DNA from: Anaerohalosphaeraceae bacterium
GTDB lineage: Bacteria > Planctomycetota > Phycisphaerae > Sedimentisphaerales > Anaerohalosphaeraceae
Length of the DNA: 64,000 nt
NCBI GenBank assembly: GCA_050309605.1
Contig: JBNRMN010000033.1
Coordinates: 160,001 to 224,000, forward strand
Direction: 5' to 3'
In this document: piece by piece, positions 1-64,000 of the stretch
Position numbering within the stretch: position 1 is the first letter of the stretch
Layout: each line of letters begins with the position of its first letter
Position numbers and translations under genes: made by a program
The notes under the pieces: generated by a model
Databases searched by the model: none
What the model was told of the DNA's origin: nothing
Seen by the model: the letters and a program-made list of their open reading frames with translations, nothing else

Positions 1-285
1 CCGACGACCGGGCTGCATTTTGCCGACATTCACAATCTGCTCAATGTACTGCGCCGCCTGACGGATATGGGCAACACCGTCATCGTCATCGAGCATAATC
101 TGGATGTGATCAAAATGGCTGATTATATCATCGACCTTGGCCCTGAAGGCGGTCTGCACGGCGGAGAAGTCATCGCCACCGGTGCGCCGGAAAAAATCAT
201 CAAAAACAAAAACAGCTACACCGCCCGCTATCTCAAAGAAAAATTGCTGGAAGAGCAGCGCCTCAATGCACGCAGCAAGGCCTGA
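1..285 (+). CDS. uvrA: Excinuclease ABC subunit A, C-terminal part (5' truncated by window)
   Basis: Frame 1 from base 1 reads [10 protein letters not shown]...[28 protein letters not shown], the UvrA second-ABC-domain C-terminus. Confidence 0.95.
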
Positions 286-304
286 CTAAGTAAACCAAAG
301 GGCT

Positions 305-475
305 TTAGCGTCGCCACGCGGCCTTGCGCACCATCAGCGGGGGCAACTGTTCGGGTTTGACGTGGTTCATATTCAGACGGACGCAGCTGTGCTGGCTCGG
401 ATAGACCCGGATTTCGGGTATCAGTTCCTCCACCAGAGGAGGGAGTTTTTGCTGTTTTTTTTGCCGTTTGAACAT
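305..475 (-). CDS. Small hypothetical protein (~56 aa)
   Basis: ATG at 475 (MFKRQKKQQKLPPLV...), fills the uvrA/next-gene gap; no recognisable family. Confidence 0.35.
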   Translation of the reverse strand: MFKRQKKQQKLPPLVEELIPEIRVYPSQHSCVRLNMNHVKPEQLPPLMVRKAAWRR

Positions 476-670
476 GTTATCGTATTGTTTGCCGTTTTTT
501 AGCACGAACCGTTTACAGGCCGCTGTCGTTGCAGACCGTTTTACCGTTGCTATATCGACTGACTTCGGGGGCGGCTTAATCGCCGAGAAGTGCTAAATTT
601 CTTATTTGAATACTGTTCTTTTTCTGCCGGGACGGTATAATCGATACAAACGCAACTGAATGGAGAAACT

Positions 671-1387
671 ATGGAGTCCATCAATCGACAATCCAAGACG
701 ACGGTTCACCTGAGCGTACAGTATGTGCTGGCCGGGGCCTGGACGCCCGAACGAGTGCGAACGGTCGAGTTTGAAAAGGCCCTGCTGGACAACGGCCTGG
801 ATTTTGGCCAAACCCAATCGCGGGAAAATGCCTTTACATTGATTCGCACGCAGCCGTCGCACCTGCAAGTCAAGCTCGAATCGCCCGGTCCGCAGGTGGT
901 CAGCCTGCTGGTCGTGGCCAACAATCCGCAGTATGAGCGGGAAATGTTCGGCAGGGACGCCGAGGCGGTCGTGCAGGCGTTTTCGCAGACCTGGCCGGCT
1001 GAGCACTATCAGATTTTGACGGTCAACTGCAAAATCCACCATCTGTACAGCGCCCAAACGCATGCGTTTCAGTATCTCTGGGAAGAGCGGCTGGCCCAGT
1101 CGCCGGAGGATTTTCGACTCCTGGGCGGCCGTCCTGTGGCCGGGGGGGGATTGCGGCTGGTCATGCCGCCCCATGCGATCAAAGGCGGCGAGCCGACCTC
1201 GATTGAGGTCCGCGTTGAATCCTTTCTGCGTGAGCCGAAAAAGGTCTTCATCGAGACGGCCTTTTCCTGGCCCAAACCCCGCATTATCAGCCCCGAACAG
1301 GGCTTCGACCCGTCGCGCTATATCGAACAAACCGAACAATTCGCCGCCGAAGAGGTCTGGAACTTCCTGACCCGACAGAGGGCATAG
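671..1387 (+). CDS. Hypothetical protein (possibly TIGR04255-like)
   Basis: 238-aa ORF, GGAGA SD upstream, protein-like composition; family guess is weak. Confidence 0.75.
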   Translation: MESINRQSKTTVHLSVQYVLAGAWTPERVRTVEFEKALLDNGLDFGQTQSRENAFTLIRTQPSHLQVKLESPGPQVVSLLVVANNPQYEREMFGRDAEAVVQAFSQTWPAEHYQILTVNCKIHHLYSAQTHAFQYLWEERLAQSPEDFRLLGGRPVAGGGLRLVMPPHAIKGGEPTSIEVRVESFLREPKKVFIETAFSWPKPRIISPEQGFDPSRYIEQTEQFAAEEVWNFLTRQRA

Positions 1388-1438
1388 TTTTCAACAGGAA
1401 AAACAAGGAGGAAACGTGTAAATTGCGTGAAAAAACGC

Positions 1439-1466
1439 TTGATTTTTGTTTGATTTTCGCTATAGT
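1439..1466 (+). promoter_or_regulatory. Putative sigma70 promoter for leader/tRNA-Gln/glmU region
   Basis: TTGATT-N16-TATAGT in an AT-rich intergenic stretch. Confidence 0.5.
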
Positions 1467-1706
1467 CTTAAGTTTTATTGTTCTGCCGCATGGGGACGCG
1501 GGGTTGCAGGCCTTGGGTTGCGGGTCGAAACGGCTCGATTTTACCCCCTAACGGGGCTGACAGGTTTCGCAGCATGGTCAGCTCAAGCCTCCGGCAGACT
1601 CCGGTCGGTTCGCTTCTAAAGCGAACACTGCGACTTGCGTTGAATTCATCGCGTGCCGAAAGTCGCATAAGCTGTTTTGTTGAAAGGCTTTATCGTTTTT
1701 TTTTGA

Positions 1707-1778
1707 TACCCGGTGGTGTAATCGGTAACACAGAGGTTTTTGGTACCTCTATTCCAGGTTCGAGTCCTGGCCGGGTAG
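1707..1778 (+). tRNA. tRNA-Gln(TTG), CCA not encoded
   Basis: Acceptor stem TACCCGG/CCGGGTA, D arm GTGT/ACAC, anticodon stem GAGGT/ACCTC with TTG at 1740-1742, T arm CCAGG-TTCGAGT-CCTGG. Confidence 0.97.
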
Positions 1779-1824
1779 GTTTTTCCGGTAAAAAGGTAAA
1801 AGTTAAAAGGTAAAAGTACAGAAA

Positions 1825-2901
1825 ATGGTTGAAATTGCTGCTGTGATATTGGCCGCCGGGCAAAGCACTCGGATGAACACCCGTATCCCGAAGGTGCTGC
1901 ACGAGGTGTGCGGACGCCCGATGCTTGAGTGGGTCTTGTCGGCCTGCCGGGCGGCGGGAGTTACAAAGCATTATGTCATCGTTGGTTACGGCAAAGACCA
2001 GATCGTCGCCAAGTACCGCGATGACAGGGATGTGGTCTTTGTCGAGCAGACCGAGCAGCGCGGCACGGGACATGCGGTGATGTGCTGTCAGAACCACCTG
2101 AAGGATTTTTCGGGCTTGACACTGGTGCTGTGCGGCGATGCTCCGCTGATCCGCACGAAGACAATTAACATATTGATCGAAAAGCACTTACAGGAAAAAT
2201 CCGCGGTCACGCTGGCGACCGCCAAATTGAGCGACCCGACCGGCTACGGGCGGATTGTCCGCGACGGTTACGGCAATATCCAGGGCATCGTCGAGCACAA
2301 TGACTGTACGCCGGAGCAGCGGGTTATTTCGGAGATCAATCCGGGGTATTTCTGTTTCAATACGCCGCTGCTGCTGGGGGCGCTGAGCAAGATTACCCCG
2401 AATAATAAGAAAAATGAGTATTATCTGACCGATGCGCTGCACATTCTGCTGGCTGACGGATGCAAGGCCACGGCAGTGACTGCGGTGGCCGAGGAAGACG
2501 CGATGGGCGTGAACAATCGTCAGCAGCTCTCGGCGGCCGGTAAAATTATGCAGCAGCGGATACAGGAACGGCTGATGGCCGACGGCGTTACGATTGTCGA
2601 TCCGGTCAACACGTGGATCGACGCCCGCGCCGAGATCGGTCAGGACACCATCATCGAGCCGTTTACCTATCTGCACGGCCCCATTAAAATCGGCGCCAAC
2701 AGTCGTATCGGTGCCGGCTGCGTAACAACCGATCCAACCGGCGAGGGCAAGGCCGCTATTGTCATCGGCAATGAGGTCTATATTGGTCCCGGTTCGGTGC
2801 TCAAGGCGCCGGCGTCGATAGAAGACGGCCGTATCGTGGCCCCCGGCTCGGTTATTGGAGATGCCCAACAGAAGATGTCCGGAGAGAACGCCGATGCTTA
2901 A
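1825..2901 (+). CDS. glmU: GlmU-like UDP-GlcNAc pyrophosphorylase with shortened beta-helix domain
   Basis: ILAAGQSTRM, PKVLH, GTGHAV, GYGRIVR, EYYLTD and GVNNR motifs; only 358 aa. Confidence 0.9.
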   Translation: MVEIAAVILAAGQSTRMNTRIPKVLHEVCGRPMLEWVLSACRAAGVTKHYVIVGYGKDQIVAKYRDDRDVVFVEQTEQRGTGHAVMCCQNHLKDFSGLTLVLCGDAPLIRTKTINILIEKHLQEKSAVTLATAKLSDPTGYGRIVRDGYGNIQGIVEHNDCTPEQRVISEINPGYFCFNTPLLLGALSKITPNNKKNEYYLTDALHILLADGCKATAVTAVAEEDAMGVNNRQQLSAAGKIMQQRIQERLMADGVTIVDPVNTWIDARAEIGQDTIIEPFTYLHGPIKIGANSRIGAGCVTTDPTGEGKAAIVIGNEVYIGPGSVLKAPASIEDGRIVAPGSVIGDAQQKMSGENADA

Positions 2902-3844
2902 TCGTCCTTCCATTGTTTTTAGCGGCACGGCCAACCCCGACTTGACGCAGGCGATTTGCAGTTATTTGAACGTCAAGCCCGGCCGTCGAACCATCGAGCG
3001 GTTTCCGGACGGCGAAAAAATCATCAAGCTGGATTCCGAAGTCAGGGGACGGGACTGTTTTGTGGTGCAGCCGACCTGTGCGCCGGTTGACGAAAATCTG
3101 ATGGAGCTGTTGATATTTTTGGATTGTCTGCGTCGAGCCAGTGCCGACCGTGTCACGGCGGTGGTGCCGTATTACGGATATGCCCGTCAGGATCGCAAAG
3201 ACGCCGGTCGGGTTCCGATTACGGCCAAGCTGATCGCCAACATCATCACCGCTGCCGGAGCGGACCGGGTGCTGTCGGTGGATATGCACGCCAAGCAGCT
3301 TCAGGGGTTCTTTGATATCCCGATTGATCATTTGTCGGCCGAGCCGGTGATCATTGACTATCTCCGGCAAAAGAACATCGACAATCTGACGGTCGTTGCG
3401 CCGGATGTGGGCAATATCAAGACCGCGTCGCGGTATGCCACGGCGCTGGGGGGCGAGTTGGCCATCATTCACAAACGCCGGCTGACCGGCAAGGAAGTGC
3501 TGTTCGAAGAGATCATCGGCAATGTCAAAGACCGCAATGTTGTGATGGTGGATGATATGATTTCGACGGCCGGGACGATCTGCGGCGCGGCGCACATGGT
3601 CAAAAAGCTGGGCGCCCGCCGGATTCTGGCCGGGGCAACGCACGGCGTCTTTTCCCCGCCGGCGGTGGAACGATTTCAGTCGGCCCCCATCGATGAGGTG
3701 GTGGTCACCAATACGATTCCCGTCCACGAAGAATCGCGGCAAATCAAAAATCTGAAGGTGTTGAGCGTGGCCGAGCTGTTGGGTGAAGCCATCCGACGGA
3801 TTCATATGAACGAATCGGTCAGTTCGATGTTTTCGATGCCTTAA
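2894..3844 (+). CDS. prs: Ribose-phosphate pyrophosphokinase
   Basis: FPDGE, PYYGYARQDRK, DMHAKQLQGFF and VDDMISTAGT motifs; ATG at 2894 with GGAGA SD. Confidence 0.97.
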   Translation: MLNRPSIVFSGTANPDLTQAICSYLNVKPGRRTIERFPDGEKIIKLDSEVRGRDCFVVQPTCAPVDENLMELLIFLDCLRRASADRVTAVVPYYGYARQDRKDAGRVPITAKLIANIITAAGADRVLSVDMHAKQLQGFFDIPIDHLSAEPVIIDYLRQKNIDNLTVVAPDVGNIKTASRYATALGGELAIIHKRRLTGKEVLFEEIIGNVKDRNVVMVDDMISTAGTICGAAHMVKKLGARRILAGATHGVFSPPAVERFQSAPIDEVVVTNTIPVHEESRQIKNLKVLSVAELLGEAIRRIHMNESVSSMFSMP

Positions 3845-3898
3845 AAACCGTATTGTATAACGTCAACCCTAAATTTGATAATTGGTCATGAGGTTTGT

Positions 3899-4549
3899 AT
3901 GTCAACTGAAACAGTGAGTTTGAAAGCAGATATCCGGCAAAAAGCCGGATCCAATGAGGCCAGGCGTCTTCGCCGTGAAGGCAAGCTGCCGGCGGTTGTC
4001 TATGGTCACGGCCAGCCGTCGATGCCCATTGCGGTCAACGCGCACGACTTTGTGCGCGGGCTGCACCACGGTCATCGGCTGTTCAACGTTGATCTGGACG
4101 GCAAATCAGAAACCCTTCTGCTCAAAGACGTGCAATATGATTATCTGGGCAAGAATCTGATTCACGCCGATTTGATTCGCGTGGATTTGAGCGAACGGGT
4201 GACCGTGGAGGTTCCGCTGGAGTTTCGCGGCGTAGCCAAAGGCACGACCATGGGCGGCATTCTGGACGAAGTGATGACGCATCTTGAGGTGGAGTGCAGG
4301 GTGACCGAGATTCCCGATCTGATCCCCGTGATTGTCCGCGAGGTGGGACTGAATGAGGCGCTGCATGCTAAAGACATTGAACTGCCGTCCGGCTGTATCC
4401 TCAAGACCGATCCGGAGGCACTGGTGCTGATTTGCCACGAATCCAAGGCGGCTGCCGCGGCCGAAGAAGCCGAAGAAGCCGAAGCCGTCGAGACGGAAAC
4501 CGAGCCGGAAGTGATTACCGAACGCAAAAAGGAAGAAGCAGCCGAGTAA
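3899..4549 (+). CDS. rplY: 50S ribosomal protein L25/Ctc
   Basis: ARRLRREGKLPAVVYGHG, IHADL; lies between prs and pth. Confidence 0.95.
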   Translation: MSTETVSLKADIRQKAGSNEARRLRREGKLPAVVYGHGQPSMPIAVNAHDFVRGLHHGHRLFNVDLDGKSETLLLKDVQYDYLGKNLIHADLIRVDLSERVTVEVPLEFRGVAKGTTMGGILDEVMTHLEVECRVTEIPDLIPVIVREVGLNEALHAKDIELPSGCILKTDPEALVLICHESKAAAAAEEAEEAEAVETETEPEVITERKKEEAAE

Positions 4550-4582
4550 TCCGGCGGCTGTGTCGGATATGGGCGGTATGCC

Positions 4583-5278
4583 ATGGATGAGACGTTTGGT
4601 TATACGTTCCGCGAGGTACTGGCAGAGAAGGCTCAGTTGCAGCCTGCAACACACAGGCTGATTGTCGGTTTGGGCAATCCCGGTGCTGCGTATGATCTGA
4701 CGCGCCATAATGTGGGATTTATGGCGCTGGATGCGCTGGCCGAACGGCTGGGTGTGTCCATTCGGCGAAACGCGTTCAACGCCCTGACGGCTGAGGCGAG
4801 TATCGGGCCAAACAAGCTGATTTTGCTCAAGCCGCAGCAATATATGAATCGCAGCGGTCATGCGGTCGCGACCGTGGCGGGTTATTATAAAATTCCGGCT
4901 CAGGATGTGATCGTCGTGCTGGACGATATGGCGCTGCCGACCGGTCAGATTCGTCTGCGGGCCAAAGGTTCGGCCGGCGGACATAACGGTCTGAAAGACA
5001 TTATCGCGCGTCTCGGAACGGATGCCTTTGCTCGGCTGCGGATCGGCATCGGTCAGGCCGACGGCGGCGACGCGGCCGATTATGTCTTGAGCCGCTTTGA
5101 CCCGCAGCAGCGTTCGGCCATTGAACAGGCCCTCAGCCGCTGCGTTGAGGCGCTGTTGTGCTGGGTCGAGCACGATATTGAAACGGCGATGAACCATTTT
5201 AACAGCAAGGCGGACGCAAACGGCCAACACGCAAACCGCGGAGATGTGCCGCGGAATAAAACTGAACAGAACCCTTAA
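4583..5278 (+). CDS. pth: Peptidyl-tRNA hydrolase
   Basis: LIVGLGNPG, TRHNVGF, KPQQYMNRSG, GSAGGHNGLK; start uncertain. Confidence 0.96.
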   Translation: MDETFGYTFREVLAEKAQLQPATHRLIVGLGNPGAAYDLTRHNVGFMALDALAERLGVSIRRNAFNALTAEASIGPNKLILLKPQQYMNRSGHAVATVAGYYKIPAQDVIVVLDDMALPTGQIRLRAKGSAGGHNGLKDIIARLGTDAFARLRIGIGQADGGDAADYVLSRFDPQQRSAIEQALSRCVEALLCWVEHDIETAMNHFNSKADANGQHANRGDVPRNKTEQNP

Positions 5279-5307
5279 ATGAAAGTACTCAATCGGAGGT
5301 ACGAAAT

Positions 5308-5781
5308 TTGGAAACAGCAGTAAAACGACTCTATGAAGGCTTGTTCCTGGTGGATTCGGCGATTGCCGCGGCGGACTGGCAGCTTGTCATCGACACGATT
5401 AACAGGATTCTTGCCAAGACCGAGGCCGAGGTCGTCTCGTTGCACAAGTGGGATGAGCGCAAGCTCAGCTACGATATCGGCAAAGTCTCGCGCGGCACGT
5501 ACATTCTGGTGTATTTCAACTGCGATCCGCTGCGGATCCATGAAATCGAGCGGGATGTTCAGCTTTCCGAGACGCTGCTTCGCGTGATGATCCTGCGCAC
5601 GGATCGGATGAGCCGGGAGGACATCGAAAAGCCCACGCCGATTATGGTTGCTGAGACACAGGCTCAGGCCGCCGCTGAGGCGCAAGCCCAGGCGGATAGC
5701 GACGCGACGGATGATGACGACGACGCGGACGACGATTTTGACGACCGCGACGACCGCGACGACCGCAATGACGTCGATTAA
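5308..5781 (+). CDS. rpsF: 30S ribosomal protein S6 with acidic C-terminal tail
   Basis: YEGLFL, WDERKLSYDI, LRVMIL; TTG start with GGAGG SD; rpsF-ssb-rpsR order. Confidence 0.93.
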   Translation: METAVKRLYEGLFLVDSAIAAADWQLVIDTINRILAKTEAEVVSLHKWDERKLSYDIGKVSRGTYILVYFNCDPLRIHEIERDVQLSETLLRVMILRTDRMSREDIEKPTPIMVAETQAQAAAEAQAQADSDATDDDDDADDDFDDRDDRDDRNDVD

Positions 5782-5839
5782 CAGATTCACAATGCCGGAT
5801 GTATTGGTCCGGAGCGGTTAAACCGGGAAAGGGACGGCC

Positions 5840-6310
5840 ATGGCCAATTTGAATAAAGTATTGCTGATGGGAAATTTGACCCGCGATCCGCAGTTGTCGT
5901 ATTTGCCCAGCCAGACGCCGGTAGTGGAGTTTGGCCTGGCGATGAATCGCCGGTTCAAAAAGCAGGACGGTTCGCTGGGCGATGAGACGTGTTTTGTCGA
6001 TTGCCGCATGTTCGGCAAGCGCGCCGAGACGCTGAATCGATACTTGAAAAAAGGCGAGCCGCTTTTCGTCGAAGGCCGTCTTCAGTATGACCAGTGGCAG
6101 GCGCCGGACGGCACTCGCAAAAGCCGACTTCGTGTGTTCGTCGAAAACTTTGAATTCATCGGCCGAGGCGGCGGCGGGCAGGGCGGACGCAGCAGCGGCG
6201 GCTACGGCGGCGCGGCATCGCCCGGCGGGTCGGCGGATATGGACAGCGGCGGCGGCGATATGGATGTGCCCTACGGCGCCGGCGGCCCGGATGATGATAT
6301 TCCCTTCTAA
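5840..6310 (+). CDS. ssb: Single-stranded DNA-binding protein
   Basis: NKVLLMGNLTRDP, Gly-rich linker, C-terminal DDDIPF. Confidence 0.98.
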   Translation: MANLNKVLLMGNLTRDPQLSYLPSQTPVVEFGLAMNRRFKKQDGSLGDETCFVDCRMFGKRAETLNRYLKKGEPLFVEGRLQYDQWQAPDGTRKSRLRVFVENFEFIGRGGGGQGGRSSGGYGGAASPGGSADMDSGGGDMDVPYGAGGPDDDIPF

Positions 6311-6395
6311 AGGGAACAGAAAAACATCGTTACGTGTGATTGGCGATTGACTATAACTGATTAAGAACCCTAACCATAGGAACAGGACTTGTGTT

Positions 6396-6656
6396 ATGAG
6401 AATGATGAGAAAACCTACGAATGTTCGACGAAAACGGACATTGACCACCATTCGCGAGCAGACCCAGTGCCGATTTTGTCGCGAAGGCAAATCGTATATC
6501 GACTACAAAGATGTGGACACGCTCAGCAAGCTGCTGACCAATCGCGGCAAGATTTTTTCCCGCAAACGCAGTGGTAATTGCGCCGGTTGTCAGCGCAAGG
6601 TCAAGCGCGCCATCAAACGGGCGCGGTTTATGGCGCTGCTGCCGTACACCACCTAA
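6396..6656 (+). CDS. rpsR: 30S ribosomal protein S18 (Cys-containing form)
   Basis: CRFC...IDYKDVDTL...RGKIFSRKRSGNCAGCQRKVKRAIKRAR. Confidence 0.96.
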   Translation: MRMMRKPTNVRRKRTLTTIREQTQCRFCREGKSYIDYKDVDTLSKLLTNRGKIFSRKRSGNCAGCQRKVKRAIKRARFMALLPYTT

Positions 6657-6715
6657 GCAAGTGCGTGGGGGTCACAAGCTGGATTGAAACTAATTTAAGA
6701 CACAGGAGTACCACA

Positions 6716-7204
6716 ATGAAGGTTTTGTTGTGCAGCGATATTGAAAAGCTGGGTTGGCTTGGCGATATAGTAGATGTAAAGAATGGGTATGCTCGGAATT
6801 ATCTGATCCCGCAGGGACTGGCGACGGTTCCCACCGAGGCGAATATCAAGTCGCTGGCCGACGAAAAAGCCCGTCGCGCCGAGGCCCGTCGGCTGGTGCG
6901 CGAACAGAAAGAACGTCTGGTTACGTCGGTTCAGGATGCCGAAGTGGTTCTCACGGCCAAGGCCAACGAACAGGGGCACTTGTTCGGTTCGGTGACCGAG
7001 CGTGATATTGCACAGAATTTGCGTCAACAAGGTTTTGACGTTGCGGATGAAATGATTAAAATGGACGGTCATATCAAGGAACTGGGCGTCAGTGAGGTGA
7101 CGGTTCGCGCGGCGGCCGACCTGACGGCGACGGTTCGAGTGGTTGTTAACTCACAGGAACAGACCGTTGACGCAGCGCAGGAAAGCAACAGCTCGGAGGC
7201 ATGA
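6716..7204 (+). CDS. rplI: 50S ribosomal protein L9
   Basis: MKVLL...LG..GDIVDVKNGYARNYLIPQGLA, LFGSVT; AGGAG SD. Confidence 0.97.
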   Translation: MKVLLCSDIEKLGWLGDIVDVKNGYARNYLIPQGLATVPTEANIKSLADEKARRAEARRLVREQKERLVTSVQDAEVVLTAKANEQGHLFGSVTERDIAQNLRQQGFDVADEMIKMDGHIKELGVSEVTVRAAADLTATVRVVVNSQEQTVDAAQESNSSEA

Positions 7205-8591
7205 GTCGGATTCGCTCGGCGACGCCGCACTGCAGGATGTGCTGGCCGGACGCAAAATGCCGGCCTCACCCGAAGCAGAAGCGGCGGTGTTGGGGTCGAT
7301 GATTCTGGATCGCGATTGTATCAGTTCGATGATTGAGCTGATGCGACCCGATTATTTCTCTCGAACAGAGCACCGGCTGATTTACGACGGGCTGCTGCGT
7401 CTGTATGAGGCCAACAGCAGCATTGATCTGGTGCTGCTGCGGGACGAGCTGAAAAAAATGGACTGCCTGGAGGCGGTTGGCGGGGTTGAATACCTGGTCA
7501 AAGTGGCCGAGGCCGTCCCCTCGGCGGCCAATGCGGAGTATTACGCCGCTATTGTCCGCGAAAAGGCGATGTTGCGCGAATTGGCGCGCACCTGTGCCGA
7601 GATTATGCAGGATGCCTGCGACGAGGCGGGCGATGTCAGCGAAAAGCTTGATTTGGCCGAGCAAAAAGTTTTTGCCGTTACGGAAAAGAAAATCACCGGT
7701 GCGGCGGTTCCGGTCAAAAACCTGATTACGGAGGCCTTTGAGGCCATCGAATCCCGGAAAGGCTCGCACGTAACGGGGCTGCCGACGGGATTTGAGGAAC
7801 TCAATCAGTTGCTGTGCGGCCTGCAGAAGGGCGAAATGGTCATTGTTGCGGCCCGTCCGAGTATGGGTAAAACCAGTTTCGCGCTGAATATGGCCGAATA
7901 TCAGGCCGCCGATGAAGATATTCCCGTGGTCATCTTTTCCCTTGAAATGAGCCGTCAGCAGTTGGTCGAGCGTATTTTGTGTAGCCGCTCCGGGGTGGAT
8001 TCACAACTGGTTCGAAAAGGGATGCTCAGCACCGATCAGTTTGCCGAATTGACGCGGGCCGGGGGCGAGTTGTTCGAAAAACCGTTGTTTATCGATGATA
8101 CGCCGGGCCTGACCCCGATGATGATCCGCGGCAAGTGCCGTCGGCTCAAAAGCCAGTATGATATTCAGGCGGTGTATGTCGATTATATGCAGTTGATGAG
8201 CCTGGGCGGTTACGCCGAATCGCGCCAGCAGGAAATCAGCACGATTTCGCGACAGCTCAAGGCGCTGGCCCGCGAGCTGGAAGTGCCGGTCGTGGTGCTC
8301 AGCCAGCTCAATCGCGCCGCCGAAGGACGCGAGGGACATCGTCCGCGGATGAGCGACCTGCGTGAAAGCGGCAGCATCGAGCAGGACGCCGATGTGATTA
8401 TCCTGCTGCATCGGGAAGCCTATTATCATCGTCATGACCCCGGATGGGAAGAGGAAAATCCCGACAAAGCCAACACCGCCGAGATCATTGTCGCCAAGCA
8501 GCGCAACGGTCCGACGGATGTGGTTAACCTGGTCTTTGACGGGCGTTTGACGCGGTTTAAGCCCTGTTACCATGAACCGGCGCCGTTTTGA
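7167..8591 (+). CDS. dnaB: Replicative DNA helicase
   Basis: AARPSMGKT Walker A, FSLEMS, LSQLNR, SDLRESGSIEQDAD, KQRNGP; probable TTG start at 7167 (AGGA SD) overlapping rplI. Confidence 0.97.
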   Translation: MTQRRKATARRHESDSLGDAALQDVLAGRKMPASPEAEAAVLGSMILDRDCISSMIELMRPDYFSRTEHRLIYDGLLRLYEANSSIDLVLLRDELKKMDCLEAVGGVEYLVKVAEAVPSAANAEYYAAIVREKAMLRELARTCAEIMQDACDEAGDVSEKLDLAEQKVFAVTEKKITGAAVPVKNLITEAFEAIESRKGSHVTGLPTGFEELNQLLCGLQKGEMVIVAARPSMGKTSFALNMAEYQAADEDIPVVIFSLEMSRQQLVERILCSRSGVDSQLVRKGMLSTDQFAELTRAGGELFEKPLFIDDTPGLTPMMIRGKCRRLKSQYDIQAVYVDYMQLMSLGGYAESRQQEISTISRQLKALARELEVPVVVLSQLNRAAEGREGHRPRMSDLRESGSIEQDADVIILLHREAYYHRHDPGWEEENPDKANTAEIIVAKQRNGPTDVVNLVFDGRLTRFKPCYHEPAPF

Positions 8592-8723
8592 AATCAATGA
8601 GAGACATAACAGTCAACAATCAGGAGCCGGCCGCCGGCCGGGTCTTTGCATAATGGTCAATACGCAGACAAAAGACGCTTCCGGCGCCATTCAGCAAACA
8701 CAGAAACAAACTTCAGGGAGGCA

Positions 8724-11036
8724 ATGATGCAGCGAAGATTCGGATGGATGTTGGTTATAGTATGTCTGGCGGCGGCACTGAGCGCGTCGCAGACGACGGC
8801 GCCGGAGGCGGCTGAGGGGCTGACCATCGGCGTACTCGAAACAGCCGGTAATGTGACGTTGAGTCGGGCTGAGGTGCTGACGCGCGCGAGCCTGCGTCCG
8901 GGCCAGCGGTTCAGCGCCCCCGAGGCGGCCTCGGATGTGCGGCGGATTGCGTCGCTGGAGGCAGTGGAGCGGGCCTATTACAGCGCCGAGGTCGTGGACG
9001 GTCGTGTGGTCCTGACGTATGTGGTGGTGGAAAAAAATCTGGTCCGGTCGCTGGCTCTTCGCGGCAATCAGCGGCTCAGCGACTCCCGTCTGACCAGGGA
9101 GCTGACCTTTACCACGGGCGATTATCTGGATGTCTTTGCCGTGCGCGCCGGACGCGACGCCATTGAGCAGCTCTATCGAAAACGCGGACATGCGTGGGTT
9201 GAGGTGACCCTGAATGAAGCTGCGTTGGCGATGGGCCTAGTGGAATACACCATCGACGAAGGGCCGCGCCCCAAAATTCGGGCGGTGCGATTTGTCGGCA
9301 ACAACGCCTTCAAAGACAGTGAACTGAAAAAACCGGTCAAAACCAAACCCCGCAAGCTGATGTTTTTTCAGCAGTACTACAACCCCGACCAAATCGCCGA
9401 AGACGAGCAAAAGCTCATTGAGGTGTATCAAAAAAGGGCGTTTCTGGATGTGAAGATCTCCAGCGAGGTGGTTTTCGGCAAAGACAAAGAAACCGCCGAA
9501 GTGATTTTTCACATTGAAGAAGGGCCGGTGTATATCGTGGATTCCATCCGGATGACGGGGCATACCTTTTTTGATGAGGCGACGCTGCGGGAGGATATGC
9601 GGCTGCGCGAGGACTTTTACTACAGCCAGGATCGGGCTGAATTCGACGCTCGGAAAGTCCGATCGCGCTATCGGGAACAGGGTTTTGTTGAGGCCGAGGT
9701 GGAACTGAAGCGCACCTTTTTGCCGGATGCGCGGGTGGCGGTGGAGTTTGTGATTACCGAAGGTCCGCGTTTCCGCATTGGGGAGGTCGTCATTACCGGC
9801 AACACGACGATTAAAGACCACGCCATTCGCCGGGTGCTGGACGAGGAAGGGTTTGAGCCGGGTCAGTGGTATGACGCCGACGGGGCGCGCGGCGACGGCG
9901 ACGGCGAAATCGAACAGATTGTCCGATACACCGTGGTTACCGAATCGGCGGTCATTACGCCGACCGGCGACGAACCGGACACGCGCGACGCGGTCGTGAA
10001 CATCACCGAAGGGCAGACCGGCTCGATTATGCTTGGCGCCGGCGTGGCCAGCGACAGCGGCGTCATCGGCAGCATTACACTCGATCAGCGGAATTTTGAT
10101 ATCACCGATTGGCCGGACAGTTTCGGCGAATTTATTACCGGCAAGGCCTTTCGCGGCGCCGGTCAGCGGATGCGTATTTCGCTCAATCCCGGCACGGTGT
10201 ACAGCACCTATTCGATCAACTTCACCGAACCGTATTTATACGACCGGCCGGTGGCGCTGAATGTCGGTGCATCGAGTTTTTCGCGCTATCGGGAATCGTA
10301 TGATGAGGGGCGATTGACCGGAACAGCCGGCCTGGAAAAACGCTATCGCGATGATTGGCGCAGAGGCATTTCATTTCGGGGCGAACAGGTGCGCATCTCC
10401 GATCTGGATCATGATGTCCCCAAAGAAATCCGCGATGTCAAGGGCGACAACATGTTGTACGGAACGCGCTTTTACGTTCGTCGCGACCGCACCGACAGCC
10501 GTTATCTGCCGACTCAAGGGTATCATTTTGACGCCGGTTATGAACAGCTTTTCGGCGACTTTACCTTCGGCGTGCTCAGCGGAACGCAGCGATGGTATTA
10601 TACGCTGTATGAAGATTTGGCCGAAAACAAGACGGTCCTTGAGACCAAGGTTCACGCCGGCACCGTTATCGGCACGGCGCCGATGTTCGAGAAATTCTAC
10701 GCCGGGGGCATCGGATCGATTCGCGGTTTTCGCTATCGCGGCGTCAGTCCCCGCAAAGGGCCGGACGACGATCCGATCGGCAGCGACTGGCTGGTGATGG
10801 GCAGCGGCGAAATCGCCGTGCCGCTGGGCAGCCAGACGTTCGCGTGGTTGTTTTTTGCCGATGTCGGTATGATCGACTCCGGGCCGGTACGCTCCTCGGT
10901 CGGTACGGGGATTCAAATCCAGATTCCGCAGTTTTTCGGACCGGTGCCGATGCGGTTTGAACTGGCCAGCCCGATTACCAAAGACGACAAAGACAAAACC
11001 CAGGCGTTCAGTTTTTCGGTTGGCGCCTTGTTCTGA
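8724..11036 (+). CDS. bamA: Outer membrane protein assembly factor BamA
   Basis: Signal peptide, repeated POTRA-like segments, FYAGGIGSIRGF motif, C-terminal Phe; upstream of skp-lpxD. Confidence 0.95.
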   Translation: MMQRRFGWMLVIVCLAAALSASQTTAPEAAEGLTIGVLETAGNVTLSRAEVLTRASLRPGQRFSAPEAASDVRRIASLEAVERAYYSAEVVDGRVVLTYVVVEKNLVRSLALRGNQRLSDSRLTRELTFTTGDYLDVFAVRAGRDAIEQLYRKRGHAWVEVTLNEAALAMGLVEYTIDEGPRPKIRAVRFVGNNAFKDSELKKPVKTKPRKLMFFQQYYNPDQIAEDEQKLIEVYQKRAFLDVKISSEVVFGKDKETAEVIFHIEEGPVYIVDSIRMTGHTFFDEATLREDMRLREDFYYSQDRAEFDARKVRSRYREQGFVEAEVELKRTFLPDARVAVEFVITEGPRFRIGEVVITGNTTIKDHAIRRVLDEEGFEPGQWYDADGARGDGDGEIEQIVRYTVVTESAVITPTGDEPDTRDAVVNITEGQTGSIMLGAGVASDSGVIGSITLDQRNFDITDWPDSFGEFITGKAFRGAGQRMRISLNPGTVYSTYSINFTEPYLYDRPVALNVGASSFSRYRESYDEGRLTGTAGLEKRYRDDWRRGISFRGEQVRISDLDHDVPKEIRDVKGDNMLYGTRFYVRRDRTDSRYLPTQGYHFDAGYEQLFGDFTFGVLSGTQRWYYTLYEDLAENKTVLETKVHAGTVIGTAPMFEKFYAGGIGSIRGFRYRGVSPRKGPDDDPIGSDWLVMGSGEIAVPLGSQTFAWLFFADVGMIDSGPVRSSVGTGIQIQIPQFFGPVPMRFELASPITKDDKDKTQAFSFSVGALF

Positions 11037-11101
11037 AAACGAAAGCCACAAGACCCACGGTCAACATATCGAATAAAAATGTTCTGACAGAAAGGATTGC
11101 A

Positions 11102-11686
11102 ATGAAAACACGGACACTGATAGCAATGGCAGCGGCGGCGGTGATTACGGCGGGTGTTTTTCGCCAGGGTGCGCTTCAGGCCGATGCGCTGGCAGCGCCC
11201 AAAGTGGCGGTTGTGGATGTTACGCGCGTCCTCGAAAACAGCAAAAAACATCAGGCCTGGAAAGACAAGATGGAAAAAGAACAGGAGCAGATGAAAGAGG
11301 AATTCAGCGCGATGCGCAGCGAACTGGAATCGCTGGATCAGCAGCTTCGCCTGCTGCGGCGCGGCAGCGAGGATTATCTCCGATACAGCCGTCAGTTTGC
11401 CGAAAAAAAGGCCATCCTCGAAGCACGAAACGCTTTTTATGAAGACAAGGTGACCCAGGAAATGCAGTCGTGGACCGAAGACCTGTATCGCACTTTGCTG
11501 CTGATCATTGACCGCACCGCTCAGCAAAAGGGCATTGATCTGGTCCTGGCCAAAGAGCAACTGGACTTGCCGGCGCCGAGTCTGCGGGACTTTATGCTGA
11601 CGATCAAAACCAAAAAAGTACTGTACAACAGCCCCCAATTGGACATCACCGCCGAGGTACTGGCGTCCCTGGACAATGAGAATTAG
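11102..11686 (+). CDS. skp: OmpH/Skp periplasmic chaperone
   Basis: Signal peptide, KVAVVD, coiled coil, DITAEVL; between bamA and lpxD. Confidence 0.9.
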   Translation: MKTRTLIAMAAAAVITAGVFRQGALQADALAAPKVAVVDVTRVLENSKKHQAWKDKMEKEQEQMKEEFSAMRSELESLDQQLRLLRRGSEDYLRYSRQFAEKKAILEARNAFYEDKVTQEMQSWTEDLYRTLLLIIDRTAQQKGIDLVLAKEQLDLPAPSLRDFMLTIKTKKVLYNSPQLDITAEVLASLDNEN

Positions 11687-11704
11687 CCGCAGGATAAAAC
11701 ACGC

Positions 11705-12763
11705 ATGCAGCATACTTCATCGAAGATGATTGCGCTGGCGGATCTGGCCGACAGGCTCAGCGCGGTTCTTGTCGGAGGCGATGGGCAGCGTCCCGTTACC
11801 GGTGTCAATACCATTTATGACGCCGGGCCGAACGAAATCTGTTTTCTGACCGTCGAAAAACATCGCGCCCGGCTTGCCCAGACGCAGGCGGCTGCGGTGC
11901 TGGTCGGACGGGAACTGGACGATTGTCCGGTCGGACAGCTTGTCGTCGGCGATGTCAACAAGGCGCTGATCACGGCCCAGCGGTTATTTGAACCGATGCT
12001 CAAGGGCTTTTCCGGTATTGATCCAAGCGCGGTGGTCGATGCCACCGCGTCGGTCGATGCGTCCGCGACTGTCGGGCCGTGTGCCGTTATCGGGGCGAAT
12101 GTCCACATCGGCCCGCAAACGGTCATCGGTCCGGGCTGCGTCATCGGCGAAGAAACCGTCATCGGCGCCCGCTGTCGGCTGGATGCCAACGTGGTGGTTT
12201 ATCATCGCTGCCGCATCGGCAATGACTGCGTGATTCAGGCCAATGCGACGATTGGTTCGGTGGGCTTTGGTTATTATTTTGTTGATGGACAACATCAGTT
12301 AATTCCGCATAACGGCGGTGTTATCCTCGAAGACGGGGTGGAAATCGGGGCCGGCAGTTGCATCGATCGGGCCAAGTTCGGCCATACCGTCATCGGCGCC
12401 GGGACAAAAATTGACAATCTCGTCCAGATTGCGCACAATGTCCGTATCGGAAAGACCTGTCTTCTGGCCGGACAAGTCGGGCTGGCCGGCAGTGCCGTGC
12501 TGAAAGACGGCGTTGTCCTGGCCGGTAACGCCGGCGTAGCCGACCATATTGTCGTCGGCGCCGGTGTGGTGGCCGGGGCGCGGGCAACGATAACCGAAGA
12601 TATGTCCGATGGTCTAAAGGTGTTGGGGTTTCCCGCCAGGGAGATCCGCGCCGAAATGAAAAGTATGAGCCTGTACCAAAAACTTCCTGACATTGTCAAA
12701 GAACTGAAGCAACTGGAAAAAAAAGTCGAACGCCTTGAAGCAGCAAAAAACCATCAAGACTGA
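11705..12763 (+). CDS. lpxD: UDP-3-O-acyl-glucosamine N-acyltransferase
   Basis: Hexapeptide repeats, GFGY, IDRA, TKIDNLVQIAHNV. Confidence 0.96.
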   Translation: MQHTSSKMIALADLADRLSAVLVGGDGQRPVTGVNTIYDAGPNEICFLTVEKHRARLAQTQAAAVLVGRELDDCPVGQLVVGDVNKALITAQRLFEPMLKGFSGIDPSAVVDATASVDASATVGPCAVIGANVHIGPQTVIGPGCVIGEETVIGARCRLDANVVVYHRCRIGNDCVIQANATIGSVGFGYYFVDGQHQLIPHNGGVILEDGVEIGAGSCIDRAKFGHTVIGAGTKIDNLVQIAHNVRIGKTCLLAGQVGLAGSAVLKDGVVLAGNAGVADHIVVGAGVVAGARATITEDMSDGLKVLGFPAREIRAEMKSMSLYQKLPDIVKELKQLEKKVERLEAAKNHQD

Positions 12764-14042
12764 AGCCCGGCTGACCGGTAAAGGGTTGTTCAGCGGTAAA
12801 GAGACCAAAATGGTCTTTCGTCCCGCCGATCCTGATACGGGGGTGGTTTTTGTGCGCAACGATCTTAATCCGCCGGCACGGGTCGAGGTGTGCCCCGACC
12901 ATATCGCGCAGCGGGACCGCCGCTCGGCCCTGCAGAACGGGCGGGCGGTCATTGAGACGCCGGAGCACTGCCTGGCGGCGATTTATGCGATGGATATTGA
13001 CAATGTGATCATTGAGGTGGAAGGCGCCGAACTGCCGGGCTTTGACGGCAGCAGCGATGAATATTTTCGTGCCCTTCAGCGGTGCGGCATTCAGGTGCAG
13101 GACGCCCCGCAGCGTCCCATTCTCATCAGCGAATCGGTGTGCATTACCGAAGGCGACAAGAGCATCTATGCTCTGCCCCATCAGGGCAACGGGCTGAGTT
13201 TGACGTATGATATGGACTACACCCAGCATACCGGCGTCGGCCGGCAAATTTATTCCTGCGATTTGAGTGAATCGACGTATGCTCAGAATCTGGCGCGTGC
13301 CCGCACGTTTGTGCTCGAAGCCGAAGCGCGGCAGATGCAGGCGGCCGGCATCGGAACGCATCTGGGGCCGAAAGACATATTGGTCATCAGTTCGGACGGG
13401 CCTATCAAAAACACGTTTCGCTGGCCCGATGAGTGCGTTCGGCACAAAGTGGTTGATCTGATCGGTGATTTGCGTCTGGCCGGGCGGCCCATCGTCGGGC
13501 GCGTCGTGGCGTACAAAACCGGCCACACCCTCAATCAAAAACTGGTCAAGCGGCTGGTGGAAGCAAGCCGCCAAATCGAACAGCAAAGAGCGCTGTCCGA
13601 CAAGCCGCTGCTGGATATTAAACGCATCCAGAAGATACTGCCGCATCGCTATCCGTTTTTGCTGGTCGATAAGGTTATTGAGATCGAAGGCAGTCGGCGT
13701 ATCCGCTGCGTCAAAAACGTGACCTTCAATGAGCAGTTTTTTCAGGGACATTTTCCCTCTTCGCCCGTGATGCCCGGCGTGCTGATTGTCGAGGCGCTGG
13801 CCCAGGCCTCCGGCCTGCTGTTTGCCCAGACGCTTGAGCATACCGGCAAGCTGGCGGTGCTGCTGACGATGGACGCGGTCAAGATTCGCAAATCAGTCGT
13901 GCCGGGCGATCAGTTGATTCTGATTGCCGAAGCCGACAAAGTCCGCAGCCGTGCGGCCAAATGTAATTGTACTGCGATGGTCGGTGATGAGGTTGTCGCC
14001 GAGGCGCAGCTTAAATTTATGCTGGTGGACGACGATGTGTAG
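12735..14042 (+). CDS. lpxC-fabZ: Bifunctional LpxC deacetylase / FabZ dehydratase
   Basis: QKTI..., ETPEHCLAA and RHKVVDLIGDL (LpxC); LPHRYPFLLVD and FFQGHFP..PVMPGVLIVEALAQ (FabZ). Confidence 0.95.
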   Translation: MKQQKTIKTEARLTGKGLFSGKETKMVFRPADPDTGVVFVRNDLNPPARVEVCPDHIAQRDRRSALQNGRAVIETPEHCLAAIYAMDIDNVIIEVEGAELPGFDGSSDEYFRALQRCGIQVQDAPQRPILISESVCITEGDKSIYALPHQGNGLSLTYDMDYTQHTGVGRQIYSCDLSESTYAQNLARARTFVLEAEARQMQAAGIGTHLGPKDILVISSDGPIKNTFRWPDECVRHKVVDLIGDLRLAGRPIVGRVVAYKTGHTLNQKLVKRLVEASRQIEQQRALSDKPLLDIKRIQKILPHRYPFLLVDKVIEIEGSRRIRCVKNVTFNEQFFQGHFPSSPVMPGVLIVEALAQASGLLFAQTLEHTGKLAVLLTMDAVKIRKSVVPGDQLILIAEADKVRSRAAKCNCTAMVGDEVVAEAQLKFMLVDDDV

Positions 14043-14102
14043 AATCGCTCCGCTGTTAAGTGTGGTATTGCAAACGTGTAAGAACCGGAGGTATCAGCCA
14101 TT

Positions 14103-14912
14103 ATGAGTTGTCAGATTCATCCAACGGCGTATGTCGCTCCCAGTGCCGAACTGGGGTCCGATGTGGTGATCGGGCCGTTTGGTTTTGTTGATGAAGGTGT
14201 GCGAATTGGAGACGGAACCGTGCTCGATACCCACGTCGTCATCGGCAAAAACACACAAATCGGTAAGAATAACCGGATTTTTGCCGGCGCCGTATTGGGG
14301 CGCCCTCCGCAAATTCTTGGATTGGATGAACAGACCAGGATCGGTCGGCTGGTCATCGGCGATAACAATACCATTCGCGAGCATGTCACGATTCATCCGA
14401 GTATGTATCCGGATCAGAGCACGACCGTCGGCAGCAGCAATTTGTTGATGATCAATGTTCATCTCGGACACGATTGCCATCTGGGCGATAAGATTGTCAT
14501 CAGCAACTGTACGCAGGTCAGCGGGCATTGTCAAGTCGAAACCGGCGCCTGGCTCAGCGGTATGGTCGCTGTGCATCAATTCGTCACCATCGGTAAATGG
14601 TGTTACGCCGCCGGTTATACGGGCATCAACCACGATGTGCCGCCATTTGTGATTGTCAGCGGCCATTATCCCGTCGAGGTTCGCGCCATCAACAAACGCG
14701 GTCTGGCGCGGGCGGGACTGAATGAAGACCAGCAAAACAGGATTTACGAGGCGTTCAAATTCATCTGGCGCAGTGAAGGGCCTGTGCTGGAGCGTGTCAA
14801 GCTGCTGTCGGCCAAAGACGGGCTGGACGAAAACGTCCGCGCGATGTGTCAGGCTATCATCAACAGCAGCCGACAGCGATTCGGACGAACGCTTGAACTG
14901 AACCGACACTAA
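14103..14912 (+). CDS. lpxA: Acyl-ACP--UDP-GlcNAc(3N) acyltransferase
   Basis: IHPTAYV, IGDNNTIREHVTI, HLGHDC, VHQF, DVPPF. Confidence 0.95.
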   Translation: MSCQIHPTAYVAPSAELGSDVVIGPFGFVDEGVRIGDGTVLDTHVVIGKNTQIGKNNRIFAGAVLGRPPQILGLDEQTRIGRLVIGDNNTIREHVTIHPSMYPDQSTTVGSSNLLMINVHLGHDCHLGDKIVISNCTQVSGHCQVETGAWLSGMVAVHQFVTIGKWCYAAGYTGINHDVPPFVIVSGHYPVEVRAINKRGLARAGLNEDQQNRIYEAFKFIWRSEGPVLERVKLLSAKDGLDENVRAMCQAIINSSRQRFGRTLELNRH

Positions 14913-14932
14913 GAGGCAAACAAAGGAATGCT

Positions 14933-15934
14933 ATGAAAACGCTGCGAACGGCCGTCGTCGGGGCCGGTAAAATGGGCAACATCCACGCCAAAGTGTACAG
15001 CCAACTGGACGGGGCGGAACTGGTCGCGGTGGCCGATAAGGATCTGGAGCGGGCCGAGGCGCTGGCCGAGCGGTACGATTGTGCCGCGACCGATGATCCC
15101 GCTTCGCTGATCGGCACGGTTGATGCGGTCACGATCTCGGCGCCGACGGCGTCGCATCTGGAGCTGGCCGAATTGTTTATCACCCGCGGTGTGCCCGTGC
15201 TGATTGAAAAGCCGCTGGCCGCTTCGGCTGAGCAGGGCCGGCGGATTGCCGATCTGGCCGCCCGGCACGGCGTGGTGGTGGCGGTGGGCCACTCGGAGCG
15301 CTGCAATCCGGTCGTTCAGGCGATGAAGCGGCTGAACATTGAGCCGATGTTCATCGAGGCCAACCGCGTCAGTCCGTATCCGTTTCGGTCGATGGATATC
15401 GGCGTGGTGCTGGATGTCATGATTCACGATATTGATATTATCCTGTCGCTGGCCAACAGCCGTCCGGTCAAGGTCGAGGCGGTCGGGGTCAACGTGATTG
15501 CCGATCACGAGGATATTTGCAATGCCCGCGTGATTTTTGAAAACGGCTGCATTGCCAACATCACCGCCTCGCGGCTGGCGCTCAAGACCGAGCGTAAGGT
15601 GCGCGTCTTCAGTCGGCAGGCGTATTTGAGCCTGGACTATTTCCGTAAAGAAGGCATCGTCATCAAGACCGACCCGAATGTCGATGTGGTCAAGTGGATT
15701 CGCGAGCGTCAGGAAAAACAGGATTTTGATTTTTCACAGGTCAACTGGCCGGAGCTGCTGCATATCGAACAGCTCGAAATCACCGACGCCGAGCCGCTCA
15801 AGATTGAACAGCAGGCGTTTCTAAAAGCGATCTGCGACGGCGGTCGCCCGGAAGTAACCGCCGAAGACGGCCTGGCCGCACTCGAATGCGCCGAGCAAAT
15901 CCTCGTCTGCGTCCGACAACATCAGTGGAAGTGA
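14933..15934 (+). CDS. Gfo/Idh/MocA oxidoreductase (GnnA-like)
   Basis: GAGKMG Rossmann motif, IEKP, VGHSER, DVMIHDID; directly after lpxA. Confidence 0.88.
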   Translation: MKTLRTAVVGAGKMGNIHAKVYSQLDGAELVAVADKDLERAEALAERYDCAATDDPASLIGTVDAVTISAPTASHLELAELFITRGVPVLIEKPLAASAEQGRRIADLAARHGVVVAVGHSERCNPVVQAMKRLNIEPMFIEANRVSPYPFRSMDIGVVLDVMIHDIDIILSLANSRPVKVEAVGVNVIADHEDICNARVIFENGCIANITASRLALKTERKVRVFSRQAYLSLDYFRKEGIVIKTDPNVDVVKWIRERQEKQDFDFSQVNWPELLHIEQLEITDAEPLKIEQQAFLKAICDGGRPEVTAEDGLAALECAEQILVCVRQHQWK

Positions 15935-16002
15935 CATAACAGAAGACAAAAGATAGACGGTAGAGGGTGGAAAGACAGGGGCCTGCCTGTGTGTTCGGGC
16001 AA

Positions 16003-16032
16003 GCAACAGCCGAGCGACGCCAGTCGTCGGAT
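16003..16032 (+). repeat. Dispersed REP-like hairpin copy
   Basis: CAACAGCCGAGCGACGCCAGTCGTCGGAT resembles the copies at 41681-41823. Confidence 0.5.
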
Positions 16033-16068
16033 GGGCAAACGTCAAAAACCTGTGGGTGAGTTTTCTTC

Positions 16069-17430
16069 TTAATTTCGCAGGGCTTTGATAGGGGCGGGCA
16101 TACGGCCTTTTCGGGCGATGAAGGCGGGGGCGCATTTTTTGGGGACGGGCATAATGGGGGCGCTGCCGAGCAGGCCGCCGAAATGGACGATTTGTCCGGC
16201 GCGTTTGCCGGGAACGGGGATCACGCGGACGCTGGTGGTCTTGTGATTGGCGATGCCGATGGCCAGCTCGTCGGCGATAATCGCACTGAGAACATCGGCG
16301 GGTGTGGAGCCGGCAACGGCGAACATATCCATCCCGACCGAGCAGACGCTGGTCAGGGCTTCGAGTTTGTCGAGTGAAAGCGCTCCTTCCTTGACCGCGC
16401 GGATCATCCCGGCGTCTTCGCTGACGGGGATAAAGGTGCCGCTCAGGCCGCCGACCCGTCCGGAGGCCATCGCGCCGCCTTTTTTGACCGCGTCGATCAG
16501 CAGGGCCAGTGCGGCGGTGCTGCCGGGCCGCCCCATCCGGCTGACGCCCATCGCCTCGATGATTTCGGCGACCGAGTCGCCTGCGGCCGGGGTCGCGGCC
16601 AGCGAAATATCCACGATGCCGAATTCCACGCCGAGCCGGTCGGCCACCTCCCGGCCGATCAGTTCCCCGGCGCGGGTGATTTTGAAGACCGTCCGCTTGA
16701 TGACCTCGCTCAACTCGGTCAAGTCGCAATCGGGATTCTGCTCGACGACGGTTTTGACCACGCCGGGGCCGGAGATGCCGACATTCAGCGAATAATCCGG
16801 CTCGCCGATGCCGTGATGCGCCCCGGCCATAAACGGATTGTCTTCAGGTACATTGGCAAACACCGCTACTTTGGCGCAGCCGATGCCGGTTTTGCTGCGT
16901 TTGGCCAGATCCTTGAGGATGTGTCCGAATCGCTCGACCGCCGTCATATTCAGTCCCGCCTCGGTCGTGCCCATATTAAAAAAGCTGCACACCCGTTTGG
17001 TCTGCGACAGGGCCTGCGGCAGGGCGTTCATCATATTCTCATCCGAACCGGTCAGGCCTTTTTGCACATGGCCGCCAAAGCCGCCGATAAAGTCGATGTC
17101 CGCCTGGGCGGCGGCGCGGTCAAGCGTCTTGGCTACGCGCACCGCCGCGGCAATGGTTCGCGGCAGCGGCTCGGCCAGCAGCGATACGGGCGTAACCGCG
17201 ATGCGACGGTTGATGACCGGCACGCCGTATTTCTGCTCCATCGCATCGGCCGCAGCGTTGAGTTTTTTGCCCATTGCCACGATCCGCTGTTCAATCCGAC
17301 CGCAAAAGTGGTCCGTGTCGCGGTCCATACAGTCTTTCAGGTTGATGCCGAGTGTCACCGTGCGGATGTCGAAGTTCTGCCGCAGGGTCATATTGACGGT
17401 CTCAAAAATTTCCTCAACGGTAATGCTCAT
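16069..17430 (-). CDS. DUF711/UPF0210 (PFL-like) family protein
   Basis: DIRTVTLGINL, PEDNPFMAGAHHG, GGLSGTFIPVSEDAG, SVCSVGMDM, FGGLLG. Confidence 0.92.
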   Translation of the reverse strand: MSITVEEIFETVNMTLRQNFDIRTVTLGINLKDCMDRDTDHFCGRIEQRIVAMGKKLNAAADAMEQKYGVPVINRRIAVTPVSLLAEPLPRTIAAAVRVAKTLDRAAAQADIDFIGGFGGHVQKGLTGSDENMMNALPQALSQTKRVCSFFNMGTTEAGLNMTAVERFGHILKDLAKRSKTGIGCAKVAVFANVPEDNPFMAGAHHGIGEPDYSLNVGISGPGVVKTVVEQNPDCDLTELSEVIKRTVFKITRAGELIGREVADRLGVEFGIVDISLAATPAAGDSVAEIIEAMGVSRMGRPGSTAALALLIDAVKKGGAMASGRVGGLSGTFIPVSEDAGMIRAVKEGALSLDKLEALTSVCSVGMDMFAVAGSTPADVLSAIIADELAIGIANHKTTSVRVIPVPGKRAGQIVHFGGLLGSAPIMPVPKKCAPAFIARKGRMPAPIKALRN

Positions 17431-17593
17431 TGCAGGCTCCGAGTCGAGTCAGCGTTCGATTGTCTGTTTGAGCGACATTGTAACGAACGCGGCGGGTCTT
17501 GAAAAGCGACAGAATCAAAAAGACCGCGTTTTTGATTGAAGGCGGTTTCGTCGGGCGGTTGTATTGTCAGGCTGTTCGTGGTATGATTGGCGG

Positions 17594-18346
17594 ATGAACA
17601 TTGCCGGATGTACAGCCGTGGTTACAGGCGCCTCGGGGCACCTGGGCCGAGCCATCGCGACGGACCTGGCGGCGCGAGGGATGGACTGTGTGTGCCATTA
17701 CCATCAACACGCCGCGGCCGCCGAGGCGGTCATCGAGCAGATCGCCGCCACGGGACGCCGGGCGGTTGCGGTGCCGGGCGATTTGGCCGTTGAAGACGAC
17801 ATTGCCCGGCTGTTTGAGGCTGCCGCGGGACTGGGCAAGGTGCGTGTTTTGATCAATTCGGCGGCGATTTTTGAGCGTAGGCCGCTGGCGACGCTGACCG
17901 CGGAGAATATCCACCAAACCCTTGCAGTCAATTTGGCCGCTCCGATGTTGACGAGTCGCTGTTTTGTTCGCGCCCTGGCGTCTGAGGGGCTGGAATGTCG
18001 TTCTGCCAAATCGCCTTTTGCTAAAATTGTGAATGTAACGGACGTGGCGGCGATCAAGCCGTGGGCCGAATACGCGGCCTATTGTGCCGCCAAGGCCGGA
18101 CTGGTCGGTCTAACCAAGGCCCTTGCCAAAGAGCTGGCGCCCGGCCTGACCGTCAATGCCGTCGCGCCGGGCATCGTCACTTGGCCCGAACCAAGAACAG
18201 CGCAGCAGGAGCAGTCACAGCTTGCCCGAATTCCCGCCGGACGGTTCGGACGAGCCGAAGAGATCACCCAAAGCATCGCGTTCCTGCTGGACAATGACTA
18301 CATTACAGGCCAAACCCTTGCTGTGGACGGCGGACGGTCGATTTGA
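17594..18346 (+). CDS. Short-chain dehydrogenase/reductase (pteridine reductase/FolM-like)
   Basis: TGASGHLG, NSAA, YCAAK (YxxxK), VNAVAPG. Confidence 0.9.
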   Translation: MNIAGCTAVVTGASGHLGRAIATDLAARGMDCVCHYHQHAAAAEAVIEQIAATGRRAVAVPGDLAVEDDIARLFEAAAGLGKVRVLINSAAIFERRPLATLTAENIHQTLAVNLAAPMLTSRCFVRALASEGLECRSAKSPFAKIVNVTDVAAIKPWAEYAAYCAAKAGLVGLTKALAKELAPGLTVNAVAPGIVTWPEPRTAQQEQSQLARIPAGRFGRAEEITQSIAFLLDNDYITGQTLAVDGGRSI

Positions 18347-18526
18347 TTGACAGCCCCGCTACGAGAGAAAGACAAAGGCCCCACGGATCACCGGACAACG
18401 GCCAACTTTTGTTTACTTTCTGCGTAATATAGGGTATAGTAAATAGATAAGAAAATGTAAATACCTGTTTGTCTAATCTTAATACCGAATGCCGGACAAA
18501 TGTATTATTTAAGCGAAAAAATTGAT

Positions 18527-18859
18527 ATGCTTGACAAACGTATCGTGAATACGATTCGGGCGTGCAAGGATCAAATTCGGCACATGGCCGGCAAGACCGA
18601 AATGCAAATTGTTTTGTATGGCTCGCAAGCCAGAGGAGATGCTGAGCAAGATTCTGATTTGGATTTGCTGGTTCTTGTGCCGGACTCAGTGAACCTGACG
18701 CAAAAGCGGGCAATTCATGATGCTATTTACGAAATCGGTCTCGACAACGATGTGGTTGTCAGTGTGATTATAACCACACATCGTCAATGGGAATCGCCTG
18801 TAACACAATCACTGCCGTTATATAAAAACATCACACAAGAAGGGATTCGGGTAGTTTGA
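18527..18859 (+). CDS. Minimal nucleotidyltransferase (MNT, putative antitoxin)
   Basis: LYGSQARGDAEQDSDLDLLV (GS-x10-DxD); AT-rich; TGATG overlap with the HEPN gene. Confidence 0.9.
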   Translation: MLDKRIVNTIRACKDQIRHMAGKTEMQIVLYGSQARGDAEQDSDLDLLVLVPDSVNLTQKRAIHDAIYEIGLDNDVVVSVIITTHRQWESPVTQSLPLYKNITQEGIRVV

Positions 18860-19242
18860 TGTATCCCAAAGAAGATCTCATCCACTATCGTATAGATCGT
18901 GCTCGAGAAACTCTTGAAGAGGCGAACTTGATGTATAAAAACGGGTATTTGCATGGTGCAGCTAACAGGCCATACTATGCCTGTTTTTATGCTGTCCTTG
19001 CGCTGCTTGCCAGGCATGATTTATCGAGCAGCAAACATAGCGGAGTGATGGGTTTGCTTAACAGAGAGTTTGTGAAACCAGGGCGAATCCCGCTTGAAAT
19101 GGGTAAGTTTTATTCACGTGTTTTTGATGCTCGGTCGGAAGGAGATTACGCAGACTTTTTATCCGAAGCTGAAATAGCAGAGACGGATTTAGACATGGCA
19201 AAGCGGTTTATCCAAAGTATAGAGGAACTTATTCAGGAATAA
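18859..19242 (+). CDS. HEPN domain protein (putative toxin)
   Basis: ARETLEEA, ANRPYYACFY, KHSGV, FDARSEGDY; coupled to MNT. Confidence 0.88.
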   Translation: MYPKEDLIHYRIDRARETLEEANLMYKNGYLHGAANRPYYACFYAVLALLARHDLSSSKHSGVMGLLNREFVKPGRIPLEMGKFYSRVFDARSEGDYADFLSEAEIAETDLDMAKRFIQSIEELIQE

Positions 19243-19281
19243 TAACAGCTTGTTTCAGGTTATAAGGGATAGTTCAACACA

Positions 19282-20520
19282 ATGACACAATTCAGTGAGA
19301 TACCCGATGTCCTTGACGATTTGCGTCAGGGCAAGATGATCGTGCTTGTGGATGACGAGGATCGCGAAAACGAGGGCGATCTGGTGGCAGCGGCCGAGCT
19401 GATCACGCCGGAGATGATCAATTTTATGGCCACACACGGCCGGGGGATGATTTGCCTTCCGATGGATGAAGACCGATGTGACCGTCTGGGGCTGTATCCC
19501 CAGACGCTGTATAACACCGCTCGTCTGGGCACGGCCTTTACGGTAACGATTGATGCTCGCGAGGGCATCACGACCGGCATCAGTGCCGCCGACCGGGCGC
19601 ATACCATTCGCACGGCGATTGATGACAACTGCACGCCGGCGGATCTGGCTCGGCCGGGGCATATCTTTCCGCTGCGGGCGCGCAAAGGGGGTGTGCTGGT
19701 CCGCGCCGGGCAGACCGAAGGGGCGGTCGATTTGATGCGTCTGGCGGGATTGAAACCGGCCGGGGTGATTTGTGAGATTATGAGCGACGACGGGACGATG
19801 GCCCGCGTGCCGGAACTGATGGACTATTGCCGCCGATTCGGGCTGAAAATGACCTCCATCGCCAAGCTCATCGAGTATCGCCTGCAGCGCGAAAAACAAA
19901 TCATTCGAATTCAGGAAGTCAACCTGCCGACCGATTACGGCCAGTTCAAACTCATCGGTTACGAAAGCCCCGGTTCGACCGAGCCGCACCTGGCCCTGTG
20001 CAAGGGCGGCGTCGGCGATCTGGATGACCACGGCAATCCCATTGCCCATCCTGAACCGATACTGATTCGCGTGCATTCGGAATGTATGACCGGCGATTTG
20101 TTTCATTCGCAGCGCTGCGAGTGCGGCTATCAACTGATCACCGCGATGCAGATGATCGAAAAGGAGGGCAAAGGCGCTTTGATCTATCTGCGTCAGGAAG
20201 GCCGCGGCATCGGCCTGGCCAATAAGCTGCGGGCGTACAAACTTCAGGAACAGGGACGCGATACGGTCGATGCCAATCTGGAGCTGGGATTTATGGCCGA
20301 TAAGCGCGATTACGGCATTGGCGCGCAGATTTGCCATGATCTGGGACTTAGCCGTGTCCGCATTTTGACCAACAATCCCAAAAAAGTCTCGCGTTTACAG
20401 GTCTATGGCATTGAGATTGTCGAACAGCTTCCCTTGTGGGCAAAACCGGTTGAACACAATCGACGTTATCTTGAAACCAAACGCGATCGATTCGGCCATT
20501 TGCTTGAGGAGGATTTATAA
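19282..20520 (+). CDS. ribBA: Bifunctional DHBP synthase / GTP cyclohydrolase II
   Basis: [41 protein letters not shown]. Confidence 0.97.
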
Positions 20521-20523
20521 ACC

Positions 20524-20997
20524 GTGAGTCGTGTATGGGGCGTAGTACTGATTGCGGCAGGGGTCTTTTTGTCAACCGGCTGCGTTTCGGATCCCTTGGA
20601 TACGCAGCGGCGGTCTGTATGCCTGCGCCTGCTGGCGCTGACGGTTCTCGAATCGGATTCGGACGGTCAGGGCAAGGTCGTGCGGGCGTTTGTCCAGCCG
20701 ACGGATACCGCCCCGGTGCAGTGGTATCGCTTTGAACTGTATGAGCGGATGCCTTATGACGTCAACCCGCGAGGAAAACGGCTGGTTCTTTGGCCGGAGA
20801 TTGAGCCGGGCCTGCCGCGGCCGGATAACGCCCAATGGTATCAGCGGCTGGGTGCGTACGAAATCGCGCTGCCCGTGACCGAGCCGATCCCGAAGGAAAA
20901 ACGGTTGTTGCTGGAAGTAACGGCGTTGACCGCCGACGGCTTACGCTGTTCGGATACCGTTGAGATCGAATCAAACACCAATCTGACAGGTTCATAA
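20524..20997 (+). CDS. Hypothetical lipoprotein
   Basis: GTG start, hydrophobic N-terminus ending in LSTGC lipobox. Confidence 0.75.
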   Translation: MSRVWGVVLIAAGVFLSTGCVSDPLDTQRRSVCLRLLALTVLESDSDGQGKVVRAFVQPTDTAPVQWYRFELYERMPYDVNPRGKRLVLWPEIEPGLPRPDNAQWYQRLGAYEIALPVTEPIPKEKRLLLEVTALTADGLRCSDTVEIESNTNLTGS

Positions 20998-21000
20998 TCC

Positions 21001-21573
21001 GTGAATTGGAAATCCAAACATCAGCGGCTCGATGATGATGCCCTCGTCAAACAATGCCAGCGGGGAGATTCGGAGGCAATGAGCCGCCTGATTTGTAAGT
21101 ATCAAGACAGGGTATATAACACAATTTTAAAAATCTGCAATAATTCCGACGACGCCGCGGAACTTACGCAGGATACATTTGTCAAAGTATTGGAGAACAT
21201 AACGGATTTTCGCGGAAAAAGCTCATTTTATACGTGGCTGTTTCGCGTCGCGTGCAACGAGGCGATCAATTTCTGCCGTCGGCGGTTTAAGGTGGTCTCC
21301 CAGTCGCTGGACAGCGGGATGGCGCTGCCGGCGGATATGTCCGACAACGATCCGGCGCGTCTGGCCCAGCAGAAAGAAGTCATTGCGCTGCTGACCGAGG
21401 CCATCAGCCGGCTGGATGAGGATCATCGTGCTGTGCTGGTTCTTCGCGACATTGAACAGATGTCATACAATCAGATTTCGGATGTGCTTGGGCTGGAGTT
21501 GGGGACGGTCAAGAGCCGACTGAGCCGGGCGCGTGCGATGTTGCGTGAGATTCTTGAGACGGTGTTGACATGA
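21001..21573 (+). CDS. ECF RNA polymerase sigma factor
   Basis: DAAELTQDTF, SFYTWLFRVA, SYNQISDVLGLELGTVKSRLSRAR. Confidence 0.95.
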   Translation: MNWKSKHQRLDDDALVKQCQRGDSEAMSRLICKYQDRVYNTILKICNNSDDAAELTQDTFVKVLENITDFRGKSSFYTWLFRVACNEAINFCRRRFKVVSQSLDSGMALPADMSDNDPARLAQQKEVIALLTEAISRLDEDHRAVLVLRDIEQMSYNQISDVLGLELGTVKSRLSRARAMLREILETVLT

Positions 21574-22577
21574 ATAATGACCCGAAAACCGAAATGGACG
21601 AATTGCTGAGTGCGTATATCGATGACGCACTGACTCAGCGTCAGCAAACCGAGCTGAAACGTCTGCTGCAGCATCAGCCGGAGATTGCCGAACAGCTCAG
21701 CCGTCTGCGCCGTCAGCGGGAGCTGCTTTGTTCGCTGCCGATTGAGACGGCGCCGCCGACGCTGGTCGATGATGTGAAGACTCAACTGGAACGCCGACTG
21801 ATTCTCGAACAAAGGCAATCCCGCGGCTTGCTGAATCGTGCTTCTCTGCTGCGCCGGCGCATCACGGCTGCGGCGGCGATGCTGCTGCTGCCGATAGTGC
21901 TGTTGGGCTATGTGGTCTGGCGGATTGTTATGCCCGTTGCAGATGAGACGACGCAACGCACCACCGCGCAGGCGCTGTTGGAAGAGGACGCAGCGATTGC
22001 CGCGGTTGAACAGGACGAGTCCGCGGCATCCGAGGCCTTTGCAGCGCTGCCGTTTGACGGCGTTCTCGTGCTGACGTCGGAACGCCCGATACTGACGGCA
22101 CAGTCGATTGAAAAACAGATTTTCCTGTTGTCCCTGGAACACCAGACGATTCCCAATCGCACCGCTGAGAAGGTGACATTTCAGCTTGACTGCCCGGCCG
22201 AGCAGTTGGCCGAATTCATTGAGTCGCTCAAGCCGCTCTGGGCGCAGATTGACGACAGTCGGTTGACGCTTCAGGGCGATGACGCGGCGCAGCGGACCAT
22301 TACGATACCGCATATCCGCCCCGAACAGATTCAAACCCTCGTTCGCCAAACGGACACGATGCCGCTGCGGTCTGCGGCTCGACAATTCGCTGCGGCGAAC
22401 ATTTCGTCGCGTCCCGCCACGGAACAGGCCGGTGCTGCGGACGAGGAGCACGTCATCACACCCGATGATCTGCCGATTCCTCGACCGATATTGGCCTGGC
22501 CCGAACAGCCGCCGCCCCAAGCGACAATGACACTGCCTCATGTGCAATTGCTGATTGAGGTGCGCAAGCCGGAATGA
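21570..22577 (+). CDS. Putative membrane-anchored anti-sigma factor
   Basis: ATGA overlap with the sigma gene, ELLSAYIDDAL N-terminal ASD-like helix, single TM segment. Confidence 0.8.
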   Translation: MNNDPKTEMDELLSAYIDDALTQRQQTELKRLLQHQPEIAEQLSRLRRQRELLCSLPIETAPPTLVDDVKTQLERRLILEQRQSRGLLNRASLLRRRITAAAAMLLLPIVLLGYVVWRIVMPVADETTQRTTAQALLEEDAAIAAVEQDESAASEAFAALPFDGVLVLTSERPILTAQSIEKQIFLLSLEHQTIPNRTAEKVTFQLDCPAEQLAEFIESLKPLWAQIDDSRLTLQGDDAAQRTITIPHIRPEQIQTLVRQTDTMPLRSAARQFAAANISSRPATEQAGAADEEHVITPDDLPIPRPILAWPEQPPPQATMTLPHVQLLIEVRKPE

Positions 22578-22609
22578 ATGGAGAATTTAGAATTTAGAAT
22601 TGTATAGGA

Positions 22610-23149
22610 ATGCTCAGCTCGGATAAATCGTGTCTGGTCGTGATTGATGTACAGGAGAAACTGGCCGCGGTGATGCACGAATCGGCGGGGATGGTTTCCA
22701 ATTGCGTCGTCCTGGTGCGAATTGCCCGCACGCTGGATATGCCTGTGTTGTGGTGTCAGCAGTATCCCGAAGGCATCGGGCCGACGGTTGAGCCGCTGCG
22801 GGAGCATTTGAGCGGCATCGAACCGATAAACAAGCGGTGCTTTAGCTGCGTCGGGCATCCGGATTTTTCGGCCAGGCTCGAACAGCTCAATGTCGAAACG
22901 GCGATCTTGTGCGGCATTGAAACCCACGTCTGTGTCTTTCAAAGCGCGATGGAACTGATGCAAAAAGGTCTGTATGTCCACGTCATCGCCGATGCCGTTG
23001 CCTCGCGGACGCCGGCGAATAAACATCTCGGCCTGAATCGTATGGCCGCGTCCGGTGCGGTCATCAGTTCAACGGAAATGCTTCTGTTTGAATTGCTGCG
23101 AAGTGCCGAGCATCCGCACTTCAAGACACTCAGCAAGCTGATTCGGTGA
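22610..23149 (+). CDS. Isochorismatase-family hydrolase
   Basis: LVVIDVQEKL, QYPEGIGPT, K..FSC, GIETHVCV. Confidence 0.92.
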   Translation: MLSSDKSCLVVIDVQEKLAAVMHESAGMVSNCVVLVRIARTLDMPVLWCQQYPEGIGPTVEPLREHLSGIEPINKRCFSCVGHPDFSARLEQLNVETAILCGIETHVCVFQSAMELMQKGLYVHVIADAVASRTPANKHLGLNRMAASGAVISSTEMLLFELLRSAEHPHFKTLSKLIR

Positions 23150-23151
23150 GT

Positions 23152-23472
23152 TTACGGCTTGAGCGAATCGGCCAGATGAATCTGTTTATATCGGTCGGGG
23201 TGGTAGTATAATTGCAGCAGGGCGGTCAATTGCATAAAATCCACATAGTAGCGCCGAGCTTCGGCGTCGGCCAACAGCCACTTTTCCAGCCGCAAGAGAT
23301 ACCGCCGTTCGAGTACGCCGTCCAGCAATTTGAGAATGAACACACCCAGCCGCACCCAGCGTCGCGCCGTGGGGTCGATCGGATCGGATTCGGCGGCCGA
23401 ACCGAGCGACTCGTCGCACAATCGGTTCAGCTTGTTGATTTCGGACTGAATGTCATTAATGTCTTCGAACAT
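23152..23472 (-). CDS. Hypothetical protein (anti-sigma N-terminal-like helices)
   Basis: 106 aa; LLDG...LEKWLLADAEARRYY..FMQL resembles N-termini of planctomycete FecR-type proteins. Confidence 0.65.
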   Translation of the reverse strand: MFEDINDIQSEINKLNRLCDESLGSAAESDPIDPTARRWVRLGVFILKLLDGVLERRYLLRLEKWLLADAEARRYYVDFMQLTALLQLYYHPDRYKQIHLADSLKP

Positions 23473-23602
23473 AATTAAATTGTACGTTCCCTATGCCGAT
23501 GTGCCTACTTTTTTTCGCCGAACAATCCTTTTTTTCGACATTTTTTGTGAAAAAATGAATCAAAAAACAGAAAAACGGGTTTTTTAGGCTAATCGTCATC
23601 TC

Positions 23603-25702
23603 TTATGGCATTTTTTTGAGACCTTCCCACTTAACGACCCATTTTCCATCGTCCGGAAATCCGGGGGCATTGCGCGTCGGGGCGTCGTCCCAGCCGGCGG
23701 CCATCATCGCCGCCGCTGTCAGCAGGCCGCCGTTGCCGGGCATATAGACCGGCAGGCCTTCACGCTGCCAGTTGTGTCCGTTGGGCAGATAGCGGTTTTT
23801 CTGCACTTCCAGCAGCAGGGCGTCAATCGCCCAATCCGGCCTGCCGACCCGTGCGGCGGTCATCGCGATCATCGGATAATCCCAGCCCCACGTGTCGCTC
23901 CAGTCCCAGTTGCGCAACACATGTTCGACGGTCCGCGTCATCACCGCCTCGTTGACCATTCGCGATTTGGGCAGCACGCCCCAGGCGGCCAGCATACAGG
24001 GATGTCCGCCGTCGGCAACGAGCGGATGTTCCTGCTCCACATAGACACCGTTGTGTATCGGCAGTATCGCCAGATTACCCGCGATGCGCTCCCACATCGC
24101 GGCCGGTTCCAGTCCGAGCCGCTGACGCCACTGGGAGGCGGTGCGCAGCGCCCAATGCCAATAGGCCAGCTCAAAGGCAGCATTTTTGGTTTCGGCATAG
24201 CGTTTCGGCTCAAATTCCCGTGCCGAAATCAGCGGCGGCCCCAGTACAAAACTTTCGCTGAGGTCGTCCCAGTGTGCAAAATCGGCCATAAACGTCGCCG
24301 TTTCAAAAACGATGTCCTGGTATTTTTCCAGCGTTTCAGTGGTCGGATTTTCACGATAAAGCAGCTCGGCATAATAAATCGGATGCGGTTGCTGCCAAAT
24401 CAGCAGCGGCCCGATGCCCGAAGGAGCGTCCTGACCGTCGGGGCCGACCATCTTGGGCCAGCGCACGCCGGCATAGCCCTGCCGCTCGGCAATCTGTCGC
24501 GCGACCGGCATAATCTGTTCATACCACGCCAGCGACCGCTCGAATAAAGCACTGCGTCCCCAGAGCATCCACTGCACGCCGTGCCACCAGTGCATTTCCA
24601 AATGAAACTTGCCGAACCAGCTCGTGCAGGTCAGCCCCGTCTCGGCCGGCGGGTACTTCTGGGCAGACTGAAGACCCATCAGATACTGCGACAGCACAAT
24701 CCGCCGTTCCAGCTCATACCAGCGTTCGTCGCTGCTTTCGGACAAGTCAATCGCTCCGCCGGAGGTCCAGAAATTGTGCCAATGAGTCGCGGCCTTGCGG
24801 CTGATGTCCTCGAATGATTCGACGGGCGAATCGATGGGCGTCTGTGAAAAGAGGACCGAAAACGTCAACGTCTCATCGCCGTTCGGCCCGAACAGCAGGT
24901 ATTCGTGACGATCAGTCTTGAGCAGCTTGCCGTTGTGGTGAATGCGGCAGAAATACGTCAGTGTATCCAGTTCGCGCTCGATCAGGGCGCTGGTTTCGTT
25001 TTCGCGGACTGTTTGGGTCCGATGTTTGCTCGGCTGCGACCAGTCGGCCGGGTCATTGCCCCATGTCGCCGACGGATACGGAAAACGCAGGGCGATTTTG
25101 ACACGTCCGTCCCGCAGCAGGGCGCTGTCAATCGACACGGCGATGCCGTCATAGTCGGGATGTGCGACGGTGTGTACTTCGACCGGCTGGCCGTCGATGG
25201 CAAATCGGCTGACGAGCCGTCCTTCCCACAGCCGCAGTGTTTGGTTGATTTGCGACAGATCGGCCACGGTCAGCCGCCTGCCGTTTTCATCCGTCAGGAC
25301 AAAGCCGATCTGCCCCAGATGCGTTTGATGCGGATTGGCTCGCAGATAGCGTCCGGCGGGGGATTCACTGATGATGTTGTACTCCACCGCTCGGCCGTAG
25401 GTATCGGCCTTGACAAAGGTATCGGCCAGCGTATAGCCCTCGGTGTTTTCGAATCGGTTCCAGCCCCACTCGGCCATTGTGGTCAAGGGAATCGTGTTCG
25501 CGTAGTGGGCGGGAAAACTTTGCAGCCCGGTTACATCGGCGTTAAACGCAAATCGCCCGTTGCCTACCGACAGCGGCGCCAGCGGATCGGCGGCGGTCAG
25601 CTTGACATCGTGTCGGCTGACAAGCGCCTTGCGGTCAATCCCCTCTGCCCGGATTGCACCGCCAACCACCGCGACCCACACCAACGCCATCCGAATGTCC
25701 AT
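23603..25702 (-). CDS. Secreted glycoside hydrolase, GH65-like (alpha/alpha)6 barrel
   Basis: Signal peptide, IDRKALVSRH, LSVGNGRFAF, SWFGKFHLEM, WQQPHP, WGWDYP, PGNGGLL. Confidence 0.8.
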   Translation of the reverse strand: MDIRMALVWVAVVGGAIRAEGIDRKALVSRHDVKLTAADPLAPLSVGNGRFAFNADVTGLQSFPAHYANTIPLTTMAEWGWNRFENTEGYTLADTFVKADTYGRAVEYNIISESPAGRYLRANPHQTHLGQIGFVLTDENGRRLTVADLSQINQTLRLWEGRLVSRFAIDGQPVEVHTVAHPDYDGIAVSIDSALLRDGRVKIALRFPYPSATWGNDPADWSQPSKHRTQTVRENETSALIERELDTLTYFCRIHHNGKLLKTDRHEYLLFGPNGDETLTFSVLFSQTPIDSPVESFEDISRKAATHWHNFWTSGGAIDLSESSDERWYELERRIVLSQYLMGLQSAQKYPPAETGLTCTSWFGKFHLEMHWWHGVQWMLWGRSALFERSLAWYEQIMPVARQIAERQGYAGVRWPKMVGPDGQDAPSGIGPLLIWQQPHPIYYAELLYRENPTTETLEKYQDIVFETATFMADFAHWDDLSESFVLGPPLISAREFEPKRYAETKNAAFELAYWHWALRTASQWRQRLGLEPAAMWERIAGNLAILPIHNGVYVEQEHPLVADGGHPCMLAAWGVLPKSRMVNEAVMTRTVEHVLRNWDWSDTWGWDYPMIAMTAARVGRPDWAIDALLLEVQKNRYLPNGHNWQREGLPVYMPGNGGLLTAAAMMAAGWDDAPTRNAPGFPDDGKWVVKWEGLKKMP

Positions 25703-25771
25703 ACTTGGCCTCCCAATATGCAATGATCAATAATCAATTGAAAGAGTGGGTCTGTAAGCCGAGTTCTGTAT

Positions 25772-25867
25772 CCCCGCACCTAAAAATTGATATTGATCAT
25801 TATCCATCGATGATTGTTGTGTGAACGCAATATCAACGTTGTCAATCTTCAATTTTTAGGTGCGGGG
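25772..25867. repeat. 96-bp hairpin element with 19-bp perfect terminal inverted repeats (rnpB P19)
   Basis: CCCCGCACCTAAAAATTGA ... TCAATTTTTAGGTGCGGGG. Confidence 0.9.
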
Positions 25868-26168
25868 CAGCGGTCATTAAACTGGACCGGCCGTTGCCGA
25901 CCGGCTCTGACGACAGATCTGCCCGTCGTCAAGCGACCTACCCGCTGTGAAACGCCCGGGCCGGGCACACAGCATACTTGGTCTTGCAGGCGGTGGGGTT
26001 TGCCGTGCCGCCGCTGTTACCAGCGACGCGGTGCGCTCTTACCGCACCATTTCACCCTTACCTGTGCCCCGAAGGGCCATCGGCGGTGTCTTTTCTGCGG
26101 CACTTTCCCGCGGGTTGCCCCGGGCGGCCGTTAGCCGCCACCGTGCCCTGTCCTGCTCGGACTTTCCT

Positions 26169-26272
26169 CCCCGCACCTAAAAAAGTATGCACATATCACC
26201 CTCGTTGTGCTGTTCTTTGCACTCAGAACCACAGCACACAATCGTATCAGACCTACTTTTTTAGGTGCGGGG
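26169..26272. repeat. 104-bp hairpin element with 19-bp perfect terminal inverted repeats (rnpB P3)
   Basis: CCCCGCACCTAAAAAAGTA ... TACTTTTTTAGGTGCGGGG. Confidence 0.9.
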
Positions 26273-26413
26273 CGACCGCCCGACCCACTCTTTCAGAGTC
26301 CTATTATAAAGGGTAATGAGCGCAGATAAAGAAGGTTCGCCTGAAAATCGGCTTTTTGGCCTGTTTTTTGTGAAAAAAGGCCGCGATTGGAATCATCGCG
26401 GCCCGACAGAGAG

Positions 26414-27091
26414 TCAGTTTTCCCGGACGAGTACGTCAAGGGTGCGTGTGCCCCATTTTTTGGCCACGGCGTGGGAATGGAAGAAGACGTCAAGGCGGTT
26501 GCCTTTGATAACCCGTCCGCGGTCCAGCACCTGCACGGACCGGTTGTCATTGTACCCCGGAATAATCATTTCAGTGCCGAATTGATACATTTTATCGGCG
26601 GCGACGAACACATCACCCGGACGGATGCGGTGGTTGCAGGCGGTCACGCCGTCGGCAAACTTGCCGCAGCAGATGGAACACGGGCAATAGGCCGTGACGC
26701 GCATCCGGACAACCCGCCAGCGCTGGTCGTTTTTGACCACCTCATAGACTGCGTCCTGGTCATTTTGGTAGAGCCGTTCCAGGAGGTGCTGCTCAGCGGT
26801 GTAGCTTGACGTGTCCGCCTCGGCCTCGATTGGCTCTTCGGCTGCGGCGGCGGGCACATCCTCTTCATACGGCATCATCGCACGCAAATACAGGGTTCCG
26901 TCGGCGATAGCCATTGTCATGCAGCATCCGAGGACGAGCAAAAACAGGGCGGCCGCTGCCCATGCCGCGACGCCGAACAAATACGGCTGGCCCCCGTGCG
27001 GGCGCAAGGTTTTCTCCTGCTGTGCCAATTGTCGAACCTTTCCAAAAATATCGCATTCAGGCGGACTTACACAAGTCCTGTCCCCTTTCAC
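26414..27091 (-). CDS. 3D (Asp-Asp-Asp) domain membrane protein
   Basis: TM segment, VTAYCPC..CCG, VAAD, VLDRG..IKGNRLDVF. Confidence 0.88.
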   Translation of the reverse strand: MKGDRTCVSPPECDIFGKVRQLAQQEKTLRPHGGQPYLFGVAAWAAAALFLLVLGCCMTMAIADGTLYLRAMMPYEEDVPAAAAEEPIEAEADTSSYTAEQHLLERLYQNDQDAVYEVVKNDQRWRVVRMRVTAYCPCSICCGKFADGVTACNHRIRPGDVFVAADKMYQFGTEMIIPGYNDNRSVQVLDRGRVIKGNRLDVFFHSHAVAKKWGTRTLDVLVREN

Positions 27092-27198
27092 GTGAGCCGA
27101 TCTATTGTCGGCTCCTGACCTGTCCGGTCATCATTGAAAGGCCTTCCATGGCGCAGTAAACGACAAAAGCCCCGGTATCCGAGGGCTTCATTAACGGG

Positions 27199-27227
27199 AG
27201 CATAGCAAGTCAATATTAAAATGTCAA
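27199..27227 (-). promoter_or_regulatory. Putative sigma70 promoter of the 3D-domain gene
   Basis: TTGACA-N17-TATGCT with extended TG on the minus strand. Confidence 0.6.
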
Positions 27228-27899
27228 GCGACATCGCTGTAAAAGTGCGATTGAGGGGCCGATAAAATACCGGTTTTTAGTGTTGTAAGTAAGGTTTTTT
27301 GAAAAAACGTAAAATTTTCAGGGATTCACGACTCTTTTTATAGGTCAATTTTTTTGAATGCCTCGAATTTGAAATGGTGGTTTGCGCTCAAGTGAGCCGC
27401 GGGCGTCCATGCCCACGACCCTATGATACCCCAGATGCTCCTCGGCGCGTCGGGCGCGTACCGAGTACCTGTCCGTATCATCTGATGATCATTGCTGAAA
27501 TGCCTCGTTTTTTGTTCACGTCAGCCTCCTTAAAACACTCATTATTTGAGACCCTATTATACTGGCCCCTGAAGGGGATTCAATCCTCATTTCGGTGTTT
27601 TTCGAAAAAATATGAAAAATCGGTTCATTTGCGCCGGGAGATAATAAACACCATCACCGCCACAATCAGAACAATGACGAGCACTTCGTGTGAACTCAGC
27701 ATCACCGCGATCATCGCACGACCGTTCCGATAGATTGAATCATTCTGTTCATCGATCTGTTCATCGATTTCAATTATGCCGGCCCGGTGCAACGGGTCAA
27801 GTACTAATTTTTTGTGAAGCGGCATCCTGTTTTCTCTTGCGAATGCTTTGATGTCTTTTTATAGTAAACAAAAAGAACTTGTCGAGGGAGAACAGAAAA

Positions 27900-28565
27900 A
27901 TGAAGGTCTATCGCTTGTGCCCCATCGTCGCAGCGGGACTGTTTTTATGGGGGGTATCGCTGCAATCGGCGTCTGTTGAAGCTCCTTGCCAGACGCCTCA
28001 AACCTATGGTTCGGCTGAGGTGTCGCGCCTCATTGAAATGGATTCGGCCTGCACGCTGCTGTGCGATATTGAGTCCTTTCCGCCTGTCGTCGGTCAAGCC
28101 ATTCCCGTGCATCTTGAAGGGGTGGAGGTTCCCTCCGGCGGGGCGGTCAATCGTGAGGTGGCGGCCTTTCTTCAGCAGGTTCTCACGCCGGAGACGCAGG
28201 AGCCTCCTTCGATTGTGCTGAAAAACATCCGCCGCGGGCTAACGTTTTCCCTGGTGGCCGATGTCGAGGTCGATGGCAAAGACCTGGCTCAGATGCTTGT
28301 GGACAAAGGGCTGGCGCGTCGGATCATCCGGCTGGACGCCGAATCGCAGGCCGAAGGCTCCGCTGCCGCAGCGCAGGGCGAATCCTCGCAGCAGACCGAA
28401 TCGACGAAGCAAACGGGATTTGTTGCCTCACGAACCAGTAAAATCTTTCATCGCCCCGATTGCTCCCATGCCAAACGCATTGATCCGGCCAGGGTCGTCG
28501 TATTTGAAACACGGCAGGAAGCCGAGCAAAACGGGCGACGCCCCTGTAAGACCTGCAATCCGTAA
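27900..28565 (+). CDS. Secreted thermonuclease-like OB domain plus Ada-type Zn-binding domain protein
   Basis: Signal peptide; VHLEGVEVP, LVADVEVDGKDLAQMLVDKGLA; C-terminal SKIFHRPDC...GRRPCKTCNP. Confidence 0.8.
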   Translation: MKVYRLCPIVAAGLFLWGVSLQSASVEAPCQTPQTYGSAEVSRLIEMDSACTLLCDIESFPPVVGQAIPVHLEGVEVPSGGAVNREVAAFLQQVLTPETQEPPSIVLKNIRRGLTFSLVADVEVDGKDLAQMLVDKGLARRIIRLDAESQAEGSAAAAQGESSQQTESTKQTGFVASRTSKIFHRPDCSHAKRIDPARVVVFETRQEAEQNGRRPCKTCNP

Positions 28566-28593
28566 TTGGTTTAGCGGCGCCGGCCGCGCGCAA

Positions 28594-28629
28594 AAAAGCC
28601 CTTCTTTCTTAAGAGAAGGAAGGGCTTTT
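28594..28629. terminator. Bidirectional intrinsic terminator
   Basis: AAAAGCCCTTC...GAAGGGCTTTT between convergent genes. Confidence 0.75.
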
Positions 28630-28667
28630 GGCTCATTTTCGGCGACACGCCGAGTCTGCCCAAAGGC

Positions 28668-28901
28668 TTACAGGTCCTGAGGTTTTACGGTGCTGCGACG
28701 ATTGGCCTCGGTCCGCTTGCAGGCCGCATCCAGAATCTCGTAAACGCACTCGTTCAGCGCCGTCGCGGTTTCGGACGAACTCATCATCCCTTTGTCTTTG
28801 ATGTACGCCTTGACCTTGCTGGTGACAACCAGCATTTCCTTTGCGGCGGCCTTTTTGGCGGCCTTTGCTTTCTTCTTTGCAGCAGCTTTTTTCTTTGCCA
28901 T
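28668..28901 (-). CDS. Bacterial histone-fold protein with Lys/Ala-rich N-terminal tail
   Basis: GGAGG SD; MAKKKAAAKKKAKAAKKAAAK then EMLVVTSKVKAYIKDKGMMSSSETATALNECVYEILDAACKRTEANRRSTVKPQDL (RxTxxxxD). Confidence 0.88.
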   Translation of the reverse strand: MAKKKAAAKKKAKAAKKAAAKEMLVVTSKVKAYIKDKGMMSSSETATALNECVYEILDAACKRTEANRRSTVKPQDL

Positions 28902-29228
28902 TTCGGCACCTCCATGTTGAAAATAACGTTCCAATAAAATCGACTCTCGCGAGCCGAAAACCACGATTACGGGTATTTTGAAAAGGTTTTGGCGTTATTT
29001 CAACAAAAAAATCCACAAAAATTCACATATTTTGCACTTATAGAGCCTATAAATGCAAAATTTGCAGGTTTTTCAGCTGCGCCGCTTCTGCGGGATTGAC
29101 TTTTTCCGTCATTTCCGCGGTTTTTGGTTAATCGCTTCGCGTCTATGGTCGATTTGAAATTCGTAAACCGTGGCCTTCGAAAAGGCTTTAACCCTGCGAG
29201 TGCTGTATTTTTCGCGGAGAGCAATGCG

Positions 29229-29564
29229 ATGAATCGAAAGACCCGAAAACGAACGACCGACCTGAAGGATTATGTGACCGTGGCCTTCGCTGAGGACCTG
29301 GATCTGGCTCGCCAGTATGGCAGACTTCTGGCCGAGCAGGACATTCCGTCCGTTATCAAGAATCTGGGCAAAGCGCAGCAAGACGGCCAGAGCGGGATTG
29401 CGGTGATGGTGCCGGAAGAGTTTCTGGATGAGGCGTATGTGCTGATCAGTGAAGAGGCGTCGTATGACGATTTCTTTGATGCGGCGTTCGAAGACAACGG
29501 CTACGAAGGGTATGAACAGCGCGACCCGTCTTTTTATGATGATGACGAGGACGATCTCTTTTAA
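29229..29564 (+). CDS. Hypothetical protein (DUF2007-like) with acidic C-terminus
   Basis: GGAGA SD; LLAEQDIP, IAVMVPEEFLDEA pattern. Confidence 0.7.
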   Translation: MNRKTRKRTTDLKDYVTVAFAEDLDLARQYGRLLAEQDIPSVIKNLGKAQQDGQSGIAVMVPEEFLDEAYVLISEEASYDDFFDAAFEDNGYEGYEQRDPSFYDDDEDDLF

Positions 29565-29595
29565 GCTGCGGTTTGCGACGGCACAAATCAAACCA

Positions 29596-30030
29596 ATGAA
29601 CCCTATGACTGACAGGCAGCAAAATATGACGGAAAAACTGAATCCACAGCAATCGGACGTAAGCAGTGAAGATACGCGCCAGGAAAAGCGAACGACCTCG
29701 GAGGAATCGGGCGGTTTTACGGAACGCCGCAAATTCACCGAACGGCGGCGGAATCTGGTCGATCGCCGCAGCGGTTTTGATCGGCGCCGCGGTCCGGGAC
29801 ACCGGCGCACCGAGGAGCGCCGAGCCGCCGAAGAAGGCGAAATGACCGACGAGCAGTTCGACTTTTTGATGGCGATAGACCAATACAAGCGCGCCAACCA
29901 GCGTCCGTTTCCCACCTGGACGGAGGTGCTTGAAGTGGTCAAGGCCATCGGCTACCGCAAAGTCGCCGAGCCGCAGCCGCTTGAATCATTTCGCAAGGCG
30001 GACAAAAGCCAGCCCGTCGAAGTGGGATAA
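29596..30030 (+). CDS. Conserved planctomycete-type hypothetical protein with ERR/DRR repeats
   Basis: ERRKFTERRRNLVDRRSGFDRRR...MTDEQFDFLMAIDQYKRANQRPFPTWTEVLEV; start uncertain (29596/29605/29626). Confidence 0.78.
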   Translation: MNPMTDRQQNMTEKLNPQQSDVSSEDTRQEKRTTSEESGGFTERRKFTERRRNLVDRRSGFDRRRGPGHRRTEERRAAEEGEMTDEQFDFLMAIDQYKRANQRPFPTWTEVLEVVKAIGYRKVAEPQPLESFRKADKSQPVEVG

Positions 30031-30057
30031 CCTCGACCGCGCGGACAAAAGGGGCTG

Positions 30058-30858
30058 TTAAGCCTTGTTTTCAAGCGTCGTGAGGGTTTGCCGGATAAAT
30101 GCGTCGATTTCGCGGCGCATTTTTTCTTTGTCGTCAAGGTTGTCCTCGATCATTTTTACGATGCGGCTGCCGATAATCACGCCGTCGGCCCCGTCGTCGG
30201 CCACCTGCCGGGCGTGGTCGGGCGAGCTGATGCCGAAGCCCACGCACACGGGCAGGGCGGTTAAGGCCTTGAGCCGGTTGATCAGAGGCTTGACCCGCTG
30301 CGACAATGCAGTGCGCTGGCCGGTGGTTCCGAGCAGAGAGACGGTATAGATAAAGCCGGTGGTGCGTTCAATGATTTGTCTGAGCCGCGCATCGGGACAG
30401 TTGGGTGTGGCCATAAACACGGTTTCCAGACCCGCCGCTCTGGCCAGCGGAGCGATTTCGTCCGCATCGTCGATGCTCAAGTCCGCAATCAGGATGCTGG
30501 TTCCCCCGGCCTGCTTGAAATCCCGAAAGAAGGCGTCCGTACCGTACTGATAGACCGGATTGTAATAGACCAGCAGCCCGATGGGCACGGGTTTGTAAGC
30601 GGCGACTTGGGCGACAAACTCCAGCGCCTTGGGGGGCGTCATGCCCGCCTTCAGGGCGCGAATATCGGCCTTCTGGATGGTCGGGCCGTCGGCCACCGGA
30701 TCGGTAAACGGAATCCCCAGCTCAAGGATATCGGCGCCGGCGTCAAGGGCGGTCTTGACCATGTCCAGACTGGTTTGCAGGTCCGGATCGCCGATGACAA
30801 AAAACGGAATCATCGCCGCCCGATTCAATGCATTAAACACGTCTTGATAGCGTCCCAT
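30058..30858 (-). CDS. trpA: Tryptophan synthase alpha chain
   Basis: ELGIPFTDPVADGPTIQ, GFGIS, DGVIIGS. Confidence 0.97.
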   Translation of the reverse strand: MGRYQDVFNALNRAAMIPFFVIGDPDLQTSLDMVKTALDAGADILELGIPFTDPVADGPTIQKADIRALKAGMTPPKALEFVAQVAAYKPVPIGLLVYYNPVYQYGTDAFFRDFKQAGGTSILIADLSIDDADEIAPLARAAGLETVFMATPNCPDARLRQIIERTTGFIYTVSLLGTTGQRTALSQRVKPLINRLKALTALPVCVGFGISSPDHARQVADDGADGVIIGSRIVKMIEDNLDDKEKMRREIDAFIRQTLTTLENKA

Positions 30859-30938
30859 AGCAGCCTCAAAAAAATGATCCAGCCGACGGCTGTGGATAAT
30901 TTAACTTTTTGATTTTTTGATTTTTACCGTATTATTTT

Positions 30939-32114
30939 TTAATCGATGGGTCGATGTTCTTCCACGATGCCGATGTCTTTGTCGCCGCGTCCGGACAGGT
31001 TGACCACCGCGACAGTATCGGCCGGCAGTTTTCCTTGTTGCGCCAGCAGCCAGGCCAGGGCGTGCGAGCTTTCCAGGGCCGGCATGATCCCTTCCAGCCG
31101 CGTCAGCAATGCAAATGCGTCCAGCACCTGCTCATCCTCGACGGCGACATACATCGCCCGCCCGGTGTCTTTCAGATACGCATGTTCCGGCCCGACGCCG
31201 GGATAATCCAGCCCCGCTGAGATGCACTCGGTCTCGTGAATCTGCCCGTCGGCGTCCTGCAGTACATAGGTCCGAGCGCCGTGCAGAATGCCTACGGAGC
31301 CGACATTCAGCGTCGCGCAGTGATGGCCGGTGTGCAGACCTCTGCCGGCGCCTTCAATGCCGATGAGCCTGACCGATGCATCATCAAGAAAGCCGGAGAA
31401 TATGCCGATCGCGTTGGAGCCGCCGCCGACACAGGCCGCGACCAGATCCGGCAACCGCCCGATGCGCTCCAGGCACTGGGCGCGGGCTTCTTTGCCGATG
31501 ACGGTCTGAAACTGTCGGACGATCATCGGAAACGGATGCGGTCCGCCGGCCGTGCCGAACAGATAAAACGTGTCCTCCACATTCGCCGTCCAGTAGCGCA
31601 GGGCCTCATTGATGGCGTCTTTGAGTGTGCCCGTGCCGCCGGCAACCGAAATGACTTCGGCGCCGAGCAGCTTCATCTTATGCACATTGACGTTCTGGCG
31701 GGCCACATCGACGCAACCCATAAAAATTTTGGTCTCCATCCCGAACAGCGCTCCGACCATAGCGGTTGCCAGGCCGTGCTGGCCGGCGCCGGTTTCGGCG
31801 ATGAGTTTTTTCTTGCCCATATAGCGAGCCAGCAGCCCCTGACCGAGGGCGTTGTTGGTCTTGTGAGCGCCGCCGTGCAGCAAATCTTCGCGTTTGAGCC
31901 ACACGGCAAAGCCGGCTTGTTCGCTGAATCGCCGGGCGTGATACAGCGGCGTCGGGCGTCCGGCGTAATCGGCCAGCAGGGCGTTCAAGTCGCTGACAAA
32001 TGCCGGATCATTTTGAAACCGCAAGAATGCCGCCTCGATTTCTTCGATTGCCGGTATAAGCACTTCGGGGACATAAAACCCGCCGTATTGTCCATATCGT
32101 CCTTTTTGTTTCAT
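30939..32114 (-). CDS. trpB: Tryptophan synthase beta chain
   Basis: [52 protein letters not shown]. Confidence 0.98.
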
Positions 32115-32752
32115 TGTCTTGCCTTTAGACCTGTGGTGTATCGAATGCCATCGAACAGTTTTTTCATTTTTTGATGATCTTTTTTGCCGGGGGCCGATTC
32201 GATTCCGCTGCATACATCAATGCCATAGACGCCGGTGCGGATTGCCTCGGCGACATTGTCCGGCGTGATTCCCCCGGCCAGAAAGAGCCGCTTGGGGATG
32301 TCTTTGATCCACTGCCAGTTGAACTGCGAGCCGGTTCCGCCATAGGCGTCGGGCGAAAAGGCATCCAGCAGAACGGCGTAGGTGTAATAGGCATTGGCTG
32401 TCTGAATGTCTTCTTGGTCTCGCACGCGAATCGCCTTGAGGGTGCGGACATTGGCGAATCGGACTTGATCGCAAAATTCCGGCGTCTCGTCGCCGTGCAG
32501 TTGAATCCAGTTCAGATAGCCGGTTTCCGCGAGGGCCTTGATTTCCTCGATGGGCGCGTTGACGAACAGTCCGACGCTGTCCACAAAGGTCGGCAGCTTG
32601 TTGATGATGGAAAAGGCTTCTTCCGGCCGAATGTAACGCGGACTTTCGGGATAAAAATTAAATCCGAGCATATCCGCCCCCATCTCGAAGGCCGCCCGGG
32701 CGTCGTCAAGATTCGTGATGCCGCAAATTTTGACTTTGATGTTGATAATCAT
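32111..32752 (-). CDS. trpF: Phosphoribosylanthranilate isomerase
   Basis: [29 protein letters not shown]. Confidence 0.97.
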
Positions 32753-32759
32753 CGTTCAG

Positions 32760-33776
32760 CTATCCGTTGCTTAATTCAATCAGCTTATCCAGGCACGCCA
32801 GCGCATTGCCGGAGGCGATGGCGTGATCGGCCTTCTCGATGCCTTCGACAAAATCGCCGGCCAGCCCGGCGATCATTATAGCGGCCGCGGCGTTCAAAAG
32901 CACGATATCTTTTTTCGGGCCGCTTTCTTTGCCGGCCAGAATCGCCCGGATAATTTGTCCGTTGACCATTGCCTCGCCGCCGGCCAAGTCGTTAAAATCC
33001 GCCAGCCGAAACCCGTTCTCGGTCGGGTCGAGCGTTTCTTCGCTGATGTGTCCGTCTTTCAGGTACAGGATGCGCGTCGGCCCCATGGTGCTCAGTTCAT
33101 CCAGCCCGTTGCTGTGGACGACCATTGCCCGTTTCAGTCCCAGCACCCGCAGCGTCTCAATGATGCGCGGCATCAGGGATTCGTCGGAGACGCCCATCAC
33201 CTGCGCCGGGACATCGGCCGGGTTGGCCAGCGGGCCAAGGATGTTAAAGGCCGTGCGAAAATCCAGACTCTGCCGAACGGGCTGGACGTGCTTCATCGCC
33301 GGATGAAACTTGGGCGCGAACATAAAGCCGATGTGTGCCTGTTCGATGCACTCGGCTACCCGCTGCGGCCCCGGTGCGACATTGACGCCCATCGCTGTCA
33401 GGACATCCGCCGAGCCGCAGACGCTGGTTATGCCTTTGTTGCCGTGTTTGGCCACATACGCTCCCGCTCCGGCGGCCACGAACGCGGCGGCGGTGGAGAT
33501 GTTGAACGTTTTCATGACCGCTCCGCCCGTGCCGCAGGTGTCAATCAGCGGCGCAACATCCACGTTGACCGGCACAGCGTGTTTACGCAGTGAGGTTGCC
33601 AGCCCCGCCAGTTCAGAGACCGCCGCCTTCTTGACGCGCATTGCCGCCAGAAACGCCGCGATCTGCACCTCTGAGACCTCGCCGTCAAAAATAATGTCCA
33701 GCAGATGCTCGGCCTGTTCAAACGTCAGGTCGCGGCCTTCCAAAATCAATTCAAGATACTCTGTAATCTTCGCCAT
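32760..33776 (-). CDS. trpD: Anthranilate phosphoribosyltransferase
   Basis: DTCGTGG, FNIST, KHGN, GSADVL, GPLANP. Confidence 0.97.
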   Translation of the reverse strand: MAKITEYLELILEGRDLTFEQAEHLLDIIFDGEVSEVQIAAFLAAMRVKKAAVSELAGLATSLRKHAVPVNVDVAPLIDTCGTGGAVMKTFNISTAAAFVAAGAGAYVAKHGNKGITSVCGSADVLTAMGVNVAPGPQRVAECIEQAHIGFMFAPKFHPAMKHVQPVRQSLDFRTAFNILGPLANPADVPAQVMGVSDESLMPRIIETLRVLGLKRAMVVHSNGLDELSTMGPTRILYLKDGHISEETLDPTENGFRLADFNDLAGGEAMVNGQIIRAILAGKESGPKKDIVLLNAAAAIMIAGLAGDFVEGIEKADHAIASGNALACLDKLIELSNG

Positions 33777-33806
33777 ACCGGCCTCCCGTCATTGTTTGAA
33801 GTGAAC

Positions 33807-34397
33807 TTACCGTTGTGCTATTTTCAAAATATTTTCAATAATCCGTCCGCCCGCCGGAGTCAGGATGCTTTCCGGGTGAAACTGCACGCCGTGGATCGGC
33901 AGTGCGGTGTGCACCACACCCATCACGATGGATTCGAACGATGCGTTTTGCCGCAGACATGCCGGCAGACGTGCGGCGCACAGGCTGTGATAGCGTCCGG
34001 TTTGCAGGGGATTTTCCAGTCCCTCAAACACCCCCGTCCCGTCGTGTGTGATGCGCGAGGGCTTGCCGTGGACGACGTGCGGGGCGTGGCCGATGTGCCC
34101 GCCGAAATACTGTACGATTGCCTGATGCCCCAGACACACGCCGAACAGGCACAGCTTGTCGTGGAAATAATCAATTGCTTCCAGCGTTACGCCCGCCGTC
34201 GAAGGCGTACCCGGTCCGGGCGAAAGCACCAGCAGGTTCGGCTCAAACGCCTCGGCCGCGCGAACCAGTTCGCTCAGCGGCGTATCGGAACGATAGACCT
34301 TGGTGGGGCAGTTGCGTTTGGCAAATTCATCGACCAGGTTATACGTAAACGAATCAAAATTGTCGATAAAAAGCACCTTGGTGTGATGTTCGCTCAT
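33807..34397 (-). CDS. trpG: Anthranilate synthase component II (glutamine amidotransferase)
   Basis: IDNFDSFTYNL, SPGPG, GVCLGHQ, RYHSL, QFHPES. Confidence 0.96.
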   Translation of the reverse strand: MSEHHTKVLFIDNFDSFTYNLVDEFAKRNCPTKVYRSDTPLSELVRAAEAFEPNLLVLSPGPGTPSTAGVTLEAIDYFHDKLCLFGVCLGHQAIVQYFGGHIGHAPHVVHGKPSRITHDGTGVFEGLENPLQTGRYHSLCAARLPACLRQNASFESIVMGVVHTALPIHGVQFHPESILTPAGGRIIENILKIAQR

Positions 34398-36028
34398 TGG
34401 GAACCTCCGTTTGCTTTGTGCAGGGCCGCTGCGGCGCGGACGGCCTTAAGGCAGGATTGGGCCTTGTGTTCGGTCTCTTGAAATTCCGTCGTCGGCACGC
34501 TGTCGTGCACGATGCCCGCTCCGGCGCGAATGTAGGCGGTCTGATCGCGGATTTGCAGGCTGCGGATGGTGATGCAGCTGTCGAATTGACCGTCAACGGT
34601 CAGGTACATCACCGCGCCGCCGTAGTAGCCGCGTTTGTTTTTTTCCAGTTGACGGATGATCTTCATCGCCTCGATTTTCGGTGCGCCGGTCAGCGTGCCC
34701 ATATTCATCGTCGCCAGATACGCACTGAGCGCATCGGTATCGCTGCGGAGCTTGCCCTTGACGTTGCTGACCAGATGCATCACCGATTCATACCGCTCGG
34801 TAATCAGCATTTCGTTGACGACGCGGCTGCCCGGCTGGGCGACGCGGGCAATGTCGTTGCGGGCCAGATCCACCAGCATCATATGTTCGGCCAGTTCCTT
34901 GCGATCCAGTTTTAATTCGGCTTCATTGCGAATATCGGTGTCGGGGTCGATTTTGCCGTTGATCCGTCCGCGGGGTTTGGTGCCGGCGATGGGGCGAATC
35001 TCCACGGCCCGGCCGTTGGTGCCGCTGACCCGCAGATTCAGCTCCGGACTGGCGCCCATCAGCACGGTCGAAGGGGTATTGATGTAGAACATGTACGGCG
35101 ACGGATTGAGTTTGCGAAGCTGCCGATACACATCCAGCGGCTCGGCCGGGCACGGCTCGGTGATCGTTCGGCTCAGCACCACTTGAAAGATATCGCCGTC
35201 CAGAATGTGCCGCTTGGCCTGCTGCACCATCGCCTCATAGTCGGCCTGTGTCGTGTCGGTATCGGACAAGGCCGATACCTCCGTCGCCGGTCGCGGCGCC
35301 GGACGCTCGGCGGCGGCCCGCTCAACATAGCTGTCAAAACACTCATTGGCCTGACGGCAGATCTCGTCACGGTCGCCGTTGGTGATTATCGCATTGACGA
35401 TGACATAGCCTCTGCCCTTGCGATGATCCATCAGAAAGATGTTGTCGGCAAAATACAGTTCATAGTCCGGATTATCGAGAATGTCGTGATCATTGGCCGG
35501 CAGTTTTTCGAATTGGTCGATAAAGTCATAGCTCAGCGCCCCGACCAGTCCGCATGTCACGCGAAACGGCTTGCTGGCCAGTTCAAACGCAAAGCCGACC
35601 GCCCGCAGCACGTCCATTTGGTTGGTGCTTTTGAGCCGCGACTGTTCGTCCATGATCCTGTCGTTGGGCCGCAGTTGACCGGTAATGCACTCCGGGGCAA
35701 ATTCGACGGTTTGGCAGAACGCAAATCGCTGCCGGTGCTCGGCCAAATACGTTAGCATCCGCCGCCCCGTCGGGGTCAGGGCATCAATGCGGAATCGATC
35801 GCCGCGGCCGGTCAGATACAGGGCCGGATCGGCCGTGCCGAAGGTCAGCTCCCCGGCGTCGCCTTCAGTCAGGTAGTCCCGCGATTCGAGCAGACAGCAG
35901 TGCCGTTTGCGGCCGTAGTCGCTCAGACGGGCAAAAAACTCCACCGGACAGGTAATATCGATTTCCCGCACCATCGGGATAATCTGGCCCGGCCTGGCCC
36001 GATGAATCCGTTTTTCGTACTCTCTCAT
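34394..36028 (-). CDS. trpE: Anthranilate synthase component I
   Basis: LLES, NPSPYM, IAGTKPRG, EHMMLVDLARND, GAPKI; start at 36028 (AGGA SD) or 36043. Confidence 0.96.
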   Translation of the reverse strand: MREYEKRIHRARPGQIIPMVREIDITCPVEFFARLSDYGRKRHCCLLESRDYLTEGDAGELTFGTADPALYLTGRGDRFRIDALTPTGRRMLTYLAEHRQRFAFCQTVEFAPECITGQLRPNDRIMDEQSRLKSTNQMDVLRAVGFAFELASKPFRVTCGLVGALSYDFIDQFEKLPANDHDILDNPDYELYFADNIFLMDHRKGRGYVIVNAIITNGDRDEICRQANECFDSYVERAAAERPAPRPATEVSALSDTDTTQADYEAMVQQAKRHILDGDIFQVVLSRTITEPCPAEPLDVYRQLRKLNPSPYMFYINTPSTVLMGASPELNLRVSGTNGRAVEIRPIAGTKPRGRINGKIDPDTDIRNEAELKLDRKELAEHMMLVDLARNDIARVAQPGSRVVNEMLITERYESVMHLVSNVKGKLRSDTDALSAYLATMNMGTLTGAPKIEAMKIIRQLEKNKRGYYGGAVMYLTVDGQFDSCITIRSLQIRDQTAYIRAGAGIVHDSVPTTEFQETEHKAQSCLKAVRAAAALHKANGGSQ

Positions 36029-36083
36029 ATCAGGTGTCCTCATTGTTTTTTTTATCTTGTCGGATAGCGGTTTTAATTGGCAT

Positions 36084-36122
36084 AAAAAAAGCAACCTGCC
36101 GACAGTGCCGCAGGTTGCTTTT
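36084..36122 (-). terminator. trp attenuator terminator
   Basis: GCAACCTGC-loop-GCAGGTTGC followed by T7 on the minus strand, between the leader peptide and trpE. Confidence 0.85.
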
Positions 36123-36158
36123 CAAATCGTTCCTCACGTTTTAGACAAAACGGGTTGG

Positions 36159-36224
36159 CTACCTGTCGGCCTTATCCGCAGGCTGCCGCCACCACACCCG
36201 AATGTCTTTGCTGTTTCTATTCAT
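36159..36224 (-). CDS. trpL: trp operon leader peptide (MNRNSKDIRVWWRQPADKADR)
   Basis: Tandem TGG TGG codons; its 3' GCCGACAG can pair with CTGTCGGC of the terminator region. Confidence 0.85.
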   Translation of the reverse strand: MNRNSKDIRVWWRQPADKADR

Positions 36225-36231
36225 AGAAACA

Positions 36232-36260
36232 ATTGTACCGTTTCGTTCCCGCTCTGTCAA
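36232..36260 (-). promoter_or_regulatory. sigma70 promoter of the trp operon
   Basis: TTGACA-N17-TACAAT. Confidence 0.8.
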
Positions 36261-36458
36261 TCCGAAAAAATCGGAAATTTTGAAAAAAGTCAACAGATCG
36301 CCCTTCATTCCGATAAAAACAGGCATTCAGCCAGGCAGGGGGGATGGCAGAACCGCAGACTTTGCCCCGCAATGAACCCGTCGCCCCGGTCGAAGGAGAA
36401 TATGATTTCATTATTGAAGGTTAAAAAGCAGCCAATGCATGTTCTGGCGGGTACAGGT

Positions 36459-36953
36459 TTACGTTTCGGACTGTTCAAGACGTTTTTGGTAGCTTAGGGG
36501 GACGACCAAAACGGCACACTCGGCTTTGCGGACGATTTTTTCGGTGACATTGCCGAACAGGGCCTTTTGCAAAGCGCTGCGGCCCTGCCGTCCGATGACA
36601 ATCAGATCGGTTCGTTTGTGGTGGGCAAAGTCGAGGATTTCCTGCCAGTCTTTGCCGATGCGGTACTCGATGCGCACGTTGACCCCGTCCGGCACGTGCG
36701 ATACATAGGCCTGACGCATGCGCTCGTCCAGGTCGCGCTTGGCCTTGTTATCGACATCTTCCACTTCATAGACATACGTCTTCCAGAACTGGGCCTCGGT
36801 TTCGGGGATGACGTGCAGGATATACAACTCGCTGCCCGGACGACGGCGGGCGGCGTCCAGGGCAAACTGAAACGCAAAATCGGCATTCTCCGACAAATCC
36901 GTACAAAACAAAATGCGTTGAAACGTCGTTTTCAATGTGTTGTTGTCGCCCAT
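36459..36953 (-). CDS. Universal stress protein
   Basis: ILFCTDLS, ILHV, DLIVIGRQG, LFGNVTEKIVRKAECAVLVVP. Confidence 0.93.
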   Translation of the reverse strand: MGDNNTLKTTFQRILFCTDLSENADFAFQFALDAARRRPGSELYILHVIPETEAQFWKTYVYEVEDVDNKAKRDLDERMRQAYVSHVPDGVNVRIEYRIGKDWQEILDFAHHKRTDLIVIGRQGRSALQKALFGNVTEKIVRKAECAVLVVPLSYQKRLEQSET

Positions 36954-37085
36954 ATCTGCCTCAGATATAATTAGAATCAATTAGCCCTGAAAGGGCGAAT
37001 CCTCAATTTTGCTCTTTAATCTTTGATTTTTGTTTTCAAACGGGCCATCGGTTAGGTTGAGTTAACATCCCTTCGGGGTAAGATC

Positions 37086-38387
37086 TTATCCGACCCAATT
37101 CGGTAAAAAGGTGCAGATGGACGGAAAGATCATCAGCAGCACTGCGGCGACGACCAGAGCCAGCAGAAACGGCATCGACCCGCGAAAGATTGCCTGCAGC
37201 GATACGTCGCGTTCGATACCGCTGACGACATAGACATTCACTCCCACCGGCGGGGTAATCACGCCCATCTGAGTGACCACGACGATAATGACGCCGAACC
37301 AGATGGGGTCATAGCCCAGCTCCTGGACGACCGGATAAAAAATCGGCGTCGTCAGCAGCACCAGCGCCAAGGCGTCGATAAAACTGCCCGCGGCCAGATA
37401 AAACAGAATAATCATTCCCATCACCATCCAACTCGGCAGCGGCAGATCCGTCAGCCACGTGGCCAGTTCAAACGGAATCCGCGTAATGGCCAGAAACCGC
37501 CCGAAAATGACCGCCCCGGTCACAATAATCATCACCATACACGAGGTGCGGATGGTTTCCATCAGCGACCGATTGAGCATCTTCGGAGTCAGTTTGCCGC
37601 GCAGCGCCGCAATGATCAGACTGCCGGCTGCGCCGATGGCGGCCGCTTCGGTCGGCGAAAAAAAGCCCTTGAACATACCGATCATCACCGCCGCGAACAG
37701 TGCCAGCGTCTCAATCAGTCCCGACAGCGATTTGATACGCACCGCCCAGCTTGACGGCGGCCCGGCCGGCCCCAGTCGAGGGTTGAGAACGCACTGGATG
37801 ACAATCGTCAGCGCAAACAGCACCGCGATCATCAGGCCCGGCAAAATGCCGGCGATAAACAGCTTGCCGATGGATTGCTCGGTCAGCAGCGAATAGACGA
37901 TAAACACCACACTGGGCGGGATGAGCATTCCCAGTCCGCCGCCGGCCGCGACGGCGCCGCAACTGAGTTCGGGGCTGTATTTGTAGCGTTTCATCTCCGG
38001 CAGCGCGACCGAGGCCATCGTTGCCGCGGTGGCCGGGCCGGAGCCGCAAATCGCCCCGAACGCCGTGCACGCGCCGACGGTGGAAATCGCCAGTCCGCCG
38101 GGCAGATGGCCGAGCCAGCGGTAGGCCGCGTCAAAGAGCCGACGGCTGATGCCGGCGTGAAATGCCACCTGTCCCATCAAGACAAACAGCGGAATCACCG
38201 TCAGATTATACTGCATAAACGTCTCATACAGTTCTACGGTGATCATACTGGCTGCGGCGTGCATATCGACGATAATCGCAAATCCGAGAAAGCCCACTAC
38301 CGCCATCGTAAACGCCACAGGCAGACTGGCCGCCAGCAGCACAAACAATATCACACAGCACAGGATACCGACTTGCAAGGGCGTCAT
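37086..38387 (-). CDS. dctM: TRAP transporter large permease
   Basis: IPLFVLMG, LGMLIPPS, SPTEAA, ITPPVG. Confidence 0.95.
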   Translation of the reverse strand: MTPLQVGILCCVILFVLLAASLPVAFTMAVVGFLGFAIIVDMHAAASMITVELYETFMQYNLTVIPLFVLMGQVAFHAGISRRLFDAAYRWLGHLPGGLAISTVGACTAFGAICGSGPATAATMASVALPEMKRYKYSPELSCGAVAAGGGLGMLIPPSVVFIVYSLLTEQSIGKLFIAGILPGLMIAVLFALTIVIQCVLNPRLGPAGPPSSWAVRIKSLSGLIETLALFAAVMIGMFKGFFSPTEAAAIGAAGSLIIAALRGKLTPKMLNRSLMETIRTSCMVMIIVTGAVIFGRFLAITRIPFELATWLTDLPLPSWMVMGMIILFYLAAGSFIDALALVLLTTPIFYPVVQELGYDPIWFGVIIVVVTQMGVITPPVGVNVYVVSGIERDVSLQAIFRGSMPFLLALVVAAVLLMIFPSICTFLPNWVG

Positions 38388-38923
38388 GGCTTGATCATCT
38401 CCCGTCGCGGATAAAGAAGATGGACCAGCACCACCAGGACCACCACAAAGCAGCAAAACCCGATGACAAGCGGCACCCAAAAAAGCGGAATTTGCAGGGT
38501 CTGGGAGACCCGCTGAGGCGGGCGAGACAACTCCAGCCCGTAAAGGATGCTGCGCCAGCCCAGAAATCCGAACAGCGCCATCGACAGCAGCCGCATCAGG
38601 CTGTCCACCACAAGCCGGCTGGTGCGGTTAAGTTTGTGAAAAAAATACTCAATGGCCACGTGCCCTTTGACTGCGGTGGTATAGGGCAGGGCCGCGGCCA
38701 GCGTCAGTGCTCCGCAAATGCGCACGATGTCATACGCTCCGACAAACGGCCGATTGATCCACGGCAGACGCAGCACCACATCGGCGCACACCGTACCGAT
38801 CATCACCAGCACGCTTGCACCGGAAAGATAGAGCAGGCCGAACACAACGCCCCTGAGTATGCGGATGCAGCCGTGTTCGATTTTGCGTCCCGCCGACAGT
38901 CTGTCCGGATGTTCCTGAGGCAT
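38384..38923 (-). CDS. dctQ: TRAP transporter small permease
   Basis: Four TM segments, DVVLR, GHVAIE; between dctP and dctM. Confidence 0.9.
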   Translation of the reverse strand: MPQEHPDRLSAGRKIEHGCIRILRGVVFGLLYLSGASVLVMIGTVCADVVLRLPWINRPFVGAYDIVRICGALTLAAALPYTTAVKGHVAIEYFFHKLNRTSRLVVDSLMRLLSMALFGFLGWRSILYGLELSRPPQRVSQTLQIPLFWVPLVIGFCCFVVVLVVLVHLLYPRREMIKP

Positions 38924-38935
38924 TCTTGTTGCAGG

Positions 38936-39985
38936 TTAACGGGCCGCCGTGTGCGATTCTTCAATGAGCGTCAGCAGCCGCTGGAGAAAGGCTCTGCCGG
39001 GCAGTCCCTTGCTCTGGGCCTGGGCGGCATAATCTTCAAGAATCGGCTGCACCGCGTCTTTCCATTGCTGCTGCTGTTCAGGCGACAGATCAATGATCTC
39101 TCGCCCCAGTTCTTCAATATAGGCCAAAGCCTCCTGGTCGGCCTGATCCCAGGCCCGACCATGCTTTTCGACCCATTCATCGCTGACCTCAAGGACGGTT
39201 TGCTGTTGGTCCTCAGAGAGCTTGTCCCAACTGGTTTTGTTCATCACCACAAACATGGCCGTGGTGTAGCCAATAATCGACGTGTCCGTAATGGAATTGA
39301 TCACTTCGCCCTGATTCCAGCCTTTGAGCGTTTCGACCGGGCAGAAGGTGGCATCGACCACGCCTTTTTGAAGGGCCTCGTAGGTATCCGGCTGGTTCAT
39401 AGCCACCGTTGTTGCGCCGAGGTGCTGGGCGATCTTGGATGACAGTCCGGTGGCGCGAACCTTCAGTCCGGCCATCTCGTCCAGTGTGCGGACGGGTTTT
39501 TTGGAGGCCAGAATGCCCGGCCCGTGTGCGTGAATATACAGCAGCTTGACGTCGTTTAACTCGGCCGGCTCAAATTCTCGTGCGATAGCGGTGGCCGCCT
39601 GCGTCGCGACCATCCCGTTCGGATAGCCCAGCGGCAGATCAATCCCTTCCAGCAGCGGAAACCGCCCGCGCGTATAGGCAAAACAGCTCATTCCAATATC
39701 GGAAACGCCGTTCACCACGCCGTCATAGCACTGATCGGCTGAGGTCAGCGTCCCGGCCGGGTAGAGCGTAATCTGCACGGTGTCATCGGTGCGCCGGCGG
39801 ATTTCTTCGGCCCATTGCTCGGCCATTTGACACTGGATATGGGTGGAAGGAAAGAAGATGCTGTATCTCAGCTTTACGACGGGGGGGCCTCCGTCCGGGG
39901 TATCGGCCTTTTTACCGCAGCCGACAAGTCCAATCACAACCGCCAGACACACCGTCCACGCTACACATGGGGACATTCGTTTCAT
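38936..39985 (-). CDS. dctP: TRAP substrate-binding lipoprotein
   Basis: LVGC lipobox, [15 protein letters not shown]. Confidence 0.92.
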
Positions 39986-40239
39986 GGTATTACCTCCTAA
40001 AATCGGATACCCGTATCGGATTCAGAACGAAAGCTATCCCGTTCTCACGATTTGCAGGTCCTTATAGTAAACCCCGCACTCCGCTGATGCAAGAAATAAT
40101 TCACGTCCGCAGTACAAGGGCGGGTTCATCCTTGACTTTTTCAGAGAAATGGCTGAAAGTAAAGGGCAGGTTCAGGTCGCCATACAAGTGATGTGGAGAA
40201 TACACTATGCGGGTACAGCCCCGAACGAGCGAGATCACA

Positions 40240-40668
40240 ATGAATGCAGAGGCCAGGTTTCCGACGCGAACGACGGTGCAGGCGTACACCATCCAGATCG
40301 TGCCGCGGTATGCCGAGACCGATCAGGCCGGCGTGGTGCACCATACGGTCTATCCGGTGTGGTTCGAGATGGGCCGCACGGAACTGCTGCGGGCCAACGG
40401 CCTGGCCTACAGCGATCTGGAAAAGGCGGGCATCTATTTTGTCGTGGCCGAGCTGGCCGTCAAATATCGCCGACCGGCCCTGTACGATGAGACGCTCGAT
40501 CTGATCACCGTCTGCACCCGCATCACGTCCGCCCGTGTGGAGCACACCTATACCCTCAAACGCCCCGCAACCGGCCTGATTTTGTGCGAAGGCACGTCGA
40601 TCCTGGCTTGTGTCGATGCCCAGGGCAAACCCCGCCGCATGCCCGACTTTATGTATCCGGCTGAATAA
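40240..40668 (+). CDS. Acyl-CoA thioesterase (YbgC/4HBT family)
   Basis: RYAETDQAGVVHH..Y..WFEMGR. Confidence 0.9.
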   Translation: MNAEARFPTRTTVQAYTIQIVPRYAETDQAGVVHHTVYPVWFEMGRTELLRANGLAYSDLEKAGIYFVVAELAVKYRRPALYDETLDLITVCTRITSARVEHTYTLKRPATGLILCEGTSILACVDAQGKPRRMPDFMYPAE

Positions 40669-40866
40669 GACCGGAAGCGGCCTTGCACCGATTTTTCGCG
40701 GCGGACTGATCCTGAAAAAAGCGATTGCAGACGACCTCTGCCGAAAAAAAACTCAGCCACACTAAGAAAATATCCGCCAAAAGACCGATAAAAAACCTCT
40801 TTGTAAATCTTTTGTCAAGATTTTGAAAAAAAGTTAAATGACTCCCCTGTTATTCTTAATAACTCC

Positions 40867-40895
40867 TTGATATTTTCTTTGTAATCGTGTATATT
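40867..40895 (+). promoter_or_regulatory. Putative sigma70 promoter upstream of two small ORFs
   Basis: TTGATA-N17-TATATT. Confidence 0.5.
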
Positions 40896-40955
40896 AACCC
40901 TTGTAGCAATGAGGTTGAAAACTGAATAACAACAAGCAATCGTCTGGGGGTACAG

Positions 40956-41084
40956 ATGACCACGTTAAAAAACATAACCGAAATTCAATTGGCCGTGGAA
41001 GGCGGGCGGGGTCCGCCGGAAATACAACTGACCGATCGTCTCACGTCAATCAAGACCCAGAACCTGAATGCCCGAACCCACTGA
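40956..41084 (+). CDS. Small ORF, 42 aa, with RGPP motif
   Basis: GGGGG SD-like; MTTLKNITEIQLAVEGGRGPPEIQLTDRLTSIKTQNLNARTH. Confidence 0.45.
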   Translation: MTTLKNITEIQLAVEGGRGPPEIQLTDRLTSIKTQNLNARTH

Positions 41085-41100
41085 TAAAAGGAAAGTCAAA

Positions 41101-41184
41101 ATGCCAGAGACACGTGTTTATTGTCGGATTCGTCAGATGCCACCGGCAGCAGCGGTCAAAAACAAGGCCCCGCCGATAGAATAA
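41101..41184 (+). CDS. Small ORF, 27 aa, with KAPP motif
   Basis: AAGGA SD 8 nt upstream; MPETRVYCRIRQMPPAAAVKNKAPPIE. Confidence 0.4.
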   Translation: MPETRVYCRIRQMPPAAAVKNKAPPIE

Positions 41185-41680
41185 ACGAAATGTTTTTGAG
41201 AAATTTTCGGCACGTCAGGCCGCTGTATTTTAAGTTTTATACGGTAAGCAATCGAAGTGATGATTTAAGGAATTCGTTATGCCGCCGATTTTCGAAAACG
41301 ACCGAGTTATTACATTTTATCGGCCGTGCTGGGCTGCTCACGAACGCGGACCGCCGGGGGACACAAGAATGAAGCATTGAATGAACCGCACTTATACGAT
41401 TATAATAACGCTCTTTGAATGACATCACATAGCCTGCACCGGATTTGGCCTTTTTTGCCTTCTCCTCCTCCGCTTCTGTCAGGTGCAGACAGCACACAGC
41501 CGGCTCGGGTGCCTCCTTCCCGGGCCGGCGTGCTTTTTTATAGTGTGCTCCGCGTCAATTCCGACATTATAACGGCTCTGCGGCAAGGGCGGCTTCAACG
41601 GTTGCGATGACTGCGAGTCCAAAGGCGTGAAGCGACAATAATAATCTTGAAATTTGGCCTGAAATTTTATCCCACCCTGA

Positions 41681-41823
41681 ACAACAGCGCGGCGGCGCAA
41701 GCCGCCCGATAGGGGATGCGGATAGATGGGGCGTTTTGTAAGTCGCGGCATTATCCGGCCGCTTGCGCGGCTCGGCTATTGTACGTGGTGTTATCCGGCT
41801 CACTTGCGCGGCTCGGCTATTGT
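41681..41823. repeat. Cluster of three ~30-bp REP-like hairpins (one forward, two reverse)
   Basis: ACAACAGCGCGGCGGCGCAAGCCGCCCGAT, then TTATCCGGC(CG/TCA)CTTGCGCGGCTCGGCTATTGT twice (41751, 41791). Confidence 0.7.
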
Positions 41824-41856
41824 GGGAGGGGGTATAAAACAAGAACAATTCGACTT

Positions 41857-42051
41857 GGCCTGAAGGGCCGAAAATGCCCTGAAAGGGCAATGATACCTTA
41901 GCCCAGCCCAGCGGGCTGGGTTGTGGGGTCACCGGTCGCCGGTCGCCCTGTAAGGGCAGGATAGTATATTGCTCTTTCAGAGCCAGGGGGTTCGTGGCCG
42001 ATATAACCCCAGGGCGTTGCCCTGGGCTGGGATATGCCGCCCCTTCGGGGC
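41857..42051. repeat. Composite palindromic REP/MITE-like element
   Basis: GCCCTGAAAGGGC-type hairpins flanking AGCCCAGCCCAGCGGGCTGGG and CCCAGGGCGTTGCCCTGGGCT, arranged in mirror order. Confidence 0.7.
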
Positions 42052-42130
42052 GAAATGTGGAGCCGGCTATCGCCGGGGTGAAATGATACCATTCCGTTGC
42101 TGCGCGACCCCCCGCCTTGAAAAAAGAGGG

Positions 42131-42164
42131 AAAAAAAGGGCCTGACGCACGCTGCGCCAGACCC
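42131..42164 (-). terminator. groEL terminator
   Basis: GGGTCTGGCGCA-GCG-TGCGTCAGGCCC followed by T7. Confidence 0.7.
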
Positions 42165-42196
42165 GTAGGATACTGGGTTGACTGACAGGGGGCGGG

Positions 42197-43855
42197 TTAG
42201 TACATGCCTCCCATGCCGCCCATACCACCCATACCGCCCATACCGCCGCCGGGCGGCATGGCAGGGGCTTCTTTCTTTTCGGGGATTTCGCTGACGACCG
42301 CCTCGGTGGTCAGCAGCAGCGAGGCGATTGAAGCGCCATTCTGAAGCGCCGTGCGTTCGACCTTGGTCGGCACGATCACGCCGAACTTGACCATATCGCC
42401 GTATTCCTTGCGAAGGGCGTCGTAGCCGAAATTCTTCTCTTTGGACTCCAGAACCTTCTGGGCGACGATGGAGCCGTCCAGCCCGGCGTTGACCGCAATC
42501 TGTTTGATTGGAGCGACAATGGCACGACGCACAATATCGACGCCGACTTTTTCGTCGCCTTCGCACTTGATCTTGTCCAGCGCCGGCAGACACTTGAGCA
42601 TTGATACGCCGCCGCCCGGCAGAATCCCCTCTTCAACCGCGGCTCGACAGGCATGCAGGGCATCCTCGACGCGGGCCTTCTTTTCCTTCATCTCGGCCTC
42701 GGTGGCCGCACCGACTTTGATGACCGCCACGCCGCCGGCCAGTTTAGCCAGACGTTCCTGGAGCTTTTCAATGTCATATTCACTGGTCGAGGCGTCGATT
42801 TCCTTTTTGATCTGCTCGATTCGTCCCTTGATGTCGGCGGTCGAGCCGGCGCCTTCGACGATTGTGGTGGTGTCTTTGTCGATGGTGATGCGCTTGGCCT
42901 GGCCGAGCTGACTGAGCTGGACGTTTTCAAGCTGAATGCCCAAATCCTCGAAGATCGCCTGCCCGCCGGTCAGGATGGCGATATCCTGGAGCATCGCCTT
43001 GCGGCGGTCGCCAAAGCCCGGCGCCTTGACCGCACAGACCTGCAGCACGCCGCGCAGCTTGTTGACGACCAGCGTCGCCAGCGCTTCGCCTTCAATGTCT
43101 TCGGCAATAATCAGCAGCGGGCGTCCTTGTTTGGCCACCTGTTCCAGCACCGGCACCAGCGACTTGACGGCGCTGATTTTCTTTTCATGAATCAGCACAT
43201 ACGGCTTTTCCAGAACGACCGTCCGGTCTTCAGGCTGATTGATAAAGTGCGGGCTGAGGTATCCTTTGTCAAACTGCATCCCTTCGAGCAGATCCACGAC
43301 AGTCTCGAGCGACTGGCCTTCTTCGACGGTCATCACGCCGTCCTTGCCGACCTTGTCCATCGCCTCGGCCAGGGTCTTGCCGATCTCGGCATCCTGATTG
43401 GCCGAGCAGGTGGCCACCTGCTGAATCTGCTTGCTTGAATCGACCGGTATGCTCATCTTGGCCAGCTCATCGACCAGCGTCTCGACGGCCTTGTCGATCC
43501 CGCGTTTGACCTGCATCGGGTTGGCCCCGGCGGTGATGTTCTTGAGTCCCTCTTCGAAGATGGCCTCGGCCAGGATCGTGGCCGTAGTCGTCCCGTCGCC
43601 GGCGACGTTGCTGGTTTTGGAGGCCACTTCCTTGACCATCTGGGCGCCCATATTCTCATACGCGTCGGTCAATTCGATTTCTTTGGCCACCGTGACGCCG
43701 TCTTTGGTCACGGTCGGCGAGCCGAACGATTTTTCCAGAACGACATTCCGCCCGCAGGGGCCAAGCGTGATTTTGACCGCGCGGGCCAGTTTCCGCACGC
43801 CCTCGCGAATGGCGGTGCGGGCTTCAACATCGTATGCTATCTTTTTTGCTGCCAT
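42197..43855 (-). CDS. groEL: Chaperonin GroEL
   Basis: [31 protein letters not shown]-terminal GGM repeats. Confidence 0.99.
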
Positions 43856-43911
43856 ATTGTGCAATCTCCTGTTTTCTCAGTTATCAAATCCACATCGAAC
43901 CCGTCAGGCGA

Positions 43912-44199
43912 CTATTCAATAATCGCCATAATGTCCGATTCATCCATAATCAGGTATTCTTTGCCGTCGATCTTGACTTCCGTACCGGCATAGCTGGTAA
44001 ACAACACCTGCTGGTCTTTTTTGACCGAAACGGGGGCGCGCTGGCCGTCGTCAAGCATTCGACCATCACCGACCGCGATCACCTTGCCGCGCTGCGGTTT
44101 TTCTTTGGCGGTGTCGGGCAGCACGATGCCGCCGGCGGTCTTGCTCTCGGCCTCAACACGCTGAACGATCACTTTGTCAGCTAAGGGGCGAATCTTCAT
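43912..44199 (-). CDS. groES: Co-chaperonin GroES
   Basis: [31 protein letters not shown]. Confidence 0.98.
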
Positions 44200-44289
44200 A
44201 CGTTCTGTTCTCCTTTCGACACAATTAAGGATTCTTTTATCGTTATTCCATGAGTCCGAACCACTCGGTACAGATAAAAGGCCTACATT

Positions 44290-44305
44290 TGCAAATCGTA
44301 TGCCA
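44290..44305 (-). promoter_or_regulatory. Putative sigma54 (-24/-12) promoter of groESL
   Basis: TGGCATACGATTTGCA versus consensus TGGCACGnnnnTTGCw, with correct spacing. Confidence 0.6.
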
Positions 44306-44691
44306 GCCCCTCGAACAATGTTGTGAAAATATTCATAAGCAATGATTCAAAAAAGACTTGTATTTATTCTTTCCGATGTGAGCAGGGTGGAACCGACCGC
44401 CAATCCCGCTCCCCGGCGGTCTCGTGAGCCTGCCACCATGGCAGGCGCGTTGTCCTGTTTTGCAGGCCGCCGGACCCTTTGTATTTGGATGGCAGTACTC
44501 CATCGCTACGTATGCTGAGAATCTGCATTAGTGTCGCGCCATCAAAGATCATAATGCAAAACCACACATCAAAATTCAAAAAGAGCGATTTGCAGTGGAC
44601 AGTGGAGTCTTTTTAAAAAAAAGGGTTGATTTGTCGGTCTGATTGTGTAAAATGCTGATTTTCGTTTGCAACGCTATTTCGGAGTGCCTTT

Positions 44692-44916
44692 ATGAAAAAA
44701 GAGATTCATCCAAAATATGACGTGGTCAAGGTTCGCTGCGGGTGCGGCAACACGTTTGAGACGCGCAGCACGGTCAAAGAAATCCACGCGGAAATCTGCT
44801 CGATGTGCCACCCGTTCTTTACGGGCAAGCAGAAGTTTGTCGATACGGCAGGTCGCATTGAACGCTTCCAGAAGAAGTTCAGCGAGGGCTACAGCTTTCA
44901 GAAAAAGAAAAAGTAG
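44692..44916 (+). CDS. rpmE: 50S ribosomal protein L31 (Zn-binding form)
   Basis: [27 protein letters not shown]. Confidence 0.97.
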
Positions 44917-45029
44917 CTGACATTTCGAGTTTACAACGTGCGCTGTTTGTCTTGGCCTAACGGGGTTAAAGGTTGGCAGCGTATTTTTTTTGTCTGACCC
45001 ATTCTGATGATGGGTAATCGGAAGACGCT

Positions 45030-46121
45030 ATGGCCGCAGAAGTTCTAAAAGGCTTGTTGGAAAAGCTGGAGACGTTGGATGCAAAATGCCTGGATATTAC
45101 CCGGCAATTGGAAGACCCCGCCGTCTTCTCGGATCCGGCGAAGCTGGTTCCGTTGAACCGTGAACTGAGCAAGCTGATGCCGGTCGTCGGCAAATTCCGC
45201 GAGTACAAAAAATGCCAGGCTCAGCTTGACCAGACGCATCAGATGATTCAGGAATCGGCGTCCGATCCGGAGATGAAGGCCCTGGCCGAGCAGGAGGCCG
45301 AGAGCCTTGAGTTCAGGGCCGAAGCGCTCATTGAGCAGATCAAAGACACCCTCGTGATGGCCGATGACGCGGCGATTGATTCGATCATCCTGGAGATTCG
45401 CCCCGGCACCGGCGGCGATGAGGCGGCCCTGTTTGCCCGCGATTTGTCTATGATGTACACCCGCTATGCCGAAAAGCAGGGCTGGAAGGTGGAGGTGATG
45501 GAGTTTTCCGGTACTGAGATGGGCGGCGTGCGCGAGGTGATGATGAACATCAAAGGCCCCGGCGTCTGGGCGCATCTGGGCTATGAAGGCGGCGGCCATC
45601 GTGTTCAGCGGGTTCCCGAAACCGAGTCGCAGGGGCGGGTGCATACCTCCGCGGCCACGGTGGCGGTCCTGCCGGAGGCCGAGGAGGTCGATGTCGAAAT
45701 CAACCCCGATGACGTGCTTGAGCATGTCAGTTGTGCCGGCGGTCCGGGCGGTCAGAACGTCAACAAGGTCGCCAGCGCCATCAAGCTCGAACACGTTCCG
45801 ACCGGCATTACCGTCAGTATGCGGGACGAAAAAAGCCAGCACAAAAATCGCTCCAAGGCGTGGCGCATTCTTCGTGCTCGCCTGTATGACTATTATAAAC
45901 AAAAGGCCGACGCCGAACGGTCCTCGGCCCGCAAGACGATGATCGGCTCCGGCGACCGTTCGCAGCGCATCCGCACGTACAACTTTCCGCAAAATCGCCT
46001 GACCGACCATCGCATCAACCTGTCGCTGTACAGCCTGGACCGCATCATAATGGGCGAAATGGACGAATTGATCGAAGCCCTTCAGGTGCACGACAAGCAG
46101 CAGCGTTTGGCCACCCTTTGA
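45030..46121 (+). CDS. prfA: Peptide chain release factor 1
   Basis: HRVQRVPET (PxT), GPGGQNVN, RIRTYNFPQNR. Confidence 0.97.
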   Translation: MAAEVLKGLLEKLETLDAKCLDITRQLEDPAVFSDPAKLVPLNRELSKLMPVVGKFREYKKCQAQLDQTHQMIQESASDPEMKALAEQEAESLEFRAEALIEQIKDTLVMADDAAIDSIILEIRPGTGGDEAALFARDLSMMYTRYAEKQGWKVEVMEFSGTEMGGVREVMMNIKGPGVWAHLGYEGGGHRVQRVPETESQGRVHTSAATVAVLPEAEEVDVEINPDDVLEHVSCAGGPGGQNVNKVASAIKLEHVPTGITVSMRDEKSQHKNRSKAWRILRARLYDYYKQKADAERSSARKTMIGSGDRSQRIRTYNFPQNRLTDHRINLSLYSLDRIIMGEMDELIEALQVHDKQQRLATL

Positions 46122-46136
46122 ATTGACGTTTGACGA

Positions 46137-47237
46137 ATGATCATTGTTGTTACAGGACTGGTGGGCGTTGACAAAAAGCCGTATCTGGCCACGGTGTGTC
46201 AGGTGGCCAAAGCGGTCGGTCTCGATATTCTGCTGTGCCATGTCGGGCAGATGATGTACGCCGAGGCGCCGGACATTGCACCGGGACGGATTCTGGACAT
46301 TTCGCTTCAGCGGCTGCACTCGCTTCGCCGCAGCGTCTTCAAGGACATCATCGCCAAAGCCCGACAGCACGCGCATGTTATCGTCAACACCCACGCGACG
46401 TTTCGCTGGCGGCACGGGCTGTTTCCGGCGTTTGATTTTTTTCAGATGCGTCAGCTTAACCCGGACTTGTTTGTCTGTCTGGTCGATGGCGTTGAGCCGC
46501 TGCATTTGCGGTTGACCCGTGAACATCACATTCACCACACGCTCAAGGACCTCATCGTCTGGCGCGAGGAAGAGACGCTGGCCACACAAATGATGCAGCA
46601 GGGCACACGCGAGACGGCGCCGTTTTATGTGCTGGCCCGCGGCGTCGAACAGGACACCGCCCGCACGTTTTATCAACTGGCCTTTGAGCCGACGCGAAAG
46701 AAAGCCTACCTGAGTTTTCCGATGACCCATGTCGCGGGTATGCCGGAGGTGATCGCGGCGATTGAACGCTTTCGCCGTGCGGCCAAAACGATACTGACCT
46801 GTTTTGACCCGGGCGATCTGGAGGAGGCCTATCTGCCGTTTTACGGCGAACAGGCCCGACAGCAGGGACGAACGACCGTCCCGGTGCAGGTGCTGGGACA
46901 GACCCTTGAGCTGGATGTCGGGGAAGTGCGTCAGATTGAACGCGACATCAACAGCCAGATCTACGCCCGCGATTTTGCCCTGATCGATCAGTCGGATATG
47001 ATTATCAGTTTTATTCCCGAACTGTCTGACGGACGGCCGGCGCTTTCCAGCGGCGTTGAACGGGAACTTCAGCATGCCCACGAAGCGGCCAAACAGGTGT
47101 ATGTGATCTGGCTGCCCAAAAAAGAACCGTCGGTCTTTGTGACCCAGACCGCCAATAAAATTTTCCGCTGCCCGGACGAGGCGATGCGGTATTTCAGCCA
47201 CACCTACGCCTATAAAAGCGAGTTGCTGTTCGAGTAG
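46137..47237 (+). CDS. NMP-kinase-like (AdkA-type) domain fused to a nucleoside deoxyribosyltransferase-like domain
   Basis: MIIVVTGLVGVDK, VIVNTHA and LNPDLF in the N half; AYLSFPM, ARDFALIDQSDMII and SSGVEREL in the C half. Confidence 0.75.
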   Translation: MIIVVTGLVGVDKKPYLATVCQVAKAVGLDILLCHVGQMMYAEAPDIAPGRILDISLQRLHSLRRSVFKDIIAKARQHAHVIVNTHATFRWRHGLFPAFDFFQMRQLNPDLFVCLVDGVEPLHLRLTREHHIHHTLKDLIVWREEETLATQMMQQGTRETAPFYVLARGVEQDTARTFYQLAFEPTRKKAYLSFPMTHVAGMPEVIAAIERFRRAAKTILTCFDPGDLEEAYLPFYGEQARQQGRTTVPVQVLGQTLELDVGEVRQIERDINSQIYARDFALIDQSDMIISFIPELSDGRPALSSGVERELQHAHEAAKQVYVIWLPKKEPSVFVTQTANKIFRCPDEAMRYFSHTYAYKSELLFE

Positions 47238-47241
47238 TCAA

Positions 47242-48330
47242 ATGACCGCATTTCAGCCTCCAAACGGCCTTTCGAAAACCCTGCTTGCTGAAACGCAGCA
47301 GTTACGGGCCGCCTGGCAGCGACACGACGCGGCGTTTCTTGACACCTACTTAATCCGGGATGTAGAAGATCCGCGCATTAACATGCAAAGCATTCTGACG
47401 CGGCATTTTCTCATCCGTGAACTGTTTCAGGATCGCTATGCCGACATCATGGAGCACGAATTATACTTTGCGTTGACGGTCAACTGGCTTTTGGCGCTGC
47501 TCAAGTCGAGCCGCCCTCGAAACGAGATTCACTTGCATACCGGAGCTGTTCTGGACGGGCTGCTGGCCGGGGACGAGGATGAAAACGCGACGGCTGTTCC
47601 GCCGTTTATTGCCGAGGCCTTCGGAAAACTGGCGTTTCCGAACTACATCAGCGAACTGTTGATGTGGGTTCCGCGAGAGCACGATACCGAGTCGATGCCC
47701 GAGTATCTGCTAAACATCTTTCAGCGCATCTGGGCCGAAACGCTGGCGCTCGAACAGGCCCGGCCGATTCGCGTGATCGAGCCGGCGTGCGGCTCGGCCA
47801 ATGATTACCGGTTTCTGGTCAGCTACGGCTTGGGCGCGTTTCTTGATTATACGGGTCTGGATATATGCGAAAAAAATATCTCCAATGCCCTGAGGCGTTT
47901 TCCCGACATCGATTTTCAAACGGCCTCGGTCTTTGACATACCCGCCGACGACAAGGGCTATGACTATTGTTTCGCGCATGATCTGTTTGAGCATTTGTCT
48001 CCGGAAGGGATTGGCCGGGCGGTTTCTGAAATTTACCGCGTCACAAAAAGTCGCATCTTTCTTCACTTCTTCAATATGGACGACATCGACGAAGATGTCA
48101 TTTCCCGAAAAAACGGGTACCACTGGAATCGGCTCAGTAGCCGCAGGATGAAACATCGATTTTTCTTGCAGCCGACCCGCATCAATGAGTGGCATCTGAC
48201 GACGTGGCTGGACCGCCGGTTTGTCTGGTCCGGTTATCATAATCCATACGCCCGCAGTTGGCGGATTGACGTTGGAGCCGTCGCGTCCGCCGACCGTCCT
48301 TTGATTCCTTTCGGATGCGGCCCCTTCTGA
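47242..48330 (+). CDS. Class I SAM-dependent methyltransferase with uncharacterised N-terminal domain
   Basis: VIEPACGS, YTGLDI, DLFEHL. Confidence 0.85.
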   Translation: MTAFQPPNGLSKTLLAETQQLRAAWQRHDAAFLDTYLIRDVEDPRINMQSILTRHFLIRELFQDRYADIMEHELYFALTVNWLLALLKSSRPRNEIHLHTGAVLDGLLAGDEDENATAVPPFIAEAFGKLAFPNYISELLMWVPREHDTESMPEYLLNIFQRIWAETLALEQARPIRVIEPACGSANDYRFLVSYGLGAFLDYTGLDICEKNISNALRRFPDIDFQTASVFDIPADDKGYDYCFAHDLFEHLSPEGIGRAVSEIYRVTKSRIFLHFFNMDDIDEDVISRKNGYHWNRLSSRRMKHRFFLQPTRINEWHLTTWLDRRFVWSGYHNPYARSWRIDVGAVASADRPLIPFGCGPF

Positions 48331-48367
48331 CCTCTGACCTCTGACTTCTGATGCCTGATGTCTGACT
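48326..48367 (+). repeat. Tandem heptamer repeat (TCTGACC-like x6)
   Basis: TCTGACC TCTGACC TCTGACT TCTGATG CCTGATG TCTGACT. Confidence 0.85.
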
Positions 48368-48376
48368 TGCTTGCCC

Positions 48377-49789
48377 TCACAGCAACGGTGCGGCCAGACG
48401 AACAACGCCCTCAGCCAGGCTGCGCGCTAAGCCGGCCCGTCCGATGCCGCACTGGCAATGCGCCGCAAGTTGTTCAAGCCACCGTGCGGTTTGGAGGATT
48501 TCGTCGCGGCTGTAAACGAACATTGCAGACTCGTAATTGAAATAAAGACTTCGTATATCCATATTAGCCGAGCCGAGCACCGCCGTCTTGTCGTCCATCA
48601 GCAGCACCTTGGCGTGCATCATTCCCGCCGTGTAAAACAAAATCAATCCGCCGGCATCCTGTATCTGCCGCAGCCAATTGCCGCGTACGATATCCGGCAG
48701 CAGGTGGTTGGATCGCTGCGGCAAAAGAATGCGTACATCCACGCCGCGACGAGCCGCCAGCATCAGTGCCTGACAGAGCGGCTCATCGGGAACAAAATAC
48801 GGCGTAGCTACCCAAAATCGCTCCTGGGCCGCATAAATCATCGACAAAATCGCATCATACAGCGCATCGCCTTCCATATCCGGTCCGGACGGGACAAACT
48901 GCACCACGGCCTGTCCCATGGCTTCAGTATGGCGGGTTTCTTCCGGCGGCAGCGACGGCGTTTCGCCGCTGGCAAACTCCCAATCCCGACAGAACACCTC
49001 CTCCCAGTGCCGTACGGTCGGGCCTTGCAGTACAAACGCCAAATCCTGCCACTGTCCTGACATCTGGGCCGGGCCGATGTATTCGGCGCCGATGTTGGCG
49101 CCGCCGCCGATCACGGTCTTATAATCGGCAATGTAGATTTTGCGGTGGTTGCGCAGGTTGCTGCGTCCGCGGAAGGGGCGGTGCAGCACAGGCAAAAACC
49201 AGGCGACTTTACCGCCGGCGTCGGTAATTTTCCGCAGGTGCCGCGGGCGCGTGTGCAGCGACCCGACGCCGTCCATCAGTACTCGAACCGAGACGCCGGC
49301 GGCGGCCTTTTCGGCCAGCTTGTCGATAATCAACTGTCCGGACGGGTCGGGGCGGAAGATAAACGTCGAGATGTGGATGCTCTGCCTGGCCCCGTCGATG
49401 AGCTGCTCCAGGGCGGCAAAACGCTGCTCGGCGGTCGTGCACAACGTCAGCCGATGGCCGTCCTGAGCGCCGGGAATGCCATAGGACCGCACTATCCGGT
49501 CGGTAATGCAGGCCTGTTCGGGGGCAATGGCCATTGTGGTATCCAAACCCAGTCGCCGTTTTTCCTCCGCCCAGCGCCGCAGCTTGCGCCCGCCGAACAG
49601 CAGATACAGCGGCACCCCCAGATACGGGACCAGCACAATCATCAACAACCACGCGATCGTCCCCGAAGGGGAGTGCTTTTGCAGCAGGATGTGGGCGATT
49701 AGCACCACGCCCAGCAAAAACGAGCCGATCATAAACAAATACGTCAAAATCGACGTGATAACCAGACTATCCATATCCTGCGACGGCAT
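48377..49789 (-). CDS. cls: Cardiolipin synthase
   Basis: Two N-terminal TM helices, two HKD motifs (HRKIYIAD, HAKVLLMD), TPYFVP, GSANMD. Confidence 0.93.
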   Translation of the reverse strand: MPSQDMDSLVITSILTYLFMIGSFLLGVVLIAHILLQKHSPSGTIAWLLMIVLVPYLGVPLYLLFGGRKLRRWAEEKRRLGLDTTMAIAPEQACITDRIVRSYGIPGAQDGHRLTLCTTAEQRFAALEQLIDGARQSIHISTFIFRPDPSGQLIIDKLAEKAAAGVSVRVLMDGVGSLHTRPRHLRKITDAGGKVAWFLPVLHRPFRGRSNLRNHRKIYIADYKTVIGGGANIGAEYIGPAQMSGQWQDLAFVLQGPTVRHWEEVFCRDWEFASGETPSLPPEETRHTEAMGQAVVQFVPSGPDMEGDALYDAILSMIYAAQERFWVATPYFVPDEPLCQALMLAARRGVDVRILLPQRSNHLLPDIVRGNWLRQIQDAGGLILFYTAGMMHAKVLLMDDKTAVLGSANMDIRSLYFNYESAMFVYSRDEILQTARWLEQLAAHCQCGIGRAGLARSLAEGVVRLAAPLL

Positions 49790-50264
49790 ACTCGAAGCCC
49801 CTGTCTTGCAACCGGATTACAATCTGTGCGGCTGCTGTTGTCTCGGCGGCGGAATATCTCTTCTCGGTCAAGTTATCCTTATGCAACACAATGCGGATTC
49901 CACTAATACAGTTGCCCCCTGCAAAATCAAGCAAATTTCGACCCAAAAAGCAAAATCGCCGATCTAAACCCCTCACGAAAACTATTATAAAAGCTCGGAG
50001 CTGACTATTTCTCCGCACAAACGGCCTGAAAATTAACTTGACTTTTGGCCGGGTTAATGAGTATGGTGGATTGAGAGAAAAGAAACGGCGGCGGAGAATG
50101 ACTGACAAATGCCGACAATGCGACGGAGCGTTGAGAGGTATTGGCATACTGCTGGAATTCCCTATCTTCTTTTGTACTTTTGGTAATTTCACTTCTTTCC
50201 CATTGCGCGTGCTTATCGTAAGCAGCGCCACTTCTTTTTCACTCCTTTTTTGGAGGGTCAACCC

Positions 50265-51857
50265 ATGAGAAAACCTGTAATTCGTTTGTGGCTGCTCGTA
50301 CTCTGTTTGAGCCTTGTCAGCCGCTCGGCCCTGGCGGTGTATATGAAGATGGATCCGCCGCCGGATGCGGACAAGGCGTTCTTGTCCGGCAACAACTCCT
50401 GCTGGCTGGCGACCGCGGCCAATATGCTGGCCGGGGCCGGCTACGGCAACGGCAAAACGGTGCAGGAACGGGCCGATGACATCTACGGCGATCTGACGGC
50501 CAATTTCGGCACCGCCAACGGCGGCTGGACGGATACGGCCCTGACGTGGTGGCTGGCATCGGCGCACAACACCTGGCCGGGCAACCCTTACACCGTGGTT
50601 ACCGTCTATGGCAACAAAACCCGCACGCCGTGGGCCAACAGCAACGGGGCGCGATTCATCGGCAATGAACTGCGGCGCTGTCAGATGCTCGGATTGAGCA
50701 TCAGTTGGCCGCGAACGACCGCCGGCGGCAGTGCCGGCGGCGGCCATGCCATCGCTTGCTGGGGCGACAGCGGCGGCGAAGCCCTTCTGACCGGTGCCCC
50801 GACACAGGTCATTGTTACCGATTCGGACCGCGAAACCGGCGGCGATGTCCAGACCTATACCTATGACGGCTACACCAATCCCAACCCCGGCGGCTTCAAT
50901 GAAGGCAACGGCTGGTACATCAACTACAGCGGCAACCATCCGTTCATCAAGCACATCATTACGCTGTGCCCCACCGACGATCCCGGCGACCATGCCCTGA
51001 CACAAAAGGTGACCGGCAGCTACCGCATCCATCAGAATGTACGTTTCATGAACGCCATCGATTTGCATTACAAAGTCGGGACGGATGTGGATATCCTCAG
51101 CTATCGAACGCGGCTGGATTGGAACACCGCCAATCCGCCGAAGATAGAAGAAAACGCCTCCCCTCCGCGTGAGCTGACGGTGGATTGGGATTTGCGCGAT
51201 AACCCCGTGCCTTACTGCACCTGGGTGACCATCACCACCGAGTTCGTGGTGCCGTACTGGAATGCGATTTACTATCGAGATGTCCATTTTACGTATCCCG
51301 AACCGGGATTTGTCATTCGTTTTCCTGAATTTTACTGGCGGATTATCACGCCTGAAATTCAGGAAGCGCCTTCCCGGATCCCCAATGTGTCCGGCGGCTA
51401 CGTCATCGGGAGTTTTGATCTGATCGCCAGAGATGAAAAACAGTCTCCATCGGCAATCGTGGCGGCCGAATATCGGTTTATGCACGAATACGACTTTATG
51501 CAGGATCCCGAACTGCATTACTTTGAGCTGAACAGCAAGGAAGAAGAGCCGTTTATGATCGGCAATCTGCGGTTTGGACACAGCTACGGCAAGCTTGATC
51601 CGGAGGAATTATGGCAGTTCAACGACTGGATGACGCGGATTCCGGAACAATTTCCGATTCAGCAGCTTCCGCCTGTCGAACTGGACTGGAAAGAGCGGCT
51701 TCCTTATCCGGAAGGCGAAATCTATCAGGGCCAGTTCAAGCCGCTTGAGTGCAGCGTCTATTTCCCCGAAGACATCAATCAAGATTGCTGTGTCGATATC
51801 CAGGACTTTTCCCTGCTGGCGCGCCGCTGGCTGCAATGCACAACGCTTGATCGTTAA
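50265..51857 (+). CDS. Secreted papain-fold cysteine peptidase (IdeS/Mac-like) with C-terminal dockerin-like motif
   Basis: Signal peptide; NSCWLATAANML, HAIACWG, VIVTDSD; C-terminal EDINQDCCVDIQDFSLLARRWL. Confidence 0.75.
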   Translation: MRKPVIRLWLLVLCLSLVSRSALAVYMKMDPPPDADKAFLSGNNSCWLATAANMLAGAGYGNGKTVQERADDIYGDLTANFGTANGGWTDTALTWWLASAHNTWPGNPYTVVTVYGNKTRTPWANSNGARFIGNELRRCQMLGLSISWPRTTAGGSAGGGHAIACWGDSGGEALLTGAPTQVIVTDSDRETGGDVQTYTYDGYTNPNPGGFNEGNGWYINYSGNHPFIKHIITLCPTDDPGDHALTQKVTGSYRIHQNVRFMNAIDLHYKVGTDVDILSYRTRLDWNTANPPKIEENASPPRELTVDWDLRDNPVPYCTWVTITTEFVVPYWNAIYYRDVHFTYPEPGFVIRFPEFYWRIITPEIQEAPSRIPNVSGGYVIGSFDLIARDEKQSPSAIVAAEYRFMHEYDFMQDPELHYFELNSKEEEPFMIGNLRFGHSYGKLDPEELWQFNDWMTRIPEQFPIQQLPPVELDWKERLPYPEGEIYQGQFKPLECSVYFPEDINQDCCVDIQDFSLLARRWLQCTTLDR

Positions 51858-51889
51858 TCCGTCTTGCTGAACGGGATAAAAACGGCAAC

Positions 51890-51923
51890 AAAAAAGGGTG
51901 CGGCGGAAAAACCGTCGCACCCT
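51890..51923 (-). terminator. ppdK terminator
   Basis: AGGGTGCGACGG/CCGCCGCACCCT stem plus T-run on the minus strand. Confidence 0.7.
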
Positions 51924-51953
51924 GTCGGTCTTGGAGTCTAATTGTGCAAAGGG

Positions 51954-54764
51954 TTATTTCTTCTTTTTGCCCTTTGTGGCGGTGGTTTTCACCCGGCCGT
52001 GTTTGACGGCGGCCTGAGCGGCGGCCAGTCGCGCAATCGGCACGCGGAACGGAGAACAGCTCACATAATCCATCCCGGCCAGGAAGCAGAACTCCACACT
52101 GGCCGGATCGCCGCCGTGTTCGCCGCAGATGCCGATTTCGAGTTTCGGCTGGGTTGCCCGACCGCGCTCGATGCCAATGCGAATCAGCTCGCCGACGCCC
52201 TGCTCATCGATACTCTGGAACGGATCGCCCGGCAGAATATCCTTTTCAATATAAGCCGGCAGAAAACCGCCCGCATCATCGCGGCTGAAACCAAACGTCA
52301 TCTGCGTCAGGTCGTTCGTGCCGAAGCTGAAGAACTGAGCCGTCTGAGCGAACTGATCGGCCAACAGCGTCGCACGCGGTATCTCGATCATCGTACCGGT
52401 CATCGTTTTAATCCGACGCAGGTTATACTTGGAGCGCACTTCCTTATAGACGCGATCGACAATGGCCTGCTGATCGGTAAGCTCTTTGACATCGCAGGTC
52501 ACCGGAATCATGATCTCCGGATACGGCTTTTTGCCGGCCTTGGTCAATTCGGCGGCGGCCTCATAAATCGCACGCACCTGCATCTCGGTAATCTCCGGAT
52601 AGGTGACGCCCAGACGTACGCCGCGATGGCCCATCATCGGGTTGACCTCATCCAGGTTCTCAAATCGCTTGACCAGCTCGGCCATGTTGATATTCAGCGC
52701 CTTGGCCAGCTCTTTCTGCTTGCCTTCGTCATGCGGCACGAACTCATGCAGCGGCGGATCGAGCAGACGGATGACCACCGGCATCCCGTCCATTTCTTCG
52801 AGCGTGCCCTTGATGGCCTTCTTGACATACGGCTCCAGCTTATCGAGGGCCTCACGGCGTTCCTTGGTGCTCTTGGACAGGATCATTTTCCGCAGATAGA
52901 ACAGCGGCTCATCACTGCCTTCGCCATAGAACATATGCTCGGTACGGAACAGGCCGATGCCTTCAGCGCCAAAGGATTTGGCCTTGGCGGCGTCTTCAGG
53001 GGTATCGGCGTTGGTGCGAATGCCCATTGTGCGGCATTTGTCACAAATCTTCAGAAAGTCCATCAGCACTTTGTTTTCTTCGCCGGGATCCATCATCGGA
53101 AGCTGCCCGACATAGACATTGCCCTTTGTGCCGTTGAGCGTAATCCAGTCGCCCTCTTTCAGGACGGTGCCGTCAACTTGAATCTGCTTTTTGCTGTGCT
53201 CGATGTTCAACTCGCCGCAGCCGACGACGCAGCACTTGCCCCAGCCGCGAGCCACCAGCGCCGCGTGGCTGGTCATTCCGCCGCGTGCGGTCAAAATCGC
53301 CTCGGCGGCGCGCATGCCTTCAACGTCTTCGGGGTTGGTCTCTTCACGGACGAGAATGACTTTTTTGCCCTCGCTGACCCACCTGACCGCATCGGCGGCG
53401 GTAAAGACGATCTGCCCGGTAGCGCCGCCGGGGCCGGCCGGAAGACCGGACGCAAGCACGGGATGTTCTTTTTCGACCGTCGGATCAATGATCGGGTGCA
53501 GCAGCTCATCCAGTTGAGCCGGCGTGACACGGGTCACGGCGATGGCCGGGTTAATCAGCCGTTCCTTGACCATATCCACCGCCATTCGAATCGCCGCCGG
53601 GCCATTTCGTTTGCCCACACGGCACTGAAGCATCCACAGCCGACCCTTCTCAATGGTAAACTCGATGTCCTGCATATCGCGGTAGTGCTTTTCGAGTTTG
53701 TTCTTGATGGTTACAAGCTGCTTGTACAGTTTGGGCATACCTTTTTCGAGGGTGACCAGGTGTTTGTTGTATTCGGATTGCGAATCTTTATTAATCGGCG
53801 CCGGTGTCCGTGTTCCGGCCACGACGTCTTCACCCTGCGCGTTGACCAGATATTCGCCGTAAAATTTGTTTTCGCCGTTGCCGGGATTTCGTGAAAAGGC
53901 CACCCCGGTCGCGCAGTCGTCGCCCATATTGCCGAACACCATTACCTGCACGTTCACCGCGGTGCCCCACTCGTCCGGAATGCCTTCGATGCGGCGATAG
54001 CTGACGGCGCGCTTGCCGTTCCACGACGCAAACACGGCATGGACGCCGCCCCATAACTGTTCCATCGGATCGTCGGGGAAGGGCTTGCCAATAACGCTTT
54101 TGACCTTGGCCTTGAATTGTTCACACAGGTCTTTGAGGTCGTCGGCGGTCAACTCCACATCGTTGACATAGCCTTTTCGCTTTTTGACCTCATCCATCAG
54201 TTTTTCGAGCTGGCGGCGAATGCCCTGATCCTCTTTCGGCTCGATGCCCGCGGCTTTTTCCATCACGACATCCGAGTACATCATAATCAGACGACGGTAG
54301 GCGTCATACACGAACCGCTCACTGCCTGACTGGGCGATCATACCGGGGATGGTTTTGCTGGTCAGCCCGATATTCAGGACGGTTTCCATCATGCCCGGCA
54401 TCGACGAACGGGCTCCGGAACGGACGCTCATCAGCAGGGGGTTTTTGACGTCGCCGAACTTTTTGCCCATGATCCGCTCGGTTTTGGCCAGTGCTTTTTC
54501 GACTTCCTGCTTCAGGCCCATGGGATATTTGCGCTTGTTGGCGTAGTAATAGGTGCACACTTCCGTCGTGATCGTAAAACCCGGAGGAACCGGTACGCCA
54601 AGCGAAGCCATCTCGGCCAGGTTGGCGCCTTTGCCGCCCAACAACTCTTTCATCCCGGCGTTGCCGTCGGCCTTGCCGCCGCCGAAGAAATAGACCATCT
54701 TGCTGGGTTTCTTTGCGACCGTTTTCTTTTTTGTTGTTTTCGCCTTAGCCTTCGCCTTAGCCAT
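51954..54764 (-). CDS. ppdK: Pyruvate, phosphate dikinase
   Basis: LLGGKGANLAEM, SVRSGA, GGMTSHAA (phospho-His), GTNDLTQ, CGEHGG. Confidence 0.98.
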   Translation of the reverse strand: MAKAKAKAKTTKKKTVAKKPSKMVYFFGGGKADGNAGMKELLGGKGANLAEMASLGVPVPPGFTITTEVCTYYYANKRKYPMGLKQEVEKALAKTERIMGKKFGDVKNPLLMSVRSGARSSMPGMMETVLNIGLTSKTIPGMIAQSGSERFVYDAYRRLIMMYSDVVMEKAAGIEPKEDQGIRRQLEKLMDEVKKRKGYVNDVELTADDLKDLCEQFKAKVKSVIGKPFPDDPMEQLWGGVHAVFASWNGKRAVSYRRIEGIPDEWGTAVNVQVMVFGNMGDDCATGVAFSRNPGNGENKFYGEYLVNAQGEDVVAGTRTPAPINKDSQSEYNKHLVTLEKGMPKLYKQLVTIKNKLEKHYRDMQDIEFTIEKGRLWMLQCRVGKRNGPAAIRMAVDMVKERLINPAIAVTRVTPAQLDELLHPIIDPTVEKEHPVLASGLPAGPGGATGQIVFTAADAVRWVSEGKKVILVREETNPEDVEGMRAAEAILTARGGMTSHAALVARGWGKCCVVGCGELNIEHSKKQIQVDGTVLKEGDWITLNGTKGNVYVGQLPMMDPGEENKVLMDFLKICDKCRTMGIRTNADTPEDAAKAKSFGAEGIGLFRTEHMFYGEGSDEPLFYLRKMILSKSTKERREALDKLEPYVKKAIKGTLEEMDGMPVVIRLLDPPLHEFVPHDEGKQKELAKALNINMAELVKRFENLDEVNPMMGHRGVRLGVTYPEITEMQVRAIYEAAAELTKAGKKPYPEIMIPVTCDVKELTDQQAIVDRVYKEVRSKYNLRRIKTMTGTMIEIPRATLLADQFAQTAQFFSFGTNDLTQMTFGFSRDDAGGFLPAYIEKDILPGDPFQSIDEQGVGELIRIGIERGRATQPKLEIGICGEHGGDPASVEFCFLAGMDYVSCSPFRVPIARLAAAQAAVKHGRVKTTATKGKKKK

Positions 54765-55130
54765 CTTCAACGTCTCCTAAGTTTAGACTTCATTTATCCT
54801 TATATCGTTTTTACAACCGTTTCGCCTGGCCCCACACAGGCCTTGACGTGTGTCCTGATGTATTCTCGCAGTGGTTAAAGGAAATCGAATATAGTGTGCA
54901 AATGCGGCGATGTCAACAACGAAAAGCGGATTGATGTTGAAATTTCCGGCGATATTGATGTTTTATTTGAAAATTGATAAATTTACTTACAAGGTGAAGT
55001 ATGACTGGTTTTGTGTGTGCAGCGGGACGGTATCGTTCGTTGACGGCACAAAGGCGCACCCGCGCAGGCGTATAGTGTTTTTGGCTCGATGCCAGCGCCT
55101 GTCCGGCGCCTTCGGCAGCTTGCCGGCGGG

Positions 55131-56165
55131 CTACTTGTGGGAGGTCTCCTGTGCGGCTGAGCTGCGGTGCAGACTGCACGTCAGAACATTTTGACAGCGG
55201 CCTTTTTCGAACGCGGCGAGGTTGTCCAGCGTCGTTTCGGCGATGGCGGACACGGCGTTATGGGTAAAGAACGCCTGGTGGCCGGTGACGATGACGTTGG
55301 GGAACATCAGCAGCCGGGCAAACACATCGTCCTGAATGATCTGATCGGACAAATCGTCGAAGAACAAGTCGCCTTCTTCCTCATACACGTCCAGGCCAAG
55401 GTAGCCGATGCGCTGGCTCTTGAGGCCGTTGATGACCGCCTGCGTATCAATCAGCGCCCCGCGGCTGGTGTTGATCAGCATCACGCAGTCCTGCATCTTG
55501 TCAATCGCCTCGGCGTCGATGAGGTGGTGTGTCTGCGGCATAAGCGGACAGTGCAGCGTGATGATAAAGCAGCGGCGGTAGATCTCATCAAGGCTGACGT
55601 ACGTAACGCCCAGTTTCTCGCAGTCGGGGTTGGGCTGGATGTCATAGGCGTACAGCTCACAGCCGAACCCGTGCAGGATTCGGGCGACGATCTGACCGAT
55701 TTTGCCGGTGCCGACGATGCCGACGGGTGTGCCGTGCAGGTCAAAGCCCATCAAGCCGTCGAGTGAGAAATTGCCTTCACGCACCCGCTGATGCGCCCGG
55801 TGGATGCGGCGATTCAGCGCCAAAATCAGGCCCACGGTGTGCTCGGCGACCGCGTACGGCGAATAGGCAGGCACACGCACCACCGACAGGCCCAGCCGCT
55901 CGGCGGCTTCCAGATCGACGTTGTTAAAGCCCGCGCAGCGCAAGGCCACCAGACGCACGCCGAGTTCTTTGAGTCGTGTCAAAATCGGCGCATCGGCGGC
56001 GTCATTGACGAAGATGCACACCGCATCAAATCCCTTGGCCAGGTCAACGGTCTCGTCCGAGAGCCGCGGCTTGAAAAACGTCAACCTGTGGCCGAATCGC
56101 TCATTGGCCCGATGAAAAAACTCTTCCACATAGGGTTTCGTGTTGAATACTGCCATTTGAAGCAT
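55131..56165 (-). CDS. ldhA: D-lactate dehydrogenase (D-2-hydroxyacid dehydrogenase)
   Basis: [43 protein letters not shown]. Confidence 0.94.
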
Positions 56166-56427
56166 GGGTGTTGACCTTTCTTATTCCTGATTATTTACTC
56201 TGGAATCGGGCAATTTGTTCGCCATAATAAGAATTCTAACTCATTATTGAAAATAAAGTTAAGAAATATTTTTACAAATTGCAATTATTTTATTTGGCGT
56301 TGAATCCGCGATGTGGTATGGTTACCTTGTGTGAAGTGTCTTCTTTCATCTCTCAAGAATATGCTTCCTTTAACCCAATCAGCGAGAGATACAGTTTAAG
56401 GGTCTGTTTCAGACCAAGGAGTACGCA

Positions 56428-56631
56428 GTGAGTACAGGTACAGTCAAGTGGTTTAATGCAAGCAAGGGTTTTGGGTTCATTTGCCCGGACGACGGCGGTC
56501 CCGATCTGTTCGTGCATCATTCTGAAATCAAAACCGGCGGTTACGCCACGCTCGATGAGAACCAGAAGGTGAACTTCGAGGTCGGCCAAGGCAAAAAAGG
56601 CCCGTGTGCCAACAATGTAACCCCGGCTTAG
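56428..56631 (+). CDS. csp: Cold-shock protein
   Basis: GTVKWFN..KGFGFI, LFVHHS; GTG start with AAGGAG SD. Confidence 0.97.
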
Positions 56632-56656
56632 TCCGAACGTTCAGGTTGCATGTGAG

Positions 56657-56685
56657 AGGCCCCGCTTCACGGCGGGGCTTTTTTT
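56657..56685 (+). terminator. csp terminator
   Basis: GGCCCCGC-TTCACG-GCGGGGCT plus T-run. Confidence 0.8.
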
Positions 56686-56821
56686 ATGAATTAATTGCGT
56701 TTTTTGGGGAAAATTCCCGATTTTTTTGTTTACAAACCTCTTTTCCTCAAGTATAAATAACGTTCTTTGTGGAATGCGAGTCGAAACGAGTCTTCACTCT
56801 GTTTGAACAAGGATTTGAACG

Positions 56822-57058
56822 ATGGCACATAAAAAAGGACAAGGTTCATCAAGAAATGGGCGCGACAGCAACCCGAAATATCGGGGAGTCAAGCTTTTCG
56901 GCGGGCAGTCTGCCCAAGTCGGATCGATCATTGTGCGTCAACGCGGCACGCAGTTCAAGCCCGGCTTTAACGTCGGAATGGGGCGGGATTATACCCTTTA
57001 TGCAACTGCTGTGGGAAAGGTGCGGTTCACCGGTCGTCGCGTTGATATTGTCGCCTAA
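56822..57058 (+). CDS. rpmA: 50S ribosomal protein L27
   Basis: [24 protein letters not shown]. Confidence 0.98.
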
Positions 57059-57085
57059 GAAGACAATTTGTCTTTACAACACGGT

Positions 57086-57116
57086 AAAGCTCCAAAGTCG
57101 TTTTGGGGCTTTTTTT
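57086..57116 (+). terminator. rpmA terminator
   Basis: AAAGCTCCAAA/TTTGGGGCTTT stem plus T-run. Confidence 0.7.
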
Positions 57117-57331
57117 ATTTTTTTGAAGTAAATCGAGAGATTTTGTGAAACAGACACCTCCAAAAGCGTGTCTTACTTATAGGATGTGTTTTTGTGTGTG
57201 GTTTTTTGAAAATTATCATATTTTTTCATTTTTTTTGCCGGAAATCACGGCTCAAGAGGCATATATAAGTAGAGAGAAGAAAAAAGAGTTTGTCAGAGCG
57301 AGCAGAAACCGAAGAAACCGAGGAAAGCGAA

Positions 57332-57550
57332 ATGATTAAATTCAAGTGTACAAAGTGCGCCCATGAATACAAGGTCGCAGAAGAATACGGGGGCCGAAAG
57401 GTCCGTTGCAAGACTTGCAGCACGGTCAATGTGGTTCCGAAGCCCGATACAAGCGGGTGCGGTGACAGTTTGGCCCGATACAACAGCTTGCTCCAGGAAT
57501 TGCTTGAGTATGAAAAGCACGCTCCGACATACGAAGTCGAGAGCAAATAG
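57332..57550 (+). CDS. Small zinc-ribbon protein (MJ0042-like finger)
   Basis: MIKFKCTKC...GRKVRCKTC; GAGGA SD. Confidence 0.78.
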   Translation: MIKFKCTKCAHEYKVAEEYGGRKVRCKTCSTVNVVPKPDTSGCGDSLARYNSLLQELLEYEKHAPTYEVESK

Positions 57551-57653
57551 TCGCTTTATTCAGCCATTTGAGAGGGTCGGGCACGCCGACGGTGTTTTTA
57601 CAGCCGCAAGGGTTTTATTATAAGACCTTGCGGCTTTTTTGAGTACTCAAACG

Positions 57654-58388
57654 ATGCGCCTCTTTCGATTTTTTTGTGACCATCCCGCCGGAGACAGCGT
57701 TTTGCTGGATCCGATCCAATCGCGCCATCTCAATAAAGTTTTGCGTCTGAAAGTCGGCGACAAGGTGCAGATTTTTGATGGTAAAGGACTGCTTGCCGAT
57801 GCGCAGATTGAGACGATCACACGCGAGGGGGTTTGTGTGCATCTGCTCAAAAAGACACATATTCCCCCCGCCGCGTCAGGGCGCATCATTCTGGCGGTCA
57901 GCATGGCCCGCGGCGATCGGTTTGAGTGGATGGTGGAAAAATGCACCGAGCTGGGTGCCGACCACATCGCCGCGGTTCAGTTTCAGCGGACTGTTAAAAT
58001 GGGTAATGCGGCGTCGATTGATCGCTGTCATAAAATCGCCCTTGCAGCGGCCAAGCAATGCGGTCGGGTCTATTTGCCGATCTTGAGCGGGCCGGAATCA
58101 TTTGGAGAGGCGGTATGTCGTTTGCGTCAGCAATACGCCGAGGCGGAGTTGCTGTATGGGGATCCGGAGGGGCAATGGCTTGAGATGACCAGTGATTCGA
58201 CGGGTCGGGCGGATCGAATTGTGTGCATTGGGCCGGAAGGCGGTTTTTCCGATGAGGAACTCAGGCTTTTGGAAGATCACCAGGCCAGTCCGGTACGGGT
58301 TAATCGTCATATACTCCGTATTGAGACCGCGGCGGTCGCGTTTACAGCGGTACTGCGGCAGCATTCCAGCCTGCCGGAATCGACCTAA
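57654..58388 (+). CDS. rsmE: 16S rRNA m3U1498 methyltransferase
   Basis: HLNKVLRL, EKCTELG, AAKQCGR, IGPEGGFS, ILRIETAA. Confidence 0.95.
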   Translation: MRLFRFFCDHPAGDSVLLDPIQSRHLNKVLRLKVGDKVQIFDGKGLLADAQIETITREGVCVHLLKKTHIPPAASGRIILAVSMARGDRFEWMVEKCTELGADHIAAVQFQRTVKMGNAASIDRCHKIALAAAKQCGRVYLPILSGPESFGEAVCRLRQQYAEAELLYGDPEGQWLEMTSDSTGRADRIVCIGPEGGFSDEELRLLEDHQASPVRVNRHILRIETAAVAFTAVLRQHSSLPEST

Positions 58389-58523
58389 ACGGCCACCAGG
58401 GCGGCAGGGAAGGGTCCTACCTCACGTTTTTTCCTTTTGTGTAAACTCTTCACACCCAACCAGCATTTTCAACGTATAAAAGAGATGGAAAACGGATGTG
58501 GTCGCTGGGCGGGGAAACGAAGA

Positions 58524-59291
58524 ATGAAAAAATGTGACAGTCAAAATGCGGCTCAGGAACTGGCCGGTTTGCTGATGAAACTCAGCGAGGGTAGAAACGA
58601 CTCGCATATCCGTCGGCAAGCCAATCGGCTGATTACCCAAATCAGCCCCGATGATGTAGCGCGTGCGGAAAAACATCTGCTTGCCAGCGGGCTGTCGGCC
58701 AAAAAAGTCCAGCAGCTTTCCGCGGCCTTTGTGCTGATGGGCGTGCTGGACAGCGATGAGAACGATCTTCGACGTCGTTTGCCGGACGGACATATCCTGC
58801 GCAGAGTGATGGCCGAGCATGAAATCATTCGCTGTTTTCTTGCCGAGCTGGAAGAATTGAACGAGTACATTCAGCAGACGGAAAAGACAGGATCGGCCAG
58901 TTCGGAGATGATGCGTCTGGCGCACGTGGCCGAGCATTTGAATGCGATGGAAGAGCATGTGGACCGGGAAAACGATGTGCTGTTTCCGGTGCTCAAAGAG
59001 CTGGGGTGGGGGAGCTTGTTTATGCAGATACAAAACGATCATACGTATCTGAAAACAGCAGTCAGCGATTTGATCAAGTTGACGATTGCCTCTGAGCGTA
59101 TGGCGCCGGAGGTCTTCAAGGTGCGTCTGTCCAATACGGTTCGCTATCTGTGCCCGATGATGCGGGAGCATTTGTTTCACGAGGATCGGGTGCTGTTTCC
59201 GCTGGCGGTGGCGATGGTGGATGATCCGGCCGTCTGGCAGCGGCTCAAAACCGTCTGCTGCGAGATCGGCTACTGCGGCGTCCACCTGTAA
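58524..59291 (+). CDS. DUF438/hemerythrin-like domain protein
   Basis: GHILRRVMAEH, HVDRENDVLFP, EHLFHEDRVLFP, EIGY. Confidence 0.85.
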   Translation: MKKCDSQNAAQELAGLLMKLSEGRNDSHIRRQANRLITQISPDDVARAEKHLLASGLSAKKVQQLSAAFVLMGVLDSDENDLRRRLPDGHILRRVMAEHEIIRCFLAELEELNEYIQQTEKTGSASSEMMRLAHVAEHLNAMEEHVDRENDVLFPVLKELGWGSLFMQIQNDHTYLKTAVSDLIKLTIASERMAPEVFKVRLSNTVRYLCPMMREHLFHEDRVLFPLAVAMVDDPAVWQRLKTVCCEIGYCGVHL

Positions 59292-59428
59292 TGCCTTTGC
59301 CGGCAACCGCTTGGCAGACCGGGAACATTGCCTCAAGCGGTTGTTTAAGGGTGATCGGGTCATAACCGCCCGTTCAACGGTTTGTCATAGGCGGGGCGGT
59401 TTGTTCGGTTTGACAGCGGGCGTCGGAT

Positions 59429-60955
59429 TTACAGGTACACCTTGTCCATCAGTCGGGGGAAGGCGATGCATTGGCGAATATGGCGCTGTCCAGTGAGCCA
59501 GGCAACGGTGCGTTCGACGCCCAGGCCGAATCCGCCGTGCGGTACGGAGCCGTATTTGCGCAAATCCAGATACCAGGCGTAGTCGTCGGGGCTATAGCCT
59601 TCTTCGTTGATGCGGGCCAGCAGGCAGTCGTAGTCGTCTTCACGCATTGAGCCGCCGATGATTTCGCCGAAGCCCTGCGGCGCGAGCAGATCGAAATTCT
59701 CCACGACCTTCGGATTGCTTCGGTCGGTTTTCATATAAAAGGCCTTGGCCTGACGCGGGTAGTGCGTGACAAAGACCGGCTTGTCGTGCATCAGTGAGAT
59801 GATGGTTTCGTCCGAGCCGCCCAGGTCTTTGCCCCACTGGAACCCGGCGGCCAGCTCGGCGTGTTTGGGGTTGTTTTCGATTTTGGTCTCCAGCTCGGCG
59901 ATCTCGCTGCGGAGTTCGGGGATGCGCCGGGCATTTTTTTCCTGCTGCCATTTCTTCAGGCCGCCTTTCTTATCCGCTGCCTCGATCTGGGCCAGTTCGG
60001 CTTCCAGTGCGGCCTTTTGTCTCTTAAACCCTTCGAGCTGTTCGGCCAGAAACCGCTGCGTTTGCTCGCTGGTCAGGATCTCGGCCGCTTCGGTATAGGT
60101 CAGCCGCACAAACGGCGGGGTGATTTTTTCCAGGCCGGCAATGTCCGCTCCCAATTCTTCCAGTTCCGTACGATTGTCCTTCAGTACGCGGGCAAGGAGG
60201 CTTGAGATGCAGTTTTCAGCCAATTCAAGCAGTTCCGGCAGATCGATAAAGGCCACTTCCGGTTCGACCATCCAGAACTCGGTCAGGTGGCGGCGGGTTT
60301 TGCTTTTTTCGGCGCGGAAGGTCGGGCCGAAGCAATAGACCTTGCCGAAACTCATCGCAGCGCTTTCAAGATAGAGCTGTCCGGTCTGGGTCAGATACAT
60401 CGGCTGGCCGAAGTAATCGACGGCAAAGAGAGTTTGTTCTCCTTCGCCGGCGGCGGCGGTGAAGATGGGCGTATCGATCAGCGTAAAGCCGTTGTCGTTG
60501 AAAAAACGGCGGACGGCGTCGATGATGGTGTGGCGAATCCGCATCGTACACCATGGCTTTCGGCTGCGCAGGTGCAGGTGGCGATTGCGCATCAGAAACT
60601 CCACCCCGTGTTCTTTGGGCGTGATGGGGTAATCCGTCGTCGCACAGATCGCCGTCGCGTCCGTTACCGCCAGTTCCACGCCGCCCGGCGAGCGCGGCTC
60701 GGCCCGCACCGTGCCGGTGACTGTCAGCGACGACTCCTGGCCCAGCCGTTTGACGGCCTCGAAGAGATCTTCGCTGAGGGTGGTTTTTTCAAAGACGCAT
60801 TGGCATAATCCCGTGCCATCGCGAAGAACGACAAATTGCAGCTTGCCGGCAACGCGATGATGATAGACCCATCCGGCAAGCGTTACATTGTTTCCAACAT
60901 ATTCGCGGAGTTGACCAATGGTTGTTTTTACTGCATCTGTCATAGAGTTATCCAC
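59429..60955 (-). CDS. asnS: Asparagine--tRNA ligase
   Basis: LRDGTG, YLTQTGQLY, FRAEKSKTRRHLTEFWMVEPE, YGSVPHGGFGLGVER; start 60955 or 60943. Confidence 0.96.
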   Translation of the reverse strand: MDNSMTDAVKTTIGQLREYVGNNVTLAGWVYHHRVAGKLQFVVLRDGTGLCQCVFEKTTLSEDLFEAVKRLGQESSLTVTGTVRAEPRSPGGVELAVTDATAICATTDYPITPKEHGVEFLMRNRHLHLRSRKPWCTMRIRHTIIDAVRRFFNDNGFTLIDTPIFTAAAGEGEQTLFAVDYFGQPMYLTQTGQLYLESAAMSFGKVYCFGPTFRAEKSKTRRHLTEFWMVEPEVAFIDLPELLELAENCISSLLARVLKDNRTELEELGADIAGLEKITPPFVRLTYTEAAEILTSEQTQRFLAEQLEGFKRQKAALEAELAQIEAADKKGGLKKWQQEKNARRIPELRSEIAELETKIENNPKHAELAAGFQWGKDLGGSDETIISLMHDKPVFVTHYPRQAKAFYMKTDRSNPKVVENFDLLAPQGFGEIIGGSMREDDYDCLLARINEEGYSPDDYAWYLDLRKYGSVPHGGFGLGVERTVAWLTGQRHIRQCIAFPRLMDKVYL

Positions 60956-61805
60956 CGCATTCTTGATTCACATGTGTTTTAATATATCGGACTACCGCGT
61001 CGTCGTCGTTGGGGCCGATGATGTGATCGGCGTGCTGTTTGACGATGGGTTCAGCGTTGGCCACGGCGACGGCGCAGCCGGCCAGTTGGAACATCTTGAT
61101 GTCGTTGATGTGATCGCCGAAGACCGTCAGTTGTTTGGATGAAAAGCCTTCCAGCTCCATCAGTGTTCGCAATGCTTTGGATTTGCACGCTTTTTGGTCG
61201 TGGATGGTCAGCCACCAGTGGTCGGTGCGGTAGGGGTTTTCAAAGAGGAAATTTTCCATTTTGCCCGGATACCGCTCGGCCATCAAACTCGCCAGTGCGG
61301 TCACCTTCTCCCGCGGCCCCATCACCGCAAACGCAATGACTTTATCTTTGAGTGCGTCGGTTAATTTTGCAATCTGTCTCAATCGCCGGTCATTTTCGAG
61401 TTTGAGAATATCATGATACCACTGCATTTCTGGGTTAATCAGTTTTTCCCAGTACAAACAGTCCTCATCTCCATTATGCGTTACCACAAACGGCAGCAGT
61501 CCCTCATTCAGGATATGCGCATAAATCGTCGCCGCAAAGGCCCCGTCCAGATGATTGATGACCAGGTGCCGCCCGGTCGCATAGTCGGTCAGATACGCCC
61601 CGTTGACCGCAATCACCGGCAGCCGCAGCGGCAAATCGCCCAGGATCGGCGTCATCTCCGCCCACGCCCGCGCACTGGCCACGGTAAACCGCACCCCTTC
61701 GGCCAGCAATTGACGCAGCGTTTTTTTGCTGTACTCCGACAGCCGCCCGGCCGTCTGCAGGAGCGTCCCGTCCATATCTGTAACAAATATTTCGCTATTA
61801 TTCAT
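60948..61805 (-). CDS. Cof-type HAD hydrolase
   Basis: DMDGTLL, TVASAR, K motif, FGDHIND. Confidence 0.92.
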   Translation of the reverse strand: MNNSEIFVTDMDGTLLQTAGRLSEYSKKTLRQLLAEGVRFTVASARAWAEMTPILGDLPLRLPVIAVNGAYLTDYATGRHLVINHLDGAFAATIYAHILNEGLLPFVVTHNGDEDCLYWEKLINPEMQWYHDILKLENDRRLRQIAKLTDALKDKVIAFAVMGPREKVTALASLMAERYPGKMENFLFENPYRTDHWWLTIHDQKACKSKALRTLMELEGFSSKQLTVFGDHINDIKMFQLAGCAVAVANAEPIVKQHADHIIGPNDDDAVVRYIKTHVNQECGG

Positions 61806-61866
61806 TTTTTTCTTTTCTTTGCCGCAGAGGACACAAAGAACATAGAGGTCAATTGATGTAATCTGT

Positions 61867-63021
61867 TCAGTATTCAGGAAAATTTTGAATAAACCAATCC
61901 AGATTGCATGAGACAACCTTGCCGTTGTCGAGATTGTCTGTTGTACGGCTGATCAGAATCCGGCGCGAGGCCTCGATCAGGTCGGCGGCTTTGTTCAGTT
62001 TTTGTATGGCCGACAGGTCAGGGGCACTGGTCAATTTAATCTCTATCGCCCATTTTTCCCTTCCGAAATCCAGCACAAGATCGATCTCATAGCCGTCATT
62101 GGTGCGAAGAAAATAGGGCGTAAATGTGATGTCTCGCAATTTCAGCGCGTTGATCGCCTGTTCGATGACAAATCCTTCCCAGCTTGCGCCGACCCAGGGC
62201 GCCGACAGCAGGTCGTCTTCGTTCTGCACGTTCAGCAGCGAATGCAGCAGGCCGCTGTCGCGCCAGTACAGCTTGGGGCTTTTGACCAGTCGTTTTTTCA
62301 GGTTTGAAAAATACGGCTGAAGCTGACGAATCAAAAACGCCCCTTCCAGATACCCCAGATAGCTCTTGACTGTTTTATAGGAAATATCCAGGCTCTTTCC
62401 CAACTGTGAGGCGTTCAGCGTCTGGCCGTGCACCGCCGCGATCATTTTCAGCAGCCGTTGCGTCGTCTGCGGCTCGGCGGGCAGTCCCCACAGCGGCAGA
62501 TCACGGAACACAAGCAAATCCAGATAATGTTGCTGCCATCGAAGATACTGATCGGCCTCCAGAATCCCGCCGTTGGGATAGCCGCCAAAGAGCCAAAGAT
62601 GCTGCCGCTGCGGTTCGGACAGTTCCTCCCACGTAAACGGTGTCAGTTCCAGCACAGCCATCCGCCCGGCCAGCGACTCGGAGACCTGCCGCATCAACGC
62701 CGGCGAGACCGACCCGATCAGCAAAAACCGCCCGTTGCGCCGGCGATCCTTATCAATCGCTCCTCGCAGACGTTTGAACACGTCCGGCCATTCGTGGGTC
62801 TCATCCAGAATGACCAACTCGGTCTGTGCCATCAGGCTATCCCACCGCAAATCAAGGTTTACCCTGTCCGGGTCCTGTTCTAAATCAAAATAAATCCCAC
62901 CCAGTAATTGTGCAAAAGTTGTTTTTCCACACTGGCGAGGGCCAAGAAGGGTAACAGCCGGAAATGTCTTAAGCCTTTTAAGTACAACGTTTTGTATTTT
63001 TCTATCCAGCATTTCTTGCAT
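61867..63021 (-). CDS. AAA_14 ATPase with DUF4143 and C-terminal PD-(D/E)xK-like motif
   Basis: GPRQCGKTT, LDE, ESLAGR, GGYP, KSPKLYWRDSGL, EIDLV...IEIK. Confidence 0.92.
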   Translation of the reverse strand: MQEMLDRKIQNVVLKRLKTFPAVTLLGPRQCGKTTFAQLLGGIYFDLEQDPDRVNLDLRWDSLMAQTELVILDETHEWPDVFKRLRGAIDKDRRRNGRFLLIGSVSPALMRQVSESLAGRMAVLELTPFTWEELSEPQRQHLWLFGGYPNGGILEADQYLRWQQHYLDLLVFRDLPLWGLPAEPQTTQRLLKMIAAVHGQTLNASQLGKSLDISYKTVKSYLGYLEGAFLIRQLQPYFSNLKKRLVKSPKLYWRDSGLLHSLLNVQNEDDLLSAPWVGASWEGFVIEQAINALKLRDITFTPYFLRTNDGYEIDLVLDFGREKWAIEIKLTSAPDLSAIQKLNKAADLIEASRRILISRTTDNLDNGKVVSCNLDWFIQNFPEY

Positions 63022-63107
63022 TTTAGAAATCAATTTCTATTTTGCAAGACTTTTTTCCAGGCTGTGATAAAGCAACGGCTTATTTCTGTGTTGTCTGTGG
63101 TTTTGGA

Positions 63108-63788
63108 CTATTCCTGCGGCAGGCGGGACAGGTCCACGTCCGAGCCGGCGACCATTAAGATGTCATCGGCATAGACGGGTGTTTCGGGCATCGGGACGTT
63201 GATGACGCGATCTTCGTCTTCTTTGACGTTGTCTTCGCTGCGTTTGATGGCCACGAGATTGACGTTATATTTTTGCCGAAGCTGCAAGTCCATCACGGTT
63301 TTGTTATGGAAAGAGGCCGGCGCCTTGACGCGGGCCAGGCTGTAGCCGGGGGCAAAGTCGATTTTTTCCTCGATGTGCGGCGCGATCAGCCGATAGGCCC
63401 AGCGCTGGGCGGTTTCGATTTCGGGATAAATGACCTCGGTCGCGCCGACGGCGCTGAAGACCTGTCCGGCGGTCAGATTGGCTGCGCGCGCGTAAATCTG
63501 CGGAACGCCCATCTGTTTGAGGTTGACCACCGTCAAAATCGCTGACTCAAAGGCGCGGCCGCGTTCGCCCATCCCGACGATGGCCACATCGGCCTTATCG
63601 ACGCCCTGTGCGCGCATGGCTTCTTCATCGGTGCTGTCCAGACGTACGGCATGGCTGACCTGATCACGGATGTCCTCGACGATATCTCGGTCTTTGTCAA
63701 TCGCAATCACGTCCGCTCCGCTCATTGCCAGGGCAATCGCCAGTTTCTTGCCGAATCGGCCCAAGCCGATGACCACAAATCGCTTCAT
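63108..63788 (-). CDS. trkA: Potassium uptake RCK subunit TrkA/KtrA
   Basis: VIGLGRFG, TrkA_N and TrkA_C domains. Confidence 0.93.
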   Translation of the reverse strand: MKRFVVIGLGRFGKKLAIALAMSGADVIAIDKDRDIVEDIRDQVSHAVRLDSTDEEAMRAQGVDKADVAIVGMGERGRAFESAILTVVNLKQMGVPQIYARAANLTAGQVFSAVGATEVIYPEIETAQRWAYRLIAPHIEEKIDFAPGYSLARVKAPASFHNKTVMDLQLRQKYNVNLVAIKRSEDNVKEDEDRVINVPMPETPVYADDILMVAGSDVDLSRLPQE

Positions 63789-63899
63789 AAGCCTATCCAG
63801 TTCAAAAAAATATCAATATGCCAATCTCGCAACCACGCACGCCTCCGCCGAAGGCGGATTTGCCATTTTGATTTTTAATGTTTCAACTTTGATTGATTG

Positions 63900-64000
63900 T
63901 TATCCTACCATCAGCGGCTCGGATGGATAATCATATCCGGCCGGTTTGACGTTGAACATCAGCGCCGCCAGCAAGGTCAGCGGGCCGAGACGTCCGATGA
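63900..64000 (-). CDS. trkH: Potassium uptake membrane subunit TrkH/KtrB, C-terminal end (partial)
   Basis: IGRLGPLTL...YPSEPLMVG-stop; upstream of trkA. Confidence 0.88.
   Translation of the reverse strand, partial: IGRLGPLTLLAALMFNVKPAGYDYPSEPLMVG

What the first reader, a model, noticed from the sequence alone, without database searches (positions are those of the whole stretch)
25740..26294. RNase P RNA whose P3 and P19 helices carry ~100-bp hairpins with the same terminal inverted repeat
Seen: the 15-mer CCCCGCACCTAAAAA occurs at 25772 and 26169, and its reverse complement ends at 25867 and 26272. Each pair extends to a perfect 19-bp stem around unrelated, partly self-complementary 58-66-nt interiors. 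They sit exactly at P19 (before ACAGAACTCGGCTTA) and P3 (before GAGGAAAGTCC), making the RNA ~555 nt. Known: P3 and P19 tolerate length variation, but identical stems in both are not expected. Inference: either a MITE-like palindromic element targets tolerant helices of structured RNAs, or these are intervening sequences excised by RNase III to give a fragmented ribozyme. The shared arms also allow P3/P19 cross-pairing, or deletion/inversion of the catalytic core.
Basis: partly seen in the sequence, partly recalled or inferred. Interest (0 to 1): 0.78.

Follow-up and report, generated by a model that had tools for sequence, protein, structure and literature searches.

The report
Ribosomal-type hairpin inserts in RNase P RNA
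The RNase P RNA gene of this bacterium carries two ~100-base hairpin inserts of the same kind as the "intervening sequences" in its own 23S ribosomal RNA gene, so one family of selfish hairpin elements colonises several essential RNAs and may leave the ribozyme working in pieces.

Summary
rnpB (type A, 553 nt, minus strand 25739-26291) carries two rod-like hairpins of 104 nt at P3 and 96 nt at P19. Each has a perfect 19-bp stem, and the outer 15 nt are identical. The exact motif occurs nowhere else in the 3.4-Mb genome.

A related stem "cap" (CCCGCAC[C/T]TA + A/T run) closes two insertions in this genome's 23S rRNA gene. One lies at the classical helix-25 intervening-sequence (IVS) site. The other is a 303-nt cassette encoding a small GIY-YIG nuclease.

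Across the window's order (probably Planctomycetota) I found 46 capped hairpins in 29 genomes, at P3, P9, P12, P15-18 and P19. There are up to three per gene, and the median size is ~102 nt. Congeners have empty sites. In several genomes whole hairpins were copied between helices.

The best reading is ORF-less members of an IVS-type hairpin family shared by rRNA and rnpB. Excision giving a three-piece ribozyme is plausible, because Thermodesulfatator indicus excises its P12 expansion, but it is untested here: no usable RNA data exist. Assembly artefact and genome-wide MITE readings are rejected.

This scan had already noted similar elements on other DNA (candidate phyla radiation, CPR, genomes). 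I found no paper describing them in rnpB.

The parts
25739..26291 (-). rnpB, bacterial type A RNase P RNA, 553 nt including two inserts; the only copy found in the genome
   Evidence: RF00010 at 268.1 bits, E 1.1e-87, model 1-367. One match in the own genome. rnpA is present at G000:C24:6109-6384.
26169..26272 (-). P3-site capped hairpin, 104 nt; it stands in place of the short P3 hairpin seen in insert-free relatives
   Evidence: Arms 26169-26187 and 26254-26272, 19 nt, 100% complementary, 66 nt between them. An 83-nt insertion in the P3 loop of the Rfam alignment. Fold -49.8 kcal/mol, z -7.5. An orthologous hairpin occurs in congener G006; congeners G001 and G003 have a 20-nt P3 instead.
25772..25867 (-). 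P19-site capped hairpin, 96 nt, between the 3' strand of P2 and the ACAGAA strand of P4
   Evidence: Arms 25772-25790 and 25849-25867, 19 nt, 100% complementary, 58 nt between them. Placement. Fold -41.2 kcal/mol, z -8.5. Orthologue in G006. G001 has a 12-nt hairpin there.
26264..26272 (-). 5' strand (RNA sense) of the 9-bp G+C-rich cap of the P3 hairpin (CCCCGCACC); its partner is 26169-26177
   Evidence: In 44 distinct capped hairpins of relatives, the positions the detector left free were nearly invariant: pair 3 is C-G in 42 of 44 and pair 6 is A-T in 39 of 44. Pairs 1, 2, 4, 5 and 7 were fixed or limited by the search pattern. The cap occupies the place of the 9-bp P3 stem of the Rfam model.
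25859..25867 (-). 5' strand (RNA sense) of the 9-bp cap of the P19 hairpin; its partner is 25772-25780
   Evidence: Same 15-nt outer arm as the P3 hairpin.
26178..26263 (-). A/U-rich stem continuation and variable interior of the P3 hairpin; the part proposed to be cut out (inferred)
   Evidence: G+C falls to 0.49 in window 26150-26249, against 0.61-0.68 in the core. Between G000 and G006 the interior is 46 of 66 identical and aligns best when flipped, while the ribozyme core is 99% identical.
25781..25858 (-). A/U-rich stem continuation and variable interior of the P19 hairpin; the part proposed to be cut out (inferred)
   Evidence: G+C 0.39-0.40 in windows 25700-25849. Against G006 the interior is 49 of 70 identical, with an 11-nt indel.

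Best explanation
The two hairpins are gene-less members of a family of 'capped' hairpin cassettes of the rRNA intervening-sequence (IVS) type. The family lives on the tips of exposed helices of stable RNA genes. Each cassette brings its own closing helix: a conserved 9-bp G+C-rich cap (CCCCGCACC / GGUGCGGGG), then an A/U-rich stem, then a fast-evolving interior. It replaces the native helix tip. In this genome the family occupies four places: P3 and P19 of rnpB, the helix-25 site of 23S rRNA, and a second 23S site where the cassette carries a small GIY-YIG nuclease gene.

Shown: the shared cap, the confinement to stable RNA genes, the recurrence at five rnpB regions across the order, empty sites in congeners, copying of whole hairpins between helices of one gene in relatives, conserved arms with a rapidly diverging interior, and pairing kept at the RNA level.

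Inferred, at about even odds: after transcription a host endoribonuclease cuts the long duplex in or near the A/U-rich part. RNase III is the likeliest by analogy with rRNA IVSs; RNase E is an alternative. The interior is discarded. The cap then stays as a loop-less surrogate P3 or P19 that holds the pieces together. The active ribozyme would then be three RNAs of about 30, 310 and 35 nt.

Inferred, weaker: new copies arise by DNA-level copying between helix tips, possibly helped by the GIY-YIG nuclease.
For: (1) Same cap in the genome's own rRNA. A loose hairpin scan of the genome gave 140 candidates. Only 3 had stems of 14 bp or more: the two rnpB hairpins and C1:64422. The third lies in the 23S gene at Rfam model position ~583. 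A further 287-nt insertion lies at ~285. Their stems read tCCCGCACTTACTTTG... and CCCAGCACCTATTTTAAC.... A cap-anchored scan of both strands gave 110 loose hits, and only these four places have the CCCGCAC/CCAGCAC cap with 15-16 of 16 pairs.
(2) The 303-nt cassette encodes a GIY-YIG protein (Pfam PF01541, E 6.5e-17). It is single copy in the genome.
(3) The closest GIY-YIG homologues in the order (48-58% identity) lie inside 23S genes in 6 of 15 loci scanned. They sit at three or more different sites, in ~300-nt cassettes closed by CCCCGCACCTATTTTTG-type stems.
(4) rnpB across the order. I examined 73 rnpB sequences: 33 from the first sample, plus 40 of the longer genes from the order sample, chosen to take in all 46 of 140 order matches at or above 428 nt that I did not already hold. 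The cap detector found 46 capped hairpins in 29 genomes, at P3, P9, P12, the P15-18 region and P19, with up to 3 per gene and a median size of ~102 nt. A motif-agnostic scan found 62 hairpins with uninterrupted stems of 14 bp or more, and 45 have the cap.
(5) Copying between helices. Interiors are homologous between helices of one gene in G097 (P3 against P19, 60 of 63 identical, z 16), G059, G042, G141 and G063, and in G009 by eye.
(6) Empty sites. Congeners G001 and G003 carry short native P3 and P19. Relatives' contigs in run X5 skip 25773-25870 and replace 26170-26271 by 14-16 nt.
(7) Arms conserved, interior free. The G000 and G006 cores are 99% identical and the P3 arms are identical, but the interiors are ~70% identical.
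(8) RNA-level pairing. Across 44 distinct hairpins x 20 pairs there are 57 G.U against 8 A.C (47 against 8 at pairs 8-20). G002's P19 arm shows a compensated A-T to C-G change, and G002 and G006 arms show wobbles.
(9) Low G+C of the inserts and rod-like folds.
(10) A precedent for excision. Thermodesulfatator indicus P RNA loses the distal part of its expanded P12 in vivo and in E. coli, with ends clustering in the A/U-rich part (PMC9945441, passages read).
(11) The genome encodes RNase III.
Against: No RNA evidence for this organism exists. The two metatranscriptome runs laid covered only the conserved core, from many other organisms, so excision is untested. P3, P12 and P19 are peripheral helices that may simply tolerate long extensions.

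Only about 10 nt of cap is shared between the rnpB hairpins and the resident GIY-YIG cassette, so the rnpB copies are not recent deletion derivatives of it. The P3 and P19 interiors of this genome are unrelated, so copying between these two particular sites is not shown here. The identical arms could come from selection or gene conversion instead.

The G.U excess has three weaknesses: the detector accepted G.U as paired, related hairpins are not independent, and strand-biased mutation could contribute. No target-site duplication is visible, and no mobility mechanism is shown. The authors of PMC11270868 doubt that GIY-YIG insertions in CPR rRNA spread by homing.
Confidence: 0.62

Rival explanations
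1. Retained expansion segments. The hairpins stay in the mature RNase P RNA as long peripheral rods. They are either neutral passengers or binding platforms for a lineage-specific protein. The cap is conserved because it is that protein's site or a folding nucleus, not a processing signal.
For: P3, P12 and P19 vary in length among bacteria, and P19 is usual in the PVC group (PMC9945441, passage). Both hairpins fold locally without disturbing the predicted core. RNA-level pairing fits a retained structure as well as a processing substrate.
Against: The interior diverges about 30% while the core diverges 1%, and it may have been flipped between congeners. That is odd for a functional domain. The same cap closes 23S insertions, including a 303-nt protein-coding one. 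This is hard to picture inside a mature ribosome, and the comparable class of 23S IVSs is known to be excised (PMC11270868, introduction passage).
Confidence: 0.3
2. The conserved arms are DNA-level recognition sites of the GIY-YIG nuclease. On this view the small GIY-YIG protein encoded in the 23S cassette cuts hairpin or single-stranded DNA at the cap, like an Ssn-type site-specific ssDNA nuclease. It thereby drives copying of gene-less hairpins in trans, as an autonomous/non-autonomous pair.
For: ORF-bearing cassettes from several phyla are closed by related stems: Deferribacter, CPR and Pseudomonadales MAGs show the CCCnGCnCC type. Of 20 close homologues, 4 lie in 23S genes, 4 inside 16S genes and 6 within 120 nt of tRNA genes. 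Small single-domain GIY-YIG proteins of the Ssn family cut ssDNA next to hairpin repeats that flank their own genes (PMC11893778, sections 6, 7, 10, 17). Arms are homogenised within genomes: all three copies in G097 are alike, and likewise in G042 and G141.
Against: The published SRM search pattern is not enriched in this genome (19 hits against 22-32 in shuffled genomes), and no hit lies near the cassette or rnpB. Membership of cd10448 could not be tested. The closest solved structures are UPF0213 proteins of unknown function. The G.U-over-A.C bias points to selection on the RNA, not only on DNA. Congeners G006 and G002, which have capped rnpB hairpins, gave no or only weak GIY-YIG hits, although rRNA operons are often unassembled in such genomes.
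Confidence: 0.25
3. Ordinary dispersed MITE or REP-like repeat that happened to land twice in rnpB.
For: Perfect 19-bp terminal inverted repeats and a uniform size of ~100 nt.
Against: The 15-mer, its 11-mers and the cap-hairpin design occur only in rnpB and 23S in this 99.7%-complete genome. There is no target-site duplication.
Confidence: 0.04
4. Assembly or chimera artefact.
For: The genome is a 97-contig assembly, probably from a metagenome.
Against: Independent contigs from another study cover both hairpins with 0-2 differences. DNA runs of at least 5 studies hold 72% or more of the sampled words of the stretch. Orthologous hairpins occur in congeners G006 and G002.
Confidence: 0.01

Closest known systems
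Intervening sequences (IVSs) of bacterial 23S rRNA genes (helices 9, 25, 45; Salmonella, Leptospira, Coxiella and others), excised by RNase III without religation
   Same: An extended A/T-rich hairpin replaces a helix tip of an essential stable RNA. Distribution among close relatives is sporadic. Some copies carry a small ORF. A member of the same cap family sits at the helix-25 site of this genome's own 23S gene.
   Different: The host here is RNase P RNA, at two sites in one gene. A specific 9-bp cap sequence is shared across sites and genera. Excision is not shown. What I know of classical IVSs comes from the introduction passage of PMC11270868 and from recall.
Non-intron insertions encoding GIY-YIG proteins in 16S/23S rRNA genes of CPR bacteria (Brown et al. 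2015, as cited; Tsurumaki et al. 2024, PMC11270868, passages read)
   Same: This genome's 303-nt 23S cassette is of this kind: a GIY-YIG ORF with no group I or II intron. Its nearest relatives include CPR rRNA copies.
   Different: The paper treats rRNA genes of CPR only. A term search of its main text found 0 occurrences of 'hairpin' and of 'RNase P'. Here the lineage is probably Planctomycetota, and the gene-less relatives sit in rnpB.
Excised P12 expansion segment of Thermodesulfatator indicus RNase P RNA (PMC9945441, passages read)
   Same: A long A/U-rich extension of a peripheral helix of a type A P RNA. It is cut out in the native host and in E. coli, leaving a fragmented P RNA. The cleavage region begins right after a short run of C.
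   Different: That is a single helix in a single species, not described as a mobile or repeated element and not linked to rRNA IVSs. Here there are two sites in this genome, five regions across the order, and a shared cap. Whether cutting occurs here is unknown.
Ssn nucleases and their NTS/SRM hairpin repeats (Chenal et al. 2025, PMC11893778; outline and sections 6, 7, 10, 17 read)
   Same: A small single-domain GIY-YIG protein whose gene is flanked by hairpin-forming repeats that also occur without the gene.
   Different: SRMs are ~28-nt self-contained hairpins scattered in hundreds of copies. Here the two arms pair with each other around the gene, copies are few, and all lie in stable RNA genes. 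The SRM pattern is not enriched and is absent from the cassette.
MITEs and palindromic elements inside genes
   Same: Short palindromic elements that insert into functional genes at tolerated positions.
   Different: Those are dispersed through the genome, often in protein-coding genes. This family was found only in stable RNA genes of this genome.

Membership tests
Bacterial RNase P RNA, type A (RF00010) | Covariance-model score above the curated threshold over the full model | tested here: met
   268.1 bits against a gathering score of 100, model positions 1-367, no truncation.
Bacterial RNase P RNA, type A (RF00010) | Conserved P4 strands (GAGGAAAGUCC and ACAGAA) and a partner protein gene | tested here: met
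   Both motifs are present in the alignment. rnpA (PF00825) scores E 7.3e-24 at C24:6109-6384.
rRNA-type intervening sequence (IVS) | Extended hairpin replacing the tip of a helix of a stable RNA gene, with lower G+C than the host gene | tested here: met
   G+C is 0.39-0.49 in the inserts against 0.61-0.68 in the core.
rRNA-type intervening sequence (IVS) | Sporadic presence among close relatives (filled and empty sites) | tested here: met
   In the same genus, G000, G006 and G002 are filled and G001 and G003 are empty. Empty-site contigs of relatives occur in run X5.
rRNA-type intervening sequence (IVS) | Located in 23S rRNA at the classical sites | tested here: inconclusive
   The two hairpins of the finding are in rnpB, not in rRNA. 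A hairpin with the same cap is at the helix-25 site of this genome's 23S (model position ~583) and in G097 and G074.
rRNA-type intervening sequence (IVS) | Excised from the transcript by RNase III without religation, giving a fragmented RNA | not testable with these tools
   No RNA reads of this organism are available. The rnc gene is present.
MITE | Terminal inverted repeats | tested here: met
   19-bp perfect arms.
MITE | Target-site duplication and many dispersed copies | tested here: not met
   No direct repeat flanks either hairpin. There are four copies in the genome, all in rnpB or 23S.
Ssn nuclease / SRM repeat system | Single-domain GIY-YIG protein of ~100 aa | tested here: met
   PF01541, E 6.5e-17, residues 4-74 of a 118-aa ORF. 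Whether it falls in subfamily cd10448 could not be tested, because no CDD library was available.
Ssn nuclease / SRM repeat system | SRM motifs flanking the gene and enriched in the genome | tested here: not met
   The pattern from PMC11893778 section 17 gives 19 hits against 22-32 in three shuffled genomes. No hit lies within C1:62800-65200 or C33:185500-186500.
Group I / II intron | Intron ribozyme structure | tested here: not met
   No intron family reached threshold in window 24500-27500 or in the 23S locus L038.

The most novel reading that the evidence does not exclude
A single cap-defined, GIY-YIG-linked mobile hairpin family is specialised for the helix tips of all stable RNA genes (23S, 16S, tRNA operons, RNase P RNA) across distant phyla. 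On this reading its conserved 9-bp cap does double duty. At the DNA level it is the nuclease's recognition site. At the RNA level it is the clamp that keeps the host RNA together after a host RNase removes the rest. This bacterium's RNase P would then be a naturally three-piece ribozyme.
Probability: 0.22. Interest if true: 0.8.

Novelty: new variant of a known kind. Interest (0 to 1): 0.6.

Why it matters
Three consequences would follow if the reading holds. First, it extends the concept of intervening sequences from rRNA to the RNase P ribozyme, and it shows that one element family, recognisable by a short conserved cap, colonises several essential RNAs of one cell. Second, it predicts a natural multi-piece RNase P RNA. 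That can be tested directly by Northern blot or RNA-end mapping, and it would add a second and more general case to the single published example (T. indicus). Third, the conserved cap and the uniform ~100-nt size give a concrete handle on how such elements are recognised, by a processing RNase or by the small GIY-YIG nuclease. On the practical side, annotation pipelines truncate such genes: the stricter Infernal search reported this rnpB as 464 nt instead of 553.

Tried and rejected
RNA evidence for excision. One search for runs found six RNA runs, each holding only 0.15-0.18 of the sampled words. I laid two of them (X15, X17). They covered only the conserved core (about 25966-26179) and the 3' end, from many other organisms. 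The absence of cover over the hairpins therefore says nothing.

Inversion or deletion of the core through the shared arms. No such joints were reported (contigs only), and the full-length fold keeps both hairpins local.

Exact and loosened motif searches of the genome. Nothing was found outside rnpB.

Other stable RNAs. The tmRNA gene is 355 nt. The assembled part of the 16S gene covers model positions 9-873 in 856 nt and has no insert. The rest of 16S and the 3' quarter of 23S are missing at contig ends, so more copies may exist.

Homology between this genome's P3 and P19 interiors. None was found.

Deletion-derivative idea. The rnpB hairpins share only the cap with the resident GIY-YIG cassette.

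Ssn/SRM membership. The pattern is not enriched.

Phylum-wide spread. Of the 20 longest rnpB genes fetched from a 151-genome phylum sample, 1 (G346) has the cap. The others carry unrelated hairpins.

Literature. Six full-text searches found no paper describing IVS-type or repeated hairpin elements in bacterial rnpB. In PMC7191817 a term search for insert, insertion, intervening, longest and repeat returned 0 occurrences. Subscription-journal papers such as Butler and Fuerst 2004 on planctomycete RNase P RNA are not in the library and were not read.

Taxonomy. The first Atlas call, on a glycoside-hydrolase-like neighbour, suggested Bacteroidota. The call on rpoB pointed to Planctomycetota in all three top clusters. 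I follow rpoB, with low certainty.
Full report
**1. Observation**

The stretch 25739-26291 is, on the minus strand, a complete bacterial type A RNase P RNA gene. RF00010 scores 268.1 bits against a gathering score of 100, E 1.1e-87, over model positions 1-367. The alignment places an 83-nt insertion in the loop of P3, immediately 5' of GAGGAAAGUCC. It places a second long insertion between the 3' strand of P2 and ACAGAAC, which is the P19 position.

That compares with 0.11 expected, and 0 of 100 shuffles reached four. It occurs nowhere else in the 3.4-Mb, 97-contig, 99.7%-complete genome at up to one mismatch. Each pair of arms is a perfect 19-bp inverted repeat around 58 or 66 nt.

As RNA, both inserts fold into long, nearly continuous rods. 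The P3 insert gives -49.8 kcal/mol (z -7.5) and the P19 insert -41.2 kcal/mol (z -8.5). In the full 553-nt RNA both fold locally, in the minimum-energy and in the centroid structure, with P1 closing the molecule. The inserts have 39-49% G+C, against 61-68% in the ribozyme core.

The sequence is not an assembly artefact. Contigs of run X5, from a study other than the likely source samples, cover 25600-25999 with no difference and 26120-26450 with two differences.

**2. The same stem closes insertions in the genome's own 23S rRNA gene**

A loose scan of the genome for hairpins with CCGC[AG]C[CT]-type ends gave 140 candidates. Only three had uninterrupted stems of 14 bp or more: the two rnpB hairpins and one at C1:64422. 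That third hairpin lies inside the 23S rRNA gene, as a ~100-nt insertion at Rfam LSU model position ~583. This is the helix-25 region, the classical IVS site.

The same gene has a further 287-nt insertion at model position ~285. Its stems read tCCCGCACTTACTTTG... and CCCAGCACCTATTTTAAC.... The helix-25 insert folds as the same kind of rod (-67.4 kcal/mol, z -9.3).

The larger insertion spans 303 nt and contains an ORF whose product matches the GIY-YIG catalytic domain (PF01541, E 6.5e-17). It is the only such gene found in the genome with this query. A cap-anchored scan of both strands of the whole genome gave 110 loose hits, but only these four places combine the CCCGCAC/CCAGCAC cap with 15-16 of 16 paired positions.

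The tmRNA gene has a normal length of 355 nt. The assembled part of the 16S gene has no insert. The 16S and 23S genes are cut by contig ends, so the census is a lower bound.

**3. Relatives**

In a first sample of 41 genomes, 33 had an rnpB above threshold. In the window's genus, G006 has orthologous hairpins at P3 and P19. G002 has capped hairpins at P3, P12 and P19. G001 and G003 have ordinary short helices: a 20-nt P3 and a 12-16-nt P19.

In a sample of 151 genomes of the order, 139 had an rnpB above threshold. By my reading of the table, 46 of the 140 listed matches above threshold were 428 nt or longer. I fetched all long ones that I did not already hold (40 regions). That gave 73 sequences in all, which I compared with the insert-free G001 gene.

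A cap-anchored detector found 46 capped hairpins in 29 genomes, after I dropped one false hit in G086. The sites are P3, P9, P12, the P15-18 region and P19. Three genomes have three each: G059, G063 and G097. This is a lower bound. Variants with altered caps (G007, G026, G085, G086, G153 and others) were missed, and most short rnpB genes were not fetched.

A scan that ignores sequence found 62 hairpins with uninterrupted stems of 14 bp or more and spans of 45-140 nt. Of these, 45 begin with the cap. Most of the other 17 are cap variants or cross-pairings between neighbouring capped hairpins.

Sizes cluster tightly. The median is about 102 nt, the main class is 92-108 nt, and a minor class is 67-69 nt.

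Outside the order the cap is rare. In a phylum sample of 151 genomes, 144 had an rnpB above threshold. I fetched the 20 longest of these genes, and only one (G346) has the cap.

**4. Signs of copying, selection and turnover**

- Copying between helices. In several genomes the whole hairpin, not just the arms, is shared between helices of one rnpB. In G097, P3 and P19 interiors are 60 of 63 identical (z 16). G059 gives 51 of 63. G042, G141 and G063 give z 7-10. G009's ~200-nt P12 and P19 inserts are alike over their full length by eye. So hairpins do get copied from one helix tip to another.
- This genome is an exception. Its P3 and P19 interiors are unrelated (z 1.6 and 0.7), so only the arms tie them together.
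- Arms conserved, interior free. Between G000 and G006 the ribozyme core is 99% identical and the 19-nt P3 arms are identical. The P3 interior is only 46 of 66 identical. It aligns without gaps only when flipped, with exact runs of 11 and 10 nt; in the same orientation the alignment needs many gaps. The P19 interior is 49 of 70 identical with an 11-nt indel.
- A possible flip. The flipped alignment suggests inversion of the interior across the inverted arms, or re-insertion in the other orientation. Because the interior is itself partly palindromic, I rate this as moderately supported.
- Pairing at the RNA level. Read in the sense of the RNA, mismatches in the first 20 stem pairs of 44 distinct hairpins are 57 G.U against 8 A.C (47 against 8 at pairs 8-20). 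There are also compensated changes, such as A-T to C-G in the P19 arm of G002. This points to pairing that matters in the transcript. The caveats are that the detector accepted G.U as paired, that related hairpins are not independent, and that strand-biased mutation may contribute.

**5. The gene-bearing relatives**

A six-frame search with the GIY-YIG protein hit 116 of 201 genomes of the order. I scanned the loci of the 15 best matches against Rfam. Six lie inside 23S genes, and these include all five with 48-58% identity. They sit at three or more different sites: about model positions 285 and 1900, and within 2697-2925.

These are ~300-nt cassettes closed by CCCCGCACCTATTTTTG-type stems, with a Shine-Dalgarno-like AGGAG just inside the 5' arm. 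Copies outside rRNA are also bracketed by ~290-300-nt inverted repeats, but with other sequences.

Across one genome per species of all prokaryotes, 20 close relatives were found. They include Deferribacter thermophilus, many CPR MAGs, a Pseudomonadales MAG and Bacteroidota MAGs. Four lie in 23S genes, four inside 16S genes, six within 120 nt of a tRNA gene, and one beside a group I intron. The rRNA-resident ones again have CCCnGCnCC-type stems. The cassette is thus a widespread passenger of stable-RNA transcription units.

**6. What is in print**

IVSs of 23S rRNA that RNase III removes without religation are long known. Tsurumaki et al. 2024 (PMC11270868, passages read) report that all GIY-YIG ORFs in CPR rRNA genes lie in insertions that are neither group I nor group II introns. 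They doubt that these spread by homing. A term search of that paper's main text found no occurrence of 'hairpin' or 'RNase P'.

PMC9945441 (passages read) reports on the P RNA of Thermodesulfatator indicus. Its expanded P12 is cut on both sides of its A/U-rich part, in the native host and in E. coli, which leaves a fragmented P RNA. The responsible RNase is not identified; the authors discuss RNase E and RNase III. The same paper notes that P19 is usual in the PVC group.

Chenal et al. 2025 (PMC11893778; outline and sections 6, 7, 10, 17 read) show that small single-domain GIY-YIG proteins of the Ssn family cut single-stranded DNA next to hairpin repeats that flank their own genes. Their SRM pattern is not enriched in this genome (19 hits against 22-32 in shuffles) and is absent from the cassette and from rnpB. 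The closest solved structures to the protein are UPF0213 proteins of unknown function (1ZG2 at E 2.9e-8, and 1YWL).

Six full-text searches found no description of IVS-type or repeated hairpin elements in bacterial rnpB. The library lacks most subscription journals.

**7. Earlier notes of this scan**

After I had formed the reading above (logged), look-ups showed that other agents had noted hairpin cassettes in rnpB and rRNA of CPR bacteria, some with GIY-YIG genes. No note concerns this genome or this sequence. Those notes are unchecked and are not counted as evidence here. One of them led me to the Ssn paper, whose motif I then tested and did not find.

**8. Interpretation**

The two hairpins are gene-less members of a cap-defined, IVS-type hairpin family that colonises helix tips of stable RNA genes. 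That part rests on direct sequence evidence, and I hold it at about 0.85.

The mechanism is inferred. The design is a 9-bp G+C clamp sitting exactly where the native P3 or P19 stem would be, then an A/U-rich perfect duplex of about two helical turns, then a disposable interior. It fits a substrate that a double-strand-specific RNase cuts, after which the clamp holds the pieces together. The presence of rnc, the behaviour of rRNA IVSs and the T. indicus precedent make this plausible. I put excision at about even odds. The main rival is that the rods simply stay on the mature RNA.

How new copies arise is open. A role for the GIY-YIG nuclease is attractive but unsupported by any test here.

The organism is probably a member of the Planctomycetota, because the three nearest Atlas clusters of its rpoB are commonest in that phylum. 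This is a weak assignment. DNA runs that hold the stretch come from litter, soil, sludge and digester metagenomes.

**9. Verdict**

This is a new variant of a known kind: IVS-type elements in a new host RNA and lineage, with a defined conserved cap. It is of moderate to good interest because it predicts a testable multi-piece ribozyme.

Noticed in passing
G000:C1 (locus L038 1396-1698), outside the window: The 303-nt capped cassette in the 23S rRNA gene encodes a GIY-YIG protein. The ORF (L038 1418-1774) has no stop codon inside the cassette. It reads through the 3' arm into rRNA sequence. Relatives keep an AGGAG just inside the 5' arm, which suggests the ORF is translated from a piece of the rRNA precursor.
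   Followed up: partly
window 26188-26253 compared with G006 (locus L033): The interior of the P3 hairpin appears inverted between two congeners whose ribozyme cores are 99% identical. The alignment is ungapped with 46 of 66 identical when flipped, and gapped otherwise.
   Followed up: partly
Loci L081, L086, L090, L091, L093, L096 (other phyla) and L054 (G036): Close GIY-YIG homologues lie within about 120 nt of tRNA genes. In L054 and L090 the flanking repeat includes tRNA T-arm-like sequence, as if part of the tRNA gene were duplicated around the cassette.
   Followed up: no
Locus L036 (G009 rnpB): Two ~200-nt capped inserts, at P12 and P19, are alike over their whole length. They are full of short A/T-rich direct repeats, and they bring this rnpB to about 770 nt.
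   Followed up: partly
rnpB of G063 and G118 (loci L123, L115): A ~70-nt insert in the P13 loop has a different, non-cap stem (TTCATCCTGCGTAGC...), and both genomes share it. G056 and G061 carry another stem type (CCTGTCAC...) at both P3 and P19.
   Followed up: no
Locus L062 (G030:C27) and L079: A group I intron (RF00028) lies next to a GIY-YIG homologue. These copies may be conventional intron-associated endonucleases rather than hairpin cassettes.
   Followed up: no
window 23603-25723 (-): A 706-aa glycoside-hydrolase-like gene starts about 36 nt downstream of rnpB on the same strand (Atlas: GH65/GH95-like clusters). The same gene follows rnpB in congeners G006 and G002. No terminator was looked for.
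   Followed up: no
window 25739-26291: Infernal with stricter filters reported this rnpB as 185739-186202 in contig coordinates (464 nt), which drops the 5' end beyond the P3 hairpin. Several relatives were truncated in the same way, so automatic annotation will mis-size such genes.
   Followed up: yes

Follow-up and report, generated by a model that had tools for sequence, protein, structure and literature searches.

A predicted face-to-face histone with a lysine/alanine N-terminal tail in a planctomycete genome

Bacterial histones have been recognized only recently, and to our knowledge only HBb and HLp among them have been studied biochemically.

HLp of Leptospira perolatii is a tetramer in solution that wraps about 60 bp of DNA and reorganizes the nucleoid in E. 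coli (Hu et al., Nat Commun 2025, PMC12701072; PDB 9QT0-9QT2), and Leptospira is described there as lacking HU. HLp is a face-to-face (FtF) histone; non-specific DNA binding with about 50-60 bp wrapped around the tetramer is a mark of this class, demonstrated for HLp only (PMC12701072). In the survey of Schwab et al. 2024 (PMC11390915), FtF histones are predicted to form a torus-shaped tetramer and share conserved HMM positions 48 (R), 52 (N), 54 (R), 56 (T) and 61 (D) together with a lysine at position 16, while bacterial dimers such as Bd0055 lack R48 and N52; the L2 motif reported for the dimers is RKT. The survey also places FtF histones in Planctomycetota and describes positively charged N-terminal tails as common in bacterial FtF histones, with no sequence-level account of Lys/Ala tails in its main text (PMC11390915). 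Hocher et al. 2023 state that most bacterial singlets lack long tails and that histone genes persist in Planctomycetota (PMC10627809). The literature thus already covers FtF histones, their occurrence in Planctomycetota and their basic tails (PMC11390915), and our full-text literature searches found no paper testing the tails of bacterial FtF histones.

Here we analyze a 64,000-nucleotide stretch of DNA (hereinafter the window) from an Anaerohalosphaeraceae bacterium, which carries a clean, full-length FtF example with a pure Lys/Ala tail.

The histone gene, its start and its transcription signals

The histone gene and the signals around it are as follows, in coordinates of the window.

28668..28901, reverse strand: histone gene, 77 codons plus stop (stop codon 28668-28670), from the ORF translation
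28839..28898, reverse strand: Lys/Ala tail, codons 2-21, 10 Lys and 10 Ala, net charge +10, predicted disordered, from composition and AlphaFold2 (AF2) pLDDT
28671..28838, reverse strand: predicted alpha3-truncated histone fold, codons 22-77, from PDB search, AF2, Foldseek and family signature
28909..28913, reverse strand: Shine-Dalgarno (SD) sequence GGAGG, 7 nt before the ATG (28899-28901), from the sequence
28928..28957, reverse strand: 5' leader, a GC-rich hairpin (28940-28957) followed by the motif TTATTGGAAC (28928-28937), from folding and locus comparison
28975..29003, reverse strand: promoter-like site, TTGAAA, 17 nt, CAAAAT, preceded by a T-tract, from the sequence
28594..28629, both strands: bidirectional intrinsic terminator hairpin common to the convergent gene 27879-28565, from 16 pairs and T-runs on both strands

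The 77-residue ORF and its strong GGAGG are as the initial annotation described them, and a composition count bears out its reading of residues 2-21 (AKKKAAAKKKAKAAKKAAAK) as exclusively lysine and alanine, ten of each, with a net charge of +10. The core (residues 22-77) has a net charge of +1, the computed pI of the whole protein is 9.9, and residues 69-76, RSTVKPQD, match RxTxxxxD. The gene is present in a single copy in its own genome (3.4 Mb, 97 contigs, 99.7% complete). Short forward-strand ORFs that overlap it, such as 28792-28920, are mirror images of the Lys/Ala codons. The ORF itself is not a chance one, since 119 of the best 120 of 1337 related proteins show an M[A/V]K[K/A/Q] start with a Lys/Ala-rich stretch after it (the remaining differences being longer upstream gene calls) and all 80 related genomes examined have the same layout.

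We weighed a shorter product, in which translation begins at the internal Met23 (MLVV), the tail is not made and the Lys/Ala codons form a leader; the initial annotation had named such a start as the finding that would overturn its view of the tail. Met23 does lie exactly at the start of the fold, and a methionine stands there in 44 of the best 120 of 1337 homologues. The position, immediately before LVV, is nevertheless not conserved: it is occupied by V in 58 of these proteins, by M in the 44 and by P, I, A and S in 6, 4, 4 and 4, respectively. No SD precedes Met23 in the window. Among the best 80 of 322 species genomes with a relative, 34 loci have no start-capable codon at the tail/core junction, and a junction start codon is preceded by an SD-like motif in only 3 of the 46 loci that have one. 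By contrast, the MAK ATG is present in 80 of 80 of these related loci, an SD-like motif lies within 16 nt of it in all 81 loci (window included), 113 of the best 120 of 1337 related proteins begin MAK, and both the reading frame and the K/A composition are kept across differences in tail length. The start at Met23 is rejected as extremely improbable, and the sequence comparison shows that the tail is translated.

The histone gene is a solitary one: it has a promoter-like site of its own and a conserved hairpin leader, and it shares its terminator. In the closer relatives the upstream elements follow one order, namely a T-tract with TTGCAA/TTGAAA, a CAAAATAC-like box, a GC-rich hairpin, TTATTGGAAC and the SD, and the T-tract with TTGCAA/TTGAAA and the CAAAATAC-like box align in most of 38 upstream regions. 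The leader hairpin of the window has a dG of -10.3 and a z of -2.5. The TTATTGGAAC motif occurs in 40 of 81 loci, and in 28 of these 40 the adjoining hairpin has z < -1.5, with a stem sequence that varies by locus. RNAalifold on a MAFFT alignment of the 38 upstream regions gave no consensus structure, and the hairpin was therefore assessed locus by locus. An Rfam search of positions 20000-36000 at gathering thresholds returned no family at the leader and a single hit, a full-length bacterial class A RNase P RNA (25739-26291, reverse strand, 268 bits), which explains the tangle of short ORFs in that interval. That the leader stabilizes or regulates the mRNA is a reasonable guess. Downstream of the gene, the terminator hairpin forms 16 pairs when read on the forward strand, and on the reverse-strand reading its stem is followed by CTTTTTTGCG. 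The initial annotation had assigned the histone gene a terminator of its own; the hairpin is real, but it also ends the convergent gene 27879-28565 and is thus shared.

Among the sequencing runs covering the stretch, none is on record as RNA. Two compost libraries labelled transcriptomic, which we rate as probably DNA, cover small parts of it, with a 151-nt contig corresponding to 28697-28847 and a 207-nt contig corresponding to 29020-29200, both at an identity of at least 99%.

Histone fold and predicted tetramer

A phmmer search against the PDB places HLp (9qt0) first, with an E-value of 2.2e-16 over query residues 18-76, followed by HBb/Bd0055 at 4.6e-06 and 5.5e-06 and the archaeal FtF histone HTkC at 0.1. 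The AF2 model, computed from 135 family sequences, has a mean pLDDT of 80.8, with core blocks at 89-95 and residues 1-16 below 50; its helices are alpha1 (27-36), alpha2 (45-66) and a one-turn alpha3 (74-76). Compared with the PDB by Foldseek, the model is closest to 9qt0_A (TM 0.97 normalized to the target, rmsd 0.6 Å, 54% identity), with HTkC (9f2c_A, TM 0.89) and then HBb (41% identity) below it and the best eukaryotic histones at E-values of at least 0.08 and TM scores of at most 0.55. The AlphaFold and Foldseek comparison that the initial annotation proposed thus predicts a histone fold with HLp as the nearest structure, in keeping with its assignment of residues 22-77 to a histone fold with the RxTxxxxD motif. 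Both AF2 and Foldseek show the shortened alpha2 and the alpha3 of 3-4 residues that mark FtF histones; a full-length alpha3 of the nucleosomal type with a four-helix-bundle contact is not seen, alpha3 being a single turn in the AF2 model. The Pfam Histone model PF00125 scores below threshold (E 0.1, 13.3 bits against a gathering cut-off of 26.4), which reflects the limits of the model and not a missing fold; no other histone-fold model is among the three Pfam matches listed, and an NCBIfam search of the histone protein gave nothing meaningful.

All of the FtF signature residues are present: R63, N67, R69, T71 and D76 correspond to HMM positions 48, 52, 54, 56 and 61, and K31 to position 16. 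R63, N67, R69 and T71 are conserved to 90% or more across 135 family members, all of which keep D76; K31 does not vary among 39 closer relatives. With the offset of +14 given by the PDB search alignment, R49, N53, R55 and D62 of HLp match R63, N67, R69 and D76. The HLp residues reported in PMC12701072 map onto the planctomycete protein at this offset as follows.

Tetramer contacts: HLp R49, S52, N53, R55, T61, F63; here R63, A66, N67, R69, Q75, L77
RD clamp: HLp R55-D62; here R69-D76
DNA contacts: HLp A13, S14, K15, K17, K21, T27, G29, T56, T57; here T27, S28, K29, K31, K35, S41, S43, S70, T71

A complex model with four copies of the chain reaches a score of 0.88, whereas the best of 3 controls stays at 0.00; contacts coincide between its runs to 97% or more, and the partner chain has a pLDDT of 82 or higher. 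Each copy forms a handshake dimer with one copy and a second interface with another through residues 62-63, 66-67, 69 and 73-76, which are the positions equivalent to the HLp interface. In calibration the mark applied to the complex score was reached by 20 of 30 solved one-chain pairs and 1 of 23 solved single chains, counts that apply here only roughly because the calibration used two copies and a different alignment. The pass of the tetramer model may partly reflect the memory of the modelling program for 9QT0 and 9F2C. On these models the protein is predicted to form a closed FtF homotetramer like the HLp ring.

The initial annotation had likened the core to Bd0055, which would imply a bacterial dimer of the Bd0055/HBb type that bends DNA or coats straight DNA and forms no wrapping tetramer. 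HBb/Bd0055 is indeed homologous (E about 5e-6, 41% identity), and the LVVTSKVK start of alpha1 is common to HBb/Bd0055 and the planctomycete histone. HLp is however far closer (E 2.2e-16, 54% identity), the L2 loop reads R-S-T-V-K-P-Q-D and not RKT, and R63 and N67 are present, the equivalents of the R48 and N52 that bacterial dimers lack according to PMC11390915. A closed tetramer is moreover confidently predicted. The marks of the dimer class (absence of R48 and N52, no oligomer beyond the dimer, an RKTxxxD L2, clustering with Bd0055) are not found in this protein, and we regard a dimer-only histone as very unlikely. The closeness to HLp, the signature residues and the predicted tetramer place the protein with the FtF histones and not with the Bd0055 type. 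We conclude that the gene very probably encodes an alpha3-truncated FtF bacterial histone, predicted to be a nucleoid-associated DNA-packaging protein.

By likeness to HLp, two chains of the FtF histone would form a handshake dimer, and a pair of these dimers would join into a closed ring tetramer, with contacts from the alpha2 end, L2 and the one-turn alpha3 (R63, A66, N67, R69, Q75, D76, L77). About 60 bp of DNA, a figure taken over from HLp, would wrap around the ring non-specifically, touching the beginning of alpha1 (T27-S28-K29), K31, K35 and the loops L1 (S41, S43) and L2 (S70, T71). DNA wrapping, abundance and the role of the tail are what we infer for this histone.

The Lys/Ala tail, its variation and its possible role

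In the predicted structure the tail exits the fold right beside the alpha1 DNA-contact site. With its four tails, a tetramer whose core is nearly neutral (+1 per chain) would thus gain about +40 charges, which should raise the affinity for DNA, neutralize phosphates and probably aid compaction or bridging. Comparable Lys/Ala-rich tails are found on H1 and on some bacterial HU-like proteins and offer a parallel for such a role.

The initial annotation had called for a survey of tail conservation. Relatives of the histone are encoded in 322 species genomes, of which we examined the best 80, taking as tail length the N-terminal extension that begins at Met1 and ends with the residue preceding LVV (23 residues for the window). 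A tail is present in all 80 loci. Tail lengths span 5-41 residues (median 16.5), with at least 10 residues in 59 of the 80 loci, at least 23 in 12 and 5-8 in 21, and the composition is 43% K and 29% A. In the family alignment no tail position is conserved apart from MAKK and a K-E that immediately precedes the fold, and the tails of some loci contain repeats such as KKAAPA. On these alignments the tail is conserved as composition and not as sequence, with a very variable length; a long tail is not essential to the family, given the relatives with only 5-8 residues.

The wider family comprises 303 representatives at E-values up to 0.001. Among the best 150, the histone fold is matched once in 121, and more than once or not at all in the other 29 (mostly doublets). 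The 121 singlets divide into 54 with a basic tail of at least 10 residues, 36 with at most 9 residues, 13 with an acidic or neutral extension and 18 others, including mis-called starts. The initial annotation had presented a long basic tail as unusual for a bacterial histone. This does not hold, as basic tails are reported to be common already in bacterial FtF histones (PMC11390915), and its description of Bd0055-type bacterial histones as mostly tailless probably goes back to the statement of Hocher et al. 2023 (PMC10627809). Within the wider family, eight proteins (P0125, P0144, P0145, P0216, P0224, P0233, P0247 and P0259) carry one or two histone folds after a hydrophobic, signal-peptide-like N-terminus ending ...AARSSKPK; from their sequences these may be exported histone-fold proteins.

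A reading compatible with the packaging role takes the tail as a regulated, eukaryote-like substrate, in which acetylation or methylation of lysines tunes compaction. The tail is predicted to be disordered and has ten lysines, and genes for two Hist_deacetyl-family proteins and one SIR2 protein are present in the genome. The two families are, however, also found in 9 and 10 of 14 control genomes, respectively, so that the deacetylase genes say nothing specific. Furthermore, no SET-domain gene was found in the histone's own genome, no modifying enzyme is among the Pfam-scanned neighbours, and a tail of variable length that keeps only its composition, without conserved positions beyond MAKK, fits bulk charge better than site-specific marks. 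We consider regulation by lysine modification unlikely.

A further proposal, which we put forward as doubtful, is that the K/A tail may act as a length-tunable compaction arm (5-41 residues) resembling the C-terminal domain of H1, its charge perhaps set by acetylation and the hairpin leader perhaps taking part in dosage control. If this were true, the degree to which particles of FtF tetramer and DNA condense or bridge would depend on expansion and contraction of the tail.

Segments of the Lys/Ala type are not peculiar to the histone, as a scan of its whole genome found them in 7 ORFs. One is a 51-residue ORF (G000:C95:21689-21844, forward strand) composed almost only of K, A and T (MAKKKAAAKKATKK...), a free-standing, H1/Hc2-like basic protein and possibly a second nucleoid protein of this genome. 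Also among the 7, and in the window itself, a 936-residue ORF (51954-54764, reverse strand), which we take to be pyruvate phosphate dikinase-like, opens with a 22-residue Lys/Ala/Thr-rich extension (MAKAKAKAKTTKKK...) ahead of its second Met; either this is a basic tail on an enzyme or the second Met is the true start. A further one of the 7 (G000:C21:92150-92926, reverse strand) combines a C-terminal zinc-finger region that is presumably DksA/TraR-like with about 90 N-terminal residues in which Lys, Ala, Thr and Ser abound.

Genomic context and comparison with known histones

Two small genes lie upstream of the histone gene and are transcribed divergently from it.

29229-29564, forward strand: gene A, 111 residues, DUF2007-like (just under the Pfam cut-off), net charge -17, with an acidic C-terminal tail rich in D, E and F
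About 29605-30030, forward strand: gene B, 141 residues, with an Arg-rich stretch and a strongly conserved helical C-terminal part

Gene B matches no Pfam family and has no sequence relative in the PDB. Its 6280 relatives are all unnamed or clearly mis-named, and its AF2 model is poor (mean pLDDT 59.8). The other neighbours include a 3D-domain protein, a protein with an Ada_Zn_binding domain and trpA, as named by Pfam, and one that is presumably trpB (named also from matches near related loci).

A functional link between the histone and genes A and B was considered and judged weak. A relative of each of the two genes lies near the histone in 64 of 80 close loci (best 80 of 322). Across 251 genomes of the phylum, however, 48 have both the histone and gene B, 57 the histone only, 50 gene B only and 96 neither, and the histone and gene B are adjacent in 4 of the 35 genomes checked, all belonging to the order of the window. 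Co-occurrence and adjacency thus fail outside one order, and the association is lineage synteny at best.

These neighbours bear on a different reading of the histone, namely that the histone-fold protein has another role, as a specific regulator or an RNA- or ribosome-associated protein, perhaps together with the two small genes. Such a role would agree with the adjoining divergent pair of uncharacterized genes in 64 of the 80 close relatives and with the Lys-rich tails found also on non-chromatin proteins of the same genome, and Schwab et al. caution that not all prokaryotic 'histones' need be global organizers (PMC11390915). Against it stand the retention of the HLp DNA-contact and tetramer residues and the confinement of the neighbour link to one order (adjacency 4/35; histone alone 57/251, neighbour alone 50/251). 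We hold this role to be most unlikely, and DNA packaging by an FtF histone remains the preferred reading.

The close relatives of the histone are labelled Phycisphaerae, Sedimentisphaerales, Anaerohalosphaeraceae and other Planctomycetota, with some other labels stemming from automatic binning. The histone profile matches 105 of the 251 genomes in the even sample of the phylum, and 71 of the 161 whose completeness is 90% or more and whose contamination does not exceed 5%. From other families of the same class, nine nearly complete genomes (G001, G041, G068, G117, G136, G155, G172, G189 and G222) have no match to the histone profile, and the Arg-rich protein of gene B is present in all nine. 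The histone's own genome also has one HU gene, whose product carries no Lys/Ala tail, and the histone therefore need not be the main nucleoid protein. Since the tail is translated and keeps its composition while varying greatly in length, the clade offers a natural series for testing what the tail contributes to a wrapping tetramer.

The closest described system is HLp, with which the planctomycete protein shares the alpha3-truncated fold, the R/N/R tetramer residues, the RD clamp (R69-D76 here) and the alpha1, L1 and L2 DNA-contact positions. The two differ at the N-terminus, where HLp has about 7 disordered residues that are not Lys/Ala-rich and the planctomycete protein a 20-residue pure Lys/Ala tail (+10), and at the interface, where A66 and Q75 take the places of HLp S52 and T61. 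They differ also in setting: Leptospira is reported to lack HU (PMC12701072), whereas the planctomycete genome has one HU gene. In comparison with the FtF histones of Planctomycetota as described in PMC11390915, the family, the phylum and the basic tails are the same and nothing categorical differs. Bd0055/HBb of Bdellovibrio bacteriovorus (8CMP, 8FVX, 9EZZ) resembles the present protein in its short fold, truncated alpha3 and LVVTSKVK-type alpha1; by contrast, it is essentially tailless, is 41% identical and belongs to a dimer-only class reported to lack the R and N tetramer residues (PMC11390915).

The tailed nucleosomal histones of eukaryotes and Asgard archaea likewise combine a disordered, Lys-rich N-terminal tail with a histone fold. 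Their nucleosome is, however, built through a four-helix bundle, whereas a closed homotetramer ring through a truncated alpha3 is predicted here, and the tail of the planctomycete protein is a low-complexity K/A sequence of variable length with no conserved positions. The planctomycete gene leaves the picture of histone-tail origin unchanged, and in composition its K/A tail is nearer to H1-type or bacterial AKKA-type tails.
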